The position numbers were made by a program, and so were the translations under genes. The notes beneath the pieces were generated by a model that saw nothing but the letters and a program-made list of their open reading frames with translations, was not told the origin of the DNA and did no database searches. A stretch of 64,000 nucleotides of DNA from an uncultured virus (IMG/VR IMGVR_UViG_3300032250_000289) (lineage: Duplodnaviria; Heunggongvirae; Uroviricota; Caudoviricetes), in the IMG/VR virus record IMGVR_UViG_3300032250_000289; one strand, written 5' to 3'. Shown here one piece after another: positions 1 to 64,000 of the stretch (the first letter of the stretch is position 1; each line of letters opens with the position of its first letter).

Positions 1-122
1 AAGAACAAAAACTCCATGAAGCAAATGCTGGATATGGAGAAGATTATACTGATGGTAGGATTGTTGGTGGTGCTGCGTTGGCAAGAAGAATACTTGAAAT
101 TTTGAAAGATATCAGTTTGTAA
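1..122 (+). CDS. partial hypothetical protein (3' end)
   Basis: Open frame from window edge (EQKLHEANAGYGEDYTDGRIVGG...ISL) ending TAA at 120-122. Confidence 0.5.
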   Translation, partial: EQKLHEANAGYGEDYTDGRIVGGAALARRILEILKDISL

Positions 123-125
123 ACC

Positions 126-431
126 ATGAAACTATTACTATGCAAAACTTGTGGTGATGTATTTAACTTACAACTTCATACTAAGAGTTGTGGTTGTGGA
201 TTAGTCAGTGGAAAATATATTGACAATCTATACGCTGAATACTCTGGTGGTATTCCGATTGGTTTTAATAATCCGTCTTTGGCTAAAGCATTAAAGAATC
301 AACCGGAGAGCGGAATGGGCGAAAGGTTTGAGGCATTTATTATACCAAAAGTATGCCCCACTATGGTAGAACTGAGATTAGAAATGATTAAAAAATTATC
401 GGAACTTGACCAAGAGTTAGGATTTCAATGA
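126..431 (+). CDS. hypothetical Cys-rich (zinc-ribbon-like) phage protein
   Basis: CKTCGD and SCGCG motifs, 101 aa. Confidence 0.6.
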   Translation: MKLLLCKTCGDVFNLQLHTKSCGCGLVSGKYIDNLYAEYSGGIPIGFNNPSLAKALKNQPESGMGERFEAFIIPKVCPTMVELRLEMIKKLSELDQELGFQ

Positions 432-547
432 GCGAAGAACTACCAGATAGTAAAATTCCTTGGTTTGACAATGAGTACGAGGGAGTGTATAGTGATGATC
501 CAGAACATGGATACCCTTACGATATGGGAACTAAAGTACAGGAATAA
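428..547 (+). CDS. small acidic hypothetical protein (39 aa)
   Basis: ATGA overlap with upstream stop; MSEELPDSKIPWFDNEYEG..., fills the gap. Confidence 0.45.
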   Translation: MSEELPDSKIPWFDNEYEGVYSDDPEHGYPYDMGTKVQE

Positions 548-550
548 ATT

Positions 551-826
551 ATGAATGAAAATGCTACACCATTAGATGCTATACTTGATTTCGCTTTGAA
601 ATCTGGTGCCAGTTTATTTATTGTCAACAACGCCAAAGATGAACTAAAGAAATTGCGTGATGAAGTCGATAATCTTCATAGGCAACTTGACAAGCCATCA
701 GCATGGGCTAGAATAAACAAACGGGGAGACTTGTATGACCCTCGACTCTGTTTAAACCCATACATCAACACTCAGGAAATAGTCCCACTTTACGCATACA
801 GAAAAGGATATAACAATGAAACTTGA
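551..826 (+). CDS. hypothetical protein
   Basis: ORF with AGGA SD-like site, packed between neighbours. Confidence 0.65.
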   Translation: MNENATPLDAILDFALKSGASLFIVNNAKDELKKLRDEVDNLHRQLDKPSAWARINKRGDLYDPRLCLNPYINTQEIVPLYAYRKGYNNET

Positions 827-1022
827 AGTTTATAATATTGGTAGCAAGGTTAAGTTGGCAGAAGATGTTTATGGAACTATAGTTGCCATTGCTATTCATG
901 CGGATAATAATATTACATATGAATGCGGATGGTGGAATGGTCGATCTTATGATACACGATGGTTTCATGCTAGCGAGATCGAAGTTACTTTAGCTGAAAA
1001 GACTAAAATAGGCTTTGTTTGA
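816..1022 (+). CDS. small beta-barrel-like hypothetical protein (YodC/DUF2158-like)
   Basis: IGSKVKL...YECGWWNG...WFHASEI pattern. Confidence 0.55.
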   Translation: MKLEVYNIGSKVKLAEDVYGTIVAIAIHADNNITYECGWWNGRSYDTRWFHASEIEVTLAEKTKIGFV

Positions 1023-1024
1023 TA

Positions 1025-1507
1025 TCAAAGTTTATGATCGTATTCCCAATGACAATTAGGACAGAGAGGTAAAATATTACTTTCATGATTTATTTCTGAC
1101 AGCTTTGCGTCTAATGAAAATTCAGAAATAGGTTTAATATGAGCAATCTCTACATGTTTATTATAACCACACTTAACGCATTTGTTCATTCCAAGATTTT
1201 TTGCAATTAACCTTGCTCTAGATCGAACCAATGCAAATGCTGAAGATTTATGATGACTGTAATAGATTGCATCTTTTAACATATAATCATGTGGTTTTAA
1301 ATTCTGTATACATTCTGGACATTTTTTCCTACTTGAAAGTATAAGATTACTACATAATTCACACTGTTTTGTTTTTACTTTTCTTGGATTGTTTTTCGTA
1401 TTTAAACTATTAGAACAACTCCTAGAACAATAATGATTAGACGATCTTTTAATTTGCGCATTGGCTTTTTCAAAATTTTTACCACAATTTTTACACTGGA
1501 CATTCAT
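1025..1507 (-). CDS. HNH homing-type endonuclease with N-terminal zinc fingers
   Basis: CVKCG..VEIAHIKP...NILPLCPNCHWEYDH; CKNCGK and YCSRSC fingers; AAGGA SD; only convincing minus-strand gene. Confidence 0.85.
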   Translation of the reverse strand: MNVQCKNCGKNFEKANAQIKRSSNHYCSRSCSNSLNTKNNPRKVKTKQCELCSNLILSSRKKCPECIQNLKPHDYMLKDAIYYSHHKSSAFALVRSRARLIAKNLGMNKCVKCGYNKHVEIAHIKPISEFSLDAKLSEINHESNILPLCPNCHWEYDHKL

Positions 1508-1542
1508 AATTAGTTCCTTATAATATTAAGACGATAAATTTT

Positions 1543-1630
1543 GCCTGACTGTAGCCAGCACAAGCCTTCTAAGCTTGTACCATAAATTTGCTGGATGGAG
1601 GATAGGGTTCGATTCCCCAGTCGGGTACTA
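1543..1630 (+). tRNA. atypical tRNA-like RNA, anticodon TCT (Arg), D-arm absent, 9/3 acceptor/T-stem
   Basis: GCCTGACTG(1543-51)/CAGTCGGGT(1618-26) 9-bp stem; ACAAGC-CTTCTAA-GCTTGT anticodon arm; GGG-TTCGATT-CCC T arm; long extra arm. Confidence 0.7.
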
Positions 1631-1642
1631 ATACTTATACAC
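1629..1642 (-). promoter_or_regulatory. putative phage late promoter (GTGTAT core) facing the minus-strand HNH gene
   Basis: Reverse complement reads GTGTATAAGTATTA, matching the motif at 4119, 17981 and 48002. Confidence 0.45.
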
Positions 1643-1666
1643 ACTTTCGAGTCCATAGTGCCAGTT

Positions 1667-1813
1667 ATGAAAATACAATTAGTTAGCGTTGTTCATCGTG
1701 CAATATGTCCAACATTTGTGTATGACGATACAACTAGAATAATACTTTCGATTATAGGCATTACGCTAGGACTTATAGTTTTATGGAGAATATCAAGATA
1801 TTTTAATAACTAA
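1667..1813 (+). CDS. small membrane protein
   Basis: ATG 1667; hydrophobic IILSIIGITLGLIVLW (the longer ORF from 1595 overlaps the tRNA-like gene). Confidence 0.5.
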   Translation: MKIQLVSVVHRAICPTFVYDDTTRIILSIIGITLGLIVLWRISRYFNN

Positions 1814-1821
1814 CTAAACAT

Positions 1822-1835
1822 GTGTATATAACTGT
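1822..1835 (+). promoter_or_regulatory. putative phage late promoter (GTGTAT core)
   Basis: GTGTATATAAC 45 nt upstream of the thioredoxin ATG. Confidence 0.4.
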
Positions 1836-1866
1836 GATATTTATATACGCACTGGAGGGTTCTAGC

Positions 1867-2211
1867 ATGAAACATAATATAGCAGTTGTCCTTTTAATAT
1901 CATCACTAATATCAATGTCAACAGTGTTGGCATTCGAAAACAATAAACCAGAAAAAACACTACTAATATTTTCGGCAGAATGGTGCGGACCATGCAAGTT
2001 GGTTCACAAAGATTTAATAGAAGATAAAAACCTAAGCGAAGTAATCAAAAATTATAACATCATCGACGTAGACTATGACGTAGATACAGATTTAGTATCC
2101 GGCTATAACGTTAAGATAGTTCCAACATTTATCATTTACCAAGACGGTAAAGAATTAAAAAGACAGTCAGGGTATTCAAGTTCAAAAATATTATTCAACT
2201 TTCTAAAATAA
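1867..2211 (+). CDS. thioredoxin-family protein with signal peptide
   Basis: FSAEWCGPCK active site, VPTF cis-Pro motif; MKHNIAVVLLISSLISMSTVLA signal; GGAGGG SD before ATG 1867. Confidence 0.85.
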   Translation: MKHNIAVVLLISSLISMSTVLAFENNKPEKTLLIFSAEWCGPCKLVHKDLIEDKNLSEVIKNYNIIDVDYDVDTDLVSGYNVKIVPTFIIYQDGKELKRQSGYSSSKILFNFLK

Positions 2212-2212
2212 C

Positions 2213-2566
2213 GGGGGCGAAAGGTATCGACAGGTAAAAAGAAATATAAACTGCATTAACTGGTTGATCGGTTGGCCAGTATAAAAACCGATTAAAAATG
2301 TTAATTGGCGAAGTAACTCTCGCTCTCGCTGCCTAATTAATTAGGTACTGAGTGGGGCGACATGAGCCTTATTACCAAATCATGTTGACTCCGATAATCG
2401 GATATGGAAGTCTCACCAGACATAAACGAGACTGATGATTGTACTCAATCTGATTCAGATAATTCTGATAGTTTTGTCAGTAGTACAATAACAACTGAAT
2501 AATAATGTAGACGTTTATATCGATATTTACTCTGGACGCGGCTTTCGAATGCCGCCGCCTCCACCA
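2213..2566 (+). ncRNA. ssrA: tmRNA, tag peptide (A)GEVTLALAA
   Basis: 5' GGGGGCG pairs with 3' CGCCTCC-A-CCA including G3:U70; GCGGC-TTTCGAAT-GCCGC T arm; tag ORF 2307-2336 ending ALAA-stop; 354 nt. Confidence 0.93.
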
Positions 2567-2675
2567 TATTACTGTAGCACAGAAAAATTGAATGTCGCAA
2601 TGAGGTTTTGACGATATAACAAGTGGTGGGAAACGGATAGCCCACTCAATTGAGATGATTAATTAAGGAGGATTT

Positions 2676-2978
2676 ATGAAGTATGTTGCTATGGTTGCGA
2701 TTGCTCTAATGTCTAGTACTTTGTTTGCACAAGAAGTTTATTATTCTAGAACTTCTTATACTAATAATAGTACAGCGCAGGGTGTAGCTGAAATTCAAGC
2801 AAGGAATTGTAAAATGTCCCACATGGGAGGTAATACAGGATATGAGGGTGTAGGTTACTCTAGTAGAAGTTCAGACGATGCTATTAAAAACTGTTGCTAT
2901 TGGGGGAAGAGAAAACCAGTTGAGATAGGGGTTGCAAAAGGTCGAAACGGATGGTATGCTTGTGTTCGTTACAGATAA
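2676..2978 (+). CDS. secreted CAP/SCP-like small protein
   Basis: Signal peptide ending TLFA; MSHMGG..EGVG..CCYWG..EIGVAKG..WYACVRY; AAGGAGG SD. Confidence 0.6.
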   Translation: MKYVAMVAIALMSSTLFAQEVYYSRTSYTNNSTAQGVAEIQARNCKMSHMGGNTGYEGVGYSSRSSDDAIKNCCYWGKRKPVEIGVAKGRNGWYACVRYR

Positions 2979-2982
2979 TGAA

Positions 2983-3195
2983 ATGACGATGCTAGGCTAC
3001 CATATAGTTGCTGGTATCTTATTTATTTTTTTCTTAGGAGTAAGCAATATCGTTTATGATATTATTTATCATGAAGATGAGGACGAAGATGAAGAAATCT
3101 ATATTGAAGAATCAAAACAACCGATGGAAAACCTAGCAGAATTTGATAATGATTATGAATATAACTTAACTTTTAATTTAGGAGATTTACTATGA
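2983..3195 (+). CDS. hypothetical membrane protein with acidic tail
   Basis: TM IVAGILFIFFLGV followed by EDEDEDEE. Confidence 0.5.
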   Translation: MTMLGYHIVAGILFIFFLGVSNIVYDIIYHEDEDEDEEIYIEESKQPMENLAEFDNDYEYNLTFNLGDLL

Positions 3196-3407
3196 AGATT
3201 TTTATTCTAACCGTTGCTGCCGCTCTTTGCTGTGGCTCTAGTTTTGCTGGTGAGTGCGTAAATGGCAAGTGCAATCTACGCAGTCGCACAGTAACAGTAG
3301 CCCGTGAAGTTATTTCGGTGCCAGTTGAAGTAACTCGCCGCACAGTAGAGGCTACACGTAATATTGGCCGACGAACAGTTGCAAGGGTTCGCAGCGTTGT
3401 TCGTTGA
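3192..3407 (+). CDS. small secreted Arg-rich protein
   Basis: Signal peptide ..SSFA, ECVNGKC motif, Arg/Val-rich tail; AGGAG SD. Confidence 0.65.
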   Translation: MKIFILTVAAALCCGSSFAGECVNGKCNLRSRTVTVAREVISVPVEVTRRTVEATRNIGRRTVARVRSVVR

Positions 3408-3417
3408 TCAATAATAG

Positions 3418-3474
3418 GAAAAGATAATCCCCGATGCCTCTTAACAATGCACACTTTCGGGGATCTTTTCTTTT
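3418..3474 (+). terminator. terminator-like hairpin with large boxA-like loop
   Basis: ATCCCCGA(3427-34)/TCGGGGAT(3457-64) stem followed by CTTTTCTTTT; loop TGCCTCTTAACAATGCACACTT. Confidence 0.55.
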
Positions 3475-3508
3475 ATGCTAACAGCTTACCAAACAAGTAT
3501 AATACTAG

Positions 3509-3595
3509 GGCTGAATGGCAGAGTGGTCTAATGCATCTCATTACTAATGAGAAGAAGTCTAAAAGCTTCCTTGGGTTCGAATCCTAATTCAGCCG
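3509..3595 (+). tRNA. tRNA-Ser, anticodon ACT
   Basis: GGCTGAA/TTCAGCC acceptor, G73; TCTCA-TTACTAA-TGAGA anticodon arm; long variable arm GAAG/CTTC; TTGGG-TTCGAAT-CCTAA T arm; CCA not encoded. Confidence 0.88.
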
Positions 3596-3616
3596 AATGA
3601 TTAATAAGGAATAAAT

Positions 3617-4051
3617 ATGTTTAGTTTTTTCAAAAACATCAGACAGATAAATAATAATCTTAGACAGATAAAACGTACATTACAACAGATGAATATGCGA
3701 ATGATTCATCCAAGTTTAAAAGTGTTTAACATTCGCTCATTAATGAAAGATGGTGTGATTATGCTAGTTTATAATGTAACCGCTGGAGTTGTGGTAGATA
3801 AGGACGTTACAGAGCGTAGACTAACTGTAACAGTAAATGATGCCCCAGTTTCTACCAAGTCTTACGCTGCCGACGCAGTAGTTTTCGATGAGGTTGGTGT
3901 TAATCAGGGTGATAAGGTTGTTTTAACCCTTGTTGACGTTGACGATGCTGGGAATGTAAGCGAACCCGCAGTGTGCGAGTTTGTTGGAAATGATACCATT
4001 CCACCTGTAAAACCGGGGGAATTTGGCGTTGCTCTAGTTCGTGAAGTGTGA
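3617..4051 (+). CDS. hypothetical protein with Ig/FN3-like beta module
   Basis: VDDAGNVSEP...DTIPPVKPG motif typical of bacterial Ig-like repeats. Confidence 0.55.
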   Translation: MFSFFKNIRQINNNLRQIKRTLQQMNMRMIHPSLKVFNIRSLMKDGVIMLVYNVTAGVVVDKDVTERRLTVTVNDAPVSTKSYAADAVVFDEVGVNQGDKVVLTLVDVDDAGNVSEPAVCEFVGNDTIPPVKPGEFGVALVREV

Positions 4052-4064
4052 AGTTAGAAGGTAA

Positions 4065-4099
4065 GCGCGGTGGTAGGCATATTGCTTACCACCGTGTTT
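4065..4099 (+). terminator. intrinsic terminator-like hairpin
   Basis: CGCGGTGGTAGGCA-TAT-TGCTTACCACCGTG followed by TTT. Confidence 0.65.
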
Positions 4100-4118
4100 A
4101 TTCTACATAGCCATATAT

Positions 4119-4132
4119 GTGTATATATTATA
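4119..4132 (+). promoter_or_regulatory. putative phage late promoter (GTGTAT core)
   Basis: GTGTATATATTATA between a terminator and the trypsin gene. Confidence 0.5.
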
Positions 4133-4163
4133 TGGATTTCTTAACTCATCTTAAGGGCTATGT

Positions 4164-4934
4164 ATGAAATATCTAACACTATTGCTTAGTTTATTATGTT
4201 GCGTTGCTAATGCTGGAACCATAGACAAAAATATTCCAGACCATAAATATGTTGAATATGGCGATAAGCACCCATCAGTTGTAAAAATAGAAGGCAATTA
4301 TGATAATGAAAAAAGTACCTATTTTTACGCATCAGCAGTAATTATTAAACCAAGATGGTTTTTAACTGCCGCCCACGTAATTAAGGGTAGCAAAAATTGC
4401 AGAATTGTTGTGGGTGAAAAAACAATATCAACAGATTTTGTAGCACACCACGCACTATATCAAGAAAATGTATTTGGTAAATACGATATAGGTATAGGAC
4501 ACTTAGAAGAGGATGCAGAAATATCTTTCTATCCAGAACCATATACAAAAAATGATGAGATTGGTAAAATTTGCAGCATGGCTGGATATGGTATTACTGG
4601 AACATATCAAAGCACAGAAAGAAAAATTGATAACTTAAAAAGGGCGGGATCAAATATTATTGGATCTATAGACAGAGATCTATTGATATGCTCTTTAAAA
4701 GATATGCCTAAAACAGGCTTAGAATTTTTAATATGTCATGGAGATAGTGGTGGTGGACTATTTATAGATAAAAAATTAGCAGGAATCAACTCCTGCGTGT
4801 TCTCAGAAGATAAAAAATTAGATTCAAATATAGATGATTGGTCTGGACATACAAGGATAAGTATATTTGTTGATTGGGTTAAAACAGCAATGGACGCTAT
4901 AGAAAAAAAAATAGCAGAAAAAGCCAAACCATGA
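4164..4934 (+). CDS. secreted trypsin-like (S1) serine protease
   Basis: LTAAHV, YDIGI, GDSGGGL catalytic triad motifs; signal peptide. Confidence 0.9.
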   Translation: MKYLTLLLSLLCCVANAGTIDKNIPDHKYVEYGDKHPSVVKIEGNYDNEKSTYFYASAVIIKPRWFLTAAHVIKGSKNCRIVVGEKTISTDFVAHHALYQENVFGKYDIGIGHLEEDAEISFYPEPYTKNDEIGKICSMAGYGITGTYQSTERKIDNLKRAGSNIIGSIDRDLLICSLKDMPKTGLEFLICHGDSGGGLFIDKKLAGINSCVFSEDKKLDSNIDDWSGHTRISIFVDWVKTAMDAIEKKIAEKAKP

Positions 4935-5257
4935 TTTTTCAAAGACTGCTAAAGTTTTTCTTCACCAGTGACGATTATGGTGCTAGGTCATCACGTTGGC
5001 CTAAGATAAGGCAAGAACATTTAAATAATTATCCACATTGTGCAGCGTGTGGTAGAAATAAAAAACTTGAAGTTCACCACATAAAACCATTTCATTCTAA
5101 TCCAGACTTAGAATTAGATCCAAATAATTTGATTACATTATGTGACGATCCCTGTCATTTTTTGTTTGGTCACTTAATGAACTATAAGAGTTGGAACCCA
5201 AGTGTCATAAATGATTGTGAGATATATTATGATAAAATCAAAAATAGGCCACAATAA
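4931..5257 (+). CDS. HNH endonuclease
   Basis: CAACG..LEVHHIKPF..NLITLC..CHFLFGH. Confidence 0.85.
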   Translation: MIFQRLLKFFFTSDDYGARSSRWPKIRQEHLNNYPHCAACGRNKKLEVHHIKPFHSNPDLELDPNNLITLCDDPCHFLFGHLMNYKSWNPSVINDCEIYYDKIKNRPQ

Positions 5258-5349
5258 ACTTACTTTCTTTATTATTATTCTTGATGCTTTTTGTATTGGC
5301 TATATTATAGGTTTTTGTTCTACTTATTTTGGAATTCTGTAATTGCCAG

Positions 5350-5378
5350 TTGACAAAATACTTTGATCAAGGTATCAT
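5350..5378 (+). promoter_or_regulatory. sigma70-type promoter
   Basis: TTGACA-17-TATCAT. Confidence 0.65.
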
Positions 5379-5412
5379 ATTATGAAAGGATCGAACACAC
5401 TATAGAGAGATT

Positions 5413-5679
5413 ATGATGGAACTTAGAGAAATAATACGAAATAAAGAGTTGTCTTATCTAGAAAATAAATCTAAGATAAAAGCTTTACTTGCAGATGTGG
5501 GTTATGCAAATATGCTTACCTACATGATCGAAGACTTAGATAGGTATGACATTTTGGGTAATGAAGATTTGTGGGTATTGAGAATGGCAGAAAGCATAGA
5601 AGATGCTTATAATGTACTTGTGGGCAAGTACAAGGACGAGGACGGTATTGATAGCAAGGTAACAATAAATGAGAATTGA
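5413..5679 (+). CDS. hypothetical protein
   Basis: ORF downstream of promoter, overlaps next gene. Confidence 0.6.
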   Translation: MMELREIIRNKELSYLENKSKIKALLADVGYANMLTYMIEDLDRYDILGNEDLWVLRMAESIEDAYNVLVGKYKDEDGIDSKVTINEN

Positions 5680-6025
5680 TCATGCACTAAATGTTAAAGT
5701 TGGGGATCATTTACTAAATACATTTTTAGATGATGTTGTTGTAACCAGCGTTTATAAAGAAGGTGGAGTTATTGTATTTGGTACAGTTGATACAAGGCTA
5801 AGACAAACTGCCTACTCATACGATTATGTATACTTAGTAGATATTGGTCCAAATGATATTTCTGACGAAGAATCTAGTTTTATAAATTGGGCCAAAGAAA
5901 ACAGAGAAAGCGTAGAAGAACAACTAGAGAATCTGGATTTAATAAAACAGTCTTATATGCAGGGATTTGGCATGGGCTTTTCTTACAAAAAAATACTGTC
6001 CAGTGAGGAGTTAATGCAGAAATGA
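5669..6025 (+). CDS. hypothetical protein
   Basis: Coupled ORF, ATGA overlap with thyX. Confidence 0.6.
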   Translation: MRIDHALNVKVGDHLLNTFLDDVVVTSVYKEGGVIVFGTVDTRLRQTAYSYDYVYLVDIGPNDISDEESSFINWAKENRESVEEQLENLDLIKQSYMQGFGMGFSYKKILSSEELMQK

Positions 6026-6672
6026 GCTATGTAAAACTAATTAGTATAACTCCTGACGCAGAAAAACTTATGGCATATTGTGCTAGAGTATCAAATCCAA
6101 ACGGACAAAATAATGACAGTATTGCAAAACTCTTAAAGTATTGCATCGCTCATGAACACTGGAGTATTTTTGAGCAAGCATTTATGACTGTGGAGATTAA
6201 TACCACAAGAGGTATCGCAGCACAGATTCTTCGTCATCGTAGTTTTACATTTCAAGAATTTAGCCAAAGGTATGCAGACGCTACACTATTGTCAGAAGGT
6301 ATTCCACCGTTTGAATTAAGGCGACAGGATACTAAAAATCGTCAAAATAGTATTGATGATATATCCGATGAAATCAAAGTAAAATGGAACACTCAAATTC
6401 GTGAACATTTTGCAAAATCAAAAGCTATTTATGATGGTATGATATCTGATGGAATAGCTAAAGAATGTGCAAGGTTTGTATTGCCATTAGCAACTCCAAC
6501 AAGATTATACGTTAGCGGTTCAATAAGATCATGGATTCACTATATAAATCTACGATCTTCTCGTGGCACCCAAAAAGAACATATGGATATAGCAAATAGC
6601 GTTAAGAATATTTTCATTCAGCAATTGCCAGTTGTATCTCAAGCATTGGAGTGGAATAATGATCAAACTTGA
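6022..6672 (+). CDS. thyX: FAD-dependent thymidylate synthase
   Basis: HWSIFE and RHRSFTFQEFSQRY ThyX motif. Confidence 0.95.
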   Translation: MSYVKLISITPDAEKLMAYCARVSNPNGQNNDSIAKLLKYCIAHEHWSIFEQAFMTVEINTTRGIAAQILRHRSFTFQEFSQRYADATLLSEGIPPFELRRQDTKNRQNSIDDISDEIKVKWNTQIREHFAKSKAIYDGMISDGIAKECARFVLPLATPTRLYVSGSIRSWIHYINLRSSRGTQKEHMDIANSVKNIFIQQLPVVSQALEWNNDQT

Positions 6673-6958
6673 TATGTCTGAGAGTGATATTATTAGGGCG
6701 ATTAAAAATAGTACAAAATCCCCACTAGAATATCTTATCTCAAGACATTTTAAACAAGATATTCGTGATGTTGATGCTAATAAAGATGGTATAGTTATAT
6801 GGGAATATGATGCAGATGACTATATTTCATATAGATATTGTGAGGAAGATATATCAAAAATAGATAAGTTCGTTGATGAATGGGAAGATTTTGTAGATAA
6901 TTATACTGATGATTTTACCCTTGAACCGATAGCTTTCTGTGTCTACAAGAACGGCTAA
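6659..6958 (+). CDS. hypothetical acidic protein
   Basis: ATG 6659 overlapping thyX end. Confidence 0.6.
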   Translation: MIKLDMSESDIIRAIKNSTKSPLEYLISRHFKQDIRDVDANKDGIVIWEYDADDYISYRYCEEDISKIDKFVDEWEDFVDNYTDDFTLEPIAFCVYKNG

Positions 6959-6977
6959 AAATTTTTAAGTCTGCCGC

Positions 6978-7005
6978 TTGACAACGCCGATACATGGTGT
7001 AGAAT
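6978..7005 (+). promoter_or_regulatory. sigma70-type promoter for rIIA
   Basis: TTGACA-16-TAGAAT, spacer ACGCCGATAC... Confidence 0.7.
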
Positions 7006-7049
7006 CAAAGCACATTCAGTCACTTAGCACTTTTAGGAGATAACCAATT

Positions 7050-9173
7050 ATGAAACTTCACGCTGGAACACACACGGTTGAAAAGTCTGGTAATTTTGAA
7101 GAGTCGAAGTTCAGCATCGAAGCTTCGTCCAAAGCATTTTTCATTCTGTCTGACGGTCTTTATTCTAACAAGATTCTCGCGGTTGTTCGTGAGCTTTCTA
7201 CTAACGCATACGATTCGCACGTTGAGGCTGGCAAGGTAAGCGTTCCGTTTGATGTTCATCTGCCCACGCAGCTTGAGCCTACGTTCTTTATTCGTGACTA
7301 CGGCACTAGCATGGATCACGATAGCTGTATGCAGCTTTATACAACATATTTCCGCAGTACGCGAAACAATAGCAATGATGCTGTTGGTTGCCTTGGTCTT
7401 GGCAGCAAGGCTCCCTTTGCTTATTCTGATAGTTTTAATGTTGAGGCATTCCTTGATGGTAAGCGTAGGCTTTATGCTGCCTATAAGAATGAGGATGGTA
7501 GCCCCGTATTCTCTCTAATGGATACTTTTGAAACTTCTGAACCTAATGGTATCAAAGTTTCTATTAGTGTTCAAGATAGTGACATTAGCCGATTCATTCG
7601 TGAGGCTCATAAGGTTTATGAGTTCTTCAAGGTTCGCCCAAAGTTTATCGGTGAATCTATTTCTTATGAAAATCCCAACAAGGTTATTGAGGGAGATAAC
7701 TGGTATTTTGATGATAATGAGTCTGATAATCTGATCATCATGGGTCAGATTGCGTATCCTCTTGATCACTATCAGCTTATGAATACCAATCTTGACAAGA
7801 AGACTGTTAACTTCATTGAAAATTCTAGTGGTCTGCGACTGTTTGTTAAGATTGGCGATGTTGATATTACTCCCAGCCGTGAATCACTGTCTTATAGTAG
7901 GGAGACTAAAACCAACATTGTTAATCTGGCAAGGACCGTTGCTGAAGAAATCGCGGTCAAGATTCAAGAAGAAATTAAGAATCAACCGTCCTTGTTCAAG
8001 GCACGTAAGAAATATGTACAGGTTAGCGACCAATGCCACTCTATCAAGACTGCTGTTGAGTCACTGCACAAATCTCTTACATGGAATGATACCAAGCTTT
8101 TCGATAGCAATGCTGCTGAAAGCGTAACTATCAAGGGTTGCAGTGTCGATATTTTCGAAAAATCTCAGTGGCGTAAAAAGATTGAGGTTAAGAAAAATAC
8201 CGAACACATGTTCTTTGGTACTAATACTAAGTTTGTCATTGATGATCTTAATCGCGGTGGCGTTAGTCGAATTCGACAAATGATGCGTGACGCTTACGAC
8301 AGTCGCTGTTGCTACTATTACAAGCTTTCTGAGGGAGAGACTGCTGACAGTTGCAAACTGTACGATATCATGGGTGGAGCAACCAAGGAAGATGTTGTGT
8401 TTACATCTAATCTTCCCAAGGTTGAATATAATCGTCAAAGCTCTGGTAGCTCAGATGGTTTGCCCGCAGTTCAAGTTCAAGTATACAATGAAGAAACGGG
8501 TAAGTTTGAAGTGTGCAACATGAGCGTAAAGTTTGAAAACGCCCATTACTTCATCGAAGCGAAAGATACTATCAAGATCGGCTACTCACATGTCGATACT
8601 AGGTATCTAGAGGATGTGCTGAGTTGGGTTCATCAGAACTATAGCGACGTTGTGAGCGATGCCACGTTTTATATTGTCAAGCCATCGGTGGCTAAGAATC
8701 GTAAACTGGAACAGCGAAGCAACTGGATTAATGGTTGCAATTTGCTTGAGACTGTGTTCGCAGATGCCGTCGAAAAACACCGCGAAGATATCATCACTGT
8801 AAATACTCGTAGTCCGTTGTCTGCTGTTAGGCATGATCGTTGGGTTGATATTCTCAACATGACCAAGACTAACTGCAAAGCAAAACAAATTGCAGCAGAG
8901 TATAATGAATACAAGCAGAGGGTTGACAACATCTCGTCTGACATGTATATTATTCAGGGTATGGCAGACAAGCTGCACAACGTTCAAGCAGTCAATTTTA
9001 GCAACGTGAAGATCAACAATGACAAGTTTTCGAAAGAATTTGATAAGGAAATGAATAAGTATCCCATGCTTAAGTTCGCCGCCAACGTCTGGGGCGAGAC
9101 TGATAAGCAACTTGTGGCCGATTATATTGACACGATTGAAGAAAATTTTACTAAAAAGTTGACAACCCTGTAA
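7050..9173 (+). CDS. rIIA: rIIA-like protein (GHKL/Hsp90-type ATPase N-terminus)
   Basis: VRELSTNAYDSH, RDYGTSM, STRNNSNDAVGCLGLGSKAPFAYSDSF, DITPSRESL; rIIB-like gene downstream. Confidence 0.88.
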   Translation: MKLHAGTHTVEKSGNFEESKFSIEASSKAFFILSDGLYSNKILAVVRELSTNAYDSHVEAGKVSVPFDVHLPTQLEPTFFIRDYGTSMDHDSCMQLYTTYFRSTRNNSNDAVGCLGLGSKAPFAYSDSFNVEAFLDGKRRLYAAYKNEDGSPVFSLMDTFETSEPNGIKVSISVQDSDISRFIREAHKVYEFFKVRPKFIGESISYENPNKVIEGDNWYFDDNESDNLIIMGQIAYPLDHYQLMNTNLDKKTVNFIENSSGLRLFVKIGDVDITPSRESLSYSRETKTNIVNLARTVAEEIAVKIQEEIKNQPSLFKARKKYVQVSDQCHSIKTAVESLHKSLTWNDTKLFDSNAAESVTIKGCSVDIFEKSQWRKKIEVKKNTEHMFFGTNTKFVIDDLNRGGVSRIRQMMRDAYDSRCCYYYKLSEGETADSCKLYDIMGGATKEDVVFTSNLPKVEYNRQSSGSSDGLPAVQVQVYNEETGKFEVCNMSVKFENAHYFIEAKDTIKIGYSHVDTRYLEDVLSWVHQNYSDVVSDATFYIVKPSVAKNRKLEQRSNWINGCNLLETVFADAVEKHREDIITVNTRSPLSAVRHDRWVDILNMTKTNCKAKQIAAEYNEYKQRVDNISSDMYIIQGMADKLHNVQAVNFSNVKINNDKFSKEFDKEMNKYPMLKFAANVWGETDKQLVADYIDTIEENFTKKLTTL

Positions 9174-9187
9174 ACGATACCTATAAT
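9159..9187 (+). promoter_or_regulatory. consensus sigma70 promoter overlapping the rIIA end
   Basis: TTGACA-17-TATAAT. Confidence 0.8.
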
Positions 9188-9213
9188 ATAGAAAGAGACA
9201 AAAGAAACACACT

Positions 9214-9498
9214 ATGAAACCAACCATTGAAGCGGGCTGCAAAATATCAAAACAAGCCCAAAGACGTATAGATATTCTTTGTGAGCTTGATTTTGATATA
9301 ACAGTTATGCCTAAAAATGATTATGAGGCATATGGAACAGATTATGAAGATAGTTACAACTATCTAGGCGAAGGTGTGACATGGGATGATTTGGGTGAAG
9401 ATTATCATAGACATATAATTCCAGACAATATCTCTGAGCGTCAAATGATAAATATGATCAAAATGAGATTGAATGCACATGAACATGAAGGAGAATAA
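9214..9498 (+). CDS. hypothetical protein between rIIA and rIIB
   Basis: 94-aa ORF downstream of a consensus promoter. Confidence 0.6.
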   Translation: MKPTIEAGCKISKQAQRRIDILCELDFDITVMPKNDYEAYGTDYEDSYNYLGEGVTWDDLGEDYHRHIIPDNISERQMINMIKMRLNAHEHEGE

Positions 9499-9499
9499 A

Positions 9500-10366
9500 A
9501 TGAAATATATTATTGCAAATGACGGTAACGTTACAGCGGTGGTCAGCGGTCAGGCTTATAACTTTAGCAAGGCCCACCCAAACTATAGTAAGTTAATCAA
9601 TCATCTTAAGAATAATAATGTCGAGCATTTCGAAGCTTGCTACGATATTGTGTCGCATCTTAATTCTTATTGTGAGGGTTATGTAAATTGTGATAACGGT
9701 GTTCTGAATTGGGACGGTATTAAGATGCCCAACATGTTCACCAGCACAATTCTTGATATGGTCAAGCAAGGTTTCCCTTTTGAGCCGATGCTTAACTTCC
9801 TTGATAATATGAGCCAAAATCCTTCTGACCATGCTATCGTTGAATTGTTCGACTTCATGGAGAATAAGCATATGCCTATTACTATGGATGGACACTTCTT
9901 GGCATACAAGGCTGTTAAGAATAATTTTAAAGATATTTACTCTGGCACGTTTGATAATTCAGTTGGTAGCGTATGCTCTGTGCCTCGTAGTCAGGTTGAT
10001 GGTAATCGTGATAATGGTTGTGGTAAGGGATTGCACGTTGGGGCTATCGACTACGCTAAGTCTTATGGTGGTATTAATCTTGATGAAGATGGCGATAATG
10101 ACGGTGGCAATCAGCTTATGATTTGCAAGGTTAATCCACGCGACGTTGTTAGCGTTCCTACGGATCATAAGTTCCAAAAGCTTCGTACCTGTCGATATGA
10201 AGTTGTGTCTAAGTTTGATAGTGTTTTTGATAAGATCATCCATATGACAGAGCAGGACAAGGCTTATATGGCAACCAAGAGGCGTAACCGTGAATGGGTT
10301 GTTGAAGTCACGGCAAAGCTTGATAAGATCAATTCTGTTCTTAGTAAGAAGTTGATGAGTGTTTGA
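9500..10366 (+). CDS. rIIB: rIIB-like protein
   Basis: DGHFLAYKAV, CGKGLHVG, KVNPRDVVSVPTD..KLRTCRYEVV; AAGGAG SD before ATG 9500. Confidence 0.88.
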   Translation: MKYIIANDGNVTAVVSGQAYNFSKAHPNYSKLINHLKNNNVEHFEACYDIVSHLNSYCEGYVNCDNGVLNWDGIKMPNMFTSTILDMVKQGFPFEPMLNFLDNMSQNPSDHAIVELFDFMENKHMPITMDGHFLAYKAVKNNFKDIYSGTFDNSVGSVCSVPRSQVDGNRDNGCGKGLHVGAIDYAKSYGGINLDEDGDNDGGNQLMICKVNPRDVVSVPTDHKFQKLRTCRYEVVSKFDSVFDKIIHMTEQDKAYMATKRRNREWVVEVTAKLDKINSVLSKKLMSV

Positions 10367-10384
10367 TTGAATGTTTGAGAGTAT

Positions 10385-10413
10385 AACGGGGATGGGGAAA
10401 CTCACCCCGTTTT
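10385..10413 (+). terminator. intrinsic terminator
   Basis: AACGGGGATGGG-GAAA-CTCACCCCGTT followed by T tract. Confidence 0.65.
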
Positions 10414-10449
10414 GCTCTTAATGGGTAGATTTCCCAAAGGAATTATGCA

Positions 10450-11586
10450 ATGAAAATTAGCAATGAAACTAAATTAGACTTTGATGATGTACTACTCGTT
10501 CCACACCGATCTCAGGCCGCATCAAGGGTCAGTGTTTTGGTCGATAAACGATATTCTTTTTATCATTCAGATCAGCAATGGAATGGCCTACCAATAATTG
10601 CTGCAAACATGGATTCCGTTGGTACATTTGCTATGGCTCAAGCATTACAAAAGTTTAAAGCTATCACATGCCTTCACAAACATTATAACGTTAGCGAATA
10701 TATCAACCGTTCAGAACCAACACCGCTGGATACTAATCATTGTTGGTATAGCATGGGCATCAATGATAAAGAGATCGATAAAATAAACAAAATTTGGTAT
10801 GAGACAGGGATTGTTCCAAATATTTGTATTGATGTTGCCAATGGTTATACAGATAATTTTGTAAATTTTTGCTCTAAGATTAGAGAAAAGTTTGGAAACC
10901 ACCCCATTATAATGGCTGGAAACGTATGTACTCCAGAAATGGTACAGGAATTAATTCTTCACGGTGGCGTGGATATTGTTAAGATTGGAATTGGTCCCGG
11001 TTCAGCTTGCACAACAAGATTAAAAACAGGCGTTGGATATCCTCAACTTTCAGCTATAATAGAGTGTGGACATGCGGCCCACGGTTTAAAGAGCGAAGAC
11101 AAGCGTATGGGATTGATTTGTGCAGATGGTGGCTGTAGGACTCCCGCAGACGTTGTAAAGGCTTTCGCGGCCAATGCAGACTTCGTGATGCTTGGTGGAA
11201 TGCTTGCCGGTGCAGAAGAGTGTGAAGGCGAATGGGAGTATGAATATCGTAGTGCGATTGTTAATAATGATGGAACAACAAAATCAGAATGGTGGCAACC
11301 ATTTGATCCCGGTTACAGTACAGAGACAAGAAAAAAGACACTAACATTTTATGGAATGAGTTCGCACAAGGCTCAAGAGAAGTATGGTGGTATTAAGAAT
11401 TATAGAGCCAGCGAAGGTAGAACTTTATCAGTTCCATATAAAGGACACGCTTCAGATATTATGTTAGACATATTAGGTGGAATACGAAGTGCCTGTGCTT
11501 ATGTCGGTGCAGACTCTTTAAAAGATTTACCCAAGTGTGCTGAATTTATTCGTGTGAATAGGACTCATTTTGACAAGACTTTATAA
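10450..11586 (+). CDS. guaC: GMP reductase
   Basis: KLDFDDVLL, IDVANGY, KIGIGPGSACTTR, FYGMSS, YRASEG; no CBS domains. Confidence 0.9.
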   Translation: MKISNETKLDFDDVLLVPHRSQAASRVSVLVDKRYSFYHSDQQWNGLPIIAANMDSVGTFAMAQALQKFKAITCLHKHYNVSEYINRSEPTPLDTNHCWYSMGINDKEIDKINKIWYETGIVPNICIDVANGYTDNFVNFCSKIREKFGNHPIIMAGNVCTPEMVQELILHGGVDIVKIGIGPGSACTTRLKTGVGYPQLSAIIECGHAAHGLKSEDKRMGLICADGGCRTPADVVKAFAANADFVMLGGMLAGAEECEGEWEYEYRSAIVNNDGTTKSEWWQPFDPGYSTETRKKTLTFYGMSSHKAQEKYGGIKNYRASEGRTLSVPYKGHASDIMLDILGGIRSACAYVGADSLKDLPKCAEFIRVNRTHFDKTL

Positions 11587-11747
11587 TGTCAGCAATAATT
11601 ATTAGTATTATGATCTCAACAACTCTATACATGATAAACTCAATATCATGCTTTATACAGGGAGATTATTCTCATTCATTAATGTGGGCTGGATATTCGT
11701 TTGCAAACTTAGGATTATTGTGGTATGAAGTTATCAAATTGGGATAA
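11586..11747 (+). CDS. small membrane protein (53 aa)
   Basis: TAATG coupling to guaC; MSAIIISIMISTTLY...WAGYSFANLGLLW hydrophobic; below ORF track cut-off. Confidence 0.55.
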   Translation: MSAIIISIMISTTLYMINSISCFIQGDYSHSLMWAGYSFANLGLLWYEVIKLG

Positions 11748-12171
11748 AAGATTTTTAGAGTTAGCTGAATTAGTTTCATCTTGGTCTAAAGATCCATCGA
11801 CTAAAGTTGGTGCAGTAATTATAGACGATAAAAATATTATTGTGTCCGTTGGGTTTAATGGATTTCCAAAAGGTATAAATGATAACGAGAGACTACATAA
11901 TAGAGATTCAAAGTATCAAATTATAATTCATGCTGAAAATAACGCATTGATGTTTGCAAAACGCCCACTAGACAATTGTACATTATATACTTACCCATTC
12001 ATGCCCTGTCCAAGATGTGCTGGTATGATTATACAGTCTGGAATCAAAAGAGTAGTGTCTTATAAGAATACAATCGATAGACATAGGTGGGAGTTGGATT
12101 TTGCAATATCTAGAGAATTATTTAATGAGGCTAAAATACAACTAGAAGAGTGGCCTAATGGAACAGAATAA
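11725..12171 (+). CDS. dCMP deaminase
   Basis: WSKDPSTKVGAVI, HAENNA, PCPRC. Confidence 0.92.
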   Translation: MKLSNWDKRFLELAELVSSWSKDPSTKVGAVIIDDKNIIVSVGFNGFPKGINDNERLHNRDSKYQIIIHAENNALMFAKRPLDNCTLYTYPFMPCPRCAGMIIQSGIKRVVSYKNTIDRHRWELDFAISRELFNEAKIQLEEWPNGTE

Positions 12172-12367
12172 ACAAAAAGTAGATGATATTCTCAAAATAA
12201 TCAATGAGTGTGTTCGTACAAATAAATTAGATTTTATTGCAAATTTAATCGTTACACTTCAAAATGACTATACAGATTTAGCTAAACTAACAACCGACGA
12301 TAATTATCAACCGAACTGGACTCATAAGCAAACGCTAGACTATTTAACATACGAACAAAAATTTTAA
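12158..12367 (+). CDS. hypothetical protein
   Basis: Overlapping short ORF. Confidence 0.55.
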   Translation: MEQNKQKVDDILKIINECVRTNKLDFIANLIVTLQNDYTDLAKLTTDDNYQPNWTHKQTLDYLTYEQKF

Positions 12368-12368
12368 G

Positions 12369-12397
12369 TTGCAGCATCTCTTGGTGCAAGGTATAAT
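12369..12397 (+). promoter_or_regulatory. sigma70-type promoter
   Basis: TTGCAG-17-TATAAT. Confidence 0.55.
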
Positions 12398-12418
12398 AAA
12401 ACAGACAAAGGAGAAATT

Positions 12419-12604
12419 ATGTCACAAGAAGCAGTAAAACAAATGGCTCAAGCTCACCTTGAGAATGTAAAGCAGGCCATACTAGAACTAACAAATAAGC
12501 AAATATCTTTACAGAATGAAATTGATACTATGACCAAGTATTACGAGGTCGGCATCAAGATTCTGGAAGAAGACAATACACTTGAAAAAGTGCCTGTAGA
12601 ATGA
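12419..12604 (+). CDS. small coiled-coil protein
   Basis: AAGGAG SD; heptad pattern. Confidence 0.6.
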   Translation: MSQEAVKQMAQAHLENVKQAILELTNKQISLQNEIDTMTKYYEVGIKILEEDNTLEKVPVE

Positions 12605-12630
12605 TTTAGTAACTTTTAGGAGGATTTAAA

Positions 12631-12951
12631 ATGGACATCAATGAATTTTATGATCGTTTGTATAGTGTTGGTGAGTCATACCATTGGGATGTTGATACCG
12701 ACAATGGTATTACAGCTACAATTCAGAGCGGCGTATCAAAGGGTACAAAGCTTAATCCAATTACAGCTTTGGCACACAAGGCTAGACTTGGATTGTTTAC
12801 AAATAACAAGCGTGATACGATTTTTGCAGCAAGCCTATTGGGCATTCCACGCAACTTTGCTGAGAATGTTTATAAGGCATCCTTTGCTCGTCAGAATCGT
12901 GGAAACGCACAGGTTCTAAGAGGACGCATCAAAGCAACGCTAGGAGTATAA
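12631..12951 (+). CDS. hypothetical protein
   Basis: AGGAGG SD. Confidence 0.7.
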   Translation: MDINEFYDRLYSVGESYHWDVDTDNGITATIQSGVSKGTKLNPITALAHKARLGLFTNNKRDTIFAASLLGIPRNFAENVYKASFARQNRGNAQVLRGRIKATLGV

Positions 12952-12952
12952 G

Positions 12953-13285
12953 ATGAATATTAACACATGGCTAGGATGTGGACGATTAACAAAAGATGCT
13001 GAAATTGGTGTTACCCAAAAGGGTACTGCTATGGCAAAATTTCGCATGGCTGTTAATGATAGACGTAATGACGAGACATTGTTCCTTAATGTATTGTGTT
13101 TTGGCAAGATGGCTGAAGCATTAAAGGATCATCTCACAAGAGGCCGATTGGTTGGGGTTCAAGGAAAAATCAAGATAGATGACTATCAGGATAAGGAAGG
13201 TAACACAAGAAATTCTGTTTGCGTTATGGCAGATGAAATTTCTCTTGGACCGTCTGGAACTGTACAGCAGGATGTTAAAGAGTAA
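12953..13285 (+). CDS. ssb: single-stranded DNA-binding protein
   Basis: GRLTKDAE, FRMAVND, FGKMAE..RGRLVGVQGKI..YQDKEG. Confidence 0.9.
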   Translation: MNINTWLGCGRLTKDAEIGVTQKGTAMAKFRMAVNDRRNDETLFLNVLCFGKMAEALKDHLTRGRLVGVQGKIKIDDYQDKEGNTRNSVCVMADEISLGPSGTVQQDVKE

Positions 13286-13311
13286 TCCTTGACTACCTAA
13301 TAGGTCAATTT

Positions 13312-13353
13312 AAATGGTCCGATTCGCAGCGATGCGGTCGGACCATTTTTTTT
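13312..13353 (+). terminator. intrinsic terminator
   Basis: AAATGGTCCGA..CGCA-GCGA-TGCG-GTCGGACCAT followed by a T run. Confidence 0.8.
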
Positions 13354-13364
13354 AATCTTTTGTG

Positions 13365-13392
13365 TTGACAACGACGATAATTGTGGTATGAT
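13365..13392 (+). promoter_or_regulatory. sigma70-type promoter
   Basis: TTGACA-16-TATGAT, spacer ACGACGATAA... Confidence 0.7.
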
Positions 13393-13412
13393 GATTTGAT
13401 AAAGGAGCAATC

Positions 13413-13778
13413 ATGAACCCACAACCAGATTCTAGCGTTGGAACAACATTTGCTATAGCATTTACTGCCTTAGTAGCTTACCATTTTATTAAGACTTATA
13501 GGGCGGGAAACTTTACACCAATTAGCGATATGGTAAATATTGGATATGTTGAGTCAGCACCACCATGTTCCCCCGTTATAATTAATCAAACGGTTCAGCA
13601 GCAGGCTCAACCAGTTAATAATTTTGAGTCACAACAACTTTATATAGACTGTATAGACACCCTTGTTGCTATAGGCTTTAAGAAAATGGAAGCAAGGAAC
13701 AAAGCTAAGAGAATATTTACCAGTAACCCTAATATTTCTACAGTACAAGAATTTCTAACAATAGCACTTCAACCATGA
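13413..13778 (+). CDS. membrane-anchored protein with RuvA C-terminal-like helical domain
   Basis: N-terminal TM; CIDTLVAIGFKKMEAR...TVQEFLTIAL. Confidence 0.55.
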   Translation: MNPQPDSSVGTTFAIAFTALVAYHFIKTYRAGNFTPISDMVNIGYVESAPPCSPVIINQTVQQQAQPVNNFESQQLYIDCIDTLVAIGFKKMEARNKAKRIFTSNPNISTVQEFLTIALQP

Positions 13779-14182
13779 ATATAATAGATCAATCACTTGA
13801 TATAGCATTAACATTATTACCTAAAGCTAAATCCATAAGGAATACAAAAAATAAGTTTTTTCATTTTGCTTTTGGCTACAAGAAGAATAAGTTATTAGCA
13901 ATAGGACAAAACAATCCAGAAAAAACCCACACACAAGCTTTAATGCTCTCTAAAAGATTTAGCGTTGATCTTGAGCATCCCTACCTCCACGCTGAAACAG
14001 ATTTAATATCAAGATTGTGGGGCAGGCATTATATAGATAATAGTTTAAAAATGGTTATAATAAGGCTTAATAAGCGTGGTCAGCTAAGATGTAGCAAGCC
14101 TTGCGATAGGTGCGATCAAATAATTAAGGGTCTTGGTCTAACAAAAATCTGGTGGAGCATAGATGATGGATTCAATGAATAA
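13775..14182 (+). CDS. zinc-dependent nucleotide/nucleic-acid deaminase-like protein
   Basis: LHAETD and SKPCDRC motifs. Confidence 0.8.
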   Translation: MNIIDQSLDIALTLLPKAKSIRNTKNKFFHFAFGYKKNKLLAIGQNNPEKTHTQALMLSKRFSVDLEHPYLHAETDLISRLWGRHYIDNSLKMVIIRLNKRGQLRCSKPCDRCDQIIKGLGLTKIWWSIDDGFNE

Positions 14183-14717
14183 ACTACAGGGAATGAGAAC
14201 TTATCTTGCTGGTGCTATGGATAGAGTTCCAGATGGCGGTTGTGCTTGGAGGAGACAAATAACGCCATACCTCATTAATCTGGGAGTTAGCGTAATCGAT
14301 CCATGTAAGAAGCCCATTGGTTCAGCTATAGAGTGCGATGAAACAAGGCACTGGATTGAATATTACAAAGAAACCAAACAATATGATAAGATTAGAGATA
14401 AATTTGGCATATTAAGAACATCTGACTTAAGATGTATAGATATTTGTGATTTTATTGTTGCTCAAATAGATTTAGACGTTCATGCCTGCGGAACATATGA
14501 AGAAATAGTAACTGCTAATAGACAAAAAAAACCAATAATGATATGGTGTAAGCAGGGAAAGCAACACGCTCCCAATTGGTTATTCTTTATGTTACCACAC
14601 CAACATATCTTTGATAATATGGAACAGATTATGGGATACCTACATGATGTAGACTCCAATAAAAATAGTAATAATTATGGACGATGGATATTCTTTGATA
14701 AGGATTTATACTCATGA
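14175..14717 (+). CDS. nucleoside 2-deoxyribosyltransferase / nucleotide N-glycosidase-like protein
   Basis: YLAGAM, DLRCIDICDFIVA, GTYEEI, KKPI. Confidence 0.75.
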   Translation: MNKLQGMRTYLAGAMDRVPDGGCAWRRQITPYLINLGVSVIDPCKKPIGSAIECDETRHWIEYYKETKQYDKIRDKFGILRTSDLRCIDICDFIVAQIDLDVHACGTYEEIVTANRQKKPIMIWCKQGKQHAPNWLFFMLPHQHIFDNMEQIMGYLHDVDSNKNSNNYGRWIFFDKDLYS

Positions 14718-15619
14718 ATTTAAATTTTCCAGATGATATTTTCGAACCCAGTGAAAATAAAAAGGCAATTTATGAATATGCCGTAAAGCAGGGCGACAAA
14801 TTATGTAAAGACAAATCTATACTTTTCTGTGGAATTGCAAGAGATGTTGGACAAAGCTTACAAAGAAATATACTTTGTTTACGTGAGTGTGGCAAACTAT
14901 TCAAAAATTATCAGATATTTATCTATGAGAATGATTCTTCAGATCACACCGTAGATATTTTAAAGTTTAATGAGTCAGAAAATTTTCAGTATGTATCAGA
15001 GCATAGAGAAGATCAAAATTACAGAATAGATTTGGATAACGGTGTTGATCCTTGGCATTCTAAAAGGTGTGAGATATTAGCAGACTGTAGAAATAAATAC
15101 CTTGAGTATTTTAAGAACTCTAGTTACGATTATATATGTGTTCTAGATTTAGATCTAAAAGGATCGTGGTCGCTTGATGGATTTAAACACGCTATGTTTA
15201 CATTGAACAATAATGATGGATACGGGTGTGTGTCTGCTTATGGTGTTTTATCTGACGGTACTGGAAAACTTTTACTAGAAGATAACCCTAAAGAACAATA
15301 TATAATGTACGATTCTTTCGCCTATAGACCAAAAGATTGGAATGGTAGCATACATCTAATTAGAACTCCAATGTTTAATCATAATTACTTTGAAAGAGGC
15401 GATGATCCAGTTGAAGTAGCGTCTAACTTTGGAGGCATGGCTATTTATAAAAGAGAGGCTATCATAGATTGTGCTTATGGAGCAAAAGAGTGGAAAGAGG
15501 GACACGTTGATCCAGACCATGTTGTGCTGCATAGGCAAATGAGAGATCACAACTGGAAAATTATACTAGACCCCAGTTTCGTTGTATCATATTCTCATCA
15601 TAAATTCTCTAGGAGTTAA
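14714..15619 (+). CDS. GT-A glycosyltransferase (CAP59/GT69-like)
   Basis: IFIYENDSSDHT, LADCRNKYL, VLDLD, VASNFGGMAIYK. Confidence 0.75.
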   Translation: MNLNFPDDIFEPSENKKAIYEYAVKQGDKLCKDKSILFCGIARDVGQSLQRNILCLRECGKLFKNYQIFIYENDSSDHTVDILKFNESENFQYVSEHREDQNYRIDLDNGVDPWHSKRCEILADCRNKYLEYFKNSSYDYICVLDLDLKGSWSLDGFKHAMFTLNNNDGYGCVSAYGVLSDGTGKLLLEDNPKEQYIMYDSFAYRPKDWNGSIHLIRTPMFNHNYFERGDDPVEVASNFGGMAIYKREAIIDCAYGAKEWKEGHVDPDHVVLHRQMRDHNWKIILDPSFVVSYSHHKFSRS

Positions 15620-15621
15620 GA

Positions 15622-16686
15622 ATGATAAACTTGATAAGCCCAATAAATCAATTAGGGTATGGCATAACTGGACTCAATATCCTCAAGTCTTTGAGTAAAA
15701 TAACTGATGTATCTTTTTGGTGTATTGGGCAACCACAAGTAACCACACAAGAGGATGCAGACATTGTTTCTAGCTGCCTCTCAAAAGCCACCATGCCAGA
15801 CTTCAATGCTGCCTGTGTAAGAATTTGGCATCAGCATGATATGTCTCAATTTGTTGGCAAGGGTAATCATATTGGCTATCCAATTTTTGAATTAGATGAA
15901 TTCACAACCATAGAGAAACATCACTTATCATCACTAGACAAAATCTTTGTTTGCTCTAGCTGGGCTAAAGATATAATATGTAATAACATAAGCATTAATA
16001 GAGATAATGTTATTGTTGTTCCACTTGGTGTTGATAGCAATATCTATAAACCAGTTGCTCCCAATAAGTCAGGACCAACAGTATTTTTTAATTGTGGCAA
16101 ATGGGAAATAAGAAAAGGCCACGACATACTATACTCTCTATTTAATCAAGCTTTCAACGTTAGCGATAATGTCGAACTATGGATGATGAATGAGAATCCT
16201 TTTCTTAGTAAAGAAGAGTCTAAAGCTTGGGTAGATTTATATCTTAATTCTAAACTGGGTTCTAAAATTAGGATAATTAATAGGGTGGATACTCAGCAAG
16301 AAGTGTATAATATTATGAAACAAACAGATTGTGGCATATTTCCGTCACGGGCAGAGGGTTGGAATCTAGAATTATTAGAAATGATGGCATGTGGAATAAA
16401 CGTTATAACTACCGGTTATTCTGCTCATACAGAATTTTGTCAAGAAAACCCCTTTAATGTGCCGATTTCATCTAATGAGATAGCCTATGATGGCAAATGG
16501 TTTATGGGAAAATGTGGAAAGTGGGCTAAGATTGGACAATCTGAAAAAGACTTATTTATTGAGCATATGCGTAATATTCATAATCTTAAGCAGAATCAAC
16601 AGCTAATCAGCAATAGTAATGGGATTGAGATAGCTTCTAAATACAATTGGGATAATTCTGCTAGGATAATATTAAACAATGTTTAA
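15622..16686 (+). CDS. GT4 (GT-B) glycosyltransferase
   Basis: VVPLGVD, KWEIRKGHDIL, PSRAEGWNLELLEMMACG. Confidence 0.88.
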   Translation: MINLISPINQLGYGITGLNILKSLSKITDVSFWCIGQPQVTTQEDADIVSSCLSKATMPDFNAACVRIWHQHDMSQFVGKGNHIGYPIFELDEFTTIEKHHLSSLDKIFVCSSWAKDIICNNISINRDNVIVVPLGVDSNIYKPVAPNKSGPTVFFNCGKWEIRKGHDILYSLFNQAFNVSDNVELWMMNENPFLSKEESKAWVDLYLNSKLGSKIRIINRVDTQQEVYNIMKQTDCGIFPSRAEGWNLELLEMMACGINVITTGYSAHTEFCQENPFNVPISSNEIAYDGKWFMGKCGKWAKIGQSEKDLFIEHMRNIHNLKQNQQLISNSNGIEIASKYNWDNSARIILNNV

Positions 16687-17032
16687 TTTCTTCAAAAAAC
16701 CAGATATAATTGAAACCAAAAAAATAGACAATTCGCTAGCCTCTATTTCTTATAAAGCACATGAGAATGGTTCTGTTATAATAGATATTTCACTAAAAGA
16801 CTATGAATCAAAGTCTATCAATGGATTATGTCGCATACTTGATAGTTTAAGTAGCGATGGATGTTTTATAGAAACAATGAATATGATCCAAAAAGGATTA
16901 TCAGAGGATAACCATGAGGAAATTTTACTTCAAATCATTACGCATGTTGGACAACAAGCACGAATAAAGATGATTCAAGATCATAAGGAGATGGAAGATG
17001 AGCCTTGCATAAAGCCTTCCGACATGCTATAA
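16679..17032 (+). CDS. hypothetical protein
   Basis: Coupled ORF. Confidence 0.6.
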   Translation: MFNFFKKPDIIETKKIDNSLASISYKAHENGSVIIDISLKDYESKSINGLCRILDSLSSDGCFIETMNMIQKGLSEDNHEEILLQIITHVGQQARIKMIQDHKEMEDEPCIKPSDML

Positions 17033-17050
17033 TTCCCGTAGGAGAACTCT

Positions 17051-17506
17051 ATGACGAAGTATACTAAAAAAATTGGATGGCAAAAATACGAAGATATGAT
17101 TGAGCAACAGCTATCTTCACCATTATTTGAAACAATAATGCAAAATATGGCCATGCAAAGTCTTGAAAGTTATCCAGAAGACGAAGACGATGAAGAAGAA
17201 GATTATGAGGCAACCCAAGATAAAAAGGGGGATGGTAAGTTTGCTCATGACCCAATGATGATTCCAATGACCTCAAAGCTAATCGAAGATATTACACTGT
17301 TAGCGAATTTTGATTGTTGGATGGCACACACTAATTTCGATATTACCCACAAGATAAAAGATAAATTGAATAAAATTCCCGGTATAGAAGTATTAAGAGT
17401 GTGCAGCAGATATAGATTTTTTGTTGGCATAGGCCAAATGTTTGAGTTTAAAGATGTTAGAAACCATATTGATAAAGAAATCATAAAAGGAGATATTGAT
17501 GAGTGA
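17051..17506 (+). CDS. hypothetical phage protein
   Basis: AGGAG SD; FDCWMAHTNFDIT..IPGIEVL..SRYRFFVGIG. Confidence 0.7.
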   Translation: MTKYTKKIGWQKYEDMIEQQLSSPLFETIMQNMAMQSLESYPEDEDDEEEDYEATQDKKGDGKFAHDPMMIPMTSKLIEDITLLANFDCWMAHTNFDITHKIKDKLNKIPGIEVLRVCSRYRFFVGIGQMFEFKDVRNHIDKEIIKGDIDE

Positions 17507-17978
17507 TAGTTGCATAAATACAAAGATTGAAGATGCTCTAAAAGATGAGAACATAATTAAGTTGATGGCTATGGCCGCGAAAAGGTTTAGAAATCAGCTA
17601 GACGAAGATACCCTACACACTTGCAAGATTAATGCGCTATGGAAGGCTTTTGTTAATCACGACCCTAAAAAAGCAGCCAAATTCACCACATACCTGTATC
17701 ATGGCGTATTCATAGAATGTATGAAAGAGATCAAGTTTAAGAATAAATCTAATAGGCTTGGTGGAAAGCTACATAATAATATATCTGATAATCAAGATCC
17801 TTTTCTTATGATAGATATTCTTGATGAACTCAAGGACGAGACTGAAAAACAGATGTTTATTGATAAGGCTAGTAACTTTACTATTGCTGAAATGTCTGAA
17901 AAATATCAGACAAATAGGGAAAGTACTAGGCGAAAAATGCACAGGATAATAAAAAATATCCAGAAGAAATTTGCTTAA
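17499..17978 (+). CDS. phage-encoded RNA polymerase sigma factor
   Basis: Region-2-like ALWKAFVNHDPKKAAKFTTY and region-4-like FTIAEMSEKYQTNRESTRR; AAAGGAG SD. Confidence 0.75.
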   Translation: MSDSCINTKIEDALKDENIIKLMAMAAKRFRNQLDEDTLHTCKINALWKAFVNHDPKKAAKFTTYLYHGVFIECMKEIKFKNKSNRLGGKLHNNISDNQDPFLMIDILDELKDETEKQMFIDKASNFTIAEMSEKYQTNRESTRRKMHRIIKNIQKKFA

Positions 17979-17980
17979 TG

Positions 17981-17994
17981 GTGTATTAATTATA
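17981..17994 (+). promoter_or_regulatory. putative phage late promoter (GTGTAT core)
   Basis: GTGTATTAATTATA directly after the sigma gene, before the structural block. Confidence 0.5.
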
Positions 17995-18063
17995 TAGGAA
18001 TAGGACGCCATAAGGATTTGGACATATTGAACTCACACAATTTTTATATACTAGGAGAAAAAT

Positions 18064-18693
18064 ATGCCCCTACCTTATACAACTGCAAAAGCTGGCGTTC
18101 AGAAAAACAATGGCGGCGTTATCGTACAGGCTGGTAACGTTTCCACTACAGTAGTAGATTTAAGCCTAATTAACATGGATACTGGCCGTGAATATGGCTC
18201 AAAAGTAATAACAGATACAGCAACTGGACCATTTGGTTATGTAGATCCTAATGGTGTAATCGCCGCCAAATCTGGTGGAACTGGTGGTTTTGCTTATTTT
18301 CCAAAGAAGGATGATAGAAATTTCATCATTCGTGGTGCTGGCGATAGTGCCTCAAAAGTAAATAATGATGTTAATACAACATTAACTATTCCCGGCGGTG
18401 TTCATACCGAAGGTAGTATTAATAAGTTAACTCATACCCATAGACTTGGCTCAGATGCCACTCGCGCTTTCAACGTTTACGCTCGTCCAGCTAGTGGTGT
18501 ATTCCCCGGTTTAACACTTGGTACTGGTTTCGGTGCTGAATCAAACTTTGTTCAGATTGACGGATCAACAGCCGCCACAGACAAAGCTGCTTCACCAACC
18601 CGTGCAGTTCCCGGTGGTCTAACCTTCATGTTTGGTGCCCTAAAGAAGCCCACAACTGTTAATTATAAGGCAAAAGATAGCTACGAGGCATAA
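18064..18693 (+). CDS. putative virion structural protein
   Basis: G/T/A-rich; SPTRAVPGGLTFMFGA..PTTVNYKAK C-terminus; strong SD and downstream hairpin. Confidence 0.55.
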   Translation: MPLPYTTAKAGVQKNNGGVIVQAGNVSTTVVDLSLINMDTGREYGSKVITDTATGPFGYVDPNGVIAAKSGGTGGFAYFPKKDDRNFIIRGAGDSASKVNNDVNTTLTIPGGVHTEGSINKLTHTHRLGSDATRAFNVYARPASGVFPGLTLGTGFGAESNFVQIDGSTAATDKAASPTRAVPGGLTFMFGALKKPTTVNYKAKDSYEA

Positions 18694-18708
18694 TTATTGG
18701 ATAGTAAA

Positions 18709-18752
18709 GGTGGGTGATCCGTATTGTATCGGACACCCACTATACTATTTCT
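18709..18752 (+). terminator. terminator-like hairpin
   Basis: GTGGGTGATCCG-TATTGTAT-CGGACACCCAC. Confidence 0.55.
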
Positions 18753-18764
18753 TGGGAGAATATT

Positions 18765-19355
18765 ATGAATCTGCCTCAACCAGAATATATAGCAATTTTA
18801 ATAAGTTGTGCTGGTGGTTTAGGAACTTTCTTAAGCTTAGTATGGGTAAAAGCTATAAGACCACTCATTACCTTGATGAAAAATCAAGAATCAGTTGGTA
18901 AAGCTGTTGCTGATATTAAAAAAGAATTAACAACCAATGGTGGAAATAGCCTAAAAGATTCTATCATAGATCTAAAAGCAACTTGCAATAGGATGGAAGT
19001 TAGACAAAAAATAATAGAACAACGAACAAAAGCGGCGTTGCATTATAGTATAGTCGCACTGTTTGAAACTGACGATCAAGGCAGAATAACTTGGAACAAT
19101 GAACATTTCTGCCAATTAACAGATAATAAACTACAAAATGCTCAAGGATACGATTGGATTTCATATGTAGATGAAGATGACAGGGAGGACTTTTTGCAGG
19201 AATTTAAGTCATGTTTAAGCATGAATCGTAAATTTATGCGAACTACAAAAACTTCTGATGGAAAATTTGTTAAAATGCTAGGATTTCCTTACAAACTTAA
19301 TGAATCAGAACAGGGTGGTTTTTTAGTCAGTGTCTCCGAAATAAAAGAGGTATAA
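18765..19355 (+). CDS. membrane protein with C-terminal PAS domain
   Basis: TM, ELTTNGGNSLKD, then LFETDDQGRITWNNEHFCQLT..QGYDWISYVDEDDRE (PAS pattern); GGGAG SD before ATG 18765. Confidence 0.75.
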   Translation: MNLPQPEYIAILISCAGGLGTFLSLVWVKAIRPLITLMKNQESVGKAVADIKKELTTNGGNSLKDSIIDLKATCNRMEVRQKIIEQRTKAALHYSIVALFETDDQGRITWNNEHFCQLTDNKLQNAQGYDWISYVDEDDREDFLQEFKSCLSMNRKFMRTTKTSDGKFVKMLGFPYKLNESEQGGFLVSVSEIKEV

Positions 19356-19356
19356 T

Positions 19357-19605
19357 ATGTTAGATTCAAAAGCTTTCGAACTTAACAGTAATGATCTTAA
19401 GGCTGTTGCTAAAAACGCACTACTGGTGGGTTTAGCCGCAGTTTTAACTTATGTTGGTCAAAATTTATCCAATATTGATCTTGGTGCTGGTACAGCTTTA
19501 GTTGTTCCAGTATTAACGTTAGTCATCGACTCACTAGTAAAGTGGGTTAAGGATAATGTTAGTCACAAAGAAGTTACAACTACTCCAGCCCCACAGGTAA
19601 AGTAA
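19357..19605 (+). CDS. holin-like two-TM small protein
   Basis: ALLVGLAAVLTYV and LVVPVLTLVIDSLV helices, charged C-terminus. Confidence 0.5.
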   Translation: MLDSKAFELNSNDLKAVAKNALLVGLAAVLTYVGQNLSNIDLGAGTALVVPVLTLVIDSLVKWVKDNVSHKEVTTTPAPQVK

Positions 19606-20522
19606 TGTTTAAGACACCAAATGACCTTTTAAAAGCTTATAGAAATGGCCTTAATGGGTCATGGTGCGATCCAGAAGATGTGGCAAAACTCTTAGGGGAA
19701 TTGCCACATCCTTTGTTTGGAGCCGCAGCTTATAATCTTACTGGAAGTGGAAAAGGTAAACTAGCACTTCCTTTTAAATCTATTCTTAAGTTTGACCCAA
19801 ATTTTGGTCACACAGAAAAACAAGTACAGGGGGATTGTGTCTCCCATGCTACTCGTAATAGTGTTGATATTACACGATGCTGCGAAATAATAGGTGGCGA
19901 ATCAGAAGAATTCATCGCCAAGGGTGCAACAGAAGGTATCTACGGTTCTCGCGGACATGGTGGCGAGGGCATGAGTTGTTCTGGTGCTGCACGGTTCGTA
20001 CATGAAACCGGCGGTATATTGGTAAGACAAAAATATGGAGATATTGATCTATCAACATATAGCGCTATTGGTGGTAGGTGGGGAAGTGCCGGTGTTCCAA
20101 AATCTCTAGTACAAGAAGCTAAAAAACATCAAGTAAAAACAATTAGTCTTATTAATACCGTCGAGCAAGCTAGAGACGCTCTATTTAATGGTTATGCAAT
20201 TAGTGTATGTTCTGACCTTGGATTTTCGTCACGAAGAGATCAACATGGAATAGCAAAAAGAAGTGGTTCTTGGAATCACGCGATGGCTTGGATAGCAATG
20301 GATGATACACATGAGATTCATAAAGAAACATTATTTTTGGTCCAAAATAGTTGGGGAATTTGGAACAATGGCCCCAAACGCCTTGATCAACCAGAAGGTA
20401 GTTTCTGGATTAGAGAAAGCGATGCTGCTTATATGTTATCATTAAATGGCTCATGGGTCTTTAGTGACGTTAATGGTTTTCCACCAAGACAAGTAACATG
20501 GACACTTAACGAGGTATTTTAA
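19605..20522 (+). CDS. papain-like (C1) cysteine peptidase
   Basis: QVQGDCVSHA, WNHAM, VQNSWG catalytic Cys/His/Asn motifs. Confidence 0.82.
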   Translation: MFKTPNDLLKAYRNGLNGSWCDPEDVAKLLGELPHPLFGAAAYNLTGSGKGKLALPFKSILKFDPNFGHTEKQVQGDCVSHATRNSVDITRCCEIIGGESEEFIAKGATEGIYGSRGHGGEGMSCSGAARFVHETGGILVRQKYGDIDLSTYSAIGGRWGSAGVPKSLVQEAKKHQVKTISLINTVEQARDALFNGYAISVCSDLGFSSRRDQHGIAKRSGSWNHAMAWIAMDDTHEIHKETLFLVQNSWGIWNNGPKRLDQPEGSFWIRESDAAYMLSLNGSWVFSDVNGFPPRQVTWTLNEVF

Positions 20523-23500
20523 TGTCTACTAGGTATGAAATATTCCAGATACGCAGAGGATCAAGTGTAGACTTTGCGGCAGCTAATACTTTATTAGCAT
20601 CTGGTGAACCAGCATATGCTATAGACACAAAAATATTGAAAGTTGGTGACGGTGTTAGTCGTTGGAATTCTTTGGGCGGTATTACTGGTGATATTCCAGT
20701 AGGTGTAGCATCACAAGACTATGTATTAAATGCTATTTCTGGGGTGATTGATGCCGCCCCAAGTCTACTTAATACATTAAATGAATTAGCCGCCGCTCTT
20801 GGTGATGATGCTAACTTTGCAACAACAGTAGTTAGCTCAATTAATCAAAAGGCTAATTTATCTGGTGGAAATACTTTCACTGGTTATAATGTGATTCCAA
20901 GTGGTAATGGCAACTTCAATATTCTATCAATTAGTGGAGTTGGAGTTAGCGTTAAGGGTCATTCTCACGTTATTAATGATGTTACTGATTTACAGTCTAC
21001 TCTAGACAATAAAGCTTCTAGCTCACACACCCATACATCTTCTCAAATAACTGATTTTGCAACGTCTGTTAGTGGAGTTATTAGCGTTAGTGGAAACTAT
21101 GCTCGTAATAATAACCCAACATTTACTGGATATGTTACAATACCCAGCGGGAACGGTAATTTTGATATACTTTCAATAAGCGGCATTGGAGTTAGTGTTA
21201 AAGGTCACACTCATTTAGCTTCAGATATAACTAATTTTAATAGCGCTGTTAGTGGCGCTGTATATGGTTATTATGCCGCCATTAGTGGGGCCACATTTAC
21301 TGGATCAATCTCATCTCCAAGTGGTAATTTTTCCCAATCTCTAAAAATTAATAATGTTGACGTTAGCGTTAGCGGTCACACTCATTCGTTAGTTATTGGT
21401 GATGGTAGTATAGACAAAATATCTTACCTATCTAATGAAAGATTAAATGTTGTTGGTGGCAGTGGCACAACGGTAATTTATGATGATACAACAAACACGC
21501 TAACTATTCATAGTTCTGGAACAACAACTGGTAACGGTGGTGGCGGTAGTTCCACAATATATAATTACGCTGATAATCGATTATTAACTTCTGATGGAAC
21601 AACATCTGGTATTTATGCTGAAAGTAATCTAACATTTGATGGATCAACTTTAAAGGCTAATAATATCGCGGTCAGTTTATCTGGACACAGCCATGTCTCA
21701 TCAGATATTACTAATTTTGCTTCTAGCGTTAGCGGATTACTACCAGTTAAACAATTAACCGCTGGCTACGACATTAGTATCACAGATAATTCTAATGGTA
21801 GTTATTCAATAGCATCAACCAATCTTGTTCATGTTGATAGTAAACAACCTCAAGGATTTGTTAATAGAACCGATAGTAGAATAAGTGTTAGTGGTAATAT
21901 TTTCAAAATTGAACCAACTGGATCATCTTATAGTATTTATAATCAAGGTATTAAAGTAACAAAAACATTATCAGAAACTATTACTATACCATCTGGACTA
22001 ACTCAGATAAATTATATCCATTTTAACACCAGCACCAATTTATTAGATAGTAAGACAACTCCATTTGATTTTAATACCGACATTCCAATAGCTTACATAG
22101 CATGGAACGGTGGAATAAATCCCAGTGGACAAATGACTTTTTTTGCTGAAGAACGTCACGGAATTGTGATGGACACTAGCACTCATAAGTGGATTCATAA
22201 TACTTTTGGCGCACAATATGTTGATGGTTTGAGTATTAGTAATTATATTTTAGGCGGAAATGGGTCTAGTAATAGTCATGCAACTATATCAATCGGTAAT
22301 GGCACTCTTTATCAAGAGGATATTGAGATAAATATTACTGATAGTTCTAGTACTGATCCGTTCTGTCAAGAATTGAGTCCGATTGCTCAAATTCCCGTTT
22401 ATTATCACCAAGGAACTACCGGTCAGTGGGTTAAGAATACCGCAACAGACTACCCCGTTAAATATGGTGCTAATGGACCACAATATAACTTATTAAGCGG
22501 TGGAACTTGGACAATCCCAGATGTTAGTCCCGGTGGACAAACAAGATATTTCGCAGTATGGATTCTTGCAACTAATCAGATTGATGATCCTATAATTAGT
22601 ATTATGGGTCAAAGAATTGATAGCAACGAAGGAGCCGCTGAAAATAATAACTCTTGGAGCGATGTTAATCTTACTAATCTTCCATTAAGTGAAGTTAAAC
22701 CTCTTTATCGACTAATATTTGCTGCTGATAGCAACAGCTACACAAATGTTCCTAAGTGTACTTTACGTAGTATTCTTGATATACGAGTAGCCGTAATTAG
22801 TACTATTGCTGGAGTTTCTCAGAATGATCACGGGAGTTTATTCGGACTAGGTGACGATGATCACAGTCAATATGTCCATATAGATAACGCAAGGACGATA
22901 AATGCTACACACGTATTCCAAAATGGTATAACGTTTGATGGTAGCGGCACACAGAACGTTGCATACATTCCAAATACAGTTAATATTACTGGCGGTTCTG
23001 GCGATTTTTCATCATTAAAATTAAATTCAACCACAGTATCAGTTAGTGGACACACCCATACATCATCTAATATTACTGATTTTAGTAGTTCCGTTAGCGG
23101 TTTACTTCCAGTTAAGAATATAATTGCTGGTAATAACGTGACGGTATCATCTACTGATGGAGTTTATACTGTTAATAGTACAGCCAGCGGCGGTTCTTCT
23201 AGTATAGACGCGGGAACATATCCATTAATAACAATATCTTCACAACCTTCATCGACAAATGTAGCAGTGGCTGGGACTGCAACTTTTAGCGTTACGGCAG
23301 CAGCAACATCTCCAAATTCATCAATAGCTTATCAGTGGCAAGAAAGTACTAATAATTCATTTTGGACAAATATTTCTGGCTCAACATCATCTACGCTAAC
23401 CCTCACTAATGTTCAAAGTGATAAAAATGGATACTATTATAGATGTAATTTACAGTCATTATTATCAAACATATTTTCTAACTCTGCTGTATTAACAGTG

Positions 23501-23965
23501 GGAACAACAACAACCACCACAACAACCACAACAACCACCACAACAACCACAACAACCTCAACGACAACCACAACAACCACCACAACAACGGCTGCGCCAT
23601 CACTTTTAACAATAACGAGAGACAACGGCACTAGCACGTTCACTGTTTCTGGCGCGGGAGGAAATACGTTCACGCGCGTACTTGGGACAGAGCTTTCGCA
23701 GACGGACGGTTTGAGTCACTACAGTTGGACTGCAATCGCAACCGCAACGGTCTCGTTTTCATTCCAATACTCTGATGATGATGGGTCTGGTCAAAGTTGG
23801 TCAATCACGCGGACAAGAAGCGGAAATACTACGACACAACTCACCGGCCAGAACAACCCCTCTGGCGTGACGGTATCAGTCATCTCAGGCGACGTTTTGA
23901 GAATTACTGCTAGTGGCGATCAAAGTCTTCAGTATTTTGCCAACGTTAGTGTATCCGCAGCATAG
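20522..23965 (+). CDS. long tail fibre/adhesin
   Basis: IRRGS..LASGEPAY..LKVGDG N-domain, LNTLNELAAALGDDANF, six HxH fibre repeats, Ig-like domain, poly-Thr linker. Confidence 0.85.
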   Translation: MSTRYEIFQIRRGSSVDFAAANTLLASGEPAYAIDTKILKVGDGVSRWNSLGGITGDIPVGVASQDYVLNAISGVIDAAPSLLNTLNELAAALGDDANFATTVVSSINQKANLSGGNTFTGYNVIPSGNGNFNILSISGVGVSVKGHSHVINDVTDLQSTLDNKASSSHTHTSSQITDFATSVSGVISVSGNYARNNNPTFTGYVTIPSGNGNFDILSISGIGVSVKGHTHLASDITNFNSAVSGAVYGYYAAISGATFTGSISSPSGNFSQSLKINNVDVSVSGHTHSLVIGDGSIDKISYLSNERLNVVGGSGTTVIYDDTTNTLTIHSSGTTTGNGGGGSSTIYNYADNRLLTSDGTTSGIYAESNLTFDGSTLKANNIAVSLSGHSHVSSDITNFASSVSGLLPVKQLTAGYDISITDNSNGSYSIASTNLVHVDSKQPQGFVNRTDSRISVSGNIFKIEPTGSSYSIYNQGIKVTKTLSETITIPSGLTQINYIHFNTSTNLLDSKTTPFDFNTDIPIAYIAWNGGINPSGQMTFFAEERHGIVMDTSTHKWIHNTFGAQYVDGLSISNYILGGNGSSNSHATISIGNGTLYQEDIEINITDSSSTDPFCQELSPIAQIPVYYHQGTTGQWVKNTATDYPVKYGANGPQYNLLSGGTWTIPDVSPGGQTRYFAVWILATNQIDDPIISIMGQRIDSNEGAAENNNSWSDVNLTNLPLSEVKPLYRLIFAADSNSYTNVPKCTLRSILDIRVAVISTIAGVSQNDHGSLFGLGDDDHSQYVHIDNARTINATHVFQNGITFDGSGTQNVAYIPNTVNITGGSGDFSSLKLNSTTVSVSGHTHTSSNITDFSSSVSGLLPVKNIIAGNNVTVSSTDGVYTVNSTASGGSSSIDAGTYPLITISSQPSSTNVAVAGTATFSVTAAATSPNSSIAYQWQESTNNSFWTNISGSTSSTLTLTNVQSDKNGYYYRCNLQSLLSNIFSNSAVLTVGTTTTTTTTTTTTTTTTTTSTTTTTTTTTTAAPSLLTITRDNGTSTFTVSGAGGNTFTRVLGTELSQTDGLSHYSWTAIATATVSFSFQYSDDDGSGQSWSITRTRSGNTTTQLTGQNNPSGVTVSVISGDVLRITASGDQSLQYFANVSVSAA
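23504..23590 (+). repeat. ACN-codon low-complexity repeat encoding poly-Thr
   Basis: About 29 codons, nearly all Thr. Confidence 0.9.
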
Positions 23966-23975
23966 GAGATTTTAA

Positions 23976-24218
23976 ATGCCAGATATTCAAATTAAAAGAG
24001 GATTAGCAACAGCACTTAGTGCTACCAATCCAATTGTTGCTAGTGGCGAACCAATATTTGAAACTGATACTCTCAAATTAAAAATTGGGAACGGCGTTAC
24101 AGCATATAATAGTTTAGGAGTAGTAGGTAGCGGAACATTTTTTCCACTATCTTCAAATACAAATCCCACCAATATAATAAATAGTTCAAATCTTTATTTA
24201 TGGGCAAATTTTAGATAG
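23976..24218 (+). CDS. short protein made of the tail-fibre N-terminal domain
   Basis: IQIKRG..ASGEPIFETDTLKLKIGNG. Confidence 0.7.
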   Translation: MPDIQIKRGLATALSATNPIVASGEPIFETDTLKLKIGNGVTAYNSLGVVGSGTFFPLSSNTNPTNIINSSNLYLWANFR

Positions 24219-24228
24219 GAGATCGATT

Positions 24229-24612
24229 ATGGCAACTAGTCCAGTTTTCGCAGTAACACCAAGAATATCATCTGTTTCTATAGCTACTGCCGAAGCTAGT
24301 TATACGGCTCCAACCAGCTTTGGGACTTTAATTACGGGGGCTAGTACGGGTACTAGAATCTCTGAAATTGTAGTCAAATGCGCTGCTACAAGTGCTGCGG
24401 CTATCGTTAGAATATTTCTTCACGATGGGTCAACATACTTTCTATTTGATGAAATAACTGTGGCGGCAGCTACGGGGTCAGCTACAGTACAGCAAACCAG
24501 AGTTAGTAACACATACAATAATCTAATTCTACCTAGTGCTTCTTATTCAGTAAGAGTCACAACATCAGTATCCCAAGCAACACACGTTACAGCTTTAGGG
24601 GCAGATCTATAA
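24229..24612 (+). CDS. virion-associated beta-sandwich protein
   Basis: GASTGTRISEIVVK..VRIFLHDG..LILPSA..ALGADL; located in the tail region. Confidence 0.65.
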   Translation: MATSPVFAVTPRISSVSIATAEASYTAPTSFGTLITGASTGTRISEIVVKCAATSAAAIVRIFLHDGSTYFLFDEITVAAATGSATVQQTRVSNTYNNLILPSASYSVRVTTSVSQATHVTALGADL

Positions 24613-25484
24613 TGAATCAAGGCATTTATTCTATTGGAAATTCAGCAATTGCCTCAGTACCATATGGTGTTAATGGTGTCACTGCTCCCACTAGTATTAC
24701 TGCACTGGTTGTTGGTGGTGGTGGTGGTGGTGGATTTTATGGTGCTGGTGGAGGAGGCGGTGGCGTACAAGAGCAAGCGGTTATTGTTACGCTTGGAACA
24801 GCTTATAGCGTTACCGTTGGTGCCGGTGGAACTGCTAGCACGGGGGCTGATACTAGGGCCGGTCTTGGCTCGCCTTCAACGTTTGCTAGTATAGTTAGCG
24901 TTGGTGGCGGCTCTGGTGGAACGCGAACCGTAACTAGTGCCACGCAGGGTATTCATGCACCGGGATATCCCGGTTCTTCTGGTGGTGGTGGCTATGCAAC
25001 CAATGGTCCCGGTCTGTCTGTTGGTCAGGGAAATGTTGGAACAGTCGGAACCGCAGCCGGTTTTTCTGGTGGCGGTGGCGGCGCTGGCGATGCTGCTGGA
25101 GCTACTGTGGCTGGAACTCGCGGGGGCGCAGGAGGAGCAGGCAAGGTTTCTATAAGTACAGGCTCCACATATGGAGGAGGTGGAGGTGGTGGTTCAGCAA
25201 ACGCTGGAAATTTTGCTACTGGCGGTTCTGGTGGTGGTGGCAGGGGAGGATCTGCAACAGGTCAAACTAATGGTAGTGCTGGAAGCACAAATACTGGCGG
25301 TGGCGGCGGTGGTGGTAGCACCAATGTTTCTGGAGGCTCTGGAGGATCTGGGGTAGTAATCTTAAAATTTAATTCGGCTTTAAATATAACTATTGGAGTA
25401 GGTTTAACATATTCATCAACAATTTCTGGTAGTGACAGAATAGTAACCATCACAGCCGGAACAGACACAGTGAGCTTTTATTAA
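24612..25484 (+). CDS. glycine-rich tail/adhesin protein
   Basis: LVVGGGGGGG..YSVTVGAGG..TNTGGGGGG..GGSGVVILK. Confidence 0.8.
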   Translation: MNQGIYSIGNSAIASVPYGVNGVTAPTSITALVVGGGGGGGFYGAGGGGGGVQEQAVIVTLGTAYSVTVGAGGTASTGADTRAGLGSPSTFASIVSVGGGSGGTRTVTSATQGIHAPGYPGSSGGGGYATNGPGLSVGQGNVGTVGTAAGFSGGGGGAGDAAGATVAGTRGGAGGAGKVSISTGSTYGGGGGGGSANAGNFATGGSGGGGRGGSATGQTNGSAGSTNTGGGGGGGSTNVSGGSGGSGVVILKFNSALNITIGVGLTYSSTISGSDRIVTITAGTDTVSFY

Positions 25485-25485
25485 T

Positions 25486-25797
25486 ATGGCACATTACGCT
25501 TTTTTAGATGAAAATAATGTAGTAACAGAAGTTATTGCTGGAAATAATGAATCTACGGATACCGATTGGGAGATTTACTATTCTAACATTCGTAATCAAG
25601 TCTGTAAACGAACATCATATAATACTATGCATGGAGTTCATAATAATGGTGGAACCCCGTTTAGGATGAATTATGCTGGTATAGGTTACATTTTTCGTGA
25701 AGACATTAATTCCCCAGAAGGCGCTTTTATTACACCGTGTCCCGGCGAAAATTATACTTTAGATGAAAATACCGGACTATGGGTAGAGAACGGCTAG
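25486..25797 (+). CDS. phage tail-associated protein
   Basis: MAHYAFLDENNVVTEVI..KRTSYN..FRMNYAGIGY, a family usually paired with Gly-rich fibres. Confidence 0.75.
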   Translation: MAHYAFLDENNVVTEVIAGNNESTDTDWEIYYSNIRNQVCKRTSYNTMHGVHNNGGTPFRMNYAGIGYIFREDINSPEGAFITPCPGENYTLDENTGLWVENG

Positions 25798-25815
25798 AAT
25801 AATTAAAGACTTAAT

Positions 25816-26346
25816 ATGAAAATAGTAGAGACAGCACTATCTGTATCAACGTCAGTTGAAACTTCCCTATCTATTACCAAAAATACAGAAATTTCATTAG
25901 ATTTATACCTTGGTGATCAACCATTATTAGTAACAACCACATTAGCTCCACTTGGTTTTGGAAATGGAAATACTCAGTGGAATAACGAAAACTTTGTTGG
26001 ATATGGCAATTACATCAATCCTTATAGAACAAATATTGTAGACTCCCAATCAGTATACTGGGCTTCAAAACAAATAACAATAAATGGATATGTCAAATTA
26101 AGCTGGGATACTTTATCTCTATCTAGCTGTAATTATGATTATTTAGCCATAGGTTTATCAAATAATGCAAATAATTCAGTATTTAGTTATTATAATCCAA
26201 CATATACTTGGAGATGTACCCCCCAAACAACTCCAGTAGTTATTCCAGTTACGTCTGGACAATATTTAGTTTTACAGCCAGATTCTACTGCCACCTTTAC
26301 AAATCTAAAAATATGGTGGTCAACCTTGTCTGGAACCTCAAATTAA
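25816..26346 (+). CDS. hypothetical tail-region protein
   Basis: S/T/N-rich beta-type sequence. Confidence 0.6.
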   Translation: MKIVETALSVSTSVETSLSITKNTEISLDLYLGDQPLLVTTTLAPLGFGNGNTQWNNENFVGYGNYINPYRTNIVDSQSVYWASKQITINGYVKLSWDTLSLSSCNYDYLAIGLSNNANNSVFSYYNPTYTWRCTPQTTPVVIPVTSGQYLVLQPDSTATFTNLKIWWSTLSGTSN

Positions 26347-26358
26347 TAGGAACATATT

Positions 26359-26571
26359 ATGATTTTAAGAACAGATGTTTTTCCAGATGGTGTAATTATA
26401 GTTAGGATCAAACAAGATTCCACCGATATAAATGGCACCCCCATTAGTGGATTAGAAAAAATAGTATTTATGCCAAATGGTAGTTTACCATCTTCAGATT
26501 ATCCTCAAGCTTTGTCTATAGCTCAAATTTTATGGACACCAGAAGTTATTAATAATTTTCAACCAAGTTAA
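26359..26571 (+). CDS. hypothetical tail-region protein
   Basis: ..IAQILWTPEVI motif; SD present. Confidence 0.55.
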   Translation: MILRTDVFPDGVIIVRIKQDSTDINGTPISGLEKIVFMPNGSLPSSDYPQALSIAQILWTPEVINNFQPS

Positions 26572-26583
26572 TAAAGGTATATT

Positions 26584-26868
26584 ATGTCAAAATATCCTAG
26601 TATTCTTTTAAGAAAAGGCACCAATAGTCAATTTGTTGCCGCTGGCACAATTTTAGCATCTGGAGAACCAGCTTTTGCCACAGACACAAAAGAACTAAAA
26701 ATTGGTGACGGAACAACTAGCTGGGCATCTTTAGATAGTGCGTTTGTTTATAGCATAACGGCTGGAATTACTGGCGGGGCTGTAATAAATAATGTTGTAA
26801 AAATTAGCCAAGTGAATTATGATAATCTAACAACAAAAGACGCAAACACTCTCTATCTAATAGGTTAA
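26584..26868 (+). CDS. short tail-fibre N-domain protein
   Basis: ILLRKG..LASGEPAFATDTKELKIGDG; YDNLTTKDANTLYLI. Confidence 0.7.
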   Translation: MSKYPSILLRKGTNSQFVAAGTILASGEPAFATDTKELKIGDGTTSWASLDSAFVYSITAGITGGAVINNVVKISQVNYDNLTTKDANTLYLIG

Positions 26869-26869
26869 T

Positions 26870-27904
26870 ATGAGTATAAAAATTGGAACTACCGATATTC
26901 TCAAAGCATACGTGGGTAGCACACAAATATCTGCCATGTATGTTGGTAGTTCTTTAGTATATACTTCTGGTACAACTACCACAACAACGACTACCACTAC
27001 AGCAGCGCCAACCACCACAACTACTACCACCACGACTACAACAACGACTACCACTACAGCAGCGCCAACAACAACAACCACCACAACAACGACAACCACA
27101 ACTGCTGGCCCATTATTGTCAATCGCTAGAAACAATGGGTCAAGCACATTTACCGGTAACGGAACTTCTGGAAGTCCATATGCTCGCGTAGCCGGTATAT
27201 ATATCGATGAAGTAGATGGTCTAAGTCGATATTCTTGGACTGCCGGAGGCTCGGGTACAGTTTATTTATCTTTCCAATATAGTGACGATTCAGATAGTGG
27301 ACAATCTAGATCGATCAGAAAAAATAGTATTGCCGTATCAACAGCAAACGGAGACGCTGTTAATGTAACAGTATCTGTTGTAAGTGGCGATGTAATTACT
27401 ATTACTGCTACTGGAGACCAAAGTAATCAGTATTTTGCTAATGTAAGTATTTACGCGATTTCTACAGCAACAACCACTACCACCACCACAACCACAACTA
27501 CAGCAGCTCCTACAACGACCACCACGACTACGGCTGCACCAAGCAAGGTGTTTAGCATCATCGGAGTCAGTAACGGAACTGTCTCGGGAGCAGGAACATC
27601 TACCATCACTCTTACTAGAACAGTGAATTCGGGAGAGTTAGGAGTCTCATTTACGATTCCCGCTGGAACATTAACAATTGCAAAAACGACTGCTGGAAAT
27701 TTTACTGGATTACTATCGTCAACAACAGACATTGGATTACCGGGTACATTCCTCTATAAGGATGGTACATATTTCGCTAGTTTTCCAAACAATCCCGCCA
27801 ATTCTGTATCGGGAAATGTTCCAGCTATGACAGCAGGGTGGAATGCAACAGGTAATATTTCTGATATACCCGTAGGAGCGTCAGTCACTCTGACGATTAC
27901 GTAA
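26870..27904 (+). CDS. Thr-rich (mucin-like) adhesin/fibre protein
   Basis: Two poly-Thr/AAP linkers separating beta modules. Confidence 0.75.
   Translation: MSIKIGTTDILKAYVGSTQISAMYVGSSLVYTSGTTTTTTTTTTAAPTTTTTTTTTTTTTTTTAAPTTTTTTTTTTTTAGPLLSIARNNGSSTFTGNGTSGSPYARVAGIYIDEVDGLSRYSWTAGGSGTVYLSFQYSDDSDSGQSRSIRKNSIAVSTANGDAVNVTVSVVSGDVITITATGDQSNQYFANVSIYAISTATTTTTTTTTTTAAPTTTTTTTAAPSKVFSIIGVSNGTVSGAGTSTITLTRTVNSGELGVSFTIPAGTLTIAKTTAGNFTGLLSSTTDIGLPGTFLYKDGTYFASFPNNPANSVSGNVPAMTAGWNATGNISDIPVGASVTLTIT
26972..27103 (+). repeat. poly-Thr/AAP repeat
   Basis: ACN codon run with GCAGCGCCA spacers; ACAACAACGACTACCACTACAGCAGCGCCAAC repeated. Confidence 0.9.
27470..27532 (+). repeat. poly-Thr/AAP repeat
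   Basis: ACN codon run. Confidence 0.85.
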
Positions 27905-27908
27905 TATT

Positions 27909-28445
27909 ATGAATGGTGCAAAAATAACATCTCCAAATAATCGTCGCTTTGCTCTGGTAGCTCGCAGTGGCAGCTACAGTATCGTATGGCAGGCGCTCCC
28001 AGAAGGTAATCGCGTTCCAGATAACACTAAAGCCCCAAGAGGACGGTGGCACCCCATCAGCGCAGCCGGAATTATTGCCTCTCCACTCGCAGATAACGAA
28101 CCGGCAGATGGACTGTGCTGCATGGTGCGCGATCCCGTTGAGCGATTTCGCTCTGCTTGTGCTAGGCAAGGTATTAGCGTTGCAGAAGGATTAGAGCGAA
28201 AGGATTCTGATGTTCATTTCTGGACTTTATCTAGCATGGGTCTGTTAGAACAGGGTGTGACATATTTCCGATTTCCCGATCAGCTTGATGCGTGCGCAGA
28301 GTGGCTAGGACTAGAAACACCAGTTCCGCAAACCAACGACGAGTATGAATCATCCAAACCGACATTAACGCAAGAGCAAGAAAATATAGTTAGACAAATC
28401 TATGCTGATGACATACTATTGTGGGAATCTCTTCAAACAAACTAA
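27909..28445 (+). CDS. sulfotransferase-family-like protein
   Basis: VARSGSYSI (5'-PSB-like), MVRDPVERFRSA (3'-PB-like), VRQIYADDILLW. Confidence 0.65.
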   Translation: MNGAKITSPNNRRFALVARSGSYSIVWQALPEGNRVPDNTKAPRGRWHPISAAGIIASPLADNEPADGLCCMVRDPVERFRSACARQGISVAEGLERKDSDVHFWTLSSMGLLEQGVTYFRFPDQLDACAEWLGLETPVPQTNDEYESSKPTLTQEQENIVRQIYADDILLWESLQTN

Positions 28446-28456
28446 GGAGTTAAATC

Positions 28457-28684
28457 GTGGCAATAACAACAGTAGACGTAGTAAGAAATGTAGTATCTGG
28501 GGTGGAAGTTATCCACAACGGTAATATAGTTACTGGTTGTCTAAAAACTGGCGTATATTCAATTCAAACAAGTGGAGCAATGTCAGATGACAACACTATA
28601 ACCTATGCAAACTTAGAAACTAAACTAACTAACAGATTTGATAATGTTAGTTTTTACAATAGCGTTGACGGGGGCGCACCATGA
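28457..28684 (+). CDS. hypothetical protein
   Basis: TAAGGAG SD, GTG start. Confidence 0.6.
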   Translation: MAITTVDVVRNVVSGVEVIHNGNIVTGCLKTGVYSIQTSGAMSDDNTITYANLETKLTNRFDNVSFYNSVDGGAP

Positions 28685-28983
28685 AAAAATATCTAGTAAT
28701 ATTAGCACTTTTATGTGGTTGCAATAATAATTTATGTAATTCTCTTCCAACGGAAGAAATTACTGATATGTATGCATCATACATAGATGATTGGAAACGC
28801 GGGGCTAAATTAGCTTTTGATGATGCTGAACTTAAAATATTCCAAGTTAATCCAAAACCTGTAATCATTGATGATACCAATCCAGACCCAGCAAAATGTG
28901 TTTGTAAAGGAACAGGAGTCATTGTCCAAGGAGATGGACACAAAACACCATGTCCATTTCACAGTAAAGCATTAAAAAAATAG
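28681..28983 (+). CDS. putative lipoprotein with Cys motif
   Basis: MKKYLVILALLCGC lipobox; CVCKGTG..GDGHKTPCPFH. Confidence 0.6.
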   Translation: MKKYLVILALLCGCNNNLCNSLPTEEITDMYASYIDDWKRGAKLAFDDAELKIFQVNPKPVIIDDTNPDPAKCVCKGTGVIVQGDGHKTPCPFHSKALKK

Positions 28984-28992
28984 GAGAGAGTT

Positions 28993-29301
28993 ATGAATCT
29001 AGAAACTATAACAAAGATTTTGTCCATTCCAGCTTTAATACTAGGATTGCTAGTGCTGGGTTCTAATTTTATTGACGTTAATTATTGGATATCAAAAATG
29101 TTACTTAGCACACCAAAAGTACCAAAAACACCAAAAGTTAATAAAGATACTGGATTTTTGGAAATTGTTGACTTGTGGTATCAGCTAAGAAATAAGTGTG
29201 AAGCTTACGAGCTTTCTTCTGCTTTAGAAAAGCTTGATGAAGTATTCCCATTATTAAATGACAAAATTGAAACCACCATAACAGAGGTTAAAAATGTTTA
29301 A
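28993..29301 (+). CDS. membrane protein
   Basis: N-terminal TM, Pro/Lys linker. Confidence 0.6.
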   Translation: MNLETITKILSIPALILGLLVLGSNFIDVNYWISKMLLSTPKVPKTPKVNKDTGFLEIVDLWYQLRNKCEAYELSSALEKLDEVFPLLNDKIETTITEVKNV

Positions 29302-29755
29302 AAACATTATTGCAGTAATTCTGATTGCTATTGGGTTAGCTGGTTCTGGATGGATAAAGCTTCCGGTTGTAACCCCAAAACCAAAACCAGAACCTGTAAC
29401 TATACTTAATATCGATAAGCCATCACAGAATATTATAGATAAGGTTCAGAAATTTTCTACCCTTATCAAAGACCCAACAGATAGAGCAAAAATTGCTATT
29501 TTTAATTATGAGTTTTCAACAAAGGTTGTAAATTATGAAGCTAATTTGCAGCAAGTAAATGATGTGTATACTCTAGCTGGAAAAACATTTTTCCAAAATA
29601 GCATAGTTGGAAAATATACTGGATTAAGCGATATGTTAGTAGAACTATTAAAAGAATCTACTGGTGATAAAAACCATATTTTAACTGAAAAAGAAAAAAC
29701 CGACATTCATGATAATTTCATGGGCGTTGCTTGGGCATTAATACAGAAAGAATAA
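29294..29755 (+). CDS. membrane-anchored/secreted protein
   Basis: N-terminal hydrophobic helix, PKPKPEP linker. Confidence 0.6.
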   Translation: MFKNIIAVILIAIGLAGSGWIKLPVVTPKPKPEPVTILNIDKPSQNIIDKVQKFSTLIKDPTDRAKIAIFNYEFSTKVVNYEANLQQVNDVYTLAGKTFFQNSIVGKYTGLSDMLVELLKESTGDKNHILTEKEKTDIHDNFMGVAWALIQKE

Positions 29756-29757
29756 TT

Positions 29758-30393
29758 ATGTCAATAGATATAGAACAGATTAAAAAAATAGTCCACGATC
29801 TATTTTCTAAGGATGGATATAAGATAAATAATTTTGGAGTTAGTTGCCCAAATGATTTGGGAATTAATGTCAAAAAAAATGATGATTCTATAGACATTTT
29901 ATTCACAAAAAGTCTCCCAACAGCATTTCTTGAAAAATTTATCAAGTTTAGCGTGTCCCTTCAAGGAGTTAGCTTGGGTCTAACAAAAGGATATATAAGA
30001 CTTAAAAATTTTCCAGATATTCCAATCAACTATGGCGTTAAAAATCAAGATATCATGTCATCTTCAAATTACGTTAACGTAGACGATATTTATTCTGATA
30101 TAGAGAACGAATACCAAGACGAAGGTAGAAAAAAAATTGCCCAAAAGGCTTTGCAATATGCGTCTGAATGGACTACAATAGTCTGTTCGAACGGAGTGGA
30201 CTTAAAGGGTGCGAAACCGCTTGAAAGACGCAAACTTAAAAAACAGTGCTGCCAATTCGTAAAAGAAAATATTCAAAACGAAAAAGATAATTATGGATTC
30301 GCAATACTTGGCACCATAGTTTTATTTTATATACTACCTATCGTAATTGGTTGGGTAGTAACAAAGCTGTTGAATAAGTGGTGGGATGGCTAA
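29758..30393 (+). CDS. hypothetical protein with C-terminal TM
   Basis: YGFAILGTIVLFYILPIVIGWVV. Confidence 0.6.
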   Translation: MSIDIEQIKKIVHDLFSKDGYKINNFGVSCPNDLGINVKKNDDSIDILFTKSLPTAFLEKFIKFSVSLQGVSLGLTKGYIRLKNFPDIPINYGVKNQDIMSSSNYVNVDDIYSDIENEYQDEGRKKIAQKALQYASEWTTIVCSNGVDLKGAKPLERRKLKKQCCQFVKENIQNEKDNYGFAILGTIVLFYILPIVIGWVVTKLLNKWWDG

Positions 30394-30426
30394 TATTCAT
30401 TTTAATATACAACACATAGGGATAAT

Positions 30427-32655
30427 ATGCAAGTACAGAAAAGAAACGGATCTTTGGAAAAGTATAATGTTGAAAAAATTCATAAAGTAGTTGAATGGGC
30501 GATTAAGGATATCGCTAACGTTTCTTGGTCAGATATTGAGATGAATGCTAATCTATCTCTGCACGATGGAATAACAACAAAAGATATTCATCAGGTATTG
30601 ATTAAGTCTGCCAACGACTTAACCTCAACGTCTAAGCCCAACTACCAATACGTTGCATCTAGACTATTGAATATGTCTTTACGCAAAGACTTGTGGGAAA
30701 AATATGATAGCCCACCATCTTTAACACAGCACATAGAATCCAACATAGAAAAAGATATCTACGATCCTGCATTATACACAAAGTGGTCAGCAAAAGATAT
30801 CAAGAAAATTGAATCTTCTATAGATCATGATCGTGACTATCTTTATACATATGCTGGACTACAGCAGATGATAGACAAATATCTAGTTAAGAATAGAGCA
30901 ACTGGACAAATGTACGAAACGCCACAGTTTGCATACATGGCAATTGCTATGGCTTTATTTGACTCTGTAGAAGAAGTTAAAGAAGCGTATGAATGCTTTT
31001 CTACATTTAAAATTAACCTCCCAACACCTATCATGGCGGGAGTTAGAACTAAAATTAAACAGTTCGCCAGTTGTGTATTGGTGGACGTTGATGATGATTT
31101 AAATTCTATTTTTTCTAGTATTCATGCCGTTGGTAAATATACTGCTCGTCGTGCGGGTATTGGTTTAAATATTGGACGTATTCGCCCCATTAATTCAAGT
31201 ATTCGCGGTGGAGAAGTTATCCATACCGGACTTATTCCATATCTTAAGATTTTCGAATCTACAGTCAAAGCAACGAGTCAGAATGGTATTCGTGGAGGTT
31301 CCGCGACTGTTCATATTCCATTCTGGCATTATGAAATTGAGGATGTTGTTTGTTTAAAGAATAACGCTGGTACCGACGATAACAGAGTACGAAAGCTAGA
31401 CTATTCCGTTCAATTTAATAAGCTGTTTTATGAACGACTAATTAAAAATGAGGACATAACTCTATTTAGTCCAGAAGAAACCTGTGGCTTATATAGTTCT
31501 ATGAACAATAATGAAGATTTCAAAAAACTATATGAGAAATATGAGAATTCTAGACACGTTAAAATGAAGAAGAAAGTAAATGCTAGAAAGCTAGCTGAGA
31601 TTTTCACAAAAGAAAGATTAGAAACTGGACGTATTTATGTAATGAATATTGATAATGCTAATGAACATGGATCATGGGATGTTCCAGTATATATGAGCAA
31701 TCTCTGTCAGGAGATTATTCACCCCACTAAGCCAATTAAGTCTATAGATGACAAAGATGGCGAGATTGGTATTTGTATTTTGTCGGCACTTAATCTACTA
31801 GAACTAGAAAATGATCATGAGATTGAGTTAGCCTGTGCTATCGCTGTTAAAACTTTAGAAAGCATTATCGATTATCAAGATTATCCAGTAGCTGCTGGTG
31901 AAAACTTTACTAAAAATAGAAGATCACTTGGCATTGGCATAACCAATTTTGCAGCATTTTTGGCAAAACATAAGTTAAAATACGATGATGAAAACACTCT
32001 AAAGCTCGTACACGAAACGATGGAAAAAATACAGTGGCACCTATTAAATGAGTCATGTAAGTTGGCAGAAGTAAAAGGACCATGTGCTAAATTTAATGAT
32101 ACAAAGTACTCCAAGGGTTTACTTCCAGTAGACTGGTACAAAAAGACAGTTGACGAACTGGTAAAGCCAGAGTACAATATGGATTGGGAAGGTCTTAGAG
32201 CAAGAATCAAAACTCATGGGCTAAGACATTCAACCCTCACCGCCATAATGCCCTGTGAGTCCTCTAGCGTCATCCAGAACAGCACAAATGGTATTGAACC
32301 TGTCAGGAACCTAGTTTCTTATAAAAAGGCTAAAAACGGCATCCTAAAGCAATTGGTGCCAAACTACTCCTCACGTAAGAACTATTATTCATTAGCTTGG
32401 GATATGAAAGATAATAAGGCTATACTAAATATTAGTGCAGTGTTACAAAAATTTGTTGATATGAGCATTAGTATAAATCTATACTATAACTACTCTCATT
32501 TTCAAGATGGCAACATACCTTTAAGTGTATTAATTAAGGACCAGATATATGGTTTCAAATATGGAATTAAAAACTTTTACTACTGTAACACTCCAGATGG
32601 AGATGGCCAAACTGAGAAATCTTCTAATTGTGAATCTGGATCATGCACCCTATAA
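30427..32655 (+). CDS. nrdA: ribonucleotide reductase class Ia alpha subunit
   Basis: ATP-cone VQKRNG, PTPIMAGVRT, QFASCVL, SNLCQEI, MPCESSS, C-terminal CESGSC. Confidence 0.96.
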   Translation: MQVQKRNGSLEKYNVEKIHKVVEWAIKDIANVSWSDIEMNANLSLHDGITTKDIHQVLIKSANDLTSTSKPNYQYVASRLLNMSLRKDLWEKYDSPPSLTQHIESNIEKDIYDPALYTKWSAKDIKKIESSIDHDRDYLYTYAGLQQMIDKYLVKNRATGQMYETPQFAYMAIAMALFDSVEEVKEAYECFSTFKINLPTPIMAGVRTKIKQFASCVLVDVDDDLNSIFSSIHAVGKYTARRAGIGLNIGRIRPINSSIRGGEVIHTGLIPYLKIFESTVKATSQNGIRGGSATVHIPFWHYEIEDVVCLKNNAGTDDNRVRKLDYSVQFNKLFYERLIKNEDITLFSPEETCGLYSSMNNNEDFKKLYEKYENSRHVKMKKKVNARKLAEIFTKERLETGRIYVMNIDNANEHGSWDVPVYMSNLCQEIIHPTKPIKSIDDKDGEIGICILSALNLLELENDHEIELACAIAVKTLESIIDYQDYPVAAGENFTKNRRSLGIGITNFAAFLAKHKLKYDDENTLKLVHETMEKIQWHLLNESCKLAEVKGPCAKFNDTKYSKGLLPVDWYKKTVDELVKPEYNMDWEGLRARIKTHGLRHSTLTAIMPCESSSVIQNSTNGIEPVRNLVSYKKAKNGILKQLVPNYSSRKNYYSLAWDMKDNKAILNISAVLQKFVDMSISINLYYNYSHFQDGNIPLSVLIKDQIYGFKYGIKNFYYCNTPDGDGQTEKSSNCESGSCTL

Positions 32656-32670
32656 CACAGAAGCAATATA

Positions 32671-33750
32671 ATGAAAACAATTTTAAATCAACACAACGTA
32701 GACTATTTATCACAACCATTATTTCTTGGCGAAGACTTAAGCTTACAGAGATACGATAGGTTTAAATATCCTGTCTTTTTTGATCTCTACAAGAAACAGC
32801 TTGAGTTCTTTTGGCGACCAGAAGAAATTGAACTGAAAAAAGATCGCAACGACTTTAAGAATGACAATGTAATGTCAGAGAACGAACGCTTTATCTTTAC
32901 ATCTAATTTGAAATATCAGACTATGATGGATAGTGTGATTTGTCGCGGTGTTCCAACATTGCTAGAATATGTTTCTAATCCAGAATTAGAGGCGTGTATG
33001 AATGTGTGGCAATTCTTTGAACAAATTCATAGTTATAGCTACACATATATCATTAAAAACGTGTACAATAATCCAACCGAAGTATTAGACAGTTGTTTAA
33101 CAGACAAAGAAATACTAAAAAGGGCGAATGTTGCCATAAAAGAGTATAATGCCCTTAGAGATATTAAAAAGTCTGGATCAACAAAAGACATTAAAAAACA
33201 AATATACTTAACGCTGGTTAGTGTAAATATATTAGAAGCTGTTCGTTTTTATGTGTCGTTCATCTGCGCTTTTGCTTTTGCAGAGAATAAGAAAATGATT
33301 GGCAATGCTGACATTGTGAAGCTGATTAAAAGAGATGAGGCTTTGCACCTGTATAATACTCAGGAGATAATTAAAATTTTACGAACAGTGCCAGAAGAAG
33401 GCTTTACCGAAATAGCAGCAGAGTGCGAAGAAGAGGCTTGTAGGATGTTTGAGTCCGCAGCTAATGAGGAAAAAGCTTGGTCATCTTATTTATTTAAAGA
33501 TGGATCAATTATTGGTCTTAATCAAAAGGTGATGGCAGAGTACATTGATTGGCTATGTATGACTAGGCGTAAAAATATTGGTTTACCATACGATAAAGGT
33601 TGTAGAAATCCTATCGGTGGATGGACTGACCCTTGGATGAATAGCGAAGCTGTGCAAGTTGCACCACAAGAACATGAAATTACTTCATACAAAATTGGTG
33701 CTAGCACAAATGATCTTGAAGATACAGACTTTGGAGGACTTGATATATGA
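32671..33750 (+). CDS. nrdB: ribonucleotide reductase class Ia beta subunit
   Basis: FFWRPEE, EQIHSYSY, LEAVRFY, RDEALH, VAPQE. Confidence 0.96.
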   Translation: MKTILNQHNVDYLSQPLFLGEDLSLQRYDRFKYPVFFDLYKKQLEFFWRPEEIELKKDRNDFKNDNVMSENERFIFTSNLKYQTMMDSVICRGVPTLLEYVSNPELEACMNVWQFFEQIHSYSYTYIIKNVYNNPTEVLDSCLTDKEILKRANVAIKEYNALRDIKKSGSTKDIKKQIYLTLVSVNILEAVRFYVSFICAFAFAENKKMIGNADIVKLIKRDEALHLYNTQEIIKILRTVPEEGFTEIAAECEEEACRMFESAANEEKAWSSYLFKDGSIIGLNQKVMAEYIDWLCMTRRKNIGLPYDKGCRNPIGGWTDPWMNSEAVQVAPQEHEITSYKIGASTNDLEDTDFGGLDI

Positions 33751-34172
33751 TGAATGTTAGTGTAAAATTGCTAGAAAATAAAGCAACAATGCCAACAAGG
33801 GCTAATACAAATGATGCTGGTTGGGATTTGTATTCAATACTTGATACTATCATTCCACCAAAACAAAGAAAAACTGTCAAAACGGGGATAGCACTTGAGA
33901 TGCCAGAACACATGGCTGGATTAATTTGGCCACGATCTGGATTATCTGTTAAGCAAGGGATAGATGTGTTAGCTGGAGTTGTAGACTCCGGCTATAGAGG
34001 AGAAATCATGGTTTGTTTGTACAATACATCTGATGAAAATGTATCGATAAACTGTGGGGATAGAATCGCGCAGATTATATTCCAAGAGGTTCCTCGCGTC
34101 ATGATGACTAATCAAGAAGAGCTAGGTTCCTCGCAACGGGGAGATAACGGCTTTGGCAGCAGCGGCAAATAA
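33747..34172 (+). CDS. dut: dUTPase
   Basis: AGWDL, PRSGLS, GVVDSGYRGE, RIAQ, RGDNGFGSSG. Confidence 0.96.
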   Translation: MMNVSVKLLENKATMPTRANTNDAGWDLYSILDTIIPPKQRKTVKTGIALEMPEHMAGLIWPRSGLSVKQGIDVLAGVVDSGYRGEIMVCLYNTSDENVSINCGDRIAQIIFQEVPRVMMTNQEELGSSQRGDNGFGSSGK

Positions 34173-34854
34173 AAAATATGACAATTCGAAGAACACCAAC
34201 AAAGATAATCGCAAAAAGCAAAAAGTATCACAGTCAAATGTTCTTGTCGCCAAAACGGAGAATCAAAAAGAATATATTAGATCTATTGTAGAAAATGATG
34301 TTACATTCTGCACTGGACCATCTGGTACTGGCAAATCTTTTATAGCTGCCGGTATTGCCTCCGACCACATTCAAAAGGATAAAATTGATACTATTATTGT
34401 TACTAGACCGTTAGTATGTACTGGTAAAGACATTGGATCATTACCGGGAGAACTTAATGATAAAATCAAACCATATCTTGCCCCAATGGAAGAAAATTTA
34501 AAATACTTCTTAGGAAGAGATAAGTTTGGTCTATATTACAATACTAGAAGAATTCGTTTTGAGCCATTAGAAACTATGAGAGGGGCAACCTTTCATAATG
34601 CCTACATGATTCTTGATGAAGCTCAGAACTGCACCCTTGATCAGATAAAAATGTTTATTACACGAATGGGTGAAAACTCTAAGGTAATAATCAACGGGGA
34701 TACCAAACAGACAGATCTATATAGAGATAGTGGATTATATTTCTGTTTAGAAAGATTAGCTAATATACAAGGAATTGGAATTTGCACTCTAGACTACCAA
34801 GACATCCAAAGAAATGGTATAATAGGAAGGGTGCTGATGGCTTTAGAATCTTAA
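34153..34854 (+). CDS. phoH: PhoH-family ATPase
   Basis: GPSGTGKS, GSLPG, MRGATF, ILDEAQN, GDTKQTD. Confidence 0.93.
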   Translation: MAAAANKKYDNSKNTNKDNRKKQKVSQSNVLVAKTENQKEYIRSIVENDVTFCTGPSGTGKSFIAAGIASDHIQKDKIDTIIVTRPLVCTGKDIGSLPGELNDKIKPYLAPMEENLKYFLGRDKFGLYYNTRRIRFEPLETMRGATFHNAYMILDEAQNCTLDQIKMFITRMGENSKVIINGDTKQTDLYRDSGLYFCLERLANIQGIGICTLDYQDIQRNGIIGRVLMALES

Positions 34855-34863
34855 GGAATTTAT

Positions 34864-35217
34864 ATGTTATATGATTATGAGTGTGAAGAATGCAAGAATG
34901 TCTTAAAGGATGTTTATCAGTCCATCAAGGATGAGGCGTTAGTAAAATGTCCTTCCTGTGGCAAAGAAAGCCTCAGAAGGATAATATATGGTGGGATAGC
35001 TTCATTTATGAAGGATGCTAAGACAATAGGACAGCTTGCGGATAATAATTGGTCTAAATTAGGACACTATAAAAGGTCTGAGATTGAGACTAAACATAAA
35101 GAGAAGAAGGAGAAGGAAACTTCTCCTTTTTCATCTTTTGGTGAAGCTAGCAAAAAAGATATTATGAAAATGAACGAAGCTCAAAAACAGAAATACATAT
35201 TGAAGGGCGAAAAATGA
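34864..35217 (+). CDS. FmdB-like zinc-ribbon protein
   Basis: MLYDYECEEC..KCPSCG..LRRII. Confidence 0.75.
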   Translation: MLYDYECEECKNVLKDVYQSIKDEALVKCPSCGKESLRRIIYGGIASFMKDAKTIGQLADNNWSKLGHYKRSEIETKHKEKKEKETSPFSSFGEASKKDIMKMNEAQKQKYILKGEK

Positions 35218-35555
35218 AATTTATCAACTCAGCTTCAAAATCAGAACCAAAGAAACAGACCGTAGAAGAAAAGTTTAATAAGCTGGGCGAAGTGCCTCAG
35301 TCTGATAGTGAACAAATTTTTGCAAAGGTGCTTGTTATAGATATTGGCAAGGGGAAAATGCAAAAAAAACATATGATCAGAACACACAATAACGCCCCAT
35401 ATGATCCAATTGGTCCAGATAGTCACAGAGAGCTATGGCTTAAGACAGAGCTTAAAAGTGTTTCTCAAGAAACATATGACTATTATATGCTGTATTTAAA
35501 AACAAAGAATTCTCTCTACATGACAAGAACACAGAGGAGCTATATCAATGGCTAA
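35214..35555 (+). CDS. hypothetical phage protein
   Basis: YDPIG..VSQETYDYYMLYLKTKN. Confidence 0.65.
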   Translation: MKFINSASKSEPKKQTVEEKFNKLGEVPQSDSEQIFAKVLVIDIGKGKMQKKHMIRTHNNAPYDPIGPDSHRELWLKTELKSVSQETYDYYMLYLKTKNSLYMTRTQRSYING

Positions 35556-35859
35556 AAAGGGACCACTAAATAAAATTGAATCCTTCTACGTTGAACAAAA
35601 TAAAAATCTTGGCAAAAAACTACAAGAGATTGCCGATGATTTAGATAGGTCAATATCCTCTATAGAAAACTATATTGCTAAACATATGCCAGATAAGTCA
35701 AATACAAAATTAGCTATTTCTGCTGGTGAACACTTTAGTAGACAAAAGGGTGTCACGATAATGACAGAGAATGCTTCTACCATTGGTGATGCCACCAGAA
35801 AAAAAGCAAAAGATTTATCAAGACCATCTTGCATAACAAAAATTAAAGATCAGGAATAA
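35548..35859 (+). CDS. hypothetical HTH-like protein
   Basis: LQEIADDLDRSISSIENY. Confidence 0.6.
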   Translation: MAKKGPLNKIESFYVEQNKNLGKKLQEIADDLDRSISSIENYIAKHMPDKSNTKLAISAGEHFSRQKGVTIMTENASTIGDATRKKAKDLSRPSCITKIKDQE

Positions 35860-35860
35860 A

Positions 35861-36508
35861 ATGAACGCTACTAATAGAATAGCTATGATAACCAGTGTTT
35901 CTTCTAATATAGCAGAATTAGCAACACTAACAATGCCAAATAAATTAGAATATTGCTTAAAACATGACTATACATTAATAATTAAAAATCAAAAATATGA
36001 AGACGCTGTTGATCGCACTCATGCTCTAATACATTTATTCGATGAATATGATCTTGTGTGGGCTTTAGACGCTGATGCAATTATAACTAATATGAATATT
36101 CCTATCCATACACTAGACTGTTTGGGGGATAATATCACAGTATGCGAAGAGGGCATGGTTTATTGGAATAGAATTAACTGTGGATCTATCGTAATGAAAA
36201 ATACACTGGAAACAAAAACACTCCTGCAACTTATTAGTGTTACTAAAGACCAGTGGAAATCTTTACCAGCATCATGGCAGAGTTGGTTGGGAATAAATGC
36301 TGAAATTTTTAGTAACATGCTAACAATTGCCCCAATAGGATCATTTAATTCTATAGAATGGAATTTACCAGCTAGTTCAGCCATATGGGGTCCACCGGGA
36401 AATCACTGGAAGAGCGGACACTTAGTTTACCACCCCTGTAGCATTTATCCAAAAGAAGAACGTTTAAATTACATAAAAGATGCCCTAGCAAATAAAGTGA
36501 TTAGATAA
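35861..36508 (+). CDS. GT-A glycosyltransferase (GT34/Mnn10-like)
   Basis: NKLEYCLKHDY, VWALDADAIITN, INCGSIV. Confidence 0.72.
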   Translation: MNATNRIAMITSVSSNIAELATLTMPNKLEYCLKHDYTLIIKNQKYEDAVDRTHALIHLFDEYDLVWALDADAIITNMNIPIHTLDCLGDNITVCEEGMVYWNRINCGSIVMKNTLETKTLLQLISVTKDQWKSLPASWQSWLGINAEIFSNMLTIAPIGSFNSIEWNLPASSAIWGPPGNHWKSGHLVYHPCSIYPKEERLNYIKDALANKVIR

Positions 36509-36509
36509 T

Positions 36510-36950
36510 ATGAAATTTATAACATCTGACGATCAGTGGCTTGAAGAATATCGTAAAGATAAATATAAGACATGGATACGAGCCACCCTGTCTGATAATC
36601 TTTGTTATAGATTCTCACTGTATGAAGATTGGATGGATATCAAAGATATTTGTGAATTAAATAAGCTCAAAGTAATTAAGTTGGGGCTACAGTATAGATC
36701 GCATATTGTTGAGATTGACACAGGTGGTGCCGATGGTGTATACTTAGCCAAGTCTATCATTGGAACGATGGGTGAGAGTGCAAAACACGCATACACTATT
36801 GGAAAAATTTATGGAAACATTGTTAAAAAGACGATGTGGATTACTCCTGAGTTGTTAGAAGAGTTTCACGATGAAGACACTATTGAAACCTGTTTTAAGG
36901 AAGCGTTGATATTTAATGACAACACCAAACAACAAGCCGGAACTATTTAA
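36510..36950 (+). CDS. hypothetical protein
   Basis: Coupled ORF. Confidence 0.65.
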   Translation: MKFITSDDQWLEEYRKDKYKTWIRATLSDNLCYRFSLYEDWMDIKDICELNKLKVIKLGLQYRSHIVEIDTGGADGVYLAKSIIGTMGESAKHAYTIGKIYGNIVKKTMWITPELLEEFHDEDTIETCFKEALIFNDNTKQQAGTI

Positions 36951-37437
36951 TCAAGATTATCAGAAAGAATGGTCAGAAACACACAAGTATAAGCATATTC
37001 ACACGGGAGAATATTGCACTTTTGAAGCTTATGTTGCTGAATTTATAGTGTTGCGTAGATCAGAAAAGTTGAATTTAGGCAAGCCCTCCTATAAGTTCTG
37101 GACAAAGGGCGACCCACTACATTGGCTGTGGAAAAAGCAGCACGGTGCGGCACTTAAGCTCAAGAAGAAATACAGTGAGGAAGCTATACTATCGGCTATC
37201 AAATCAAAGGATTTTGATAGACTATTGGTTATCGCAATTCAAAACGGCAGAGGATATAAAATAAATCCAGAAGCTGAAAAAGTCATTGAGAAACATCAAA
37301 AAATTATTGACGAAGCAAATAATAAACCAACAGTGAATTTGGATGTAGAAGTTGAGAAAAAAGATCTTGAAACAAGGTCGAGCCAGAGCTATAATACACT
37401 AAAGAAGAAGTCTATCCGTAACTTGAGGAATCTATGA
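36916..37437 (+). CDS. hypothetical protein
   Basis: ATGA coupling to recA. Confidence 0.65.
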   Translation: MTTPNNKPELFNQDYQKEWSETHKYKHIHTGEYCTFEAYVAEFIVLRRSEKLNLGKPSYKFWTKGDPLHWLWKKQHGAALKLKKKYSEEAILSAIKSKDFDRLLVIAIQNGRGYKINPEAEKVIEKHQKIIDEANNKPTVNLDVEVEKKDLETRSSQSYNTLKKKSIRNLRNL

Positions 37438-38537
37438 GCAAGAAAAAGTTTAGTTCAAAATTTGCAGAGGATATGGTCAGTAATGACGTTATTAATAAAT
37501 ATGGCGACGTTGTAAGAAGTGGTACAGAAGTACTAGACAATATCAATACTTTGAAAGTTATTGGTATTTCTCCAGCACTTGATATCGCTCTAGGTGGTGG
37601 CCTAAGAGAGGGATCAGTCGTTGTTATGACGGGCGATCCCAAGAGTGGCAAAACAACAACCGCCTTACACTTCGCCGCCAAGTGTCAAAAAGACAACAGA
37701 AAAATTATCTACGTTAACACAGAAGGTAGACTATCTAAGCAGAATTTTGATGGCATCAAAGGACTTAATCCAGACACTATTCTTATTGTAGAATCCACCA
37801 ATGAGCGTGTATTATCAGCACAAGACTTCTTAAATATCATTGAGAAGTATATTAATAATGATTCTGGATCTTTAATTATTGTTGATTCATTATCAAACAT
37901 GGTTCCATCAGATGAGCTAGAGGGAGAAATTAGAACTGGCGTAAGAAATGCTTTGCCAAGATTGCTCTCAATGTTTTTTAAGAGGATTAGTGGAACACTA
38001 ATGAAGAACAAAGCAATCCTCATTTGCATTACTCATAATATTGCTAATAGCGGTGGATCTCCATACGCCCCAGCTAAGATGGCAGACTGTGGAAACATGG
38101 TACAGTATCAAGCTGGAACAAATATGGTTATTACGCATAGAGGTAAATGGCAAGTTCCAAAGGACACTGGCACTCACGTTGGTCAAATTGCGAACTGGTC
38201 AATCAAAACATCTAACGCTGGTGGTAGACCAAATAGTACAGCGGAAAGCTGGATTAAATATGGTATTGGTATTGATGAAGTGCAGGAAATTATTCATATT
38301 GCCTGTGAGTTAAGACTTATCAAAGCTGCCGGTGCTTGGTATACCATAGCCTGTGCCGTTGAGGACACCAACCACCCTACAATTAGTAAGTATCTCAAGG
38401 ATAATAATATTGGTAGCACACCAGAAGATATTGAAAGATGCTTTAAGTTTCAAGGAGTTAATGCTGTGGCAGAATTTCTAGATGCCAATAGTGCTATTAG
38501 CGATTTTATATATGCCAAGATCAAGGAACTTCAATGA
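37434..38537 (+). CDS. recA: RecA/UvsX-like recombinase
   Basis: SPALDIALGGG, GDPKSGKTT, IIVDSL, IKAAGAWY. Confidence 0.9.
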   Translation: MSKKKFSSKFAEDMVSNDVINKYGDVVRSGTEVLDNINTLKVIGISPALDIALGGGLREGSVVVMTGDPKSGKTTTALHFAAKCQKDNRKIIYVNTEGRLSKQNFDGIKGLNPDTILIVESTNERVLSAQDFLNIIEKYINNDSGSLIIVDSLSNMVPSDELEGEIRTGVRNALPRLLSMFFKRISGTLMKNKAILICITHNIANSGGSPYAPAKMADCGNMVQYQAGTNMVITHRGKWQVPKDTGTHVGQIANWSIKTSNAGGRPNSTAESWIKYGIGIDEVQEIIHIACELRLIKAAGAWYTIACAVEDTNHPTISKYLKDNNIGSTPEDIERCFKFQGVNAVAEFLDANSAISDFIYAKIKELQ

Positions 38538-38959
38538 AAGTTAGAGGAATCAATGGTAAGGAATATGTTTGGAACCTATCTTCCTATGATGTGTTTTATG
38601 ATGATGCTCGTAAGAGATCGAAATACCATCTTCGGGCTAGAAACTTGTTAAGAGAAATATTCAATAGCTATAGAATATTAGAAGAAGTTAAACTGCCGGG
38701 AAGCACTGCCTTAAACAGGAAGTCAGTTTTGTATATTGACTTCTACATTCCATCTATTAAGATGGGGTTTGAAGTTCATGGCGAACAACACTATAAGTAT
38801 AATCCATTTTTTCATAAGAGTCAGGCAGACTTCTTAAAGGCTAAAGCTAGAGATGAAGATAAAATTGAGTGGTGTGAAATAAACGATATAGATATCATAG
38901 TTCTTAAATATTCAGAAAGCGATGATGAGTGGCGAAAACAAATTACAAACTGCGTCTGA
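38534..38959 (+). CDS. Vsr/DUF559-like PD-(D/E)XK endonuclease
   Basis: IDFYIP..FEVHGEQHY..RDEDKIEWC. Confidence 0.75.
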   Translation: MKVRGINGKEYVWNLSSYDVFYDDARKRSKYHLRARNLLREIFNSYRILEEVKLPGSTALNRKSVLYIDFYIPSIKMGFEVHGEQHYKYNPFFHKSQADFLKAKARDEDKIEWCEINDIDIIVLKYSESDDEWRKQITNCV

Positions 38960-39404
38960 GAAATTAGCACATCACATTGGGCAGATAGATGATTATATCA
39001 ATCTTGTAAATGCTAAATTTTCTTCATTCAAAGAAGAGTATTTACTTGTGTCAAATATGTCACTTGAGGAATTGAACAATTTGACTCAACAGCAGTCCTT
39101 TGATTCAGCATATATGTTGTATAGCTATGCTTCATACATACAGGATGAGATAAATAAGAATAAAATTGTATTGAATTGGTGCAATGATCAGATAGAAAAA
39201 TTGGTTGTATCCAATAACAATTCATTTGACCAGTATACAAAGCACGAAGTAAAAAAGCAAACAATAATCAAAGATAATAGCTATGCCGCAAAGGTAGATC
39301 ATATGCGATCTATAGCAGAATCAAGACTGCAAGCCTTAGATGGTAAGGTGTTTGAACTAAAGCGAAAGGCCGATATTCTACTAGAGAGAGGGAAAAGACA
39401 ATGA
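38922..39404 (+). CDS. helical hypothetical protein (possible recombination mediator)
   Basis: Coiled-coil C-terminus; position near recA. Confidence 0.55.
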   Translation: MMSGENKLQTASEKLAHHIGQIDDYINLVNAKFSSFKEEYLLVSNMSLEELNNLTQQQSFDSAYMLYSYASYIQDEINKNKIVLNWCNDQIEKLVVSNNNSFDQYTKHEVKKQTIIKDNSYAAKVDHMRSIAESRLQALDGKVFELKRKADILLERGKRQ

Positions 39405-39814
39405 GTGATTTTGATAGTTTCTTATCGTCTTTGAGTGACGAACAAAAAGAAAAACTAATGCAGGCACTTTTGGTAAAAAATGACGATGGTATTAAAACGA
39501 ATAAAGAGACAATTAAGAAGAAAACTAAAGACAAGCCCGTTACACCCACTGTGCAAGTAAATGAAGATTTCACAGTTAATAAAGAACTTCAGCAATCAAG
39601 GAGAAGAGAATCAGTGAGAGCTAGAAAAAACGAGTGGACAGATAATGGTGAGCATAGAGATATTGTTACACCAGAATTTGAGAAAACACCTAGAAATCGA
39701 CAGCCACCCAAAAAAGTTGATTTAGAATGTGACGTTTGTGGTAGAACGTTTAAAGAGGACACTAGATTCGTTTATGGAGAACGTCATCGCTGTAGTCGAT
39801 GCACAGGAAAATAA
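39401..39814 (+). CDS. hypothetical protein with C-terminal zinc finger
   Basis: CDVCG..RCSRC. Confidence 0.65.
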   Translation: MSDFDSFLSSLSDEQKEKLMQALLVKNDDGIKTNKETIKKKTKDKPVTPTVQVNEDFTVNKELQQSRRRESVRARKNEWTDNGEHRDIVTPEFEKTPRNRQPPKKVDLECDVCGRTFKEDTRFVYGERHRCSRCTGK

Positions 39815-39816
39815 TT

Positions 39817-41295
39817 ATGGATACCCACTTAACTGACATTGGTGCAGAACGTGCGCTTCTGGCTGGCCTTTTACAGTATGGAATAGACGCACATGTCATA
39901 GTATATGATATAGTAGACCATGAAACATTTGGTCATGCTAATAACCAAATACTATATAAATGTATTGACAAGGTTATATCTGGTGGTCAGAGCGTAGATA
40001 TTACAACAATATTATCCGCAGCTAACCAACTTGGATTATCTGAATCTGTCAATACTACCCAAGAACTAAAGTATATCAAATCTCTATTTGACTTTCCGGT
40101 TAATAAAGATAATATACTTAGTTTCGCACTACAAATTAAGAAGTTTGAATTCGCAAGAAGGATAAAACTTCTCACATCAAAGATTCATAAAGACGTTGAT
40201 CAAATTGATGGATCAGAGTCTATTAATGATATTATACAAATATTAGAGAATCCGGTAACAGAATTTCTTAGAGAAGATACAACCGGAGAAGCTCCAGAAA
40301 AGATCGGTAGCAATATTAATGAGTATGTTAAATTCTTAGAGGAGAATAAGTGTGATATCATTGGTATTCCAACGGGGTTCAGTAAGTACGACGAGGCCAT
40401 TGGCGGTGGTCTTAGACGAAAATGCGTTGACCTTGTTTCTGCTAGACCAAAGGTTGGTAAATCAGTATTTGCTGATAACGTCGCTTTAAACGTATCATCC
40501 AAGGGTATTCCAGTATTAATGCTTGATACTGAAATGTCAAAGGACGATCATTTAAATAGATTAATAGCTAATATTAGCGGTGTTCCAATTAACGAAGTAG
40601 CTACTGGAAAATTCACAAACGATGAAGATAAGCGTGAGAAAGTCATGGAAGCAGTTAAAATGCTTGAGACTATACCATATAGCTATATCAGCGTTGCTGG
40701 AAAGCCTTTTGAGCAAATCATCAACTTTATCACTAGATGGATTATGCAAGAAGTAAAGAGTGATGAGAATGGTAAAACAAACGATTGCTTAATAGTCTAT
40801 GATTACTTAAAACTAATGTCATCAAATTCTATCACCAACAATATACAAGAATATCAAGCTTTAGGATTTCAAATTACAGCACTACATAATTTATGCGTTA
40901 AGCTGGATATTCCATGTTTGTCATTTGTGCAGTTGAACCGCGATGGTATAACCAAAGAGAGTACAGATGCTGTTTCTGGATCAGACAGATTGATCTGGCT
41001 ATGTACATCATTCTCTATCTTTAAAATTAAGTCACCAGAAGAATTGGCAGAAGATGGTCCTAATGCTGGTAATAGAAAACTTGTACCAATTGTTTCAAGA
41101 CACGGTGGCGGGCTGGACGATGGTGATTATATCAATATGCTTATGCAAGGATCACATGCCAAGTTAAAAGAATTGAAAACAAGAAATGAATTTAAAAATC
41201 AACCAACTGGCGATACCGGCTTGGCAGATAATGAATCACTCATTAAGATAAAGATACAAGATGGACTTACAAAAGATCAAGACCCTACTGAATAA
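39817..41295 (+). CDS. dnaB: replicative DNA helicase
   Basis: GIPTGF, SARPKVGKS, DTEMS, VYDYL, QLNR. Confidence 0.92.
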   Translation: MDTHLTDIGAERALLAGLLQYGIDAHVIVYDIVDHETFGHANNQILYKCIDKVISGGQSVDITTILSAANQLGLSESVNTTQELKYIKSLFDFPVNKDNILSFALQIKKFEFARRIKLLTSKIHKDVDQIDGSESINDIIQILENPVTEFLREDTTGEAPEKIGSNINEYVKFLEENKCDIIGIPTGFSKYDEAIGGGLRRKCVDLVSARPKVGKSVFADNVALNVSSKGIPVLMLDTEMSKDDHLNRLIANISGVPINEVATGKFTNDEDKREKVMEAVKMLETIPYSYISVAGKPFEQIINFITRWIMQEVKSDENGKTNDCLIVYDYLKLMSSNSITNNIQEYQALGFQITALHNLCVKLDIPCLSFVQLNRDGITKESTDAVSGSDRLIWLCTSFSIFKIKSPEELAEDGPNAGNRKLVPIVSRHGGGLDDGDYINMLMQGSHAKLKELKTRNEFKNQPTGDTGLADNESLIKIKIQDGLTKDQDPTE

Positions 41296-42292
41296 AAATT
41301 CTGAACTAGTGTTTAAACATCTAGGATTAGAGTATGAAATTCTTGGGGATAATATTTATTCCAAGTGCCCAATTCACGACGGGAGTGACAACCCAAGGGC
41401 TTTGTCGTTCTCTATAGATCGCGGTATATGGAAATGCTGGACTAGAGATTGTCAGCATCATTTTAGGAACGACATATTTGGATTGATACAGGGTTCACTA
41501 TCTAACGGCGAAGTGAAAGATGCTAACTTTAAAGACGCTTTAGGGTGGGCTTGTAAGGTTTTAAAAGTCAAGCACGTATACTCATCTCAACAAACAATAT
41601 CTCAGCCAGAAGATGAGGATGATAACTTTTACAAATTGATCTCACTCTTTAATGAGAAAAAAACTATTAAACATCATGAGTCTATGAATATTGAGTGCAA
41701 TCTTAAATGCCCATCTCAGTATTTTATTGATAGGGGTTTTAAACCATCCACTATGGAATACTTTGAAGTAGGCGACTGTAATACCCCAACTTCTAAGATG
41801 TATGATAGGGCTGTAATACCAATCCATGATGACGAAGGTAAAAACATAGTAGCGATGATTTGTAGATCAGTCAAGGAATATAAAATACCAAAGTTCTTGT
41901 TTTATTCTAAGGATGGTTTTGACAAGAGATATTTTTTCTATAATTATCATCGTGCTATTGGTCGAGTCAAAGATACCGGATGTTTATTTATAGTCGAGGG
42001 TCAGGGCGATGTGTGGAGATTATATGAGGCTGGAGTCACTAACGTTATGAGTATTTTTGGTAAAACTATCAGCAAAGAACAAGAAGAGAAGCTGTTAAAG
42101 ATGCCAATGACACATATAATCATATTAACTGACAACGATCAGGCTGGCAGAGAATCAAAAATACAAATCCAAAGACAGTTGGGAAGAATGTATAAACTAA
42201 CGTTTCCTAAAATATCCAATAAAGATGTTGGGGATATGTCGATAGAGCAAGTTCAAAACAAAATACTACCACAAATAAAGGGTACTTACTGA
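41261..42292 (+). CDS. dnaG: DNA primase
   Basis: CPIH..WKCWTRDC zinc finger; VEGQGDV and DNDQAG TOPRIM motifs. Confidence 0.9.
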   Translation: MDLQKIKTLLNKNSELVFKHLGLEYEILGDNIYSKCPIHDGSDNPRALSFSIDRGIWKCWTRDCQHHFRNDIFGLIQGSLSNGEVKDANFKDALGWACKVLKVKHVYSSQQTISQPEDEDDNFYKLISLFNEKKTIKHHESMNIECNLKCPSQYFIDRGFKPSTMEYFEVGDCNTPTSKMYDRAVIPIHDDEGKNIVAMICRSVKEYKIPKFLFYSKDGFDKRYFFYNYHRAIGRVKDTGCLFIVEGQGDVWRLYEAGVTNVMSIFGKTISKEQEEKLLKMPMTHIIILTDNDQAGRESKIQIQRQLGRMYKLTFPKISNKDVGDMSIEQVQNKILPQIKGTY

Positions 42293-43038
42293 TGGTTAAG
42301 ATTATTGGTATTTCTGGAAGGAAACAGTCTGGTAAAAATACTGTGGCAAATTATATTAACGGCTCAGTATTAAAAACAATGAGCATGATTTCTGATTTTT
42401 ATCTAGACGAAGAAGGAAGGCTAGTAATAGAAACAATAGATGATCTTAGTAAGAGTGGTTATGGAATTCTAGACGTAACTAGAAAAGATCACGAATTTGT
42501 TTCATACGCTCACAGGGAATTGTGGCCATATATAAAAACTTACCACTTTGCAGATAAACTTAAAGAATTATCTGTAGACCTATTCGGACTAAGTATGGCT
42601 CAAGTGAATGGAACAGATAAGCAAAAGAACATGAAGTGTCCATTATCTTGGAGCGATATGCCAACCAATCCAGAAAATAAAACCGGCAAAATGACCAATA
42701 GAGAATTCTTAGAATACTTTGGCACTAAAATAGTCAGACAAATTAAATCTGACGCTTGGGTAAAAGCCACAATCAATAAAATTATTCATGAGGATTCTAG
42801 GATCGCAATCGTTCCAGATGTTAGGTTCCCTAATGAGGTTGATGTTATTAAAGATAATGGCGGCATGGTAATTAGATTAACTAGAGATATTCATAATAGT
42901 ACAATTGATTGTGAAACAGCTTTGGATAAAGATAAGTTTGATTGGTCTAAATTTGACTTAGTAATTGATAACGCTGAATGCACTATGCCTCAACTGTGTG
43001 ATAAATTAAATTCAATTTCATCTCTTTGGAGCATATAA
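42292..43038 (+). CDS. deoxynucleoside monophosphate kinase
   Basis: GISGRKQSGKNT, HFADKLK, REFLEYFGT, DVRFPNE. Confidence 0.85.
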   Translation: MVKIIGISGRKQSGKNTVANYINGSVLKTMSMISDFYLDEEGRLVIETIDDLSKSGYGILDVTRKDHEFVSYAHRELWPYIKTYHFADKLKELSVDLFGLSMAQVNGTDKQKNMKCPLSWSDMPTNPENKTGKMTNREFLEYFGTKIVRQIKSDAWVKATINKIIHEDSRIAIVPDVRFPNEVDVIKDNGGMVIRLTRDIHNSTIDCETALDKDKFDWSKFDLVIDNAECTMPQLCDKLNSISSLWSI

Positions 43039-44060
43039 TGCTAGTAACATATATTAGGTCATCAAGTTTTAATAACTACTCATATTGCCAGATGCAATAT
43101 TTTATCACTTATGTTTTGGGCCACCAACCTAGTAGTGGTAAAAAAGCTGAACTTGGCACCATAGTCCACAAAGTGATGGAATCATTAGCTGGACTAAAGA
43201 AGAACTTGCAGGATAATCCCCAAAAAAGTAAGCTAGTATTATTAGACGATGCCGTTGGGAAGATTGAAATTAAGAAAGATGATCTATTTAAGAAAGTCAC
43301 AGTAGAAGATTTATTAGCTAGAAGCTATAATTTCTACACCTCAAGCTCTGAACACCCATTTACAAAAGCTGATATTAATCTATGCTCTAAGCTAGTTTGG
43401 GATACCCTTGAATATAATGACGGTCAATTTGATCCTAGATTTAGGAAAATAGTGGCAGCAGAACCACATTTTGATATTCCAATTGATGAAGATTGGGCGT
43501 TTTACGAATACAAAATGCCGGATGGGAAGATAGTAAAGGGTCAGCTAGCTATTAAGGGCACCATAGACCTAGTTACAGAGTCCTCAGAGGGCATTATTGA
43601 AGTAATCGACTGGAAGACGGGCAGAAGATTAGATTGGGCTACGGGCGAAGAAAAGACGTATGAAAAGCTATGCTCTGACCCCCAATTATTACTATATAAC
43701 TATGCAATTTCTAAGCTTTTCCCAGACTATAAACAGTCCATAATGAGCATCTTTTTCATTAAGGATGGTGGGCCGTTTTCTATGTGTTTTGATAAGTCAG
43801 ACCACGACAAGTTCTTAAAAATGCTTAAGGGTAAATTTGAACAAATTAAGGCAAATAATACTCCTCAACCGTTATCGCCCAATCGTGAGAGTTGGAAATG
43901 CACTAGATTATGCCACTATTACAAGAACAACTGGCCGGGAACCGATAAAAACATGTGTATACATATAGAGGAAACCCTCAAAAAAGATGGTATGGATCAC
44001 ACTATTAATACGTGTAAAAAAGATGGGTTTGATATTGGCTTTTACTCTGCTCCGGGTTGA
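43038..44060 (+). CDS. Cas4/RecB-like PD-(D/E)XK exonuclease
   Basis: GTIVHKVME, KGTIDL..VIDWKTG, QLLLY, flanking Cys (YCQ; CTRLCH..MC). Confidence 0.82.
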   Translation: MLVTYIRSSSFNNYSYCQMQYFITYVLGHQPSSGKKAELGTIVHKVMESLAGLKKNLQDNPQKSKLVLLDDAVGKIEIKKDDLFKKVTVEDLLARSYNFYTSSSEHPFTKADINLCSKLVWDTLEYNDGQFDPRFRKIVAAEPHFDIPIDEDWAFYEYKMPDGKIVKGQLAIKGTIDLVTESSEGIIEVIDWKTGRRLDWATGEEKTYEKLCSDPQLLLYNYAISKLFPDYKQSIMSIFFIKDGGPFSMCFDKSDHDKFLKMLKGKFEQIKANNTPQPLSPNRESWKCTRLCHYYKNNWPGTDKNMCIHIEETLKKDGMDHTINTCKKDGFDIGFYSAPG

Positions 44061-44062
44061 AA

Positions 44063-44917
44063 ATGTCTGAAAAATTACTTACAATTGGAATGTCAACATA
44101 TGATGACTTTAATGGCGTGTACTTTTCTGTACAAGCATTAAGGATGTATCATGATATTGTGAATACTGACCAAGTAGAAATACTGGTATTAGATAATAAT
44201 CCATCAAGTCAGCATGGATCTGAAACAAAGTCATTTATAGAAGGATGGGCGAAAGGTCGCTATATCCCATTAAGCGACACCCCAGCTTCGTTCAATAAGT
44301 ATAAAATAGCCAATCACGCAAATGGCAAATACATACTTATTATAGATTCTCACGTATTGCTAGAGAAAAATTCTATCGATCATCTATTGAGTTATTATAC
44401 AGATAATCCAGACTGTAAAAATCTCATACAGGGTCCGTTATTGTATGATGATCTATCGAATTACTCCACAGAATTTAAAAAAGAATGGAGTGGTGACATG
44501 TTTGGCGTTTGGGGAAATAATGCTGAAGGATATGCCACACAAAAACCATTTGAGATTTATATGCAAGGTATGGGATTATGCTCTTTTGAAAAAAAGAACT
44601 GGCCGGGAATATCCCCACATTTTAAAGGCTTTGGTGGAGAAGAGGGGTATATAGCAGAAAAATTTAGAAGAAATGGTGGTCAAAATATATGCATACCACA
44701 ATTAAGATGGGTTCATAGATTTGGTAGACCAGACGGTGTTCCATACCCACTCATACTAGAAGATAGAATATGGAATTATTTTGTTGGGTGGCTAGATATA
44801 ACTCAAGACCCAGAACATCAAATGATAAAAGATGTATATAATTATTTTGAGCAAAAAATTCCACCAAATAGTATTGATAATATTTTAAAACTCGCAATTG
44901 ATAGAACTCTAGGTTAA
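44063..44917 (+). CDS. GT2-like glycosyltransferase
   Basis: LTIGMSTYDD, ILVLDNNP, IDSHVLL, FKGFGGEEG. Confidence 0.8.
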   Translation: MSEKLLTIGMSTYDDFNGVYFSVQALRMYHDIVNTDQVEILVLDNNPSSQHGSETKSFIEGWAKGRYIPLSDTPASFNKYKIANHANGKYILIIDSHVLLEKNSIDHLLSYYTDNPDCKNLIQGPLLYDDLSNYSTEFKKEWSGDMFGVWGNNAEGYATQKPFEIYMQGMGLCSFEKKNWPGISPHFKGFGGEEGYIAEKFRRNGGQNICIPQLRWVHRFGRPDGVPYPLILEDRIWNYFVGWLDITQDPEHQMIKDVYNYFEQKIPPNSIDNILKLAIDRTLG

Positions 44918-44918
44918 A

Positions 44919-45425
44919 ATGATTGAGATTAAAATAACTGAACAGATGAAAAAAAGAGCTTGGGCAAAAGCTAGGAGCATGGGCGAACTTAAAAATTCTA
45001 TTACCAGCGGAGATGGTAACATAGCTGGATTTTTAGGAGAAGAGGTTGCCAATGAAATCATTAAAGGGTCTATTGACAATACGTATGATTATGATATTGT
45101 TGGGCTAGACAAAATCACCTATGATGTAAAAACTAAAAGATGCACAAGCGCACCAAAACCAACCTACGATTGCTCAATTGCCGAATATAATATAAAGCAA
45201 AAATGTGATCGATATATTTTTGTTAGAATAGAAAACATTAATGGTAAATGGGGCAGAGCTTGGATACTAGGATGGATGGATAAGGATGAATACTTCACCA
45301 AGGCTAAACACTTAGAGCGTGGACAAATAGACAGGTCTAATGGTTTTACGGTTAAAGCCAACTGTTATAATATGAAGATCAATCAACTTAATAAACTTGA
45401 GGTTATAAATCATGCCAATTCCTAA
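44919..45425 (+). CDS. PD-(D/E)XK-like nuclease-fold protein
   Basis: GFLGEE, YDYDI..YDVKTK, CDRYIFV. Confidence 0.6.
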   Translation: MIEIKITEQMKKRAWAKARSMGELKNSITSGDGNIAGFLGEEVANEIIKGSIDNTYDYDIVGLDKITYDVKTKRCTSAPKPTYDCSIAEYNIKQKCDRYIFVRIENINGKWGRAWILGWMDKDEYFTKAKHLERGQIDRSNGFTVKANCYNMKINQLNKLEVINHANS

Positions 45426-46314
45426 AAAGAATAAAGATGAAGACAAGACACAGTTCGTCGCTAGATGTATGGGCGACAGCGTAATGAAAAAGGACTATCC
45501 AAATAATAGTCAAAGAGTTGCCATCTGTTTAGATCAAGCAACAGCCGACTGTGATTGTGTAGAAGCTGCTGATTTTAAGATGCAGCTAGAATTGTATGGC
45601 TATGAAGAAGACATTGATGATGATAATTTTTACATTCCTACACAGGCAGAATATGAAGATTTTGGTGAAGAAACAGAAGAGTGGGATATTGCTCAAGCAA
45701 AGCCGGGACTATGGGACAATATAAGAAAGAAGAAAGATCGATTAGGCAAAAAATATAAACCAGCAAAGCCGGGAGATCCAGATCGCCCAGATAAAGATGC
45801 TTGGAAAAAAGCTCAGTCTGGTGATAGCGAAATGGCTATTGATCAGATAATGAAAATGCACGACCAGCTTATGGAGGTGGTTGCTAAAATGCAAACCATG
45901 CAAATACCGGTAGAATTTCAAGATTGGACGAAAGATATGATTTCCAAAGCTGAAATCTATGTCCAGAATGTGTACGACTTTGTTAAATATTATGAGCCGG
46001 GTAAATATGAAGATGAATATACAAAAGAAGTAGATGAATCATCAGAAATCGAAACTGAAGATTCTTATGCTTCAGAATATCAAGGCCGCAAAGTAACACT
46101 TAATAAACCATTTAGAACATCGAATGGTCCAAAGAAGTTCGCAGTATATGTTAAGAATGAAAGCGGTAATGTGGTGATCGTTAGATTTGGTGATCCAAAT
46201 ATGACAATAAAAAAGAATATTCCAGAACGACGAAAGAGCTTTAGGGCTAGACATAATTGTGATAATCCCGGTCCAAAGTGGAAGGCTAGATATTGGGCTT
46301 GCAAAAGCTGGTAG
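45412..46314 (+). CDS. multi-module phage protein (acidic centre, basic conserved C-domain)
   Basis: MPIPK..FVARCM..QRVAIC; PGLWDNIRKK; VRFGDPNMTIK..RRKSFRARHNC..KARYWAC. Confidence 0.7.
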   Translation: MPIPKKNKDEDKTQFVARCMGDSVMKKDYPNNSQRVAICLDQATADCDCVEAADFKMQLELYGYEEDIDDDNFYIPTQAEYEDFGEETEEWDIAQAKPGLWDNIRKKKDRLGKKYKPAKPGDPDRPDKDAWKKAQSGDSEMAIDQIMKMHDQLMEVVAKMQTMQIPVEFQDWTKDMISKAEIYVQNVYDFVKYYEPGKYEDEYTKEVDESSEIETEDSYASEYQGRKVTLNKPFRTSNGPKKFAVYVKNESGNVVIVRFGDPNMTIKKNIPERRKSFRARHNCDNPGPKWKARYWACKSW

Positions 46315-46389
46315 TTGAAGTAAAGTTGTTGATTCGGCGGTATAATAGTTTGATAGCGTAAGCATACACGTTGCAGCATAGGAGATTAT

Positions 46390-48009
46390 ATGTTTGGTTG
46401 GTTCCCTTTGAATAACTATACCCACTACAGTTTATTGCGTGGGTTTTCCAAGCCAGATGAATTGGCTGAAAAGTGTAAAGCTAATGGGTATATAGCTTGT
46501 GGTCTTTGCGATTATAAGACTATCTCTGGTGCTATATCCTTTTTTAAAGCCTGTAAGAAGGTTGGGATTAAGCCAATTATTGGTTGCTCCTTTGGTAGTT
46601 TTAAGCTATTTGCTAAAAACAAAGATGGGTGGCACGATCTAATCGAACTTGTATCCTCATTTAACGAGGATGCTGAATTGCCTAATGGTCTTCTGGATAA
46701 AATTATATCTAGAAACAACGTCATAAAAGTAATGAGCAATATTCATGATGAGCTTAGAGATAGCTATTATACAAACAAAGAAGACGCAAAATTGCATCGT
46801 ATTCTTTTATGTTCGGAAATGAAAACAACTCTACCAAAAATACACAAAGCGATTAAAAAGGATAAGAATGGTAGTGTAAATGTTCAGTCATCTTTTCCAC
46901 AAGAACATCATGACAAATTGAACTATTTTATGTTCGATCATTTTTATGTATTTGATAAAGAGGAGTCTAAAGATTTTGATACATCCTCATTAGAATCAAT
47001 ATATAATCAGTGCGAAGATTATGATATACTTAATAAACCAATTCTACCAAAGTTTAAGTGCCCAGATGGTAAGTCAGAAGAGGATTATTTAAAGGAGCTT
47101 TGTCGTATTGGGTGGAAGAAGTTGCTCATCGATGGAGATAAGGTTTCCAAACAGGAAGATAAGGACAAGTACCTAGAAAGATTTAAAGAAGAATTTGACG
47201 TAATTAAGAATGCTAACTTGTTCGGGTACTTCCTAATCGTCCAAGATATTATACAGTATGTTGAAAGTCAGGGATGGCTTGCTGGTCCCGGTAGAGGTTC
47301 AGCCGCCGGATGCTTGATATCATATTTGATTGGGATTACAAAGATTGACCCAATAGAGTTTGATTTGCTTTTTGCTAGATTTTATAACGCTGGTAGAAAT
47401 AGTGCTGACCACATTTCTTTACCAGATATTGACATGGACGTTCCCGGCAATAAGCGTGATGAGGTTATTGAGTATTTAAAAAACAGGTATGGACACGAAC
47501 ATGTTAGCCAAATGATTACGTTTGGTAGGTTGCGTGGTAGGAGTGCAATTAAAGAGGTTCTAAGAATTAACGAGGCGTGTTCTTTTGCTGAGATGAATGC
47601 TATCACTAAGAGTATCCCCAACGAGGCTGAAATTTCTGACCAGTTAGCAGATATGGATGATGAAGAAAGATCAATTATTAAGTGGGCATTAATCAACAAT
47701 GCTAATGAACTAAGAGACTTCTGCTATATTGGAGAAACTGGAAAGCTTGAAGGAACATATGCCGAATACTTTGAGCAAGCTATTAACATTGAGGGTACAT
47801 TTAAAACTCAGGGTAAACACGCTGCTGGTGTTGTCATATCAGCAGCACCGCTAAAAATGGTTTGTCCAATGGTTAAGCAGAGGGATTCATCAGAAAAAAT
47901 TGCTGGATTAGAAATGTCAGACTTAGAAGCATTAGGACATGTGAAATTTGATATTTTAGGAATTACGCTCTTGGATAAATTGATGTATATCCAGAAAATG
48001 TGTGTATAG
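46390..48009 (+). CDS. dnaE: DNA polymerase III alpha, N-terminal half (PHP + palm)
   Basis: YSLL..KPIIG, GPGRGSAAG, LPDIDMD, HAAGVVI, VKFDILG; stops soon after KFDILG. Confidence 0.92.
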   Translation: MFGWFPLNNYTHYSLLRGFSKPDELAEKCKANGYIACGLCDYKTISGAISFFKACKKVGIKPIIGCSFGSFKLFAKNKDGWHDLIELVSSFNEDAELPNGLLDKIISRNNVIKVMSNIHDELRDSYYTNKEDAKLHRILLCSEMKTTLPKIHKAIKKDKNGSVNVQSSFPQEHHDKLNYFMFDHFYVFDKEESKDFDTSSLESIYNQCEDYDILNKPILPKFKCPDGKSEEDYLKELCRIGWKKLLIDGDKVSKQEDKDKYLERFKEEFDVIKNANLFGYFLIVQDIIQYVESQGWLAGPGRGSAAGCLISYLIGITKIDPIEFDLLFARFYNAGRNSADHISLPDIDMDVPGNKRDEVIEYLKNRYGHEHVSQMITFGRLRGRSAIKEVLRINEACSFAEMNAITKSIPNEAEISDQLADMDDEERSIIKWALINNANELRDFCYIGETGKLEGTYAEYFEQAINIEGTFKTQGKHAAGVVISAAPLKMVCPMVKQRDSSEKIAGLEMSDLEALGHVKFDILGITLLDKLMYIQKMCV

Positions 48010-48015
48010 TATTAC
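48002..48015 (+). promoter_or_regulatory. putative phage late promoter (GTGTAT core)
   Basis: GTGTATAGTATTAC overlapping the dnaE-N stop, 44 nt before the HNH gene. Confidence 0.5.
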
Positions 48016-48045
48016 GTCAAACTTTACACTCACTGGAGATTACCT

Positions 48046-48729
48046 ATGATTACTCATGAAAAATTAAAGAAAATGCTTCATTTAGAAAATAAGAGCCAAA
48101 GAGAAATATCACAAGAGCTGGGCGTTAGTGAGGCTTGTGTTTCAAAATATGCTAAAAAATATGGATTAAGAAAGAAACCAGAAGAGAGATATATTGGTAA
48201 AAGATTTGGAATACTAACCGGCAGGAAGATTATTGGTCAGGACGATTATTCTCATAACATGGTTGAATGCGTGTGCGATTGTGGAAACGTCATTGTTGTT
48301 GTGTGCCACTCTTTAACTAGCGATAATACAAAAAGTTGCGGATGTGAATCAAGAAAGCGTGGAAAAGATCACGCAAACTATCGTGGATATGAAAATATCC
48401 AACAAAGTTATTGGAGCAGTATAATTAAAGGTGCCGATAAGAGAAATTTAGAAATGTCTATTTCAGTTCAATACGCTTGGAGTCTATATGAAAAGCAAGG
48501 TAAAAAATGCGCCGTAACTGGAATACCAATATTTTTTCCACAAACAAGAAAAACTGCAAATAAATCGACAGCATCACTAGATAGAATAGATAATACGAAG
48601 GGGTATATTGAAGGAAACGTACAGTGGGTTCATAAGAAAATTAACCAAATAAAAATGGATCTAACTGTTGAAGATTTTTTTGAATTATGTAAAAACGTTG
48701 TTAATTACAATAACTTATTGGAGGATTGA
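48046..48729 (+). CDS. HNH-type homing endonuclease with N-terminal HTH
   Basis: SQREISQELGVS; CVCDCGN..TKSCGC; SLDRIDNTKGYIEGNVQWVHKKIN. Confidence 0.85.
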   Translation: MITHEKLKKMLHLENKSQREISQELGVSEACVSKYAKKYGLRKKPEERYIGKRFGILTGRKIIGQDDYSHNMVECVCDCGNVIVVVCHSLTSDNTKSCGCESRKRGKDHANYRGYENIQQSYWSSIIKGADKRNLEMSISVQYAWSLYEKQGKKCAVTGIPIFFPQTRKTANKSTASLDRIDNTKGYIEGNVQWVHKKINQIKMDLTVEDFFELCKNVVNYNNLLED

Positions 48730-49409
48730 TGGCTAATAGAGATTTCATCATATTTGACTTTGAAACTGGATCACGTAATCCACATAAAACTCAACCTACG
48801 CAGCTAGCAGCTTTAGCATTAGACGGTAGAAGTCTAGCGGTTAAGGGTCAGTTTAATAGCGAGATTAAGCCTATACTTGATGATGAAAAAGCTATCGCCG
48901 CTGGTGTTGATCCTCTACAAGATGAGGCTTTAAAAGTAACAGGCAAGACTAGAGAAGCTTTAGAACAAGCACCATCGCTAAAATCAGTATGGTCCAAGTT
49001 CACAAAGTTCGTAGATCAGTATAATTGGAAGGGTGAACCATTCTTTGCCCCTATTCCAGTTGGATTTAATATCATTGGATTCGACCTTATTATTATCAAT
49101 AGACTGTGCAAGGAATTTGGACCTTGGGATCACGAAAGAGAACAGCAGAAATTATTTAGCAAGGTTTATAAGATAGACATTATGGACAATGTATTTACTT
49201 GGACCGAAAGCGACCCTAGCGTTAAATCAATCAGCATGGATTCTCTAAGAGACAGGATGGGCCTAAGTAAAGAAAACGCTCACGATGCCCTACAGGACGT
49301 TAAGGATGAAGCAAACATCTTTATCAAGCTAATGAAAACGCACCGGTCTGTGTATCAGAACATTACTTTTGACAAAGCATTTGCTAACGGTAATCTATAT
49401 GTTAAGTAA
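48729..49409 (+). CDS. dnaQ: DEDDh 3'-5' exonuclease (DnaQ/epsilon-like)
   Basis: FDFETG, GFNIIGFD, NAHDALQDV. Confidence 0.85.
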   Translation: MANRDFIIFDFETGSRNPHKTQPTQLAALALDGRSLAVKGQFNSEIKPILDDEKAIAAGVDPLQDEALKVTGKTREALEQAPSLKSVWSKFTKFVDQYNWKGEPFFAPIPVGFNIIGFDLIIINRLCKEFGPWDHEREQQKLFSKVYKIDIMDNVFTWTESDPSVKSISMDSLRDRMGLSKENAHDALQDVKDEANIFIKLMKTHRSVYQNITFDKAFANGNLYVK

Positions 49410-49779
49410 AAAATGCAGTAAGTGTAAACAAGAATTACCTCTTACTGATTTTAGAAGAAGGGGTGGAGAAAAGTATCTAAGATCAGAATGTAAAGACTGT
49501 AATAATCAACTAAAAAGAGATAGATCAGAATTGAAAAAGCAGCACGGCAAACCACCAGAAAATTATACTTGTCCAATATGTGAGAGAAATGAAGTTGAGT
49601 GTGCCGGTGAAGGAAATAAAATCGCTTCGTCTTGGGTATTAGACCATTGCCATATCACAAAAAAATTCAGAGGGTGGCTATGTCACAAATGTAATAGGGG
49701 CTTGGGAGCTTTTGGGGATAATAAGAATAAAATTGTAAATGCATTGAACTATTTATTGTCGAGAGAAAATAATGATTGA
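49399..49779 (+). CDS. endonuclease VII-family nuclease
   Basis: CPIC..LDHCH..FRGWLCHKCNRGLG. Confidence 0.85.
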   Translation: MLSKKCSKCKQELPLTDFRRRGGEKYLRSECKDCNNQLKRDRSELKKQHGKPPENYTCPICERNEVECAGEGNKIASSWVLDHCHITKKFRGWLCHKCNRGLGAFGDNKNKIVNALNYLLSRENND

Positions 49780-51334
49780 TTATAATGATAAAAAAACATG
49801 GCAGCTATTCGCAGAAGGAAAGACCAAAGGTATCTTTCAATTAGAAAGTAATCTTGGTAAAGCTTGGGCTAAGAAGGTTGCTCCAACTAATATTGAAGAA
49901 TTATCCGCTCTTATCGCCATTATTAGGCCGGGAACACTAAAAGCTTTCGTTGATGGAAAGTCTATGACCCAACACTATGTGGATAGAAAACATGGTAGAG
50001 AAGAAGTCGTATATCTGCATGAGTCTATAGAAGAAATCTTAAAGCCAACTTATGGGGTATTGGTTTATCAAGAGCAGTCTATGCGTATAGCTCAAAAGGT
50101 AGCTGGGTTCAATCTACAAGAGGCTGACGTTCTACGTAAGGCCATTGGTAAGAAAAATGCTGCCCTCATGAATGAAGTTAAGAAGTCCTTTATTGAGGGT
50201 TCCCAAAAAGTAAAACTTGTCTCACAGGAAGAAGCTGAACAGATATTCGGATGGATTGAGAAGTCATCTAGGTATGCCTTTAATAAGTCTCACAGCGTGT
50301 CATACGCCGTGTGTTCTTATTGGAGTGCATACTTTAAGGCCCACCATACAAAAGAATTCTTTGAGGCTTATCTATATTATGCCAATGAGAAGCAAGACCC
50401 ACATCAGGAAATCTATGAGCTAATATCAGAAGCTAAACTATTTGACATTCAAGCTAGAACGCCAAGCATTTCACACTATGATGTAAAATTTAATTTTCAC
50501 AATGGCAAGATATACTTTGGTATCAAAGATATTAAGTCTTTAACCGGTAAAACTGGTGATAAGGTTGTGGATGCCATCAAAGAGGTAGAATCTGAACTTG
50601 GCAAGAAGATGACCAAATTTACTTGGTTAGAGATTCTTTTGTTCTTTGGGTCAAAGGTTAGCTCAACAGCTTTTAAAGCCCTAGCATCTGTGGGATTTTT
50701 TAGGGGATTTTTAGAAACTGTACAGAGAAATAAGGCTTTATACGACTATGATATATTTAGAACTTTGACGGCGGCTGAACAGAACTGGATTAAAGAGCGT
50801 TATAAAGATAAGCAGTGGAAGACTTTCGTTGACTGTCTTAGGGACTTGGCACCAACCAAAAAAGAGGGCGGTGGTACTAGCAAGATTGATCGAAAGCAAG
50901 CTATTGAAAATGAGATTCAACTATTAGTTAATCCACCGTATGATCTTACAGATGAAGCAAACTGGTTAATTGATCAAGAAACCAAATTCTTGGGGTGTCC
51001 AGTAACATTGACTAAAATAGAAACATCTGATAATTCTGCTGCAAATACTACATGCAAAGATATTATAAATGGTAAGAAGGGCAAAGACTTGTGCATCGTC
51101 GCCAACATACAAAGACTAGCTGATTACAAAATTAATAAGGGTGAGTCTAAGGGGCAAATGATGTCCTTTCTTACAATTGAAGATGACTCATGTGTTTTAG
51201 ATAGTGTGGTTGTATTTCCAAAAGTTAGAGAGAAATACAAGTATATATTATATGAGGGTAATAATTTAATTTTCTGCGGTTCAGTTGCCGAACATGATTC
51301 ATCATTGATCGTCAATCAAATCCACGAAATTTAG
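49772..51334 (+). CDS. dnaE: DNA polymerase III alpha, C-terminal half (fingers/HhH/OB)
   Basis: GKTKGIFQLES, AIIRPG, TYGVLVYQEQ, ADVLRKAIGKK, YAFNKSHS, MSFLTIED. Confidence 0.92.
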   Translation: MIDYNDKKTWQLFAEGKTKGIFQLESNLGKAWAKKVAPTNIEELSALIAIIRPGTLKAFVDGKSMTQHYVDRKHGREEVVYLHESIEEILKPTYGVLVYQEQSMRIAQKVAGFNLQEADVLRKAIGKKNAALMNEVKKSFIEGSQKVKLVSQEEAEQIFGWIEKSSRYAFNKSHSVSYAVCSYWSAYFKAHHTKEFFEAYLYYANEKQDPHQEIYELISEAKLFDIQARTPSISHYDVKFNFHNGKIYFGIKDIKSLTGKTGDKVVDAIKEVESELGKKMTKFTWLEILLFFGSKVSSTAFKALASVGFFRGFLETVQRNKALYDYDIFRTLTAAEQNWIKERYKDKQWKTFVDCLRDLAPTKKEGGGTSKIDRKQAIENEIQLLVNPPYDLTDEANWLIDQETKFLGCPVTLTKIETSDNSAANTTCKDIINGKKGKDLCIVANIQRLADYKINKGESKGQMMSFLTIEDDSCVLDSVVVFPKVREKYKYILYEGNNLIFCGSVAEHDSSLIVNQIHEI

Positions 51335-51388
51335 TGTGTTTTTGGGTTTTGTTATTGCTAATATACTAAGATAGGAGACTGATTGATT

Positions 51389-51700
51389 ATGAATATGTGT
51401 TCTTTTACGGGTTACTTGGTAGAAAATCCTCTTATTTCTACTATCAATGGAGTGACCCTTGCTGAATTTATGATGGTAGTTTATACTTATAGACGAACTA
51501 AGAGTGGCGAGAAGAATAGAATACCTACATATCTACATTGTGAAGCTTGGCATACTGGTGCTGAAACACTAGAAAAGTATGCTACCAAAGGCACAAAGAT
51601 TACTGTAAACGCTTCTGCAAAAAACCTATCCAGAGAAGACAACAGTATTGTATTTAGAATTAACGAATTTGATCTTTGTAATCAAGACTTTGAGGATTAA
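51389..51700 (+). CDS. second SSB-like OB-fold protein
   Basis: FTGYLVENP, CEAWHTGAE..KGTKITV; acidic tail. Confidence 0.7.
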   Translation: MNMCSFTGYLVENPLISTINGVTLAEFMMVVYTYRRTKSGEKNRIPTYLHCEAWHTGAETLEKYATKGTKITVNASAKNLSREDNSIVFRINEFDLCNQDFED

Positions 51701-51702
51701 AA

Positions 51703-53358
51703 ATGAGAAAAAAGAGAATTCTTTTCTGTAGCGAAGCAACGTTTTTAAATACTGGATATGCTACATATACTAGAGAAATTTTAAATTATCTGTATAGTAC
51801 TGGCAAGTATGAAATAGCTGAGATGGCTTCATACGGTGAAAGAAATGACCCAAGGGCACAGTCAATTCCTTGGAAGTTTTATGGAGTTATGCCAAATCAG
51901 AATGCTTCTCAAGAAGAGAAAAATCAATACGGTTCTTCTGCTACTAATCAGTTTGGTGAGTTTATATTTGAATCCGTGTGTTTAGATTTTAAACCAGATG
52001 TGGTTTGTGATATTAGAGATTTCTGGATGTTGGATTTTGCTGAACGTTCACCATTCCGTCCATTTTTTAAATGGTGCATTATGCCAACAGTTGATGCTAG
52101 ACCTCAAGCTAGACAATGGGTAGCAACATATGAATCAGCGGATGCTTGTTTAACATATTCAAATTGGGCTGGAGAAGTATTAAAAGAACAGTCTGGTAAC
52201 AAGATTAAGTATTTGGGAAGCTCTCCACCATCAGCACATCCAGCCTACCAACCAATGGATAGATTGGCACTGAGAAATGAGTATGGTATTAATCCTAATG
52301 CCAAAATCATTGGGACAGTTATGAGAAATCAGAGACGTAAATTATATCCAGATTTATTTGAAGCTTTTAAGATTCTACTAGAAACAGTAGAAGATAGCTC
52401 AGATTATTTGCTATACTGTCACACTAGTTATCCAGACTTAGGCTGGGATATACCAGAACTATTACAGCAGTACCAGTTATCATCTAAGGTATTGTTTACG
52501 TATATTTGCGCCCAAACTGGCAGGCCGTTCCCATCATTATTTAAAGGTGCCGTAGCTCAGTCTCCTTTTACTGGTCAGTATGGTGCTACATTATCTAATG
52601 TAAAGAATGGTGTTGGATATGAAGATTTAGCTAAAGTAATAAACCTATTTGATATCTATGTTCAATACGCTAATTGCGAGGGTTTTGGTTTACCACAAGT
52701 TGAAGCTGCCGCTTGTGCTGTTCCAGTAATGGGAACTGACTATTCTGCTATGGAAAGCGTTTTAAGAGAACTTGGTGGGTATCCAATTAAACCGAAAGCT
52801 CTATATAAAGAACTAGAAACTGGATGCTTTAGGGCGGTTCCAGATAATCATTTAGCGGCATCAAAGTTAATTGAATTTTTCTCGTTATCACCCAGTGAAA
52901 GACGGTCAATGGGATTAAGAACTAGAGAAGCTTTCTTAGAGCATTTTCAGTGGGATAAGAGTGGTAAGGTTTGGGAAGATTATTTCGATAGCGTGGAAAT
53001 TCTACCAGAAGAATTGACATGGAGATCACCCCCAAGAATTAGACAGCCAAAAGCTAAACCGGAAAAACTACCAGAACATTCAAGACATGAGAACTTGGCT
53101 AAATGGCTAATTAATGATGTTTTGTGTGAACCTGAGAAGCTTAACTCTTTTATGGAAGCTAGATTAGTACGTGACTTGATATATAAGAGTTCCACAGCAG
53201 TTACTGGCGGTATGTACTTTAATGAAAGTGCCGCCATATTTGACGGTTCTCAAACAAGGACTCCTTTTAGTTTTGATATAGCGTATGATCATATGGCTTC
53301 ATTATGCAATAGAAGAAACATGTGGGAGCAGAGAAGAAAGGAATTATACAAACTGTGA
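51703..53358 (+). CDS. GT4 glycosyltransferase
   Basis: NTGYATY, VMRNQRRK, EGFGLPQVEAAACAVP. Confidence 0.88.
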   Translation: MRKKRILFCSEATFLNTGYATYTREILNYLYSTGKYEIAEMASYGERNDPRAQSIPWKFYGVMPNQNASQEEKNQYGSSATNQFGEFIFESVCLDFKPDVVCDIRDFWMLDFAERSPFRPFFKWCIMPTVDARPQARQWVATYESADACLTYSNWAGEVLKEQSGNKIKYLGSSPPSAHPAYQPMDRLALRNEYGINPNAKIIGTVMRNQRRKLYPDLFEAFKILLETVEDSSDYLLYCHTSYPDLGWDIPELLQQYQLSSKVLFTYICAQTGRPFPSLFKGAVAQSPFTGQYGATLSNVKNGVGYEDLAKVINLFDIYVQYANCEGFGLPQVEAAACAVPVMGTDYSAMESVLRELGGYPIKPKALYKELETGCFRAVPDNHLAASKLIEFFSLSPSERRSMGLRTREAFLEHFQWDKSGKVWEDYFDSVEILPEELTWRSPPRIRQPKAKPEKLPEHSRHENLAKWLINDVLCEPEKLNSFMEARLVRDLIYKSSTAVTGGMYFNESAAIFDGSQTRTPFSFDIAYDHMASLCNRRNMWEQRRKELYKL

Positions 53359-54041
53359 AAATATTAGCTATTACAAATTTTGATGAAAGATTTACATCTA
53401 TAAAAAATGTCGTTGAACCAAACAATAAAAAATATTTTAAGAAATATAACATAGATTATGTGGGATTTTGTGGTGATTTTGACTCATTAGTAACCATAGA
53501 ATCAGATGAGCCCATTGTGATTGGTAATGAAAAAAATTATTGGACCAAAATGATACTAATGCAATCTGCTTTGAGTTCGCCAGACGATCATGATTGGATA
53601 TTTATGCTTGATGCTGATTGTTTAATCGTGGATCATTCTGTTGACTATTTAAGAACTATAATCAAAATGTCAAAGCCAGACAAAGAATTTTTACTATGCA
53701 ACATAGACGATCCATTAACAAATTACTGGAATATAAATAATGGCGTATTTTTTGTAAAGAAAACTGAACGAATGAAAAAGCTATTTACAAAGTTGGTTGA
53801 TTTTGCGTTTGGTAAAAAATTTACAATAGATGACCAAAGTATCGTACAGTATTTGCTTAGAGAAAATATTGATGAAATTCGTAAAATTACGGATATTTTC
53901 CCAAGTCACGCATTTAATCATGGTGGAAATTTTATTTTCCATGCTTGTGGAGTTAATAGTCATCACGGTGATTTTAAACAGGCTTTACTTGAAAAAGAAG
54001 AAACACTAAAATCTAAATTAAGTGAGATTACAACAACATGA
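53355..54041 (+). CDS. GT-A glycosyltransferase (GT34-like)
   Basis: YWTK, WIFMLDADCL, INNGVFF, DDQ; probable GTG start overlapping upstream TGA. Confidence 0.72.
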   Translation: MKILAITNFDERFTSIKNVVEPNNKKYFKKYNIDYVGFCGDFDSLVTIESDEPIVIGNEKNYWTKMILMQSALSSPDDHDWIFMLDADCLIVDHSVDYLRTIIKMSKPDKEFLLCNIDDPLTNYWNINNGVFFVKKTERMKKLFTKLVDFAFGKKFTIDDQSIVQYLLRENIDEIRKITDIFPSHAFNHGGNFIFHACGVNSHHGDFKQALLEKEETLKSKLSEITTT

Positions 54042-55162
54042 AAGTTTTATACATCGGTCATTACAAAGAGGGAACTGGTTGGTCGCAAGCGGCTATAGAC
54101 TTAATTATGTCTATGCACTTAGTTGGTATAGATGTAGTTTGTAGAAATATTAAACTAACAGATCATAAGGCGAATATTAATCCAATATTAATGAGGCTAG
54201 AAAACAAGCCATTAGAGGATATAGACGTTTGCATTCAGCACGTACTACCACACCATATGGTTGGAACAAAGAAATTCAAAAAAAATATAGCTTACTTTGT
54301 GGGTGAAACAAATAGTACCCTATTTACAAACTGGCACGTTATGCTAAAACAGATGGATGAAGTGTGGGTGCCAAATAAAACCCTACAAAATGGGCTAATA
54401 AAAGATGGGATTAATACCGTTAAGGTTATTCCACACGCATTCAATCTTTATAGGTATGGTCGGGAGCATAACAAATTTAATTTCCAAGATAATAATGGCA
54501 AGTTTAAATTTTACTTTATTGGCGATTTAAATGATAGAAAAAATATAGAGTCGATTATACGTTCTTTTCATTCTGAATTTGCATCACACGAACAGGTAGC
54601 CTTAGTTCTTAAGCTGAAAAAGTTTGGCTCCAATGAAAATGAACTAGTTAAATACGTATCGAATTTATGTTCATCTATTAAGAAAGATCTAAGACTGTAT
54701 AAAGATGTGGGCGATTATCATAAGGAAATAATTATTACATCTGAATTTAATGACGAGCAAATAAACTCACTCCATTGTTCATGTGACTGCTTTGTTGGTC
54801 CAACTCATGGTGAAGGTTGGTCTATACCAGCTTTTGATGCTATGTGCTTTGGTAAAACCCCTATTTGTAGTAATGAGGGTGGCCCAAAAGAATTTATTGA
54901 TCCAGATGATAAAGGAACGGGATATTTAATTAACGGGGTTTATGGCGTGTGTAATCACTCTGACCCAGCATTTCCAGAGCTATTTACTGGAAGAGAAGAA
55001 TGGTTTATTCCTAGCGAATCAGAAATGAAGAAAGCTATGAGATTCTATTTTGAAAATAGAACTATTGATAAATCTAGTGGCTTAAAAAGGGCTGAACAAT
55101 TTTCACATGAATCTGTTGGAAATCTCATAAAGGAATCATTAGATGATAAACAATTCTGTTAA
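54038..55162 (+). CDS. GT4 glycosyltransferase
   Basis: DEVWVP, DRKNI, HGEGWSIPAFDAMCFGK. Confidence 0.85.
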   Translation: MKVLYIGHYKEGTGWSQAAIDLIMSMHLVGIDVVCRNIKLTDHKANINPILMRLENKPLEDIDVCIQHVLPHHMVGTKKFKKNIAYFVGETNSTLFTNWHVMLKQMDEVWVPNKTLQNGLIKDGINTVKVIPHAFNLYRYGREHNKFNFQDNNGKFKFYFIGDLNDRKNIESIIRSFHSEFASHEQVALVLKLKKFGSNENELVKYVSNLCSSIKKDLRLYKDVGDYHKEIIITSEFNDEQINSLHCSCDCFVGPTHGEGWSIPAFDAMCFGKTPICSNEGGPKEFIDPDDKGTGYLINGVYGVCNHSDPAFPELFTGREEWFIPSESEMKKAMRFYFENRTIDKSSGLKRAEQFSHESVGNLIKESLDDKQFC

Positions 55163-56144
55163 AAGAATACTACATGTGGCTAATAGGGCTAAACCAGAGA
55201 AGTATAATATCCTTACTTTTCCAACGCACGAAAGATATGAAAGTCAGCTAGCAAAAACTGGTCACAACTTTTACTCATTCCACCTACCAAATTTAAAGAA
55301 GTGGAATAAGGATCAGATTAAGCCACCAGAGAATTATTATATTCTACCAGAATCTCAAGCGTGTGAATATATACATTATGACTTTGTGTTATCGCAGAGT
55401 AAGTTCTGGCAATTTCAAGTTGCTCAACAGATGAGTCCGATGCTAAATATTCCAATTATTTCTCTAGAACACACCCTACCAACCCCACAGACATTAAATC
55501 CAGAACAGGTTAATATGATGCGTGGAATGGTGGGAGATATCAATATATTCATTTCAGAATATTCTCAAAAAACATGGGGAATAAACTATAATACAGAAAT
55601 TATACATCATGGTATAGATAGTGATACATTTAAGCCAATTGAAGAAGTTAATAAAGAAGATCATATTTTAACTGTTGCTAATGATTTTATTAATAGAGAT
55701 TACTGCTTAAATTTTAGTGGCTGGAAAAGAGTAACTGATGGATTGCCAGTTAAGCTAGTCGGTGACACAAAAGGATTGTCAGTATCAGCATCGTCTACAG
55801 AAGAACTGGTAAATGACTATAATCAATGCTCCGTTTATTTTAATAGTTCAACCATTAGTCCAATACCAACATCATTATTAGAAGCAATGTCGTGTGGATG
55901 TGCTATAGTTTCTACAGCAACCTGCATGATTCCAGAAATCATTCAAAATGGAGTTAATGGATTTATTTCTAATGATGAGAATGAACTAAGAAAATATATA
56001 ACAATGATTATGGAAGATAGGGGCTTAAGAGAATCCTTGGGTAGTGAAGCTAGAAAAACAATACTAGAAAAGTTTTCTCAAGAAAAATTTATTTCAAAAT
56101 GGAACAATATTTTTGACCAAGCATACGAGGTTTCAATCAAATGA
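55143..56144 (+). CDS. GT4 glycosyltransferase
   Basis: IHHGID, PTSLLEAMSCGCAIV, IIQNGVNG. Confidence 0.85.
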   Translation: MINNSVKRILHVANRAKPEKYNILTFPTHERYESQLAKTGHNFYSFHLPNLKKWNKDQIKPPENYYILPESQACEYIHYDFVLSQSKFWQFQVAQQMSPMLNIPIISLEHTLPTPQTLNPEQVNMMRGMVGDINIFISEYSQKTWGINYNTEIIHHGIDSDTFKPIEEVNKEDHILTVANDFINRDYCLNFSGWKRVTDGLPVKLVGDTKGLSVSASSTEELVNDYNQCSVYFNSSTISPIPTSLLEAMSCGCAIVSTATCMIPEIIQNGVNGFISNDENELRKYITMIMEDRGLRESLGSEARKTILEKFSQEKFISKWNNIFDQAYEVSIK

Positions 56145-56566
56145 AGATTCATATAACAGAAAATGTAAACAGTGCAATTGAAGGTTTTGTTTTAGTTCCT
56201 ATCGTTTACGGTAGGCTTGATTTGGGTGGCGTTACGGATCACTCGGCAACTCAAATTGTAGCCCTCGACGCTATCGATAGCGTACCGATAGCAATGCTAA
56301 CAAAGTTTTTACAAGATGTTGTTAGTAAAATGAGGTTTGGATGTGTTGCAATATTTGGTGGTGTAGAGCTTGACGTTTTATCTAGGGCAGTTATCACCAA
56401 TGATATAAATGTGGAATCGTTCAATAAATTAGTATTTAGCAAAAAAGCCATATATAAGAATTCCGACATTACCAAAATTTTAACAGGCTTGGGACTATCA
56501 ATTGATAAGGTATTAATTCAAGGAATAAACTATGAAATCACAGCAACAAGAAAAAACCCAAACTAG
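56141..56566 (+). CDS. hypothetical protein (degenerate methyltransferase-like fold possible)
   Basis: Coupled ORF in glycosylation cluster; weak pattern only. Confidence 0.5.
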   Translation: MKIHITENVNSAIEGFVLVPIVYGRLDLGGVTDHSATQIVALDAIDSVPIAMLTKFLQDVVSKMRFGCVAIFGGVELDVLSRAVITNDINVESFNKLVFSKKAIYKNSDITKILTGLGLSIDKVLIQGINYEITATRKNPN

Positions 56567-57257
56567 TTGTAAAGATTGTTTATTTGCAATTTATGATGGG
56601 AAAACACAGACTTCGTGTGCGGCCAATAGAATACAGCTTTTTGGCGATAATGTAATTGAAGCATTTGATGACGATAAAGAATTCTATGTTATTAATCGTT
56701 TTTGTAACTACTATAGAACAAAGGAGTGGAATGGTGGAGACGTTGATTTTAAGAAATTAAAACAAGAAACCGATATTCCATTTGATTTATTTATTGATGC
56801 AAAGAACATATCTTCTAGTGAATTAATACAATTATTATTCAACTTGAAGTATGATCAAGAAAAGATCAAAATATCACTTTTCTATCATATAGATCAGACT
56901 GTTGATATAGCTGAAATTCAAGAATTAATTAAGTTGACAAACTGTAGTGTAACGGCATGTGTCGATATTAATACTCATTTACACAATTCGGTTATACGGT
57001 CAAAAAATAATTACCATGCAGTATTGACCAATGATAGAAAATCTTGCATTTCTAATATAGACACTATAAATACTTTGATAAATAATGATTTAAAACAGGC
57101 TATTATCTTTAAGCTTGACGGCGTAGAATTTATATCAAATATAGCTTATAAACTTGAATCATTAATTAATAACTCAATATCCTATTGTGATAATTTAACC
57201 AGTTTGGAACAAAAATCACGACAAGAAAATATGTATATAGAAATTGGAAATGATTAA
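56532..57257 (+). CDS. hypothetical protein with Cys motif
   Basis: TSCKDCLFA..C..RFC. Confidence 0.6.
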   Translation: MKSQQQEKTQTSCKDCLFAIYDGKTQTSCAANRIQLFGDNVIEAFDDDKEFYVINRFCNYYRTKEWNGGDVDFKKLKQETDIPFDLFIDAKNISSSELIQLLFNLKYDQEKIKISLFYHIDQTVDIAEIQELIKLTNCSVTACVDINTHLHNSVIRSKNNYHAVLTNDRKSCISNIDTINTLINNDLKQAIIFKLDGVEFISNIAYKLESLINNSISYCDNLTSLEQKSRQENMYIEIGND

Positions 57258-57990
57258 TACTCAAAAATGTATAACATCACCAAAAGCTAAAAAGGATTAT
57301 AAACCACGCAATGACTTGGTGACTATAATATTGCTTTGCGACTGTCCCGGCTATAGAATGAAATCATACGGGCCACCATCTTTAATAAACATAGCAAATC
57401 ATAGGCTTATAGATATTCAGATAGATGCCATCAGTAAAACTTTTAAATATTATGAGATTATTTTATGCGTTGGGTTTGATGCTGAAAAAATATCAAAATA
57501 TGTAAGAAATAAGTACAATAATATTAATATTCGAATAGTCGAGAATCAGCTATACAATAGTTCTAATTCGTGTGAGAGCGCAAGGCTAGCACTAAATAAT
57601 ACTATAAATGATCAAATTTTGATCTGTGATGGAAACTTGCTAATAAACTCAGAAACGCTATCATTGGTTAACGATGAATATTCCACAGTAATTTTAGAAA
57701 GCAACCCGTGTTCTAATTTAGAGGTTGGGGTTAATGTGGATGAAAAAAATGAAGCACAGCATTTTTCTTTTGGTGCTAGTAATATATGGTCAGAAATTTT
57801 ATACTTAAATAATCAAGAAATCATTGAGTCTTTAAGAAGGATTATGTGTGGGGCAGATTATAAAAGTAGATTTATTTTCGAGGCATTGAACGAACTAATT
57901 AAAACCAAACACAAGTTAAAGTGCGTGAAAAACGAACACAGTATTAAAAAGATAAATAACGTAAAAACATACCATGCAATTACGAGGTAA
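57250..57990 (+). CDS. sugar-nucleotidyltransferase-like (LicC/MobA fold) protein
   Basis: PGYRMKSYGPPSL, ILCVGF, ENQLYNSSN, ICDGNL. Confidence 0.72.
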   Translation: MINTQKCITSPKAKKDYKPRNDLVTIILLCDCPGYRMKSYGPPSLINIANHRLIDIQIDAISKTFKYYEIILCVGFDAEKISKYVRNKYNNINIRIVENQLYNSSNSCESARLALNNTINDQILICDGNLLINSETLSLVNDEYSTVILESNPCSNLEVGVNVDEKNEAQHFSFGASNIWSEILYLNNQEIIESLRRIMCGADYKSRFIFEALNELIKTKHKLKCVKNEHSIKKINNVKTYHAITR

Positions 57991-57992
57991 TT

Positions 57993-58841
57993 ATGAGATT
58001 TTTGATTGATAATTATGCCAACAGTGAATCTACAGAGCCATACTATTTAAATGCAACTATTAATAATATAGACGGATGCGTTAGTCATTTATGGAATAGA
58101 AATCAAACAAGTGCATATGATATATTTGATATTGTAAAACCAGATATTTTTATTGCTCAAAAAGATCATATTTCTTTGGATGCTTTAAAGTATATGAATG
58201 AACACAAGAATATTGGTATGATAATTAACGTAACGGGGTTCAATAACAATGAACTACTTAACCTAGATAATATCATTCAACAAAATAACTTAAATGTTCC
58301 GTTTGTGTTTAATAATGGTGTTGAAAAGTTAAAATCAAACAAGATAAACGTTGTCAATATTTTAAATAGCGCTGATATATACCTGTTGGCAGTAGATAAA
58401 CTCGACTATAAAATTGATAAGGCTATTATAGTTCAGAAAAAGTCTCAAGTTGATTACAGCTACTCTGGTACATATCACTATCTATCTACTAATGAAGAAT
58501 TGGTTAAAGATGTGGATATTGTACAGCCAGTTATGAGAATACAGAATATATACGGAAATTATTCAGAAATTGTTTTTAAACCGTTTCATGATGTCATCCC
58601 GCAGATATTTTTTGATGCTATATTAAATCATAACAATGTTTCATATGAGTGCGACGGAACAGAAAAGTCTAAACTAATGAATGAAAAAATTCATTCTACT
58701 CTTGGTACAGATAAGTCTGAATGGCAAAGGAATGTAAAATCAAAACATACTTGTTTAAACAGGACTAAATCTTTACTGTCTCAGTTACCATGTAACGACA
58801 TGGTTTTAAAACTTGGTAAAATGATTGAGGAATACAAATGA
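57993..58841 (+). CDS. hypothetical protein (possibly GT-B-derived)
   Basis: VKPDIFI..KHTCLNR pattern. Confidence 0.55.
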   Translation: MRFLIDNYANSESTEPYYLNATINNIDGCVSHLWNRNQTSAYDIFDIVKPDIFIAQKDHISLDALKYMNEHKNIGMIINVTGFNNNELLNLDNIIQQNNLNVPFVFNNGVEKLKSNKINVVNILNSADIYLLAVDKLDYKIDKAIIVQKKSQVDYSYSGTYHYLSTNEELVKDVDIVQPVMRIQNIYGNYSEIVFKPFHDVIPQIFFDAILNHNNVSYECDGTEKSKLMNEKIHSTLGTDKSEWQRNVKSKHTCLNRTKSLLSQLPCNDMVLKLGKMIEEYK

Positions 58842-59578
58842 GCGTCACAGTAATATTAAACGGTTACAAAAGACCACACGTTCTAAAAGAACAGTATGAC
58901 GCAGTAATGGGTCAGACAGTTAAAAATATTAATACTATGTTTTGGTGCAACTACGACAAAGACTCTATGGATAAATTTCCAGATTCAGTTATTCAGTCTT
59001 GCGTATCATCCTTCTGTAATCACAATCTAGGAGTGTGGGCAAGGTTCTCATACGCTCTAAACGCTACCACGCAGTACGTTTGCGTAATGGATGATGACAC
59101 TATACCGGGAAGCAAATGGATTGAAAACTGTATAAATACAATGCAAACTCACCGTGGACTGCTTGGGTGTAGAGGGGTTAGAATGACGGGAAATGATTTT
59201 TCCAATTATCCCGGTTGTGAATATCAAAGTATTTCTGGTGGTAATGATAATGTTGAAATGGTAGATATAATGGGACACTGCTGGTTTTTTGAGAAAGATT
59301 GGCTAAGAGCTTATTGGGCAGAAATGCCAACTTCTTCTTTGACTCATGGCGGGGAAGATATGCATTTCTCATATATTATGCAGAAACATTTTGGATTAAA
59401 TACTTACGTACCGCCGCAACCAGCAAATGACAAAGAAATGTGGGGATCATTACATCCAAGTAAATATGGCGAGGATATGAACGCTACATCAAGAACAACA
59501 ACTGGACATATTCAAGCTAATGCTTACTGGAACTTTATTCTGTCTCAAGGATATAAACTAGTAAAGGATAGAACATGA
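58838..59578 (+). CDS. GT-A glycosyltransferase
   Basis: ILNGYKR, VMDDDTIPG, GEDMHFS. Confidence 0.8.
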   Translation: MSVTVILNGYKRPHVLKEQYDAVMGQTVKNINTMFWCNYDKDSMDKFPDSVIQSCVSSFCNHNLGVWARFSYALNATTQYVCVMDDDTIPGSKWIENCINTMQTHRGLLGCRGVRMTGNDFSNYPGCEYQSISGGNDNVEMVDIMGHCWFFEKDWLRAYWAEMPTSSLTHGGEDMHFSYIMQKHFGLNTYVPPQPANDKEMWGSLHPSKYGEDMNATSRTTTGHIQANAYWNFILSQGYKLVKDRT

Positions 59579-60597
59579 TATTATTTGCATTTGGCACTAG
59601 ACCAGAGTGGATTAAGATTAAGCCCATCATTGAAGAAATAAATGGTAAGATTCCTTATGAATTGCTATTTACTGGTCAGCATAGTAGTAGTTTCATTGAT
59701 AAGAGCATGGAGCAGTATAATGTGAGACTAATGGATATGAGCGAGAATCATGCACTAAATAATAGATTGGATTTTATTACTAATAGCATACTTTGTAGTG
59801 CTGATAAAATCTTTGAAAATAATCCTAAATATATTGTTGTGCAGGGCGATACAACTTCCGCTTTTGCTCTAGCCCTAGCTGCATTTCATAGAAAAATAAA
59901 GATAATTCACTTAGAGGCTGGATTAAGAACGTTCGACAAGGATAATCCATATCCAGAAGAATTTAATAGAATATCTATCGATGCTATAGCAGATATTCAT
60001 TTATGTCCTACTTCGCAATCAAAGCAAAATATACACCATATAGCCAGCCACGGAAGTCAACAGTTTATTGTTGGAAATACCGTGTTGGACAATCTAGCAT
60101 ATACAGAATCACGTATAGATGGTGATATGGTTTTGATTACGCTACACAGAAGAGAAAATCTTGATATTATGGATCAGTGGTTTAACGCTATTAACAAAGT
60201 AGCCGCTAATAATCCTAATACAAATTTCGTATTTCCTATGCACCCAAATCCAGCTATTCAAAAGCATAGAAACATACTTAGCAGTAAAAACATAAGTATC
60301 ATTGATCCATTATCACATGACGAGTGTGTAGATTACCTATCCAAATGTTCATTAGTTATTACTGATAGCGGTGGACTACAAGAAGAATCCTCATTCCTAA
60401 AAAAGAAATGTATTGTTTGTAGGGAAAAGACAGAGAGAACAGAAGGTGAATACATATTCTCACAGGTATGTTTTTCTCCATATAACCTAGAGTTCTTGTT
60501 TAATAACACGAAGAGAGAAATAGTCGATAAAGAATGTCCGTATGGTGATGGTCGAGCTAGCCAGAAAATACTATTTATATTAAGGAGTCTAATATGA
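59575..60597 (+). CDS. wecB: UDP-N-acetylglucosamine 2-epimerase
   Basis: GTRPE, TGQH, QGDT, HLEAGLR, PEEFNR, TLHRREN, TDSGGLQEE, PYGDG. Confidence 0.95.
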   Translation: MILFAFGTRPEWIKIKPIIEEINGKIPYELLFTGQHSSSFIDKSMEQYNVRLMDMSENHALNNRLDFITNSILCSADKIFENNPKYIVVQGDTTSAFALALAAFHRKIKIIHLEAGLRTFDKDNPYPEEFNRISIDAIADIHLCPTSQSKQNIHHIASHGSQQFIVGNTVLDNLAYTESRIDGDMVLITLHRRENLDIMDQWFNAINKVAANNPNTNFVFPMHPNPAIQKHRNILSSKNISIIDPLSHDECVDYLSKCSLVITDSGGLQEESSFLKKKCIVCREKTERTEGEYIFSQVCFSPYNLEFLFNNTKREIVDKECPYGDGRASQKILFILRSLI

Positions 60598-61202
60598 ATA
60601 TAAATCCTAATAATCTTGGTAGCTATAAAGTTCCCAAAGAAACAATTGGTGGAATATGTATAGATATAGGATGCAATGTTGGATGCTTTACAGAGAGATA
60701 TATCGATCATTTTAAACAATTTTATTGCTACGAACCTCTTAAGGACTGTTTCGATGTGTGTTATGAAAAATTCAAAAACTATGAGCATATCTCACTATAC
60801 AATTTAGCGGTTTATTCGCATTCTAATCTTATGATGGACTTACTATCACATAATAATAATGACAGTGGTTCTTCCGCTGTAAGCTCTGATATACTAAACG
60901 ACGAGTGGGAAAAAACTAATGTTGTACAATCTGTTAACACCATTTCTCTATTTGATATCTTGAATAATATTAAAGATTGGAATATTAGCTATTTAAAGTC
61001 AGACTGTGAAACGAGCGAATATCATATTTTTTTAGATCAAGATTTATCTAGAATAGAATTTATTGGAATGGAAATTCATTGGCAAATGGGTGAAAGCAAA
61101 CAAAATGAACTTATGAATCACATATTAAAAACGCATAATTTAGTAGATGGAATACAGCAATACGTACCAATGAATAAAGAAATTCTATTCCATAGGAGAT
61201 AA
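60594..61202 (+). CDS. FkbM-family methyltransferase
   Basis: IDIGCNVG, YEP, LKSDCETSEY, MEIH. Confidence 0.82.
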   Translation: MNINPNNLGSYKVPKETIGGICIDIGCNVGCFTERYIDHFKQFYCYEPLKDCFDVCYEKFKNYEHISLYNLAVYSHSNLMMDLLSHNNNDSGSSAVSSDILNDEWEKTNVVQSVNTISLFDILNNIKDWNISYLKSDCETSEYHIFLDQDLSRIEFIGMEIHWQMGESKQNELMNHILKTHNLVDGIQQYVPMNKEILFHRR

Positions 61203-61205
61203 TCA

Positions 61206-61946
61206 ATGATTCTGTCTAAATTGCCCAATAAGTCATTTAAACGAGACATAGTAGCTTTCTACGACAAGCTTATTACAGGGGAGAATTTTTCCTTCTCCAA
61301 ATATGCTGACGGTGAATGGGCTGTTATACAAAACCATCCAGTAAATAATGGTGAGTTTTGGTTTGATCCTAATAGCTTTGAAGATCAAAATAGAAGAAAA
61401 CACTTAATAGAATCATTTGAATACAAACACCCACAATATTATGTTGGAATATCCTGTCCATGTTGTCAGGGTAACGAAGTATTTGAAATGATGAAGCAGC
61501 AAAGTAATCAAGATGAAGATCATTTAACTTGGGCCAATTTATTTGTTAATAGCAACTATCAATACTATCTTAATAAGATTATGTCTGTATATGAAAAAAA
61601 GAAAATCATTCTTTATTGCCACTCTAGCAGTACCCTAGATTACTTGCCTTTTAAAGTTGATCATGTTTTTAAAATTGGCAGAAATGCTTGGAATACAAAT
61701 TGGAATATAATCGAAGATAGCAAGTACCTTATTTCCAATAGCAACATAAAAGACTATATATTTCTGTTTTGTTGCGGCCCATTTGGTAATATACTATGTC
61801 ATCAACTAACTCAGTTTTGTCCAGATAATACTTACTTAGACATTGGATCAACTTTGAATCCATTTTTACAATCTTCTGGTTTTGATAGACATTATTATAT
61901 GGGTGATAACGTGTTCTCAAGATTAACATGCTCATGGGGTAAATAA
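61206..61946 (+). CDS. GT-D-like (DUF1792) glycosyltransferase
   Basis: FSFSKYADGE, LFCCGPFG, YLDIGS. Confidence 0.65.
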   Translation: MILSKLPNKSFKRDIVAFYDKLITGENFSFSKYADGEWAVIQNHPVNNGEFWFDPNSFEDQNRRKHLIESFEYKHPQYYVGISCPCCQGNEVFEMMKQQSNQDEDHLTWANLFVNSNYQYYLNKIMSVYEKKKIILYCHSSSTLDYLPFKVDHVFKIGRNAWNTNWNIIEDSKYLISNSNIKDYIFLFCCGPFGNILCHQLTQFCPDNTYLDIGSTLNPFLQSSGFDRHYYMGDNVFSRLTCSWGK

Positions 61947-61947
61947 T

Positions 61948-62439
61948 ATGAACTTAGGAATATATGTTGATACTGTTGTTGATAATGAATTATTAGGACC
62001 AATATCCTTAATGCTAAACGAGGGATTGCAATCAAAAACATTATCAGATGCTAGTATTTTTTATGATGGAATAGGACACAATCCATACCCAGTAGTTTGT
62101 GGAATGTTTAATTCAACCGATATATGGAATTTTGATGGAAACTTAATAGCCACATCGTATACTACTTCTGAAAAAGCTCTTAATATAGTGAATAATTTTT
62201 CATTGTTTTATTATTACGGGTGGGAAAATTTTAAGAATACAATGGGCTTACTAAGGCTAGCTAATGATGATAGAGTCAGTATAGTGTGTAGAAGCGAACA
62301 AGATCATAAAGAACTATACAGGTTAACTGGAAAAAACAGCGTTGGTATTAGTGACAATTTTAACGATATATTAGACATTATTTCTAGGTGTAAAAATGGA
62401 CGATGCAAAAATAGTCGAAATGTATGTAGACAAGAATAA
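61948..62439 (+). CDS. hypothetical protein
   Basis: Coupled ORF at the end of the glycosylation cluster. Confidence 0.6.
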   Translation: MNLGIYVDTVVDNELLGPISLMLNEGLQSKTLSDASIFYDGIGHNPYPVVCGMFNSTDIWNFDGNLIATSYTTSEKALNIVNNFSLFYYYGWENFKNTMGLLRLANDDRVSIVCRSEQDHKELYRLTGKNSVGISDNFNDILDIISRCKNGRCKNSRNVCRQE

Positions 62440-63163
62440 AAGCACTTACGAGATTGCTGAATTCTGTCAAACATATCCGAATAAAATTAGACGTATTCTA
62501 TTAAAGAATAACGTTAATCTAAAAACTAAAAGCGAAGCTCAAAAGAACGCTATAGAGAGTGGGGCTTCTATACATCCAACTAGTGGAAAAACAAGAACTA
62601 AAGAAGAGAAACTAAAAATTAGTTCTGGTCTTAAAAAATATTGGGACGATATGAGCGATGAGTTATATGAGAACAGAATTAATCAGTCTAAAGATCGTTG
62701 GAAGAATATGTCGGATGTTGAGAAGAGCAACATGATGAGTGCTGCAATTAAAGCTATACAAATAGCTGGCAAAGAAGGGTCTAAGCTAGAGAAGTTTCTG
62801 AAAAATGAATTAAGTGTTGCTGGCTATTCTGTCGAAGCTCATAAAAAGGATTTGATCGCAAACCAAAATCTAGAGATCGATATGTACATTCCAGCGCTCA
62901 AGACTATCATAGAGATAGACGGTCCTTCACACTTTTTGCCGATTTGGGGTGAAGACAAACTACAAAAACAAATTAAATCTGATTTTCAAAAGAGTGGTCT
63001 AATATTAAATAAGGGAATGGTTATCATTAGAATCAAGAATATGTCTGATTCTGTATGTTTAGCAAGCCAAGAAAAATTGAGGCTTGACATTTTGAATCTT
63101 TTGAGTAGAATTGAAAAAGCGTTCCCCGGTAAAACAGAAAGGTATATTGAGATAGAAGTATGA
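62396..63163 (+). CDS. NUMOD3/HTH-containing Vsr-like homing endonuclease
   Basis: STYEIAE HTH; GKTRTKEEKLKIS (NUMOD3); SKLE..IDMYIP..IEIDGPSH. Confidence 0.75.
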   Translation: MDDAKIVEMYVDKNKSTYEIAEFCQTYPNKIRRILLKNNVNLKTKSEAQKNAIESGASIHPTSGKTRTKEEKLKISSGLKKYWDDMSDELYENRINQSKDRWKNMSDVEKSNMMSAAIKAIQIAGKEGSKLEKFLKNELSVAGYSVEAHKKDLIANQNLEIDMYIPALKTIIEIDGPSHFLPIWGEDKLQKQIKSDFQKSGLILNKGMVIIRIKNMSDSVCLASQEKLRLDILNLLSRIEKAFPGKTERYIEIEV

Positions 63164-63921
63164 ATACAAACGAAGAAGACTTGTTCGCCAACGTTCAGTT
63201 GCAGACCCCATCAAACACTAATACATCGGTAAAGAATATGATTGAATCAAGTGCCCCATCAATGCTATCAGTAGAGTGGCATGATTATGCTATGGGCTTA
63301 TTTGATTCATCAGAGCTTATCGATGGTCATCCTCTAGTGGCTGGACTAAGGCGTGTGTCAGAGCTTGTGCTTGGTCCAATTGTTTTTAGTGGGCCAACAC
63401 AGGTATTTCCAGTTCAACGAGAGGATCATCACGGTCGAGCTACCGTTATATTCTCAGTAGAATTTGCTAATGGTATGAGATATGCTGAAGTTGCTGACTC
63501 TTGGGAAGGTAATACTGACGATATGTTTTGTGCATATGCCGTCGCCATTGCTAGTACAAGAGCAGAAGCTAGAGCTTTGCGAAAGGCTTTAAAGATCAAG
63601 GGTGTCGCTGCCGAAGAACTAACTAAGAAGGATACAGCTAAGATTGTTAGAGAGATTTCTAATAACAAAGCTAGTAGCGATGGTGATTATAATGATCAGA
63701 GTCGCATGAGCGATGCCCAGTTTAATTTTATCGATGTAAAATGCAAGCAACTTAATATAGATGGTGCTAAGTTGTTTGGCTCATTTAATGTTAGTCCATC
63801 AAAGAAGGTTTCTAAGAAAATAGCAAGTGATATTATCGACAAATTGAATGATTATCAGCGTGATAAGAGTTCGATTGTAGAAGCATTATTAGGTTATCAA
63901 CAGGAGTGGCGTAACACATGA
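63160..63921 (+). CDS. Rad52/Erf-like single-strand annealing protein
   Basis: GLRRV, RATV, AIASTRAEARALRKAL..AAEEL, MSDAQ. Confidence 0.6.
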   Translation: MNTNEEDLFANVQLQTPSNTNTSVKNMIESSAPSMLSVEWHDYAMGLFDSSELIDGHPLVAGLRRVSELVLGPIVFSGPTQVFPVQREDHHGRATVIFSVEFANGMRYAEVADSWEGNTDDMFCAYAVAIASTRAEARALRKALKIKGVAAEELTKKDTAKIVREISNNKASSDGDYNDQSRMSDAQFNFIDVKCKQLNIDGAKLFGSFNVSPSKKVSKKIASDIIDKLNDYQRDKSSIVEALLGYQQEWRNT

Positions 63922-64000
63922 AGATTACATATACAACAAAGAATGGTAGAATCAGTGCGGAGATTGAGGGCGAGTCACAGAAAGACTTGTTTACTGAACT
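63918..64000 (+). CDS. partial hypothetical protein (5' end)
   Basis: ATG after CAGGAG; MKITYTTKNGRISAEIEGESQKDLFTE runs off the window. Confidence 0.55.
   Translation, partial: MKITYTTKNGRISAEIEGESQKDLFTE

Follow-up and report, generated by a model that had tools for sequence, protein, structure and literature searches.

A phage tRNA-Arg(UCU)-like gene with a covarying long-range equivalent of the D-stem: a candidate AGA decoder linked to an HNH endonuclease gene

Can an RNA that presents the anticodon arm and T loop of tRNA-Arg(UCU), and that has no D hairpin, serve as a working tRNA? The question is raised by an 85-nt element in a 64,000-nt stretch of DNA from an uncultured virus (IMGVR_UViG_3300032250_000289), which was analysed at its full length and is referred to here as the window. 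The window, with a G+C content of 36% and nearly all of its ORFs on one strand, comes from a large phage genome of the lytic type; genes for rIIA/rIIB, ribonucleotide reductase, thymidylate synthase and a split DNA polymerase are among its contents. Judging from sequence comparison, we consider it probable that the element acts as a tRNA-Arg(UCU) that decodes AGA, belongs to a class outside the cloverleaf fold and has been spread by a homing cassette. The parts of the element are as follows.

1543–1627, plus strand: rewired tRNA-Arg(UCU)-like gene, 85 nt, without an encoded CCA
1543–1551 and 1618–1626, plus strand: acceptor stem, 9 bp (minimum-energy fold)
1552–1554, plus strand: linker between the acceptor stem and the long-range helix
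1555–1559 (CCAGC) and 1590–1594 (GCTGG), plus strand: long-range "D-stem" helix, 5 bp (minimum-energy fold)
1560–1565 and 1573–1578, plus strand: anticodon stem, 6 bp (minimum-energy fold)
1566–1572, plus strand: anticodon loop CTTCTAA, with the anticodon TCT at 1568–1570
1579–1589, plus strand: bulge of 11 nt (minimum-energy fold)
1595–1604, plus strand: D-loop-like linker of 10 nt, ATGGAGGATA, which includes GGA
1605–1607 and 1615–1617, plus strand: T stem, 3 bp (minimum-energy fold)
1608–1614, plus strand: T loop TTCGATT
1627, plus strand: discriminator A

The original prediction, made from the sequence of the window, had described a D-arm-less RNA with about 8 nt in place of the D arm. There are indeed 8 nt (1552–1559) between the acceptor and anticodon arms, and a D hairpin is absent; however, five of these nucleotides pair with 1590–1594, and the equivalent of a D-stem is formed by this long-range pairing around the anticodon arm. 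In the minimum-energy fold, the CCAGC/GCTGG helix encloses the anticodon arm together with the 11-nt bulge. The prediction had extended this helix to CCAGCA/TGCTGG. Five of its pairs hold, but the sixth is lost, since A1560 belongs to the anticodon stem. Its assignment of the sequence TAGC to the canonical U8-A9-G10-C11 did not survive the comparison with homologues, in which the linker varies across the class (GTC, TTC, GCC and others). The folding energy of the element is not significant (z = −1.64), as 13 of 200 shuffled sequences were equally or more stable.

Several other ways of folding or deriving the element were considered and rejected. In a 7/5 reading of the window copy, the T stem would carry an A·C mismatch, and acceptor pairs 8 and 9 covary. 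Inspection by eye disposed of a circular permutation, because no cyclic shift of the cloverleaf yields the order acceptor, anticodon arm, D-like element, T arm, and of an intron, because a group I intron could not fit in so short an insert. The tRNA domain of a tmRNA was set aside because Rfam locates the tmRNA elsewhere, at 2213–2566. A CC:GG pseudoknot was rejected as the CC of the bulge is not conserved in the wider family. A V-arm hairpin of the kind drawn by ARAGORN (CCAT/ATGG) is paired in 75.9% of cells, no better than the 75.6% seen in shuffles, and 253 of 500 shuffled sets equal or exceed the observed value.

The element has numerous homologues. An exact 23-mer search retrieved a single viral contig, L001, in which 82 of the 85 bases of the element are identical to those of the window (96%), while the flanks are unalignable. 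The three differences convert a U·G pair to C-G, replace a C-G pair with U-A in a compensatory manner, and alter one base of the bulge. Two other viral patterns returned this contig alone, and the pattern TAGCCAGC-N6-CTTCTAA gave 11 viral loci, 10 of which were chance matches in coding DNA. A gapped pattern composed of the anticodon loop, the D-loop-like motif and the T loop identified 14 metagenome loci, and a covariance model was matched by all 14 and by one viral contig with scores of 78–117 bits. The search yielded 16 further copies on viral and metagenome contigs, 30 more distant members, and two unannotated members in cultured phages. A looser pattern (CTTCTAA, 28–40 nt, GGTTCGANTCC) occurs in at least 119 viral stretches. 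Among the matches listed, 30 of 80 viral loci fit the model at E ≤ 0.001, and 7 of 80 loci from bacterial or archaeal genomes also fit it; neither figure is a prevalence.

The homologues support the proposed helices. Even the window and its close relative L036 differ by a compensatory change at one anticodon-stem pair, G-C versus A-T. In the 17 copies, 13 of which are distinct, 99.7% of cells are paired and both sides change in 17 of 23 pairs; none of 500 shuffles reached the observed covariation, and slid controls paired in 23–42%. Among the 27 best-aligned diverse members, 98.2% of cells are paired, versus 70.3% in shuffles. Covariation was found at all nine pairs of the acceptor stem (97.9–100% of cells paired), at five of the six anticodon-stem pairs and, in the 27 members, at three of the five pairs of the long-range helix, where the counts refer to sequences and not to independent events and two of the three alignments were fitted to the proposed model. 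The inner three long-range pairs appear as AU/CG/GU/UA, GC/AU/CG/UA and CG/AU/UA, and the two outer C-G pairs never lose pairing. Independently of the fitted model, MAFFT followed by RNAalifold predicted the long-range helix, the anticodon stem and the T stem de novo from 22 of the 27 members, a set that omits L042, L033, L034, L053 and L085 as near-duplicates or poorly aligned sequences. The acceptor stem was not recovered from these 22 sequences because the sequence ends misalign.

Thus, the three stems of the original prediction, namely the 9-bp acceptor stem, the 6-bp anticodon stem with the loop CTTCTAA and the 3-bp T stem around TTCGATT, are found in the minimum-energy fold and conserved in the homologues, and every helix covaries (98–99.7% of cells paired). 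Its central proposal, an internally rearranged tRNA with the GG/A element 3′ of the anticodon arm, is supported by the covariation of the long-range helix and by the R-W-G-G-A linker described below. The sequence is kept while the flanks are unalignable, and all four helices covary, which indicates that the structure is under purifying selection.

The loops and the branch also show a consistent pattern. The T loop TTCGATT is invariant in all 27 members. The anticodon loop is 7 nt long and reads CTT(C/A)TAA in 27 of 27, with CTTCTAA invariant in the UCU members, including U33 and a purine at position 37. The acceptor/T branch spans 12–13 bp, divided 9/3 or, in some members, 9/4, and the T stem accordingly has three pairs (four in some), not five. 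The linker that follows the long-range helix starts with R-W-G-G-A in 25 of the 26 UCU members as aligned, and the 26th, L085, fits this consensus if the helix is shifted. The D loops of canonical tRNA-Arg genes in related phages read ATGGATA; therefore, we read the linker as a D-loop substitute. Residue A20 is an identity element of bacterial tRNA-Arg for ArgRS, and the GGA of the linker would match it. The sole UAU member of the alignment has an ATGGT linker, with GGU in place of GGA, a contrast drawn from one UAU member (n = 1).

This UAU member is a second, divergent rewired copy on contig L038, at 4037–4124 (plus strand) and about 1 kb from the Arg copy of that contig, with the anticodon TAT (Ile AUA type), a 9/4 branch, the helix CCAAT/ATTGG and a GGT linker. 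A weaker match with a TAT anticodon is located at L073 976–1055 (27 bits).

We propose the following architecture for the RNA. The coaxial acceptor/T stack would stay at 12 bp, divided 9/3; the anticodon arm and T loop would be canonical, and the D hairpin absent. The strand that follows the acceptor stem would pair with a strand 3′ of the anticodon arm, and the resulting 5-bp helix would stack on the anticodon stem, giving 5 + 6 bp, approximately the length of a D-stem plus an anticodon stem. The R-W-G-G-A strand leaving the helix may then take the role of G18-G19-A20 at the elbow, after which the chain continues into the short T stem. The helix would amount to a strand-swapped D-stem: the entering strand, which follows on from the acceptor stem and leads into the 5′ side of the anticodon stem, would thus occupy the position of canonical 22–25, with the returning strand in the place of 10–13. 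The shift of the 9/3 junction by two pairs towards the elbow and the trailing GGA loop would both fit such a swap.

Mitochondrial tRNAs that lack the D arm, such as the Ascaris mt-tRNA-Ser(UCU), contain an unpaired replacement loop and a reduced T arm and are flexible (PMC7609411). The element resembles these metazoan and nematode tRNAs in the missing D hairpin and the short connector between acceptor and anticodon arms. In contrast, its connector pairs downstream in a covarying helix, its T loop is fully canonical, it contains an extra 21–26 nt that carry the D-loop-like motif, and it resides in a phage rather than an organelle. The available portion of the same review describes no functional tRNA from the cytoplasm or from bacteria that lacks a D hairpin; it is therefore an assumption that RNase P, ArgRS, EF-Tu and the ribosome would accept the element.

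The genomic position of the element reveals which gene it has replaced. Through rIIA (60–97% identity), we found 17 relative loci, of which four (L014, L015, L016 and L019) contain a canonical tRNA-Arg(TCT) and none contains the rewired copy. The canonical gene sits at the window's own slot in L014, L015 and L016, and in L019 it lies within the slot that the element occupies in L001. No canonical tRNA-Arg(TCT) was found in the 17 loci that hold rewired copies, although the window represents 64 kb of a possibly larger genome and a canonical tRNA-Arg(UCU) could lie elsewhere. Window 559–1022 matches L014 1–464, and window 1665–1741 matches L014 541–617, so that window 1023–1664 stands exactly where L014 has its 74-nt tRNA-Arg gene. 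This segment consists of an HNH gene, a promoter-like site, the element and a trailer of 37 nt. L036 and L045 carry the cassette as the window does, and L014, L015 and L016 lack it at that slot. Apart from the element, the segment comprises the following features.

1025–1507, minus strand: HNH endonuclease gene, 160 aa (Pfam HNH_2, 37.1 bits with a cut-off of 21; PHROGs HNH families)
1497–1524, plus strand: sigma-70-like promoter, TGGACA-16 nt-TATAAT, 11 of 12 consensus matches
1628–1664, plus strand: decaying 3′ relic from the displaced tRNA-Arg(UCU) gene, 37 nt, with the T-loop remnant TTTCGAGTCC

The canonical tRNA-Arg(UCU) genes of L014, L015 and L016 share with the element the CTTCTAA loop, the T loop, the genomic slot and the lack of an encoded CCA. 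They differ from it in their 7/5 branch, D hairpin and variable loop of 4–5 nt, and they are called by both ARAGORN and Rfam. The 37-nt trailer starts at the anticodon base C35 (CTAA...) and aligns with these canonical genes with TTCGA in register, which identifies it as a relic of the displaced gene, with the junction in the anticodon loop. Ten HNH-linked copies, that of the window included, have such a trailer; all ten start at C35, and two of them align with one or two single-base gaps. The relic in L001 is fresher, with approximately 90% identity to the 3′ half of the L016 tRNA. No relic of the 5′ half of the old tRNA was detected beyond the HNH gene in the nine cassettes examined. The original prediction had also raised the case of an ordinary tRNA-Arg that decayed at this site; the decayed part is the relic at 1628–1664, not the element.

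A different cassette has split the resident tRNA-Arg(UCU) in its anticodon arm/loop in L019 (1388–1999), where the 3′ half starts at the loop and both halves of the old gene remain. That cassette holds a canonical tRNA-Arg(TCT) (1459–1533) and a 125-aa HNH-like ORF (1595–1972), in which Pfam detected no domain.

In our model, the rewired tRNA gene would travel with the divergent HNH gene as a mobile cassette. The cassette would have inserted at the anticodon loop of a resident tRNA-Arg(UCU), destroying that gene, and the cassette-borne tRNA would then restore the lost function. We infer both the specificity of the endonuclease and the immunity of the cassette: the rewired gene plausibly escapes the enzyme because both DNA flanks of the anticodon arm differ from those of the canonical gene.

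Standard tools overlook the element. Applied to the whole 64-kb window, ARAGORN made one call, a tRNA-Ser, and missed the element as had been anticipated. Rfam recovered this tRNA-Ser and a tmRNA, and its tRNA model RF00005 gave no match at 1543–1627 even at E ≤ 10. ARAGORN calls two of the 17 close copies, both as forced folds that use upstream bases, and these are its only two Arg calls in the 17 copy-bearing loci. Window 1–6000 has no near relative by megablast or blastn (E ≤ 1e-5) among 50,697 deposited phage records, and the leads in the phages ME3 and NiceHouse came from a blast search that used just the 85-nt element as query (E ≤ 10).

Both cultured phages carry unannotated rewired genes. 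In Rhodococcus phage NiceHouse (MT521992.1), a rewired tRNA-Arg(TCT) with a 7/5 branch is located at L048 1997–2079 (34 bits) and reaches 40.8 bits with the Rfam tRNA model; its linker is longer, at 14 nt, as would be expected if it has to reach a 5-bp T stem. This phage has 39 Rfam tRNA hits and about 35 tRNA genes, and the rewired gene provides the only TCT anticodon among the loci scanned by ARAGORN (a sub-threshold hit at 100951–101025 was left out). In Acinetobacter phage vB_AbaM_ME3 (NC_041884.1), a rewired tRNA-Arg(TCT) with a 9/4 branch (L046 2490–2573, 55 bits) lies beside a tRNA-Met, and none of the four other Rfam tRNA hits was called as tRNA-Arg (one hit was uncalled). Since ARAGORN, Rfam and two GenBank records all miss the gene, phage tRNA repertoires and analyses of codon supply are biased. 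ARAGORN also calls a CTA-anticodon tRNA and a 99-nt "tRNA-Leu(tag)" in ME3. Rewired members were found as well on contigs binned as bacterial MAGs, at L255 68–145 (57 bits), L201 290–370 (44 bits) and L212 290–374 (41 bits).

AGA accounts for 359 of the 700 Arg codons (51%) in 79 ORFs of the window. Together with this demand, the one-for-one replacement of the canonical gene, the rewired gene of NiceHouse as the one TCT-anticodon gene among its scanned loci, the promoter and the GGA linker make a decoder of AGA the most likely function of the gene. The RNA would be transcribed, receive its CCA by addition, be charged by ArgRS, and decode AGA.

The main rival to a decoder is a tRNA-shaped decoy or anti-defence RNA, which would mimic the anticodon arm and elbow of tRNA-Arg(UCU) against a host tRNA nuclease and be unused in translation. 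The invariant anticodon loop on an unorthodox body would suit this role, and phage tRNAs are reported to counter tRNA-cleaving defences (PMC12846349). The tmRNA and the odd tRNA-Ser(ACU) of the window suggest, in addition, a heavy investment in translation rescue. However, a decoy would have no reason to maintain a covarying acceptor stem of 9 bp and an acceptor/T branch of 12 bp, to take the place of a canonical gene one for one, or to supply the sole UCU anticodon among about 35 phage tRNAs. We consider a decoy without a role in translation unlikely. The two functions are compatible, and a nuclease-resistant decoder fits both.

Comparison with allo-tRNAs suggests a further rival, in which the RNA receives an amino acid other than arginine, as allo-tRNAs receive serine, or acts as a recoding or missense tRNA at AGA. 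Allo-tRNAs possess 9/3 or 8/4 acceptor branches and were mined from metagenomes, some of them in phages (Mukai et al. 2017, PMC5389517). The element resembles them in its 12-bp acceptor/T branch split 9/3, its 6-bp anticodon stem and its discovery in metagenomes. Apart from the element, a 9/3 branch is a known trait of allo-tRNAs, and many of these have been proposed to act as missense or nonsense suppressors (PMC5389517). In contrast, as described in the accessible part of that source, allo-tRNAs keep a D hairpin with a long stem and a tetraloop, as well as a long V-arm hairpin. The element has neither, and its D-stem equivalent is the long-range helix around the anticodon arm. Moreover, an ordinary tRNA-Arg(UCU) is what the element replaces, missense reading would be costly because no other Arg codon is as frequent in the window as AGA, and the GGA linker may fit Arg identity. 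Mischarging or recoding is therefore, in our judgement, quite improbable.

The HNH gene bears on both the proposed cassette and a third rival. Its product is a probable free-standing homing endonuclease, as judged from its domain matches. In 10 of the 17 close copies, an HNH orthologue on the opposite strand begins 22–35 nt upstream of the element; an eleventh, L041, contains a collapsed HNH remnant (by eye), and the other six contain neither the gene nor a remnant. The promoter-like site, a consensus match alone, is the best match within 1300–2300 and lies 18 nt upstream of the tRNA 5′ end, and a match of at least 10/12 ends 8–18 nt upstream of the element in 10 of the 11 HNH-linked copies, four of which have a perfect TTGACA-N16/17-TATAAT. 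The HNH proteins of the window and L035 share 67% amino-acid identity, and three of the 85 tRNA positions differ between the two, which indicates that the RNA gene is under much tighter constraint. Upstream of the L041 copy (370–454, minus strand), the first HNH codons run into the C-terminal HWEFDH motif and the tRNA is intact; the HNH gene there appears to have collapsed through an internal deletion.

This tight, conserved and divergent linkage with a shared promoter region in 10–11 of the 17 close copies would also be consistent with a cis-acting or regulatory part of the HNH cassette that has no tRNA role, such as a homing-site mimic, an immunity element, an RNA that controls the HNH gene or a processing signal. 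However, the element occurs without an HNH gene in L001, L044, L034, L038 (two copies), L043, ME3 and NiceHouse. Five of the 30 distant members have an HNH, HNH_2 or HNH_3 ORF within 700 nt in several arrangements, and the other 25 have no Pfam-detectable HNH within that distance; the distant members thus stand beside three HNH Pfam families, in varied orientations, or beside none. Therefore, the tRNA class is independent of the endonuclease, although tRNA-Arg(UCU) loci still repeatedly attract such elements. Furthermore, the covariation is at the RNA level and tRNA-like. A purely cis-acting part of the cassette is very improbable.

A related arrangement is found in phage T4, where the GIY-YIG homing endonuclease SegB is encoded between intact tRNA genes (PMC2330249). 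The window shares with that system an endonuclease among tRNA genes, a presence/absence polymorphism and the co-inheritance of flanking tRNA DNA. It differs in that the enzyme is predicted to be of the HNH type and would bring a rewired replacement for the tRNA gene that is destroyed. In full-text searches of the openly accessible literature, we found neither a phage tRNA with a long-range D-stem nor an HNH cassette carrying one.

The weakest rival, a functionless decayed or rearranged tRNA-Arg pseudogene, agrees with the failure of standard tRNA finders and with the adjoining true tRNA relic, but is scarcely credible given the 96% identity between phages with unalignable flanks, a compensatory change even among relatives as close as the window and L036, the spread over dozens of contigs that are unrelated, in which 98% of the cells are paired, and the neighbouring genuine relic, which shows what decay looks like.

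Beyond the single locus, we regard as evenly balanced the broader proposition that these sequences represent a widespread, fully translation-active class of phage tRNAs (Arg-UCU and at least one of the Ile-UAU type) with a strand-swapped D-stem and D-loop elements 3′ of the anticodon arm. The design may persist because altered DNA on both sides of the anticodon arm would protect the gene from homing endonucleases aimed at tRNA-Arg genes and, perhaps, because the RNA resists tRNA-cleaving defences of the host. If the RNA is charged and decodes AGA, the cloverleaf is not the sole topology accepted by bacterial RNase P, ArgRS, EF-Tu and the ribosome. They would then be the first elongator tRNAs outside organelles to depart from the cloverleaf topology, with a bearing on tRNA evolution, identity rules and the engineering of orthogonal tRNAs. 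The cassette would represent a selfish endonuclease that destroys an auxiliary gene and carries a structurally disguised replacement for it, and it offers a testable model of how homing elements could drive innovation in RNA genes.

The window contains further features of note.

2213–2566, plus strand: tmRNA (Rfam RF00023, 95.2 bits), uncalled by ARAGORN
3428–3464, plus strand: hairpin matching the Rfam abiF motif with 33.3 bits, below the gathering threshold of 37, 45 nt upstream of the tRNA-Ser
3509–3595, plus strand: type II tRNA-Ser with the anticodon ACT (A34)
46390–48009 and 49772–51334, plus strand: DNA polymerase as two ORFs

The tmRNAs of relatives encode the tag peptide GVTQLALAA. 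The A34 anticodon of the tRNA-Ser is unusual for bacteria-type decoding, and the same tRNA-Ser(ACT) was called in L001, L019, L020, L021, L025, L026, L027, L039 and L044. The two DNA polymerase ORFs lie approximately 1.7 kb apart with three ORFs between them, and this split may reflect another mobile insertion.

Follow-up and report, generated by a model that had tools for sequence, protein, structure and literature searches.

Organization of the Polymerase Locus

The DNA analyzed here, hereafter the window, is a 64-kb stretch (64,000 nt) of the genome of an uncultured virus of the class Caudoviricetes (IMG/VR record IMGVR_UViG_3300032250_000289). It carries a dnaE gene in two parts, with an exonuclease gene and two nuclease genes between them (Table 1). 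The open reading frames (ORFs) and their coordinates agree with those of a preliminary description of this DNA, apart from the end of the N half, which lies 15 rather than 14 residues after the KFDILG motif. The stop codon of the N half (48007–48009) is followed by three other genes before the ORF for the fingers begins. The gap had been described as ~1.76 kb with HNH, DEDDh exonuclease and EndoVII-like genes, and both its length of 1,762 nt (48010–49771) and the domain matches of the three ORFs bear this out. The ATG of the exonuclease gene overlaps the HNH stop codon by 1 nt, the EndoVII-type ATG sits inside the last codons of the exonuclease gene (the program-listed ORF begins at a TTG at 49369), and the start of the C half overlaps the EndoVII-type stop codon by 8 nt.

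Table 1. Features of the split dnaE locus (positions within the window).
Feature	Position	Strand	Remarks
dnaE N half	46390..48009	+	539 aa; degenerate-looking PHP, palm, thumb; Pfam PF02811 and PF07733
Spacer, 5' edge of the HNH cassette	48010..48045	+	36 nt; GGAG ~8 nt before the HNH ATG
Free-standing HNH-type homing endonuclease gene, junction 1	48046..48729	+	227 aa; N-terminal HTH
DEDDh (DnaQ-fold) 3'-5' exonuclease, presumed proofreader	48729..49409	+	226 aa; PF00929
EndoVII-type nuclease gene, junction 2	49399..49779	+	126 aa; PF02945
dnaE C half	49772..51334	+	520 aa; fingers, HhH-like region, C-terminal part; PF17657
SSB gene	51383..51700	+	PF00436, 38.6 bits; directly downstream of the module

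The Two ORFs Cover Adjoining Stretches of DnaE

Profile searches and alignments confirm that the two dnaE ORFs correspond to consecutive parts of one predicted DnaE protein (Pol III alpha). The N half matched PF02811 with 63 bits (cut-off 26.4) and PF07733 with 235.4 bits (cut-off 23.9), and the C half matched the fingers domain PF17657 with 163.3 bits (cut-off 22). The HhH match of the C half was weak (PF14579, 22.2 bits, under the Pfam cut-off of 25.6) and its OB-region could not be aligned significantly to E. coli alpha; the precomputed domain lists of intact relatives contain both PF14579 and PF01336. With NCBIfam model TIGR00594, the N half (339 bits) and the C half (273 bits) stay below the whole-protein cut-off of 434 bits, as is expected when each represents half a protein. 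On the phage DnaE profile phrog_405 they occupy consecutive stretches (positions 244–610 and 626–1059).

Alignment of the N half to residues 9–564 of E. coli alpha, and of the C half to residues 590–851, puts the break at about residues 573–588, in the palm-to-fingers loop. That the C half resumes DnaE after a short linker, as previously proposed, is seen by comparison with an intact relative (P0001), on which the ends of the halves abut with ~2 linker residues unaccounted for. In an AlphaFold2 (AF2) model of P0001 (pLDDT 88.7), the break falls into a nine-residue loop (534–542) flanked by helices 521–533 and 543–550. Residues D346, D348 and D521 of the N half, invariant in 32 sequences, align with E. 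coli D401, D403 and D555, which we take to be the three catalytic aspartates of the palm. The C half contributes the fingers motifs RK..GKK and FNKSH, whose residues R122, K123, G126, K127, K128, F170, N171, S173 and H174 show no variation among 28 sequences. Judged by these alignments, the active-site motifs are shared out between the two polypeptides.

A DEDDh Exonuclease Gene Is a Fixed Member of the Module

The product of the middle gene matched PF00929 with 49.7 bits (cut-off 24), and 35 sequences all share its residues D10, E12, D119, H185 and D190. The best Foldseek match of its AF2 model (pLDDT 92.5) was a DnaQ domain (8h2f; E 2e-11, TM 0.64/0.82), which headed the top matches together with the DinG exonuclease domain, CRN-4 and ExoI. 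RNase T and DNA polymerase chains of 1,100–1,200 residues (9qpc and 9qrn) ranked lower, and a Thermotoga polC-type exonuclease domain (2p1j) was also among the structural matches. None of the curated epsilon or PolC-exonuclease models was reached (best score 31 bits, cut-offs at least 189); the epsilon models TIGR01406, PRK06310 and PRK05711 gave 26.5, 26.2 and 24 bits against cut-offs of 222.7, 236 and 196, respectively. Since these scores are far under the curated cut-offs, the label "proofreader" is based on fold, motifs and position.

In each of 144 related IMG/VR loci with both halves present (108 distinct sequences), the exonuclease gene lies between them, in the order N half, exonuclease, C half. 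The exonuclease, first listed as one of three intervening genes, is a fixed member of the polymerase module. Most loci that extend far enough past the C half have an SSB match next. When further scans were included, 201 of 204 mapped loci were split and three intact, and a manual count of a later table gave another 27 split and six intact loci. Five of the best 150 cluster representatives for the N half extend well beyond the break. The DNA between the halves ranges from 683 nt to ~6 kb; the order is kept even in contig G005, where ~6 kb of metabolic genes separate the N half from the exonuclease gene. This survey of relatives for the split point found the break at the identical linker in every split locus mapped, and the two-piece form is retained down to ~40% identity.

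The Nuclease Genes Came After the Split

The HNH gene belongs with the PHROG endonuclease/HNH families (phrog_3322, 7.6e-24; phrog_374, 9.3e-23); in Pfam it had no nuclease match and only weak HTH matches. Homologues occur in eight of the 108 distinct loci, and in relatives without the gene 1–30 nt lie between the N-half stop codon and the exonuclease ATG. Between the window and its relative L009, pS is 0.386 for the HNH gene versus 0.70–0.76 for the flanking N-half, exonuclease, C-half and SSB genes, which points to a recent arrival of the HNH gene. The EndoVII-type gene (PF02945, 46.6 bits; phrog_2633, 1e-24) has homologues in 28 of the 108 loci. Its cassette of ~365 nt is missing from L009, L018 and L092, in which the GATTAT codons of the C half come almost directly after the exonuclease stop codon, and its copy is 57% identical to that of L002, while the flanking genes are 80–88% identical. 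Both cassettes have clean boundaries relative to the related loci. Nuclease genes account for 22 of 61 junction ORFs among the relatives, whose cargo is very mixed. From such comparisons, the HNH and EndoVII-type genes are sporadic, apparently selfish insertions later than the split in this lineage.

Intein-less split genes occur in T4-related phages, namely gp43 (43A/43B) of Aeromonas phages and NrdA of Aeh1. In these cases nuclease insertion is the cause, and close relatives without the nuclease have a one-piece gene. The preliminary description had tentatively proposed the same origin, after the model of Aeh1 nrdA, for the split studied here. This is not supported, because 20 of the 108 distinct loci are insert-free (both junctions ≤150 nt) and all of these are split, so the nucleases of the window did not make the split; in one such locus (L060), the three genes overlap by 11 nt. 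The likeness to the T4-type systems otherwise extends to adjacent genes, a mobile nuclease at the break and a non-covalent two-chain enzyme, although chain assembly is an inference for the window. Further differences are the exonuclease gene that occupies the break and the polymerase family, which is B for gp43 and C for the window.

Split and One-Piece Layouts Interchange

One-piece relatives were found at 39–56% identity, which means that this polymerase family can do without the split. In nine of nine one-piece loci, the exonuclease gene lies immediately upstream of dnaE; one of them (L211) has HNH-type genes between the two. On the polymerase tree the intact forms fall into three separate clades, and at least three layout changes are needed. 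Approximately unbiased (AU) tests, with groups named after inspection of the tree, rejected a single clade of all split sequences (p-AU 5e-9) as well as one of all intact sequences (p-AU 2e-6). The exonuclease and polymerase trees showed no significant conflict (p-AU 0.13) and hence no sign that exonuclease genes were exchanged separately. The polymerase tree implies at least three switches between the split and one-piece layouts, a pattern that recombination inside the polymerase genes could mimic.

This interchange, together with the single break site, the upstream exonuclease gene of the one-piece loci, the HNH-type genes of L211, the frequency of nuclease genes in both junctions and the recent movement of the window's HNH gene, speaks for a homing origin of the layout. 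Homing-type repair of double-strand breaks at a single position in the palm/fingers linker would both make the N-exonuclease-C arrangement and spread it between phages: DNA between the homology arms would be copied into a one-piece dnaE, the exonuclease gene would ride with a nuclease gene, and the old upstream copy would then be lost. Against this stand the 20 loci without a nuclease gene at either junction, the lack of significant conflict between the exonuclease and polymerase trees, the absence of a two-exonuclease intermediate from every locus mapped, the possible mimicry by recombination, and AU-test groups chosen after seeing the tree. We regard such an origin as rather unlikely; it concerns the source of the layout and is compatible with a three-chain enzyme.

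No Sign of Rejoining or of a Second Polymerase

No intein-type Pfam family was matched by the five ORFs at E ≤ 0.01, and no Rfam family matched either strand of positions 45500–52000 at E ≤ 1. The gap between the halves is filled by ORFs, and the ~2 residues missing relative to P0001 leave no room for intein pieces. The earlier observations that neither junction shows intein features and that the gap has no room for an obvious group I intron core were upheld. These data support the view that the polymerase pieces, intein-free and intron-free as far as their sequences tell, must act as separate chains. Only the parallels of the cyanobacterial split-intein DnaE and of "fractured genes" (PMC2677866) suggest that the halves might be rejoined into a normal one-piece DnaE by an unrecognized intron, trans-splicing, an atypical intein or ribosomal bypass. 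This is highly improbable given the negative searches, the ~2 missing residues as against published split-intein N parts of 88–105 residues (PMC2677866), and intervening DNA that consists of conserved protein-coding genes, with the exonuclease in a different reading frame in the loci inspected.

Between the window and L009, pN/pS was 0.129/0.734 for the N half, 0.091/0.738 for the exonuclease and 0.118/0.760 for the C half. With synonymous sites saturated, pN remains at 0.08–0.19; by this measure all three genes are under strong purifying selection. A second polymerase was found neither among the 83 ORFs of the window nor on the contigs of four relatives. Three of these contigs are 74–77% complete and one, of 173,842 bp, is rated 100% complete; each had one PF07733 match and no PolA or PolB match. 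By analogy with these relatives, the window's own phage probably has no second polymerase. The window covers only part of the phage genome (the relatives' genomes run from 100 to 174 kb), which leaves space for the idea that the pieces are remnants of a broken gene and that the phage uses the host replicase or a polymerase outside the window; we give it next to no credence in view of the selection data, the catalytic and fingers motifs invariant across 28–35 diverse relatives, the persistence of the two-piece form and the complete relative without any other polymerase family match.

Comparison With Known Systems

The E. coli Pol III core (alpha DnaE, epsilon DnaQ and theta) is likewise a family-C enzyme with PHP, palm, thumb and fingers, and with an HhH region that is only weakly matched in the window; its proofreader is, like the presumed one in the window, a separate DEDDh protein. 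Epsilon docks on the PHP domain of alpha. E. coli alpha is one chain, whereas that of the window is two polypeptides cut at the equivalent of ~573–588, with the exonuclease gene inside the polymerase locus and no curated epsilon model reached. PolC of the Firmicutes also has a DEDDh exonuclease inside the polymerase coding region. In PolC it is a domain of one chain, inserted in the PHP domain; in the window it has a gene of its own, behind the part that encodes the palm, and PolC models scored only 23–36 bits there (cut-offs at least 873).

Cyanobacterial DnaE is reportedly also split, with a split intein, according to work by Wu, Hu and Liu from 1998. Its two genes are located at separate loci, and their products bear intein parts through which trans-splicing ligates them, as summarized in a later report (PMC2677866). 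The window shares the two genes, but has them in one locus, without an intein and with a break ~170 residues earlier; residues 7–172 of the C half match positions 619–778 of the cyanobacterial N-piece model PRK09532. Missing intein parts and the different break position speak against a split-intein DnaE of this type. Closer in setting are the fractured genes of environmental phage-like loci, in which a free-standing endonuclease gene lies between split-intein halves, three of the loci being DnaE (Dassa et al., 2009; PMC2677866). DnaE in two ORFs with free-standing nucleases between them is found in the window too; however, the fractured genes described there possess split inteins with all splicing motifs, at integration points that differ from one another, and the available part of the report mentions no exonuclease between the halves (PMC2677866). 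Going by that part, an integration point of a fractured DnaE may coincide with the break of the window. Endonuclease genes are present between its halves, but without a split intein at the break it does not qualify as a fractured gene.

A Probable Non-covalent Three-Chain Replicase Core

We consider it likely, with a probability of roughly 75%, that the split Pol III alpha and the exonuclease form a non-covalent three-chain replicase core, with the nuclease genes as later inserts. In this large uncultivated phage, the sole detectable DNA polymerase would be a DnaE encoded by two genes, cut between palm and fingers. Closely spaced genes that often overlap would give rise to three separate proteins, which would assemble without covalent joining: the N half would supply PHP, thumb and the palm with the catalytic aspartates, the C half the fingers motifs together with an HhH-like region and its C-terminal part, and the exonuclease, presumably, proofreading. 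After the split, an HNH gene would have entered junction 1 and an EndoVII-type gene junction 2. We infer co-transcription, translational coupling, physical assembly and proofreading; promoter-like (21 versus 23.4 expected) and terminator-like sites (4 versus 3.5) occur at chance level, so that the reading as a single operon has no positive support from them. The notion of a heterodimeric replicase, as first put forward, stands in so far as conserved halves under purifying selection speak for separate chains. Two chains are probably too few, and N half, C half and exonuclease are the likelier unit.

A bolder reading, which we think distinctly doubtful, makes the exonuclease gene and the flanking nuclease landing sites the cargo of a homing cassette that repeatedly converts exonuclease-dnaE into N-exonuclease-C and back at the exact linker site, the gene order being kept for ordered, stoichiometric and coupled synthesis of the polymerase. 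If true, a selfish element would have captured an essential replisome subunit, and the locus would offer a natural parallel, at gene level and at another site, to the exonuclease inside PolC.

Significance

Our literature search found no publication describing the N-exonuclease-C split DnaE module. Family-C polymerases are the bacterial replicases, and the only well-known natural split among them is, to our knowledge, that of the cyanobacteria, which is repaired by an intein. In the phage of the window, as in hundreds of relatives, the split is kept with nothing to splice the halves. A very large and diverse phage group that keeps this enzyme cut between palm and fingers without rejoining would imply that two chains can together form its active site. 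The module may offer a natural system for studying palm-fingers communication, the recruitment of a proofreader and the enforcement of assembly by gene order, and repeated switching between the two layouts at one site would make gene fission and fusion tractable in an essential enzyme. Unless annotation pipelines recognize the three-gene module, they will call these genes fragments or pseudogenes.

A DnaE polymerase encoded by two genes without a splicing signal

Five closely packed ORFs on the plus strand occupy the region 46390-51334 and are followed by an SSB gene. The preliminary description had read this region as a DnaE polymerase divided between two intein-free genes that are separated by three others, and the ORF list, the domain content and the profile searches agree with it (table). 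The phage DnaE profile phrog_405 is matched consecutively, by the N half at positions 244-610 and by the C half at positions 626-1059. None of the five ORFs reached an intein-type family in Pfam (E <= 0.01), and no Rfam family was detected in 45500-52000 (E <= 1). Since the ORF and domain content fits and neither intein nor Rfam matches were found, we regard that description as correct, apart from one detail: the N half does end soon after the KFDILG motif, but by 15 residues rather than 14. Scans for promoters and terminators yielded sites at chance level.

The SSB gene behind the module (51383-51700) is one of two in the window; its match is weaker (3e-10) than that of the gene at 12953-13285 (phrog_44, 8e-32), and its product is without an obvious long C-terminal tail.

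Features of the split dnaE module in the window and of related IMG/VR loci
Feature	Location	Strand	Details
N half of dnaE	46390-48009	+	539 aa; PHP and Pol III alpha palm domain
HNH-type gene	48046-48729	+	recognised by PHROGs alone (E about 1e-23); nothing but weak HTH matches in Pfam
DEDDh exonuclease gene	second of three genes between the halves	+	PF00929
EndoVII-type gene	third of three genes between the halves	+	PF02945
C half of dnaE	49772-51334	+	520 aa; fingers domain and weak HhH match
Small ORF, first group of loci	L113-L151, L213, L217	+	e.g., L141:6012-6203
Small ORF, second group of loci	L154-L209, L045-L047	+	e.g., L158:7551-7790
N half broken near query residue 303/304	L099, L100, L101, L117, L128, L224		
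C part broken near residue 172	L186, L189, L207, L208, L210		

The N half can be aligned to the alpha subunit of Escherichia coli up to residue 564 (its own residue 530 of 539), and the alignment of the C half opens at E. coli residue 590 (its own residue 3). The break thus falls at about E. coli residues 573-588, and the two halves are consecutive, as had been supposed. An intact homologue (P0001) is continuous across the junction, with only about two residues missing from the two ends present in the window. The AF2 model calculated for P0001 from a 26-sequence alignment (pLDDT 88.7) places the break in a nine-residue loop (534-542) that would join the helix after the KFDILG strand to the first fingers helix. 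This position differs from the split-intein site of cyanobacterial DnaE, relative to which it lies about 170 residues further upstream; residues 7-172 of the C half are still matched by the model of the cyanobacterial N-piece.

The exonuclease between the halves is a family trait

We mapped the proteins of the window onto 151 loci from two IMG/VR scans. The exonuclease gene lies between the halves in each of the 144 loci that hold both of them; the other seven loci are cut by contig ends. Among the 108 distinct sequences represented, both junctions measure at most 150 nt in 20, and in one locus (L060) there is an 11-nt overlap among the three genes. Homologues of the HNH gene occupy junction 1 (N half to exonuclease) in eight of the 108 distinct loci and homologues of the EndoVII-type gene occupy junction 2 (exonuclease to C half) in 28. 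Three separate genes are retained even in the clade of locus L121, which is only about 40% identical. Further scans brought the tally to 201 split versus 3 intact among 204 loci, and an additional manual count gave 27 split and 6 intact loci, both figures referring to loci that were not de-duplicated between scans. The gene order is kept on a relative's contig (G005) even though the N half is followed there by about 6 kb of metabolic genes before the exonuclease and the C half are reached. This insert, the largest junction cargo seen (G005:C1, about 51300-57400; locus L218), carries glyoxalase-fold, aldehyde dehydrogenase, DDAH-like, class III aminotransferase and UDP-glucose dehydrogenase genes. 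The best 150 matches to the N half in a library of 1.84 billion cluster representatives include only five that run well past the break; the rest are fragments or stop within about 30 residues of it. The exonuclease belongs to the module, and the layout is a family trait.

Among deposited phages, megablast with the 4.9-kb region gave no match, and tblastn recovered only relatives below 60% identity (25-36% among the matches listed), none with the layout of the window. Cellulophaga phage phi13:1 is split at another place, into adjacent genes, and in Alicyclobacillus phage MMB025 an endonuclease gene splits the fingers; neither was accepted as the same arrangement.

More distant split clades always carry a small conserved plus-strand ORF in junction 1. 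These ORFs form two unrelated families of about 57-63 and about 72-87 amino acids and are absent from the window's clade; their products may represent a fourth subunit. Extra insertions of about 0.4-1.3 kb also occur inside the halves of relatives at recurrent points (table). They are probably inteins at other sites, because the intein family PF14890 is listed for several long homologues (e.g., P0010 and P0011).

A probable replicase composed of three separate chains

The residues D346, D348 and D521 (E. coli D401, D403 and D555), which we take to be the three catalytic aspartates of Pol III alpha, all belong to the N half, and none of them varies among 32 sequences. The C half contains the conserved motifs of the fingers, LRKAIGKK (aligned with E. 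coli R709/R710) and FNKSH, which presumably serve nucleotide binding and do not vary among 28 sequences. The exonuclease keeps its five DEDDh residues in 35 sequences (an alignment that leaves out L139), and its C-terminal tail is conserved. Its predicted structure has a DnaQ-type fold (pLDDT 92.5), for which the top structural matches were a DnaQ domain, the exonuclease domain of DinG, CRN-4 and ExoI, followed at lower rank by RNase T and two DNA polymerase chains of 1,100-1,200 residues. The earlier label "epsilon-like" can be upheld at the superfamily level only (DEDDh residues, DnaQ-type fold), because the protein falls short of all curated models for epsilon and PolC.

Synonymous sites have reached saturation between the window and its relatives (pS 0.70-0.90), with pN values of 0.08-0.19 for the N half, the exonuclease and the C half; the comparison of the N half with L001 (amino acid identity 0.909, pN 0.352) was left out as a script or alignment artefact. 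No other polymerase was found among the 83 ORFs of the window. The contigs of four relatives, one of them rated 100% complete (173,842 bp), contain exactly one PF07733 match each and no PolA or PolB match. Because the motifs are divided between two conserved halves, the exonuclease is kept and no other polymerase was found, the best-supported reading is a replicase built from three separate chains that would assemble with each other.

The first PHP motif (46390-46450; N-half residues 7-16) reads NNYTHYS in the window's clade and HCHSMYS in the distant clade of L121 (4167-4230). Judged from these motifs, the former may have a degenerate and the latter an intact PHP metal site, a difference that could be related to dependence on a separate exonuclease.

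The nuclease genes are sporadic inserts

According to the preliminary description, invasion by homing endonucleases had perhaps created the split. When aligned with relatives that have no HNH or EndoVII genes, both nuclease genes prove to be clean cassettes: about 720 nt from the N-half stop to the exonuclease ATG in junction 1, and about 365 nt from the exonuclease stop to the GAT-TAT codons opening the C half in junction 2. The EndoVII-type ORF appears to start at an ATG inside the last codons of the exonuclease gene; in L009, which has no EndoVII cassette, the same ATG shares the reading frame of the C half. Compared with L009, the HNH gene has a pS of 0.386, below the 0.70-0.76 of the N half, exonuclease, C half and SSB genes, which is consistent with a recent lateral move. 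For the EndoVII-type gene, identity to the L002 copy is only 57%, against 80-88% for the flanking genes. The 61 junction ORFs scanned in relatives comprise 19 EndoVII, 2 HNH_3, 1 NaeI-like, 8 methyltransferase, 4 glycosyltransferase, 1 formyltransferase, 2 DUF6165, 1 SLOG and 1 HTH protein genes, and 22 ORFs without a family. Given this mixed cargo and the clean, sporadic cassettes, both junctions act as ordinary landing sites between genes, and the nucleases now present in the window are not the cause of the split.

A run of glycosyltransferase-like genes (phrog_2170; 51703-56144) directly follows the replication module, and similar transferase genes are also junction cargo in relatives. Free-standing nuclease genes abound in the window's genome, with two further HNH-type or homing-endonuclease-like ORFs at 4931-5257 and 62396-63163. 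A UvsX/RecA-like gene (37434-38537) is followed directly by a homing-endonuclease-like ORF (phrog_9084; 38534-38959) and then by a 160-aa ORF without a family (38922-39404); this may be a further case of a mobile nuclease that interrupts or flanks a gene.

One-piece relatives and the history of the layout

Intact DnaE proteins of 1,052-1,152 amino acids occur at 39-56% identity, some with inteins at other sites (PF14890). In all nine one-piece loci recovered (L186, L189, L211, L219-L224), the exonuclease gene lies immediately upstream of dnaE, so that one layout is a permutation of the other with respect to the exonuclease and N-half segments. We calculated a polymerase-core tree (IQ-TREE quick search, LG+G4) from 38 split representatives, 35 intact rows and 6 bacterial outgroups, after clustering of the split loci at 80% identity had reduced 192 aligned rows to 79. 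The intact forms fall into three separate clades, which requires at least three changes between the two layouts, in one direction or the other. A single group of all split rows was rejected (p-AU 5e-9), and so was a single group of all intact rows (p-AU 2e-6), in tests whose groups were named after the tree had been seen and on quick-search trees that assume no recombination.

In the free exonuclease tree, the exonucleases of one-piece loci are placed nearer the window's clade. The grouping of the polymerase tree is not rejected on the exonuclease data (p-AU 0.13), and because the conflict is not significant, we do not claim a separate transfer of the exonuclease. A homing-type conversion by which the exonuclease gene would have been carried into dnaE is a hypothesis.

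Comparison with known systems

The three chains are predicted to work like the Pol III core, with the difference that alpha consists of two chains. PolC has its exonuclease at another site, whereas that of the window is a separate gene. Some genes of T4-type phages are split by nuclease genes. The locus studied here differs from these cases, because the split persists in relatives that lack nucleases and the break is taken up by a functional gene. Cyanobacterial split DnaE contains inteins, as do the "fractured genes" of PMC2677866, and the window's locus does not.

Full-text searches of the literature outside subscription-only journals, and passages of PMC2677866, PMC4889955, PMC3919608 and PMC7412058, yielded no account of a DnaE that is split without an intein and has an exonuclease gene inside the break. 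Such an arrangement is apparently undescribed in the literature; in the phage group to which the window belongs, the split module is ordinary.
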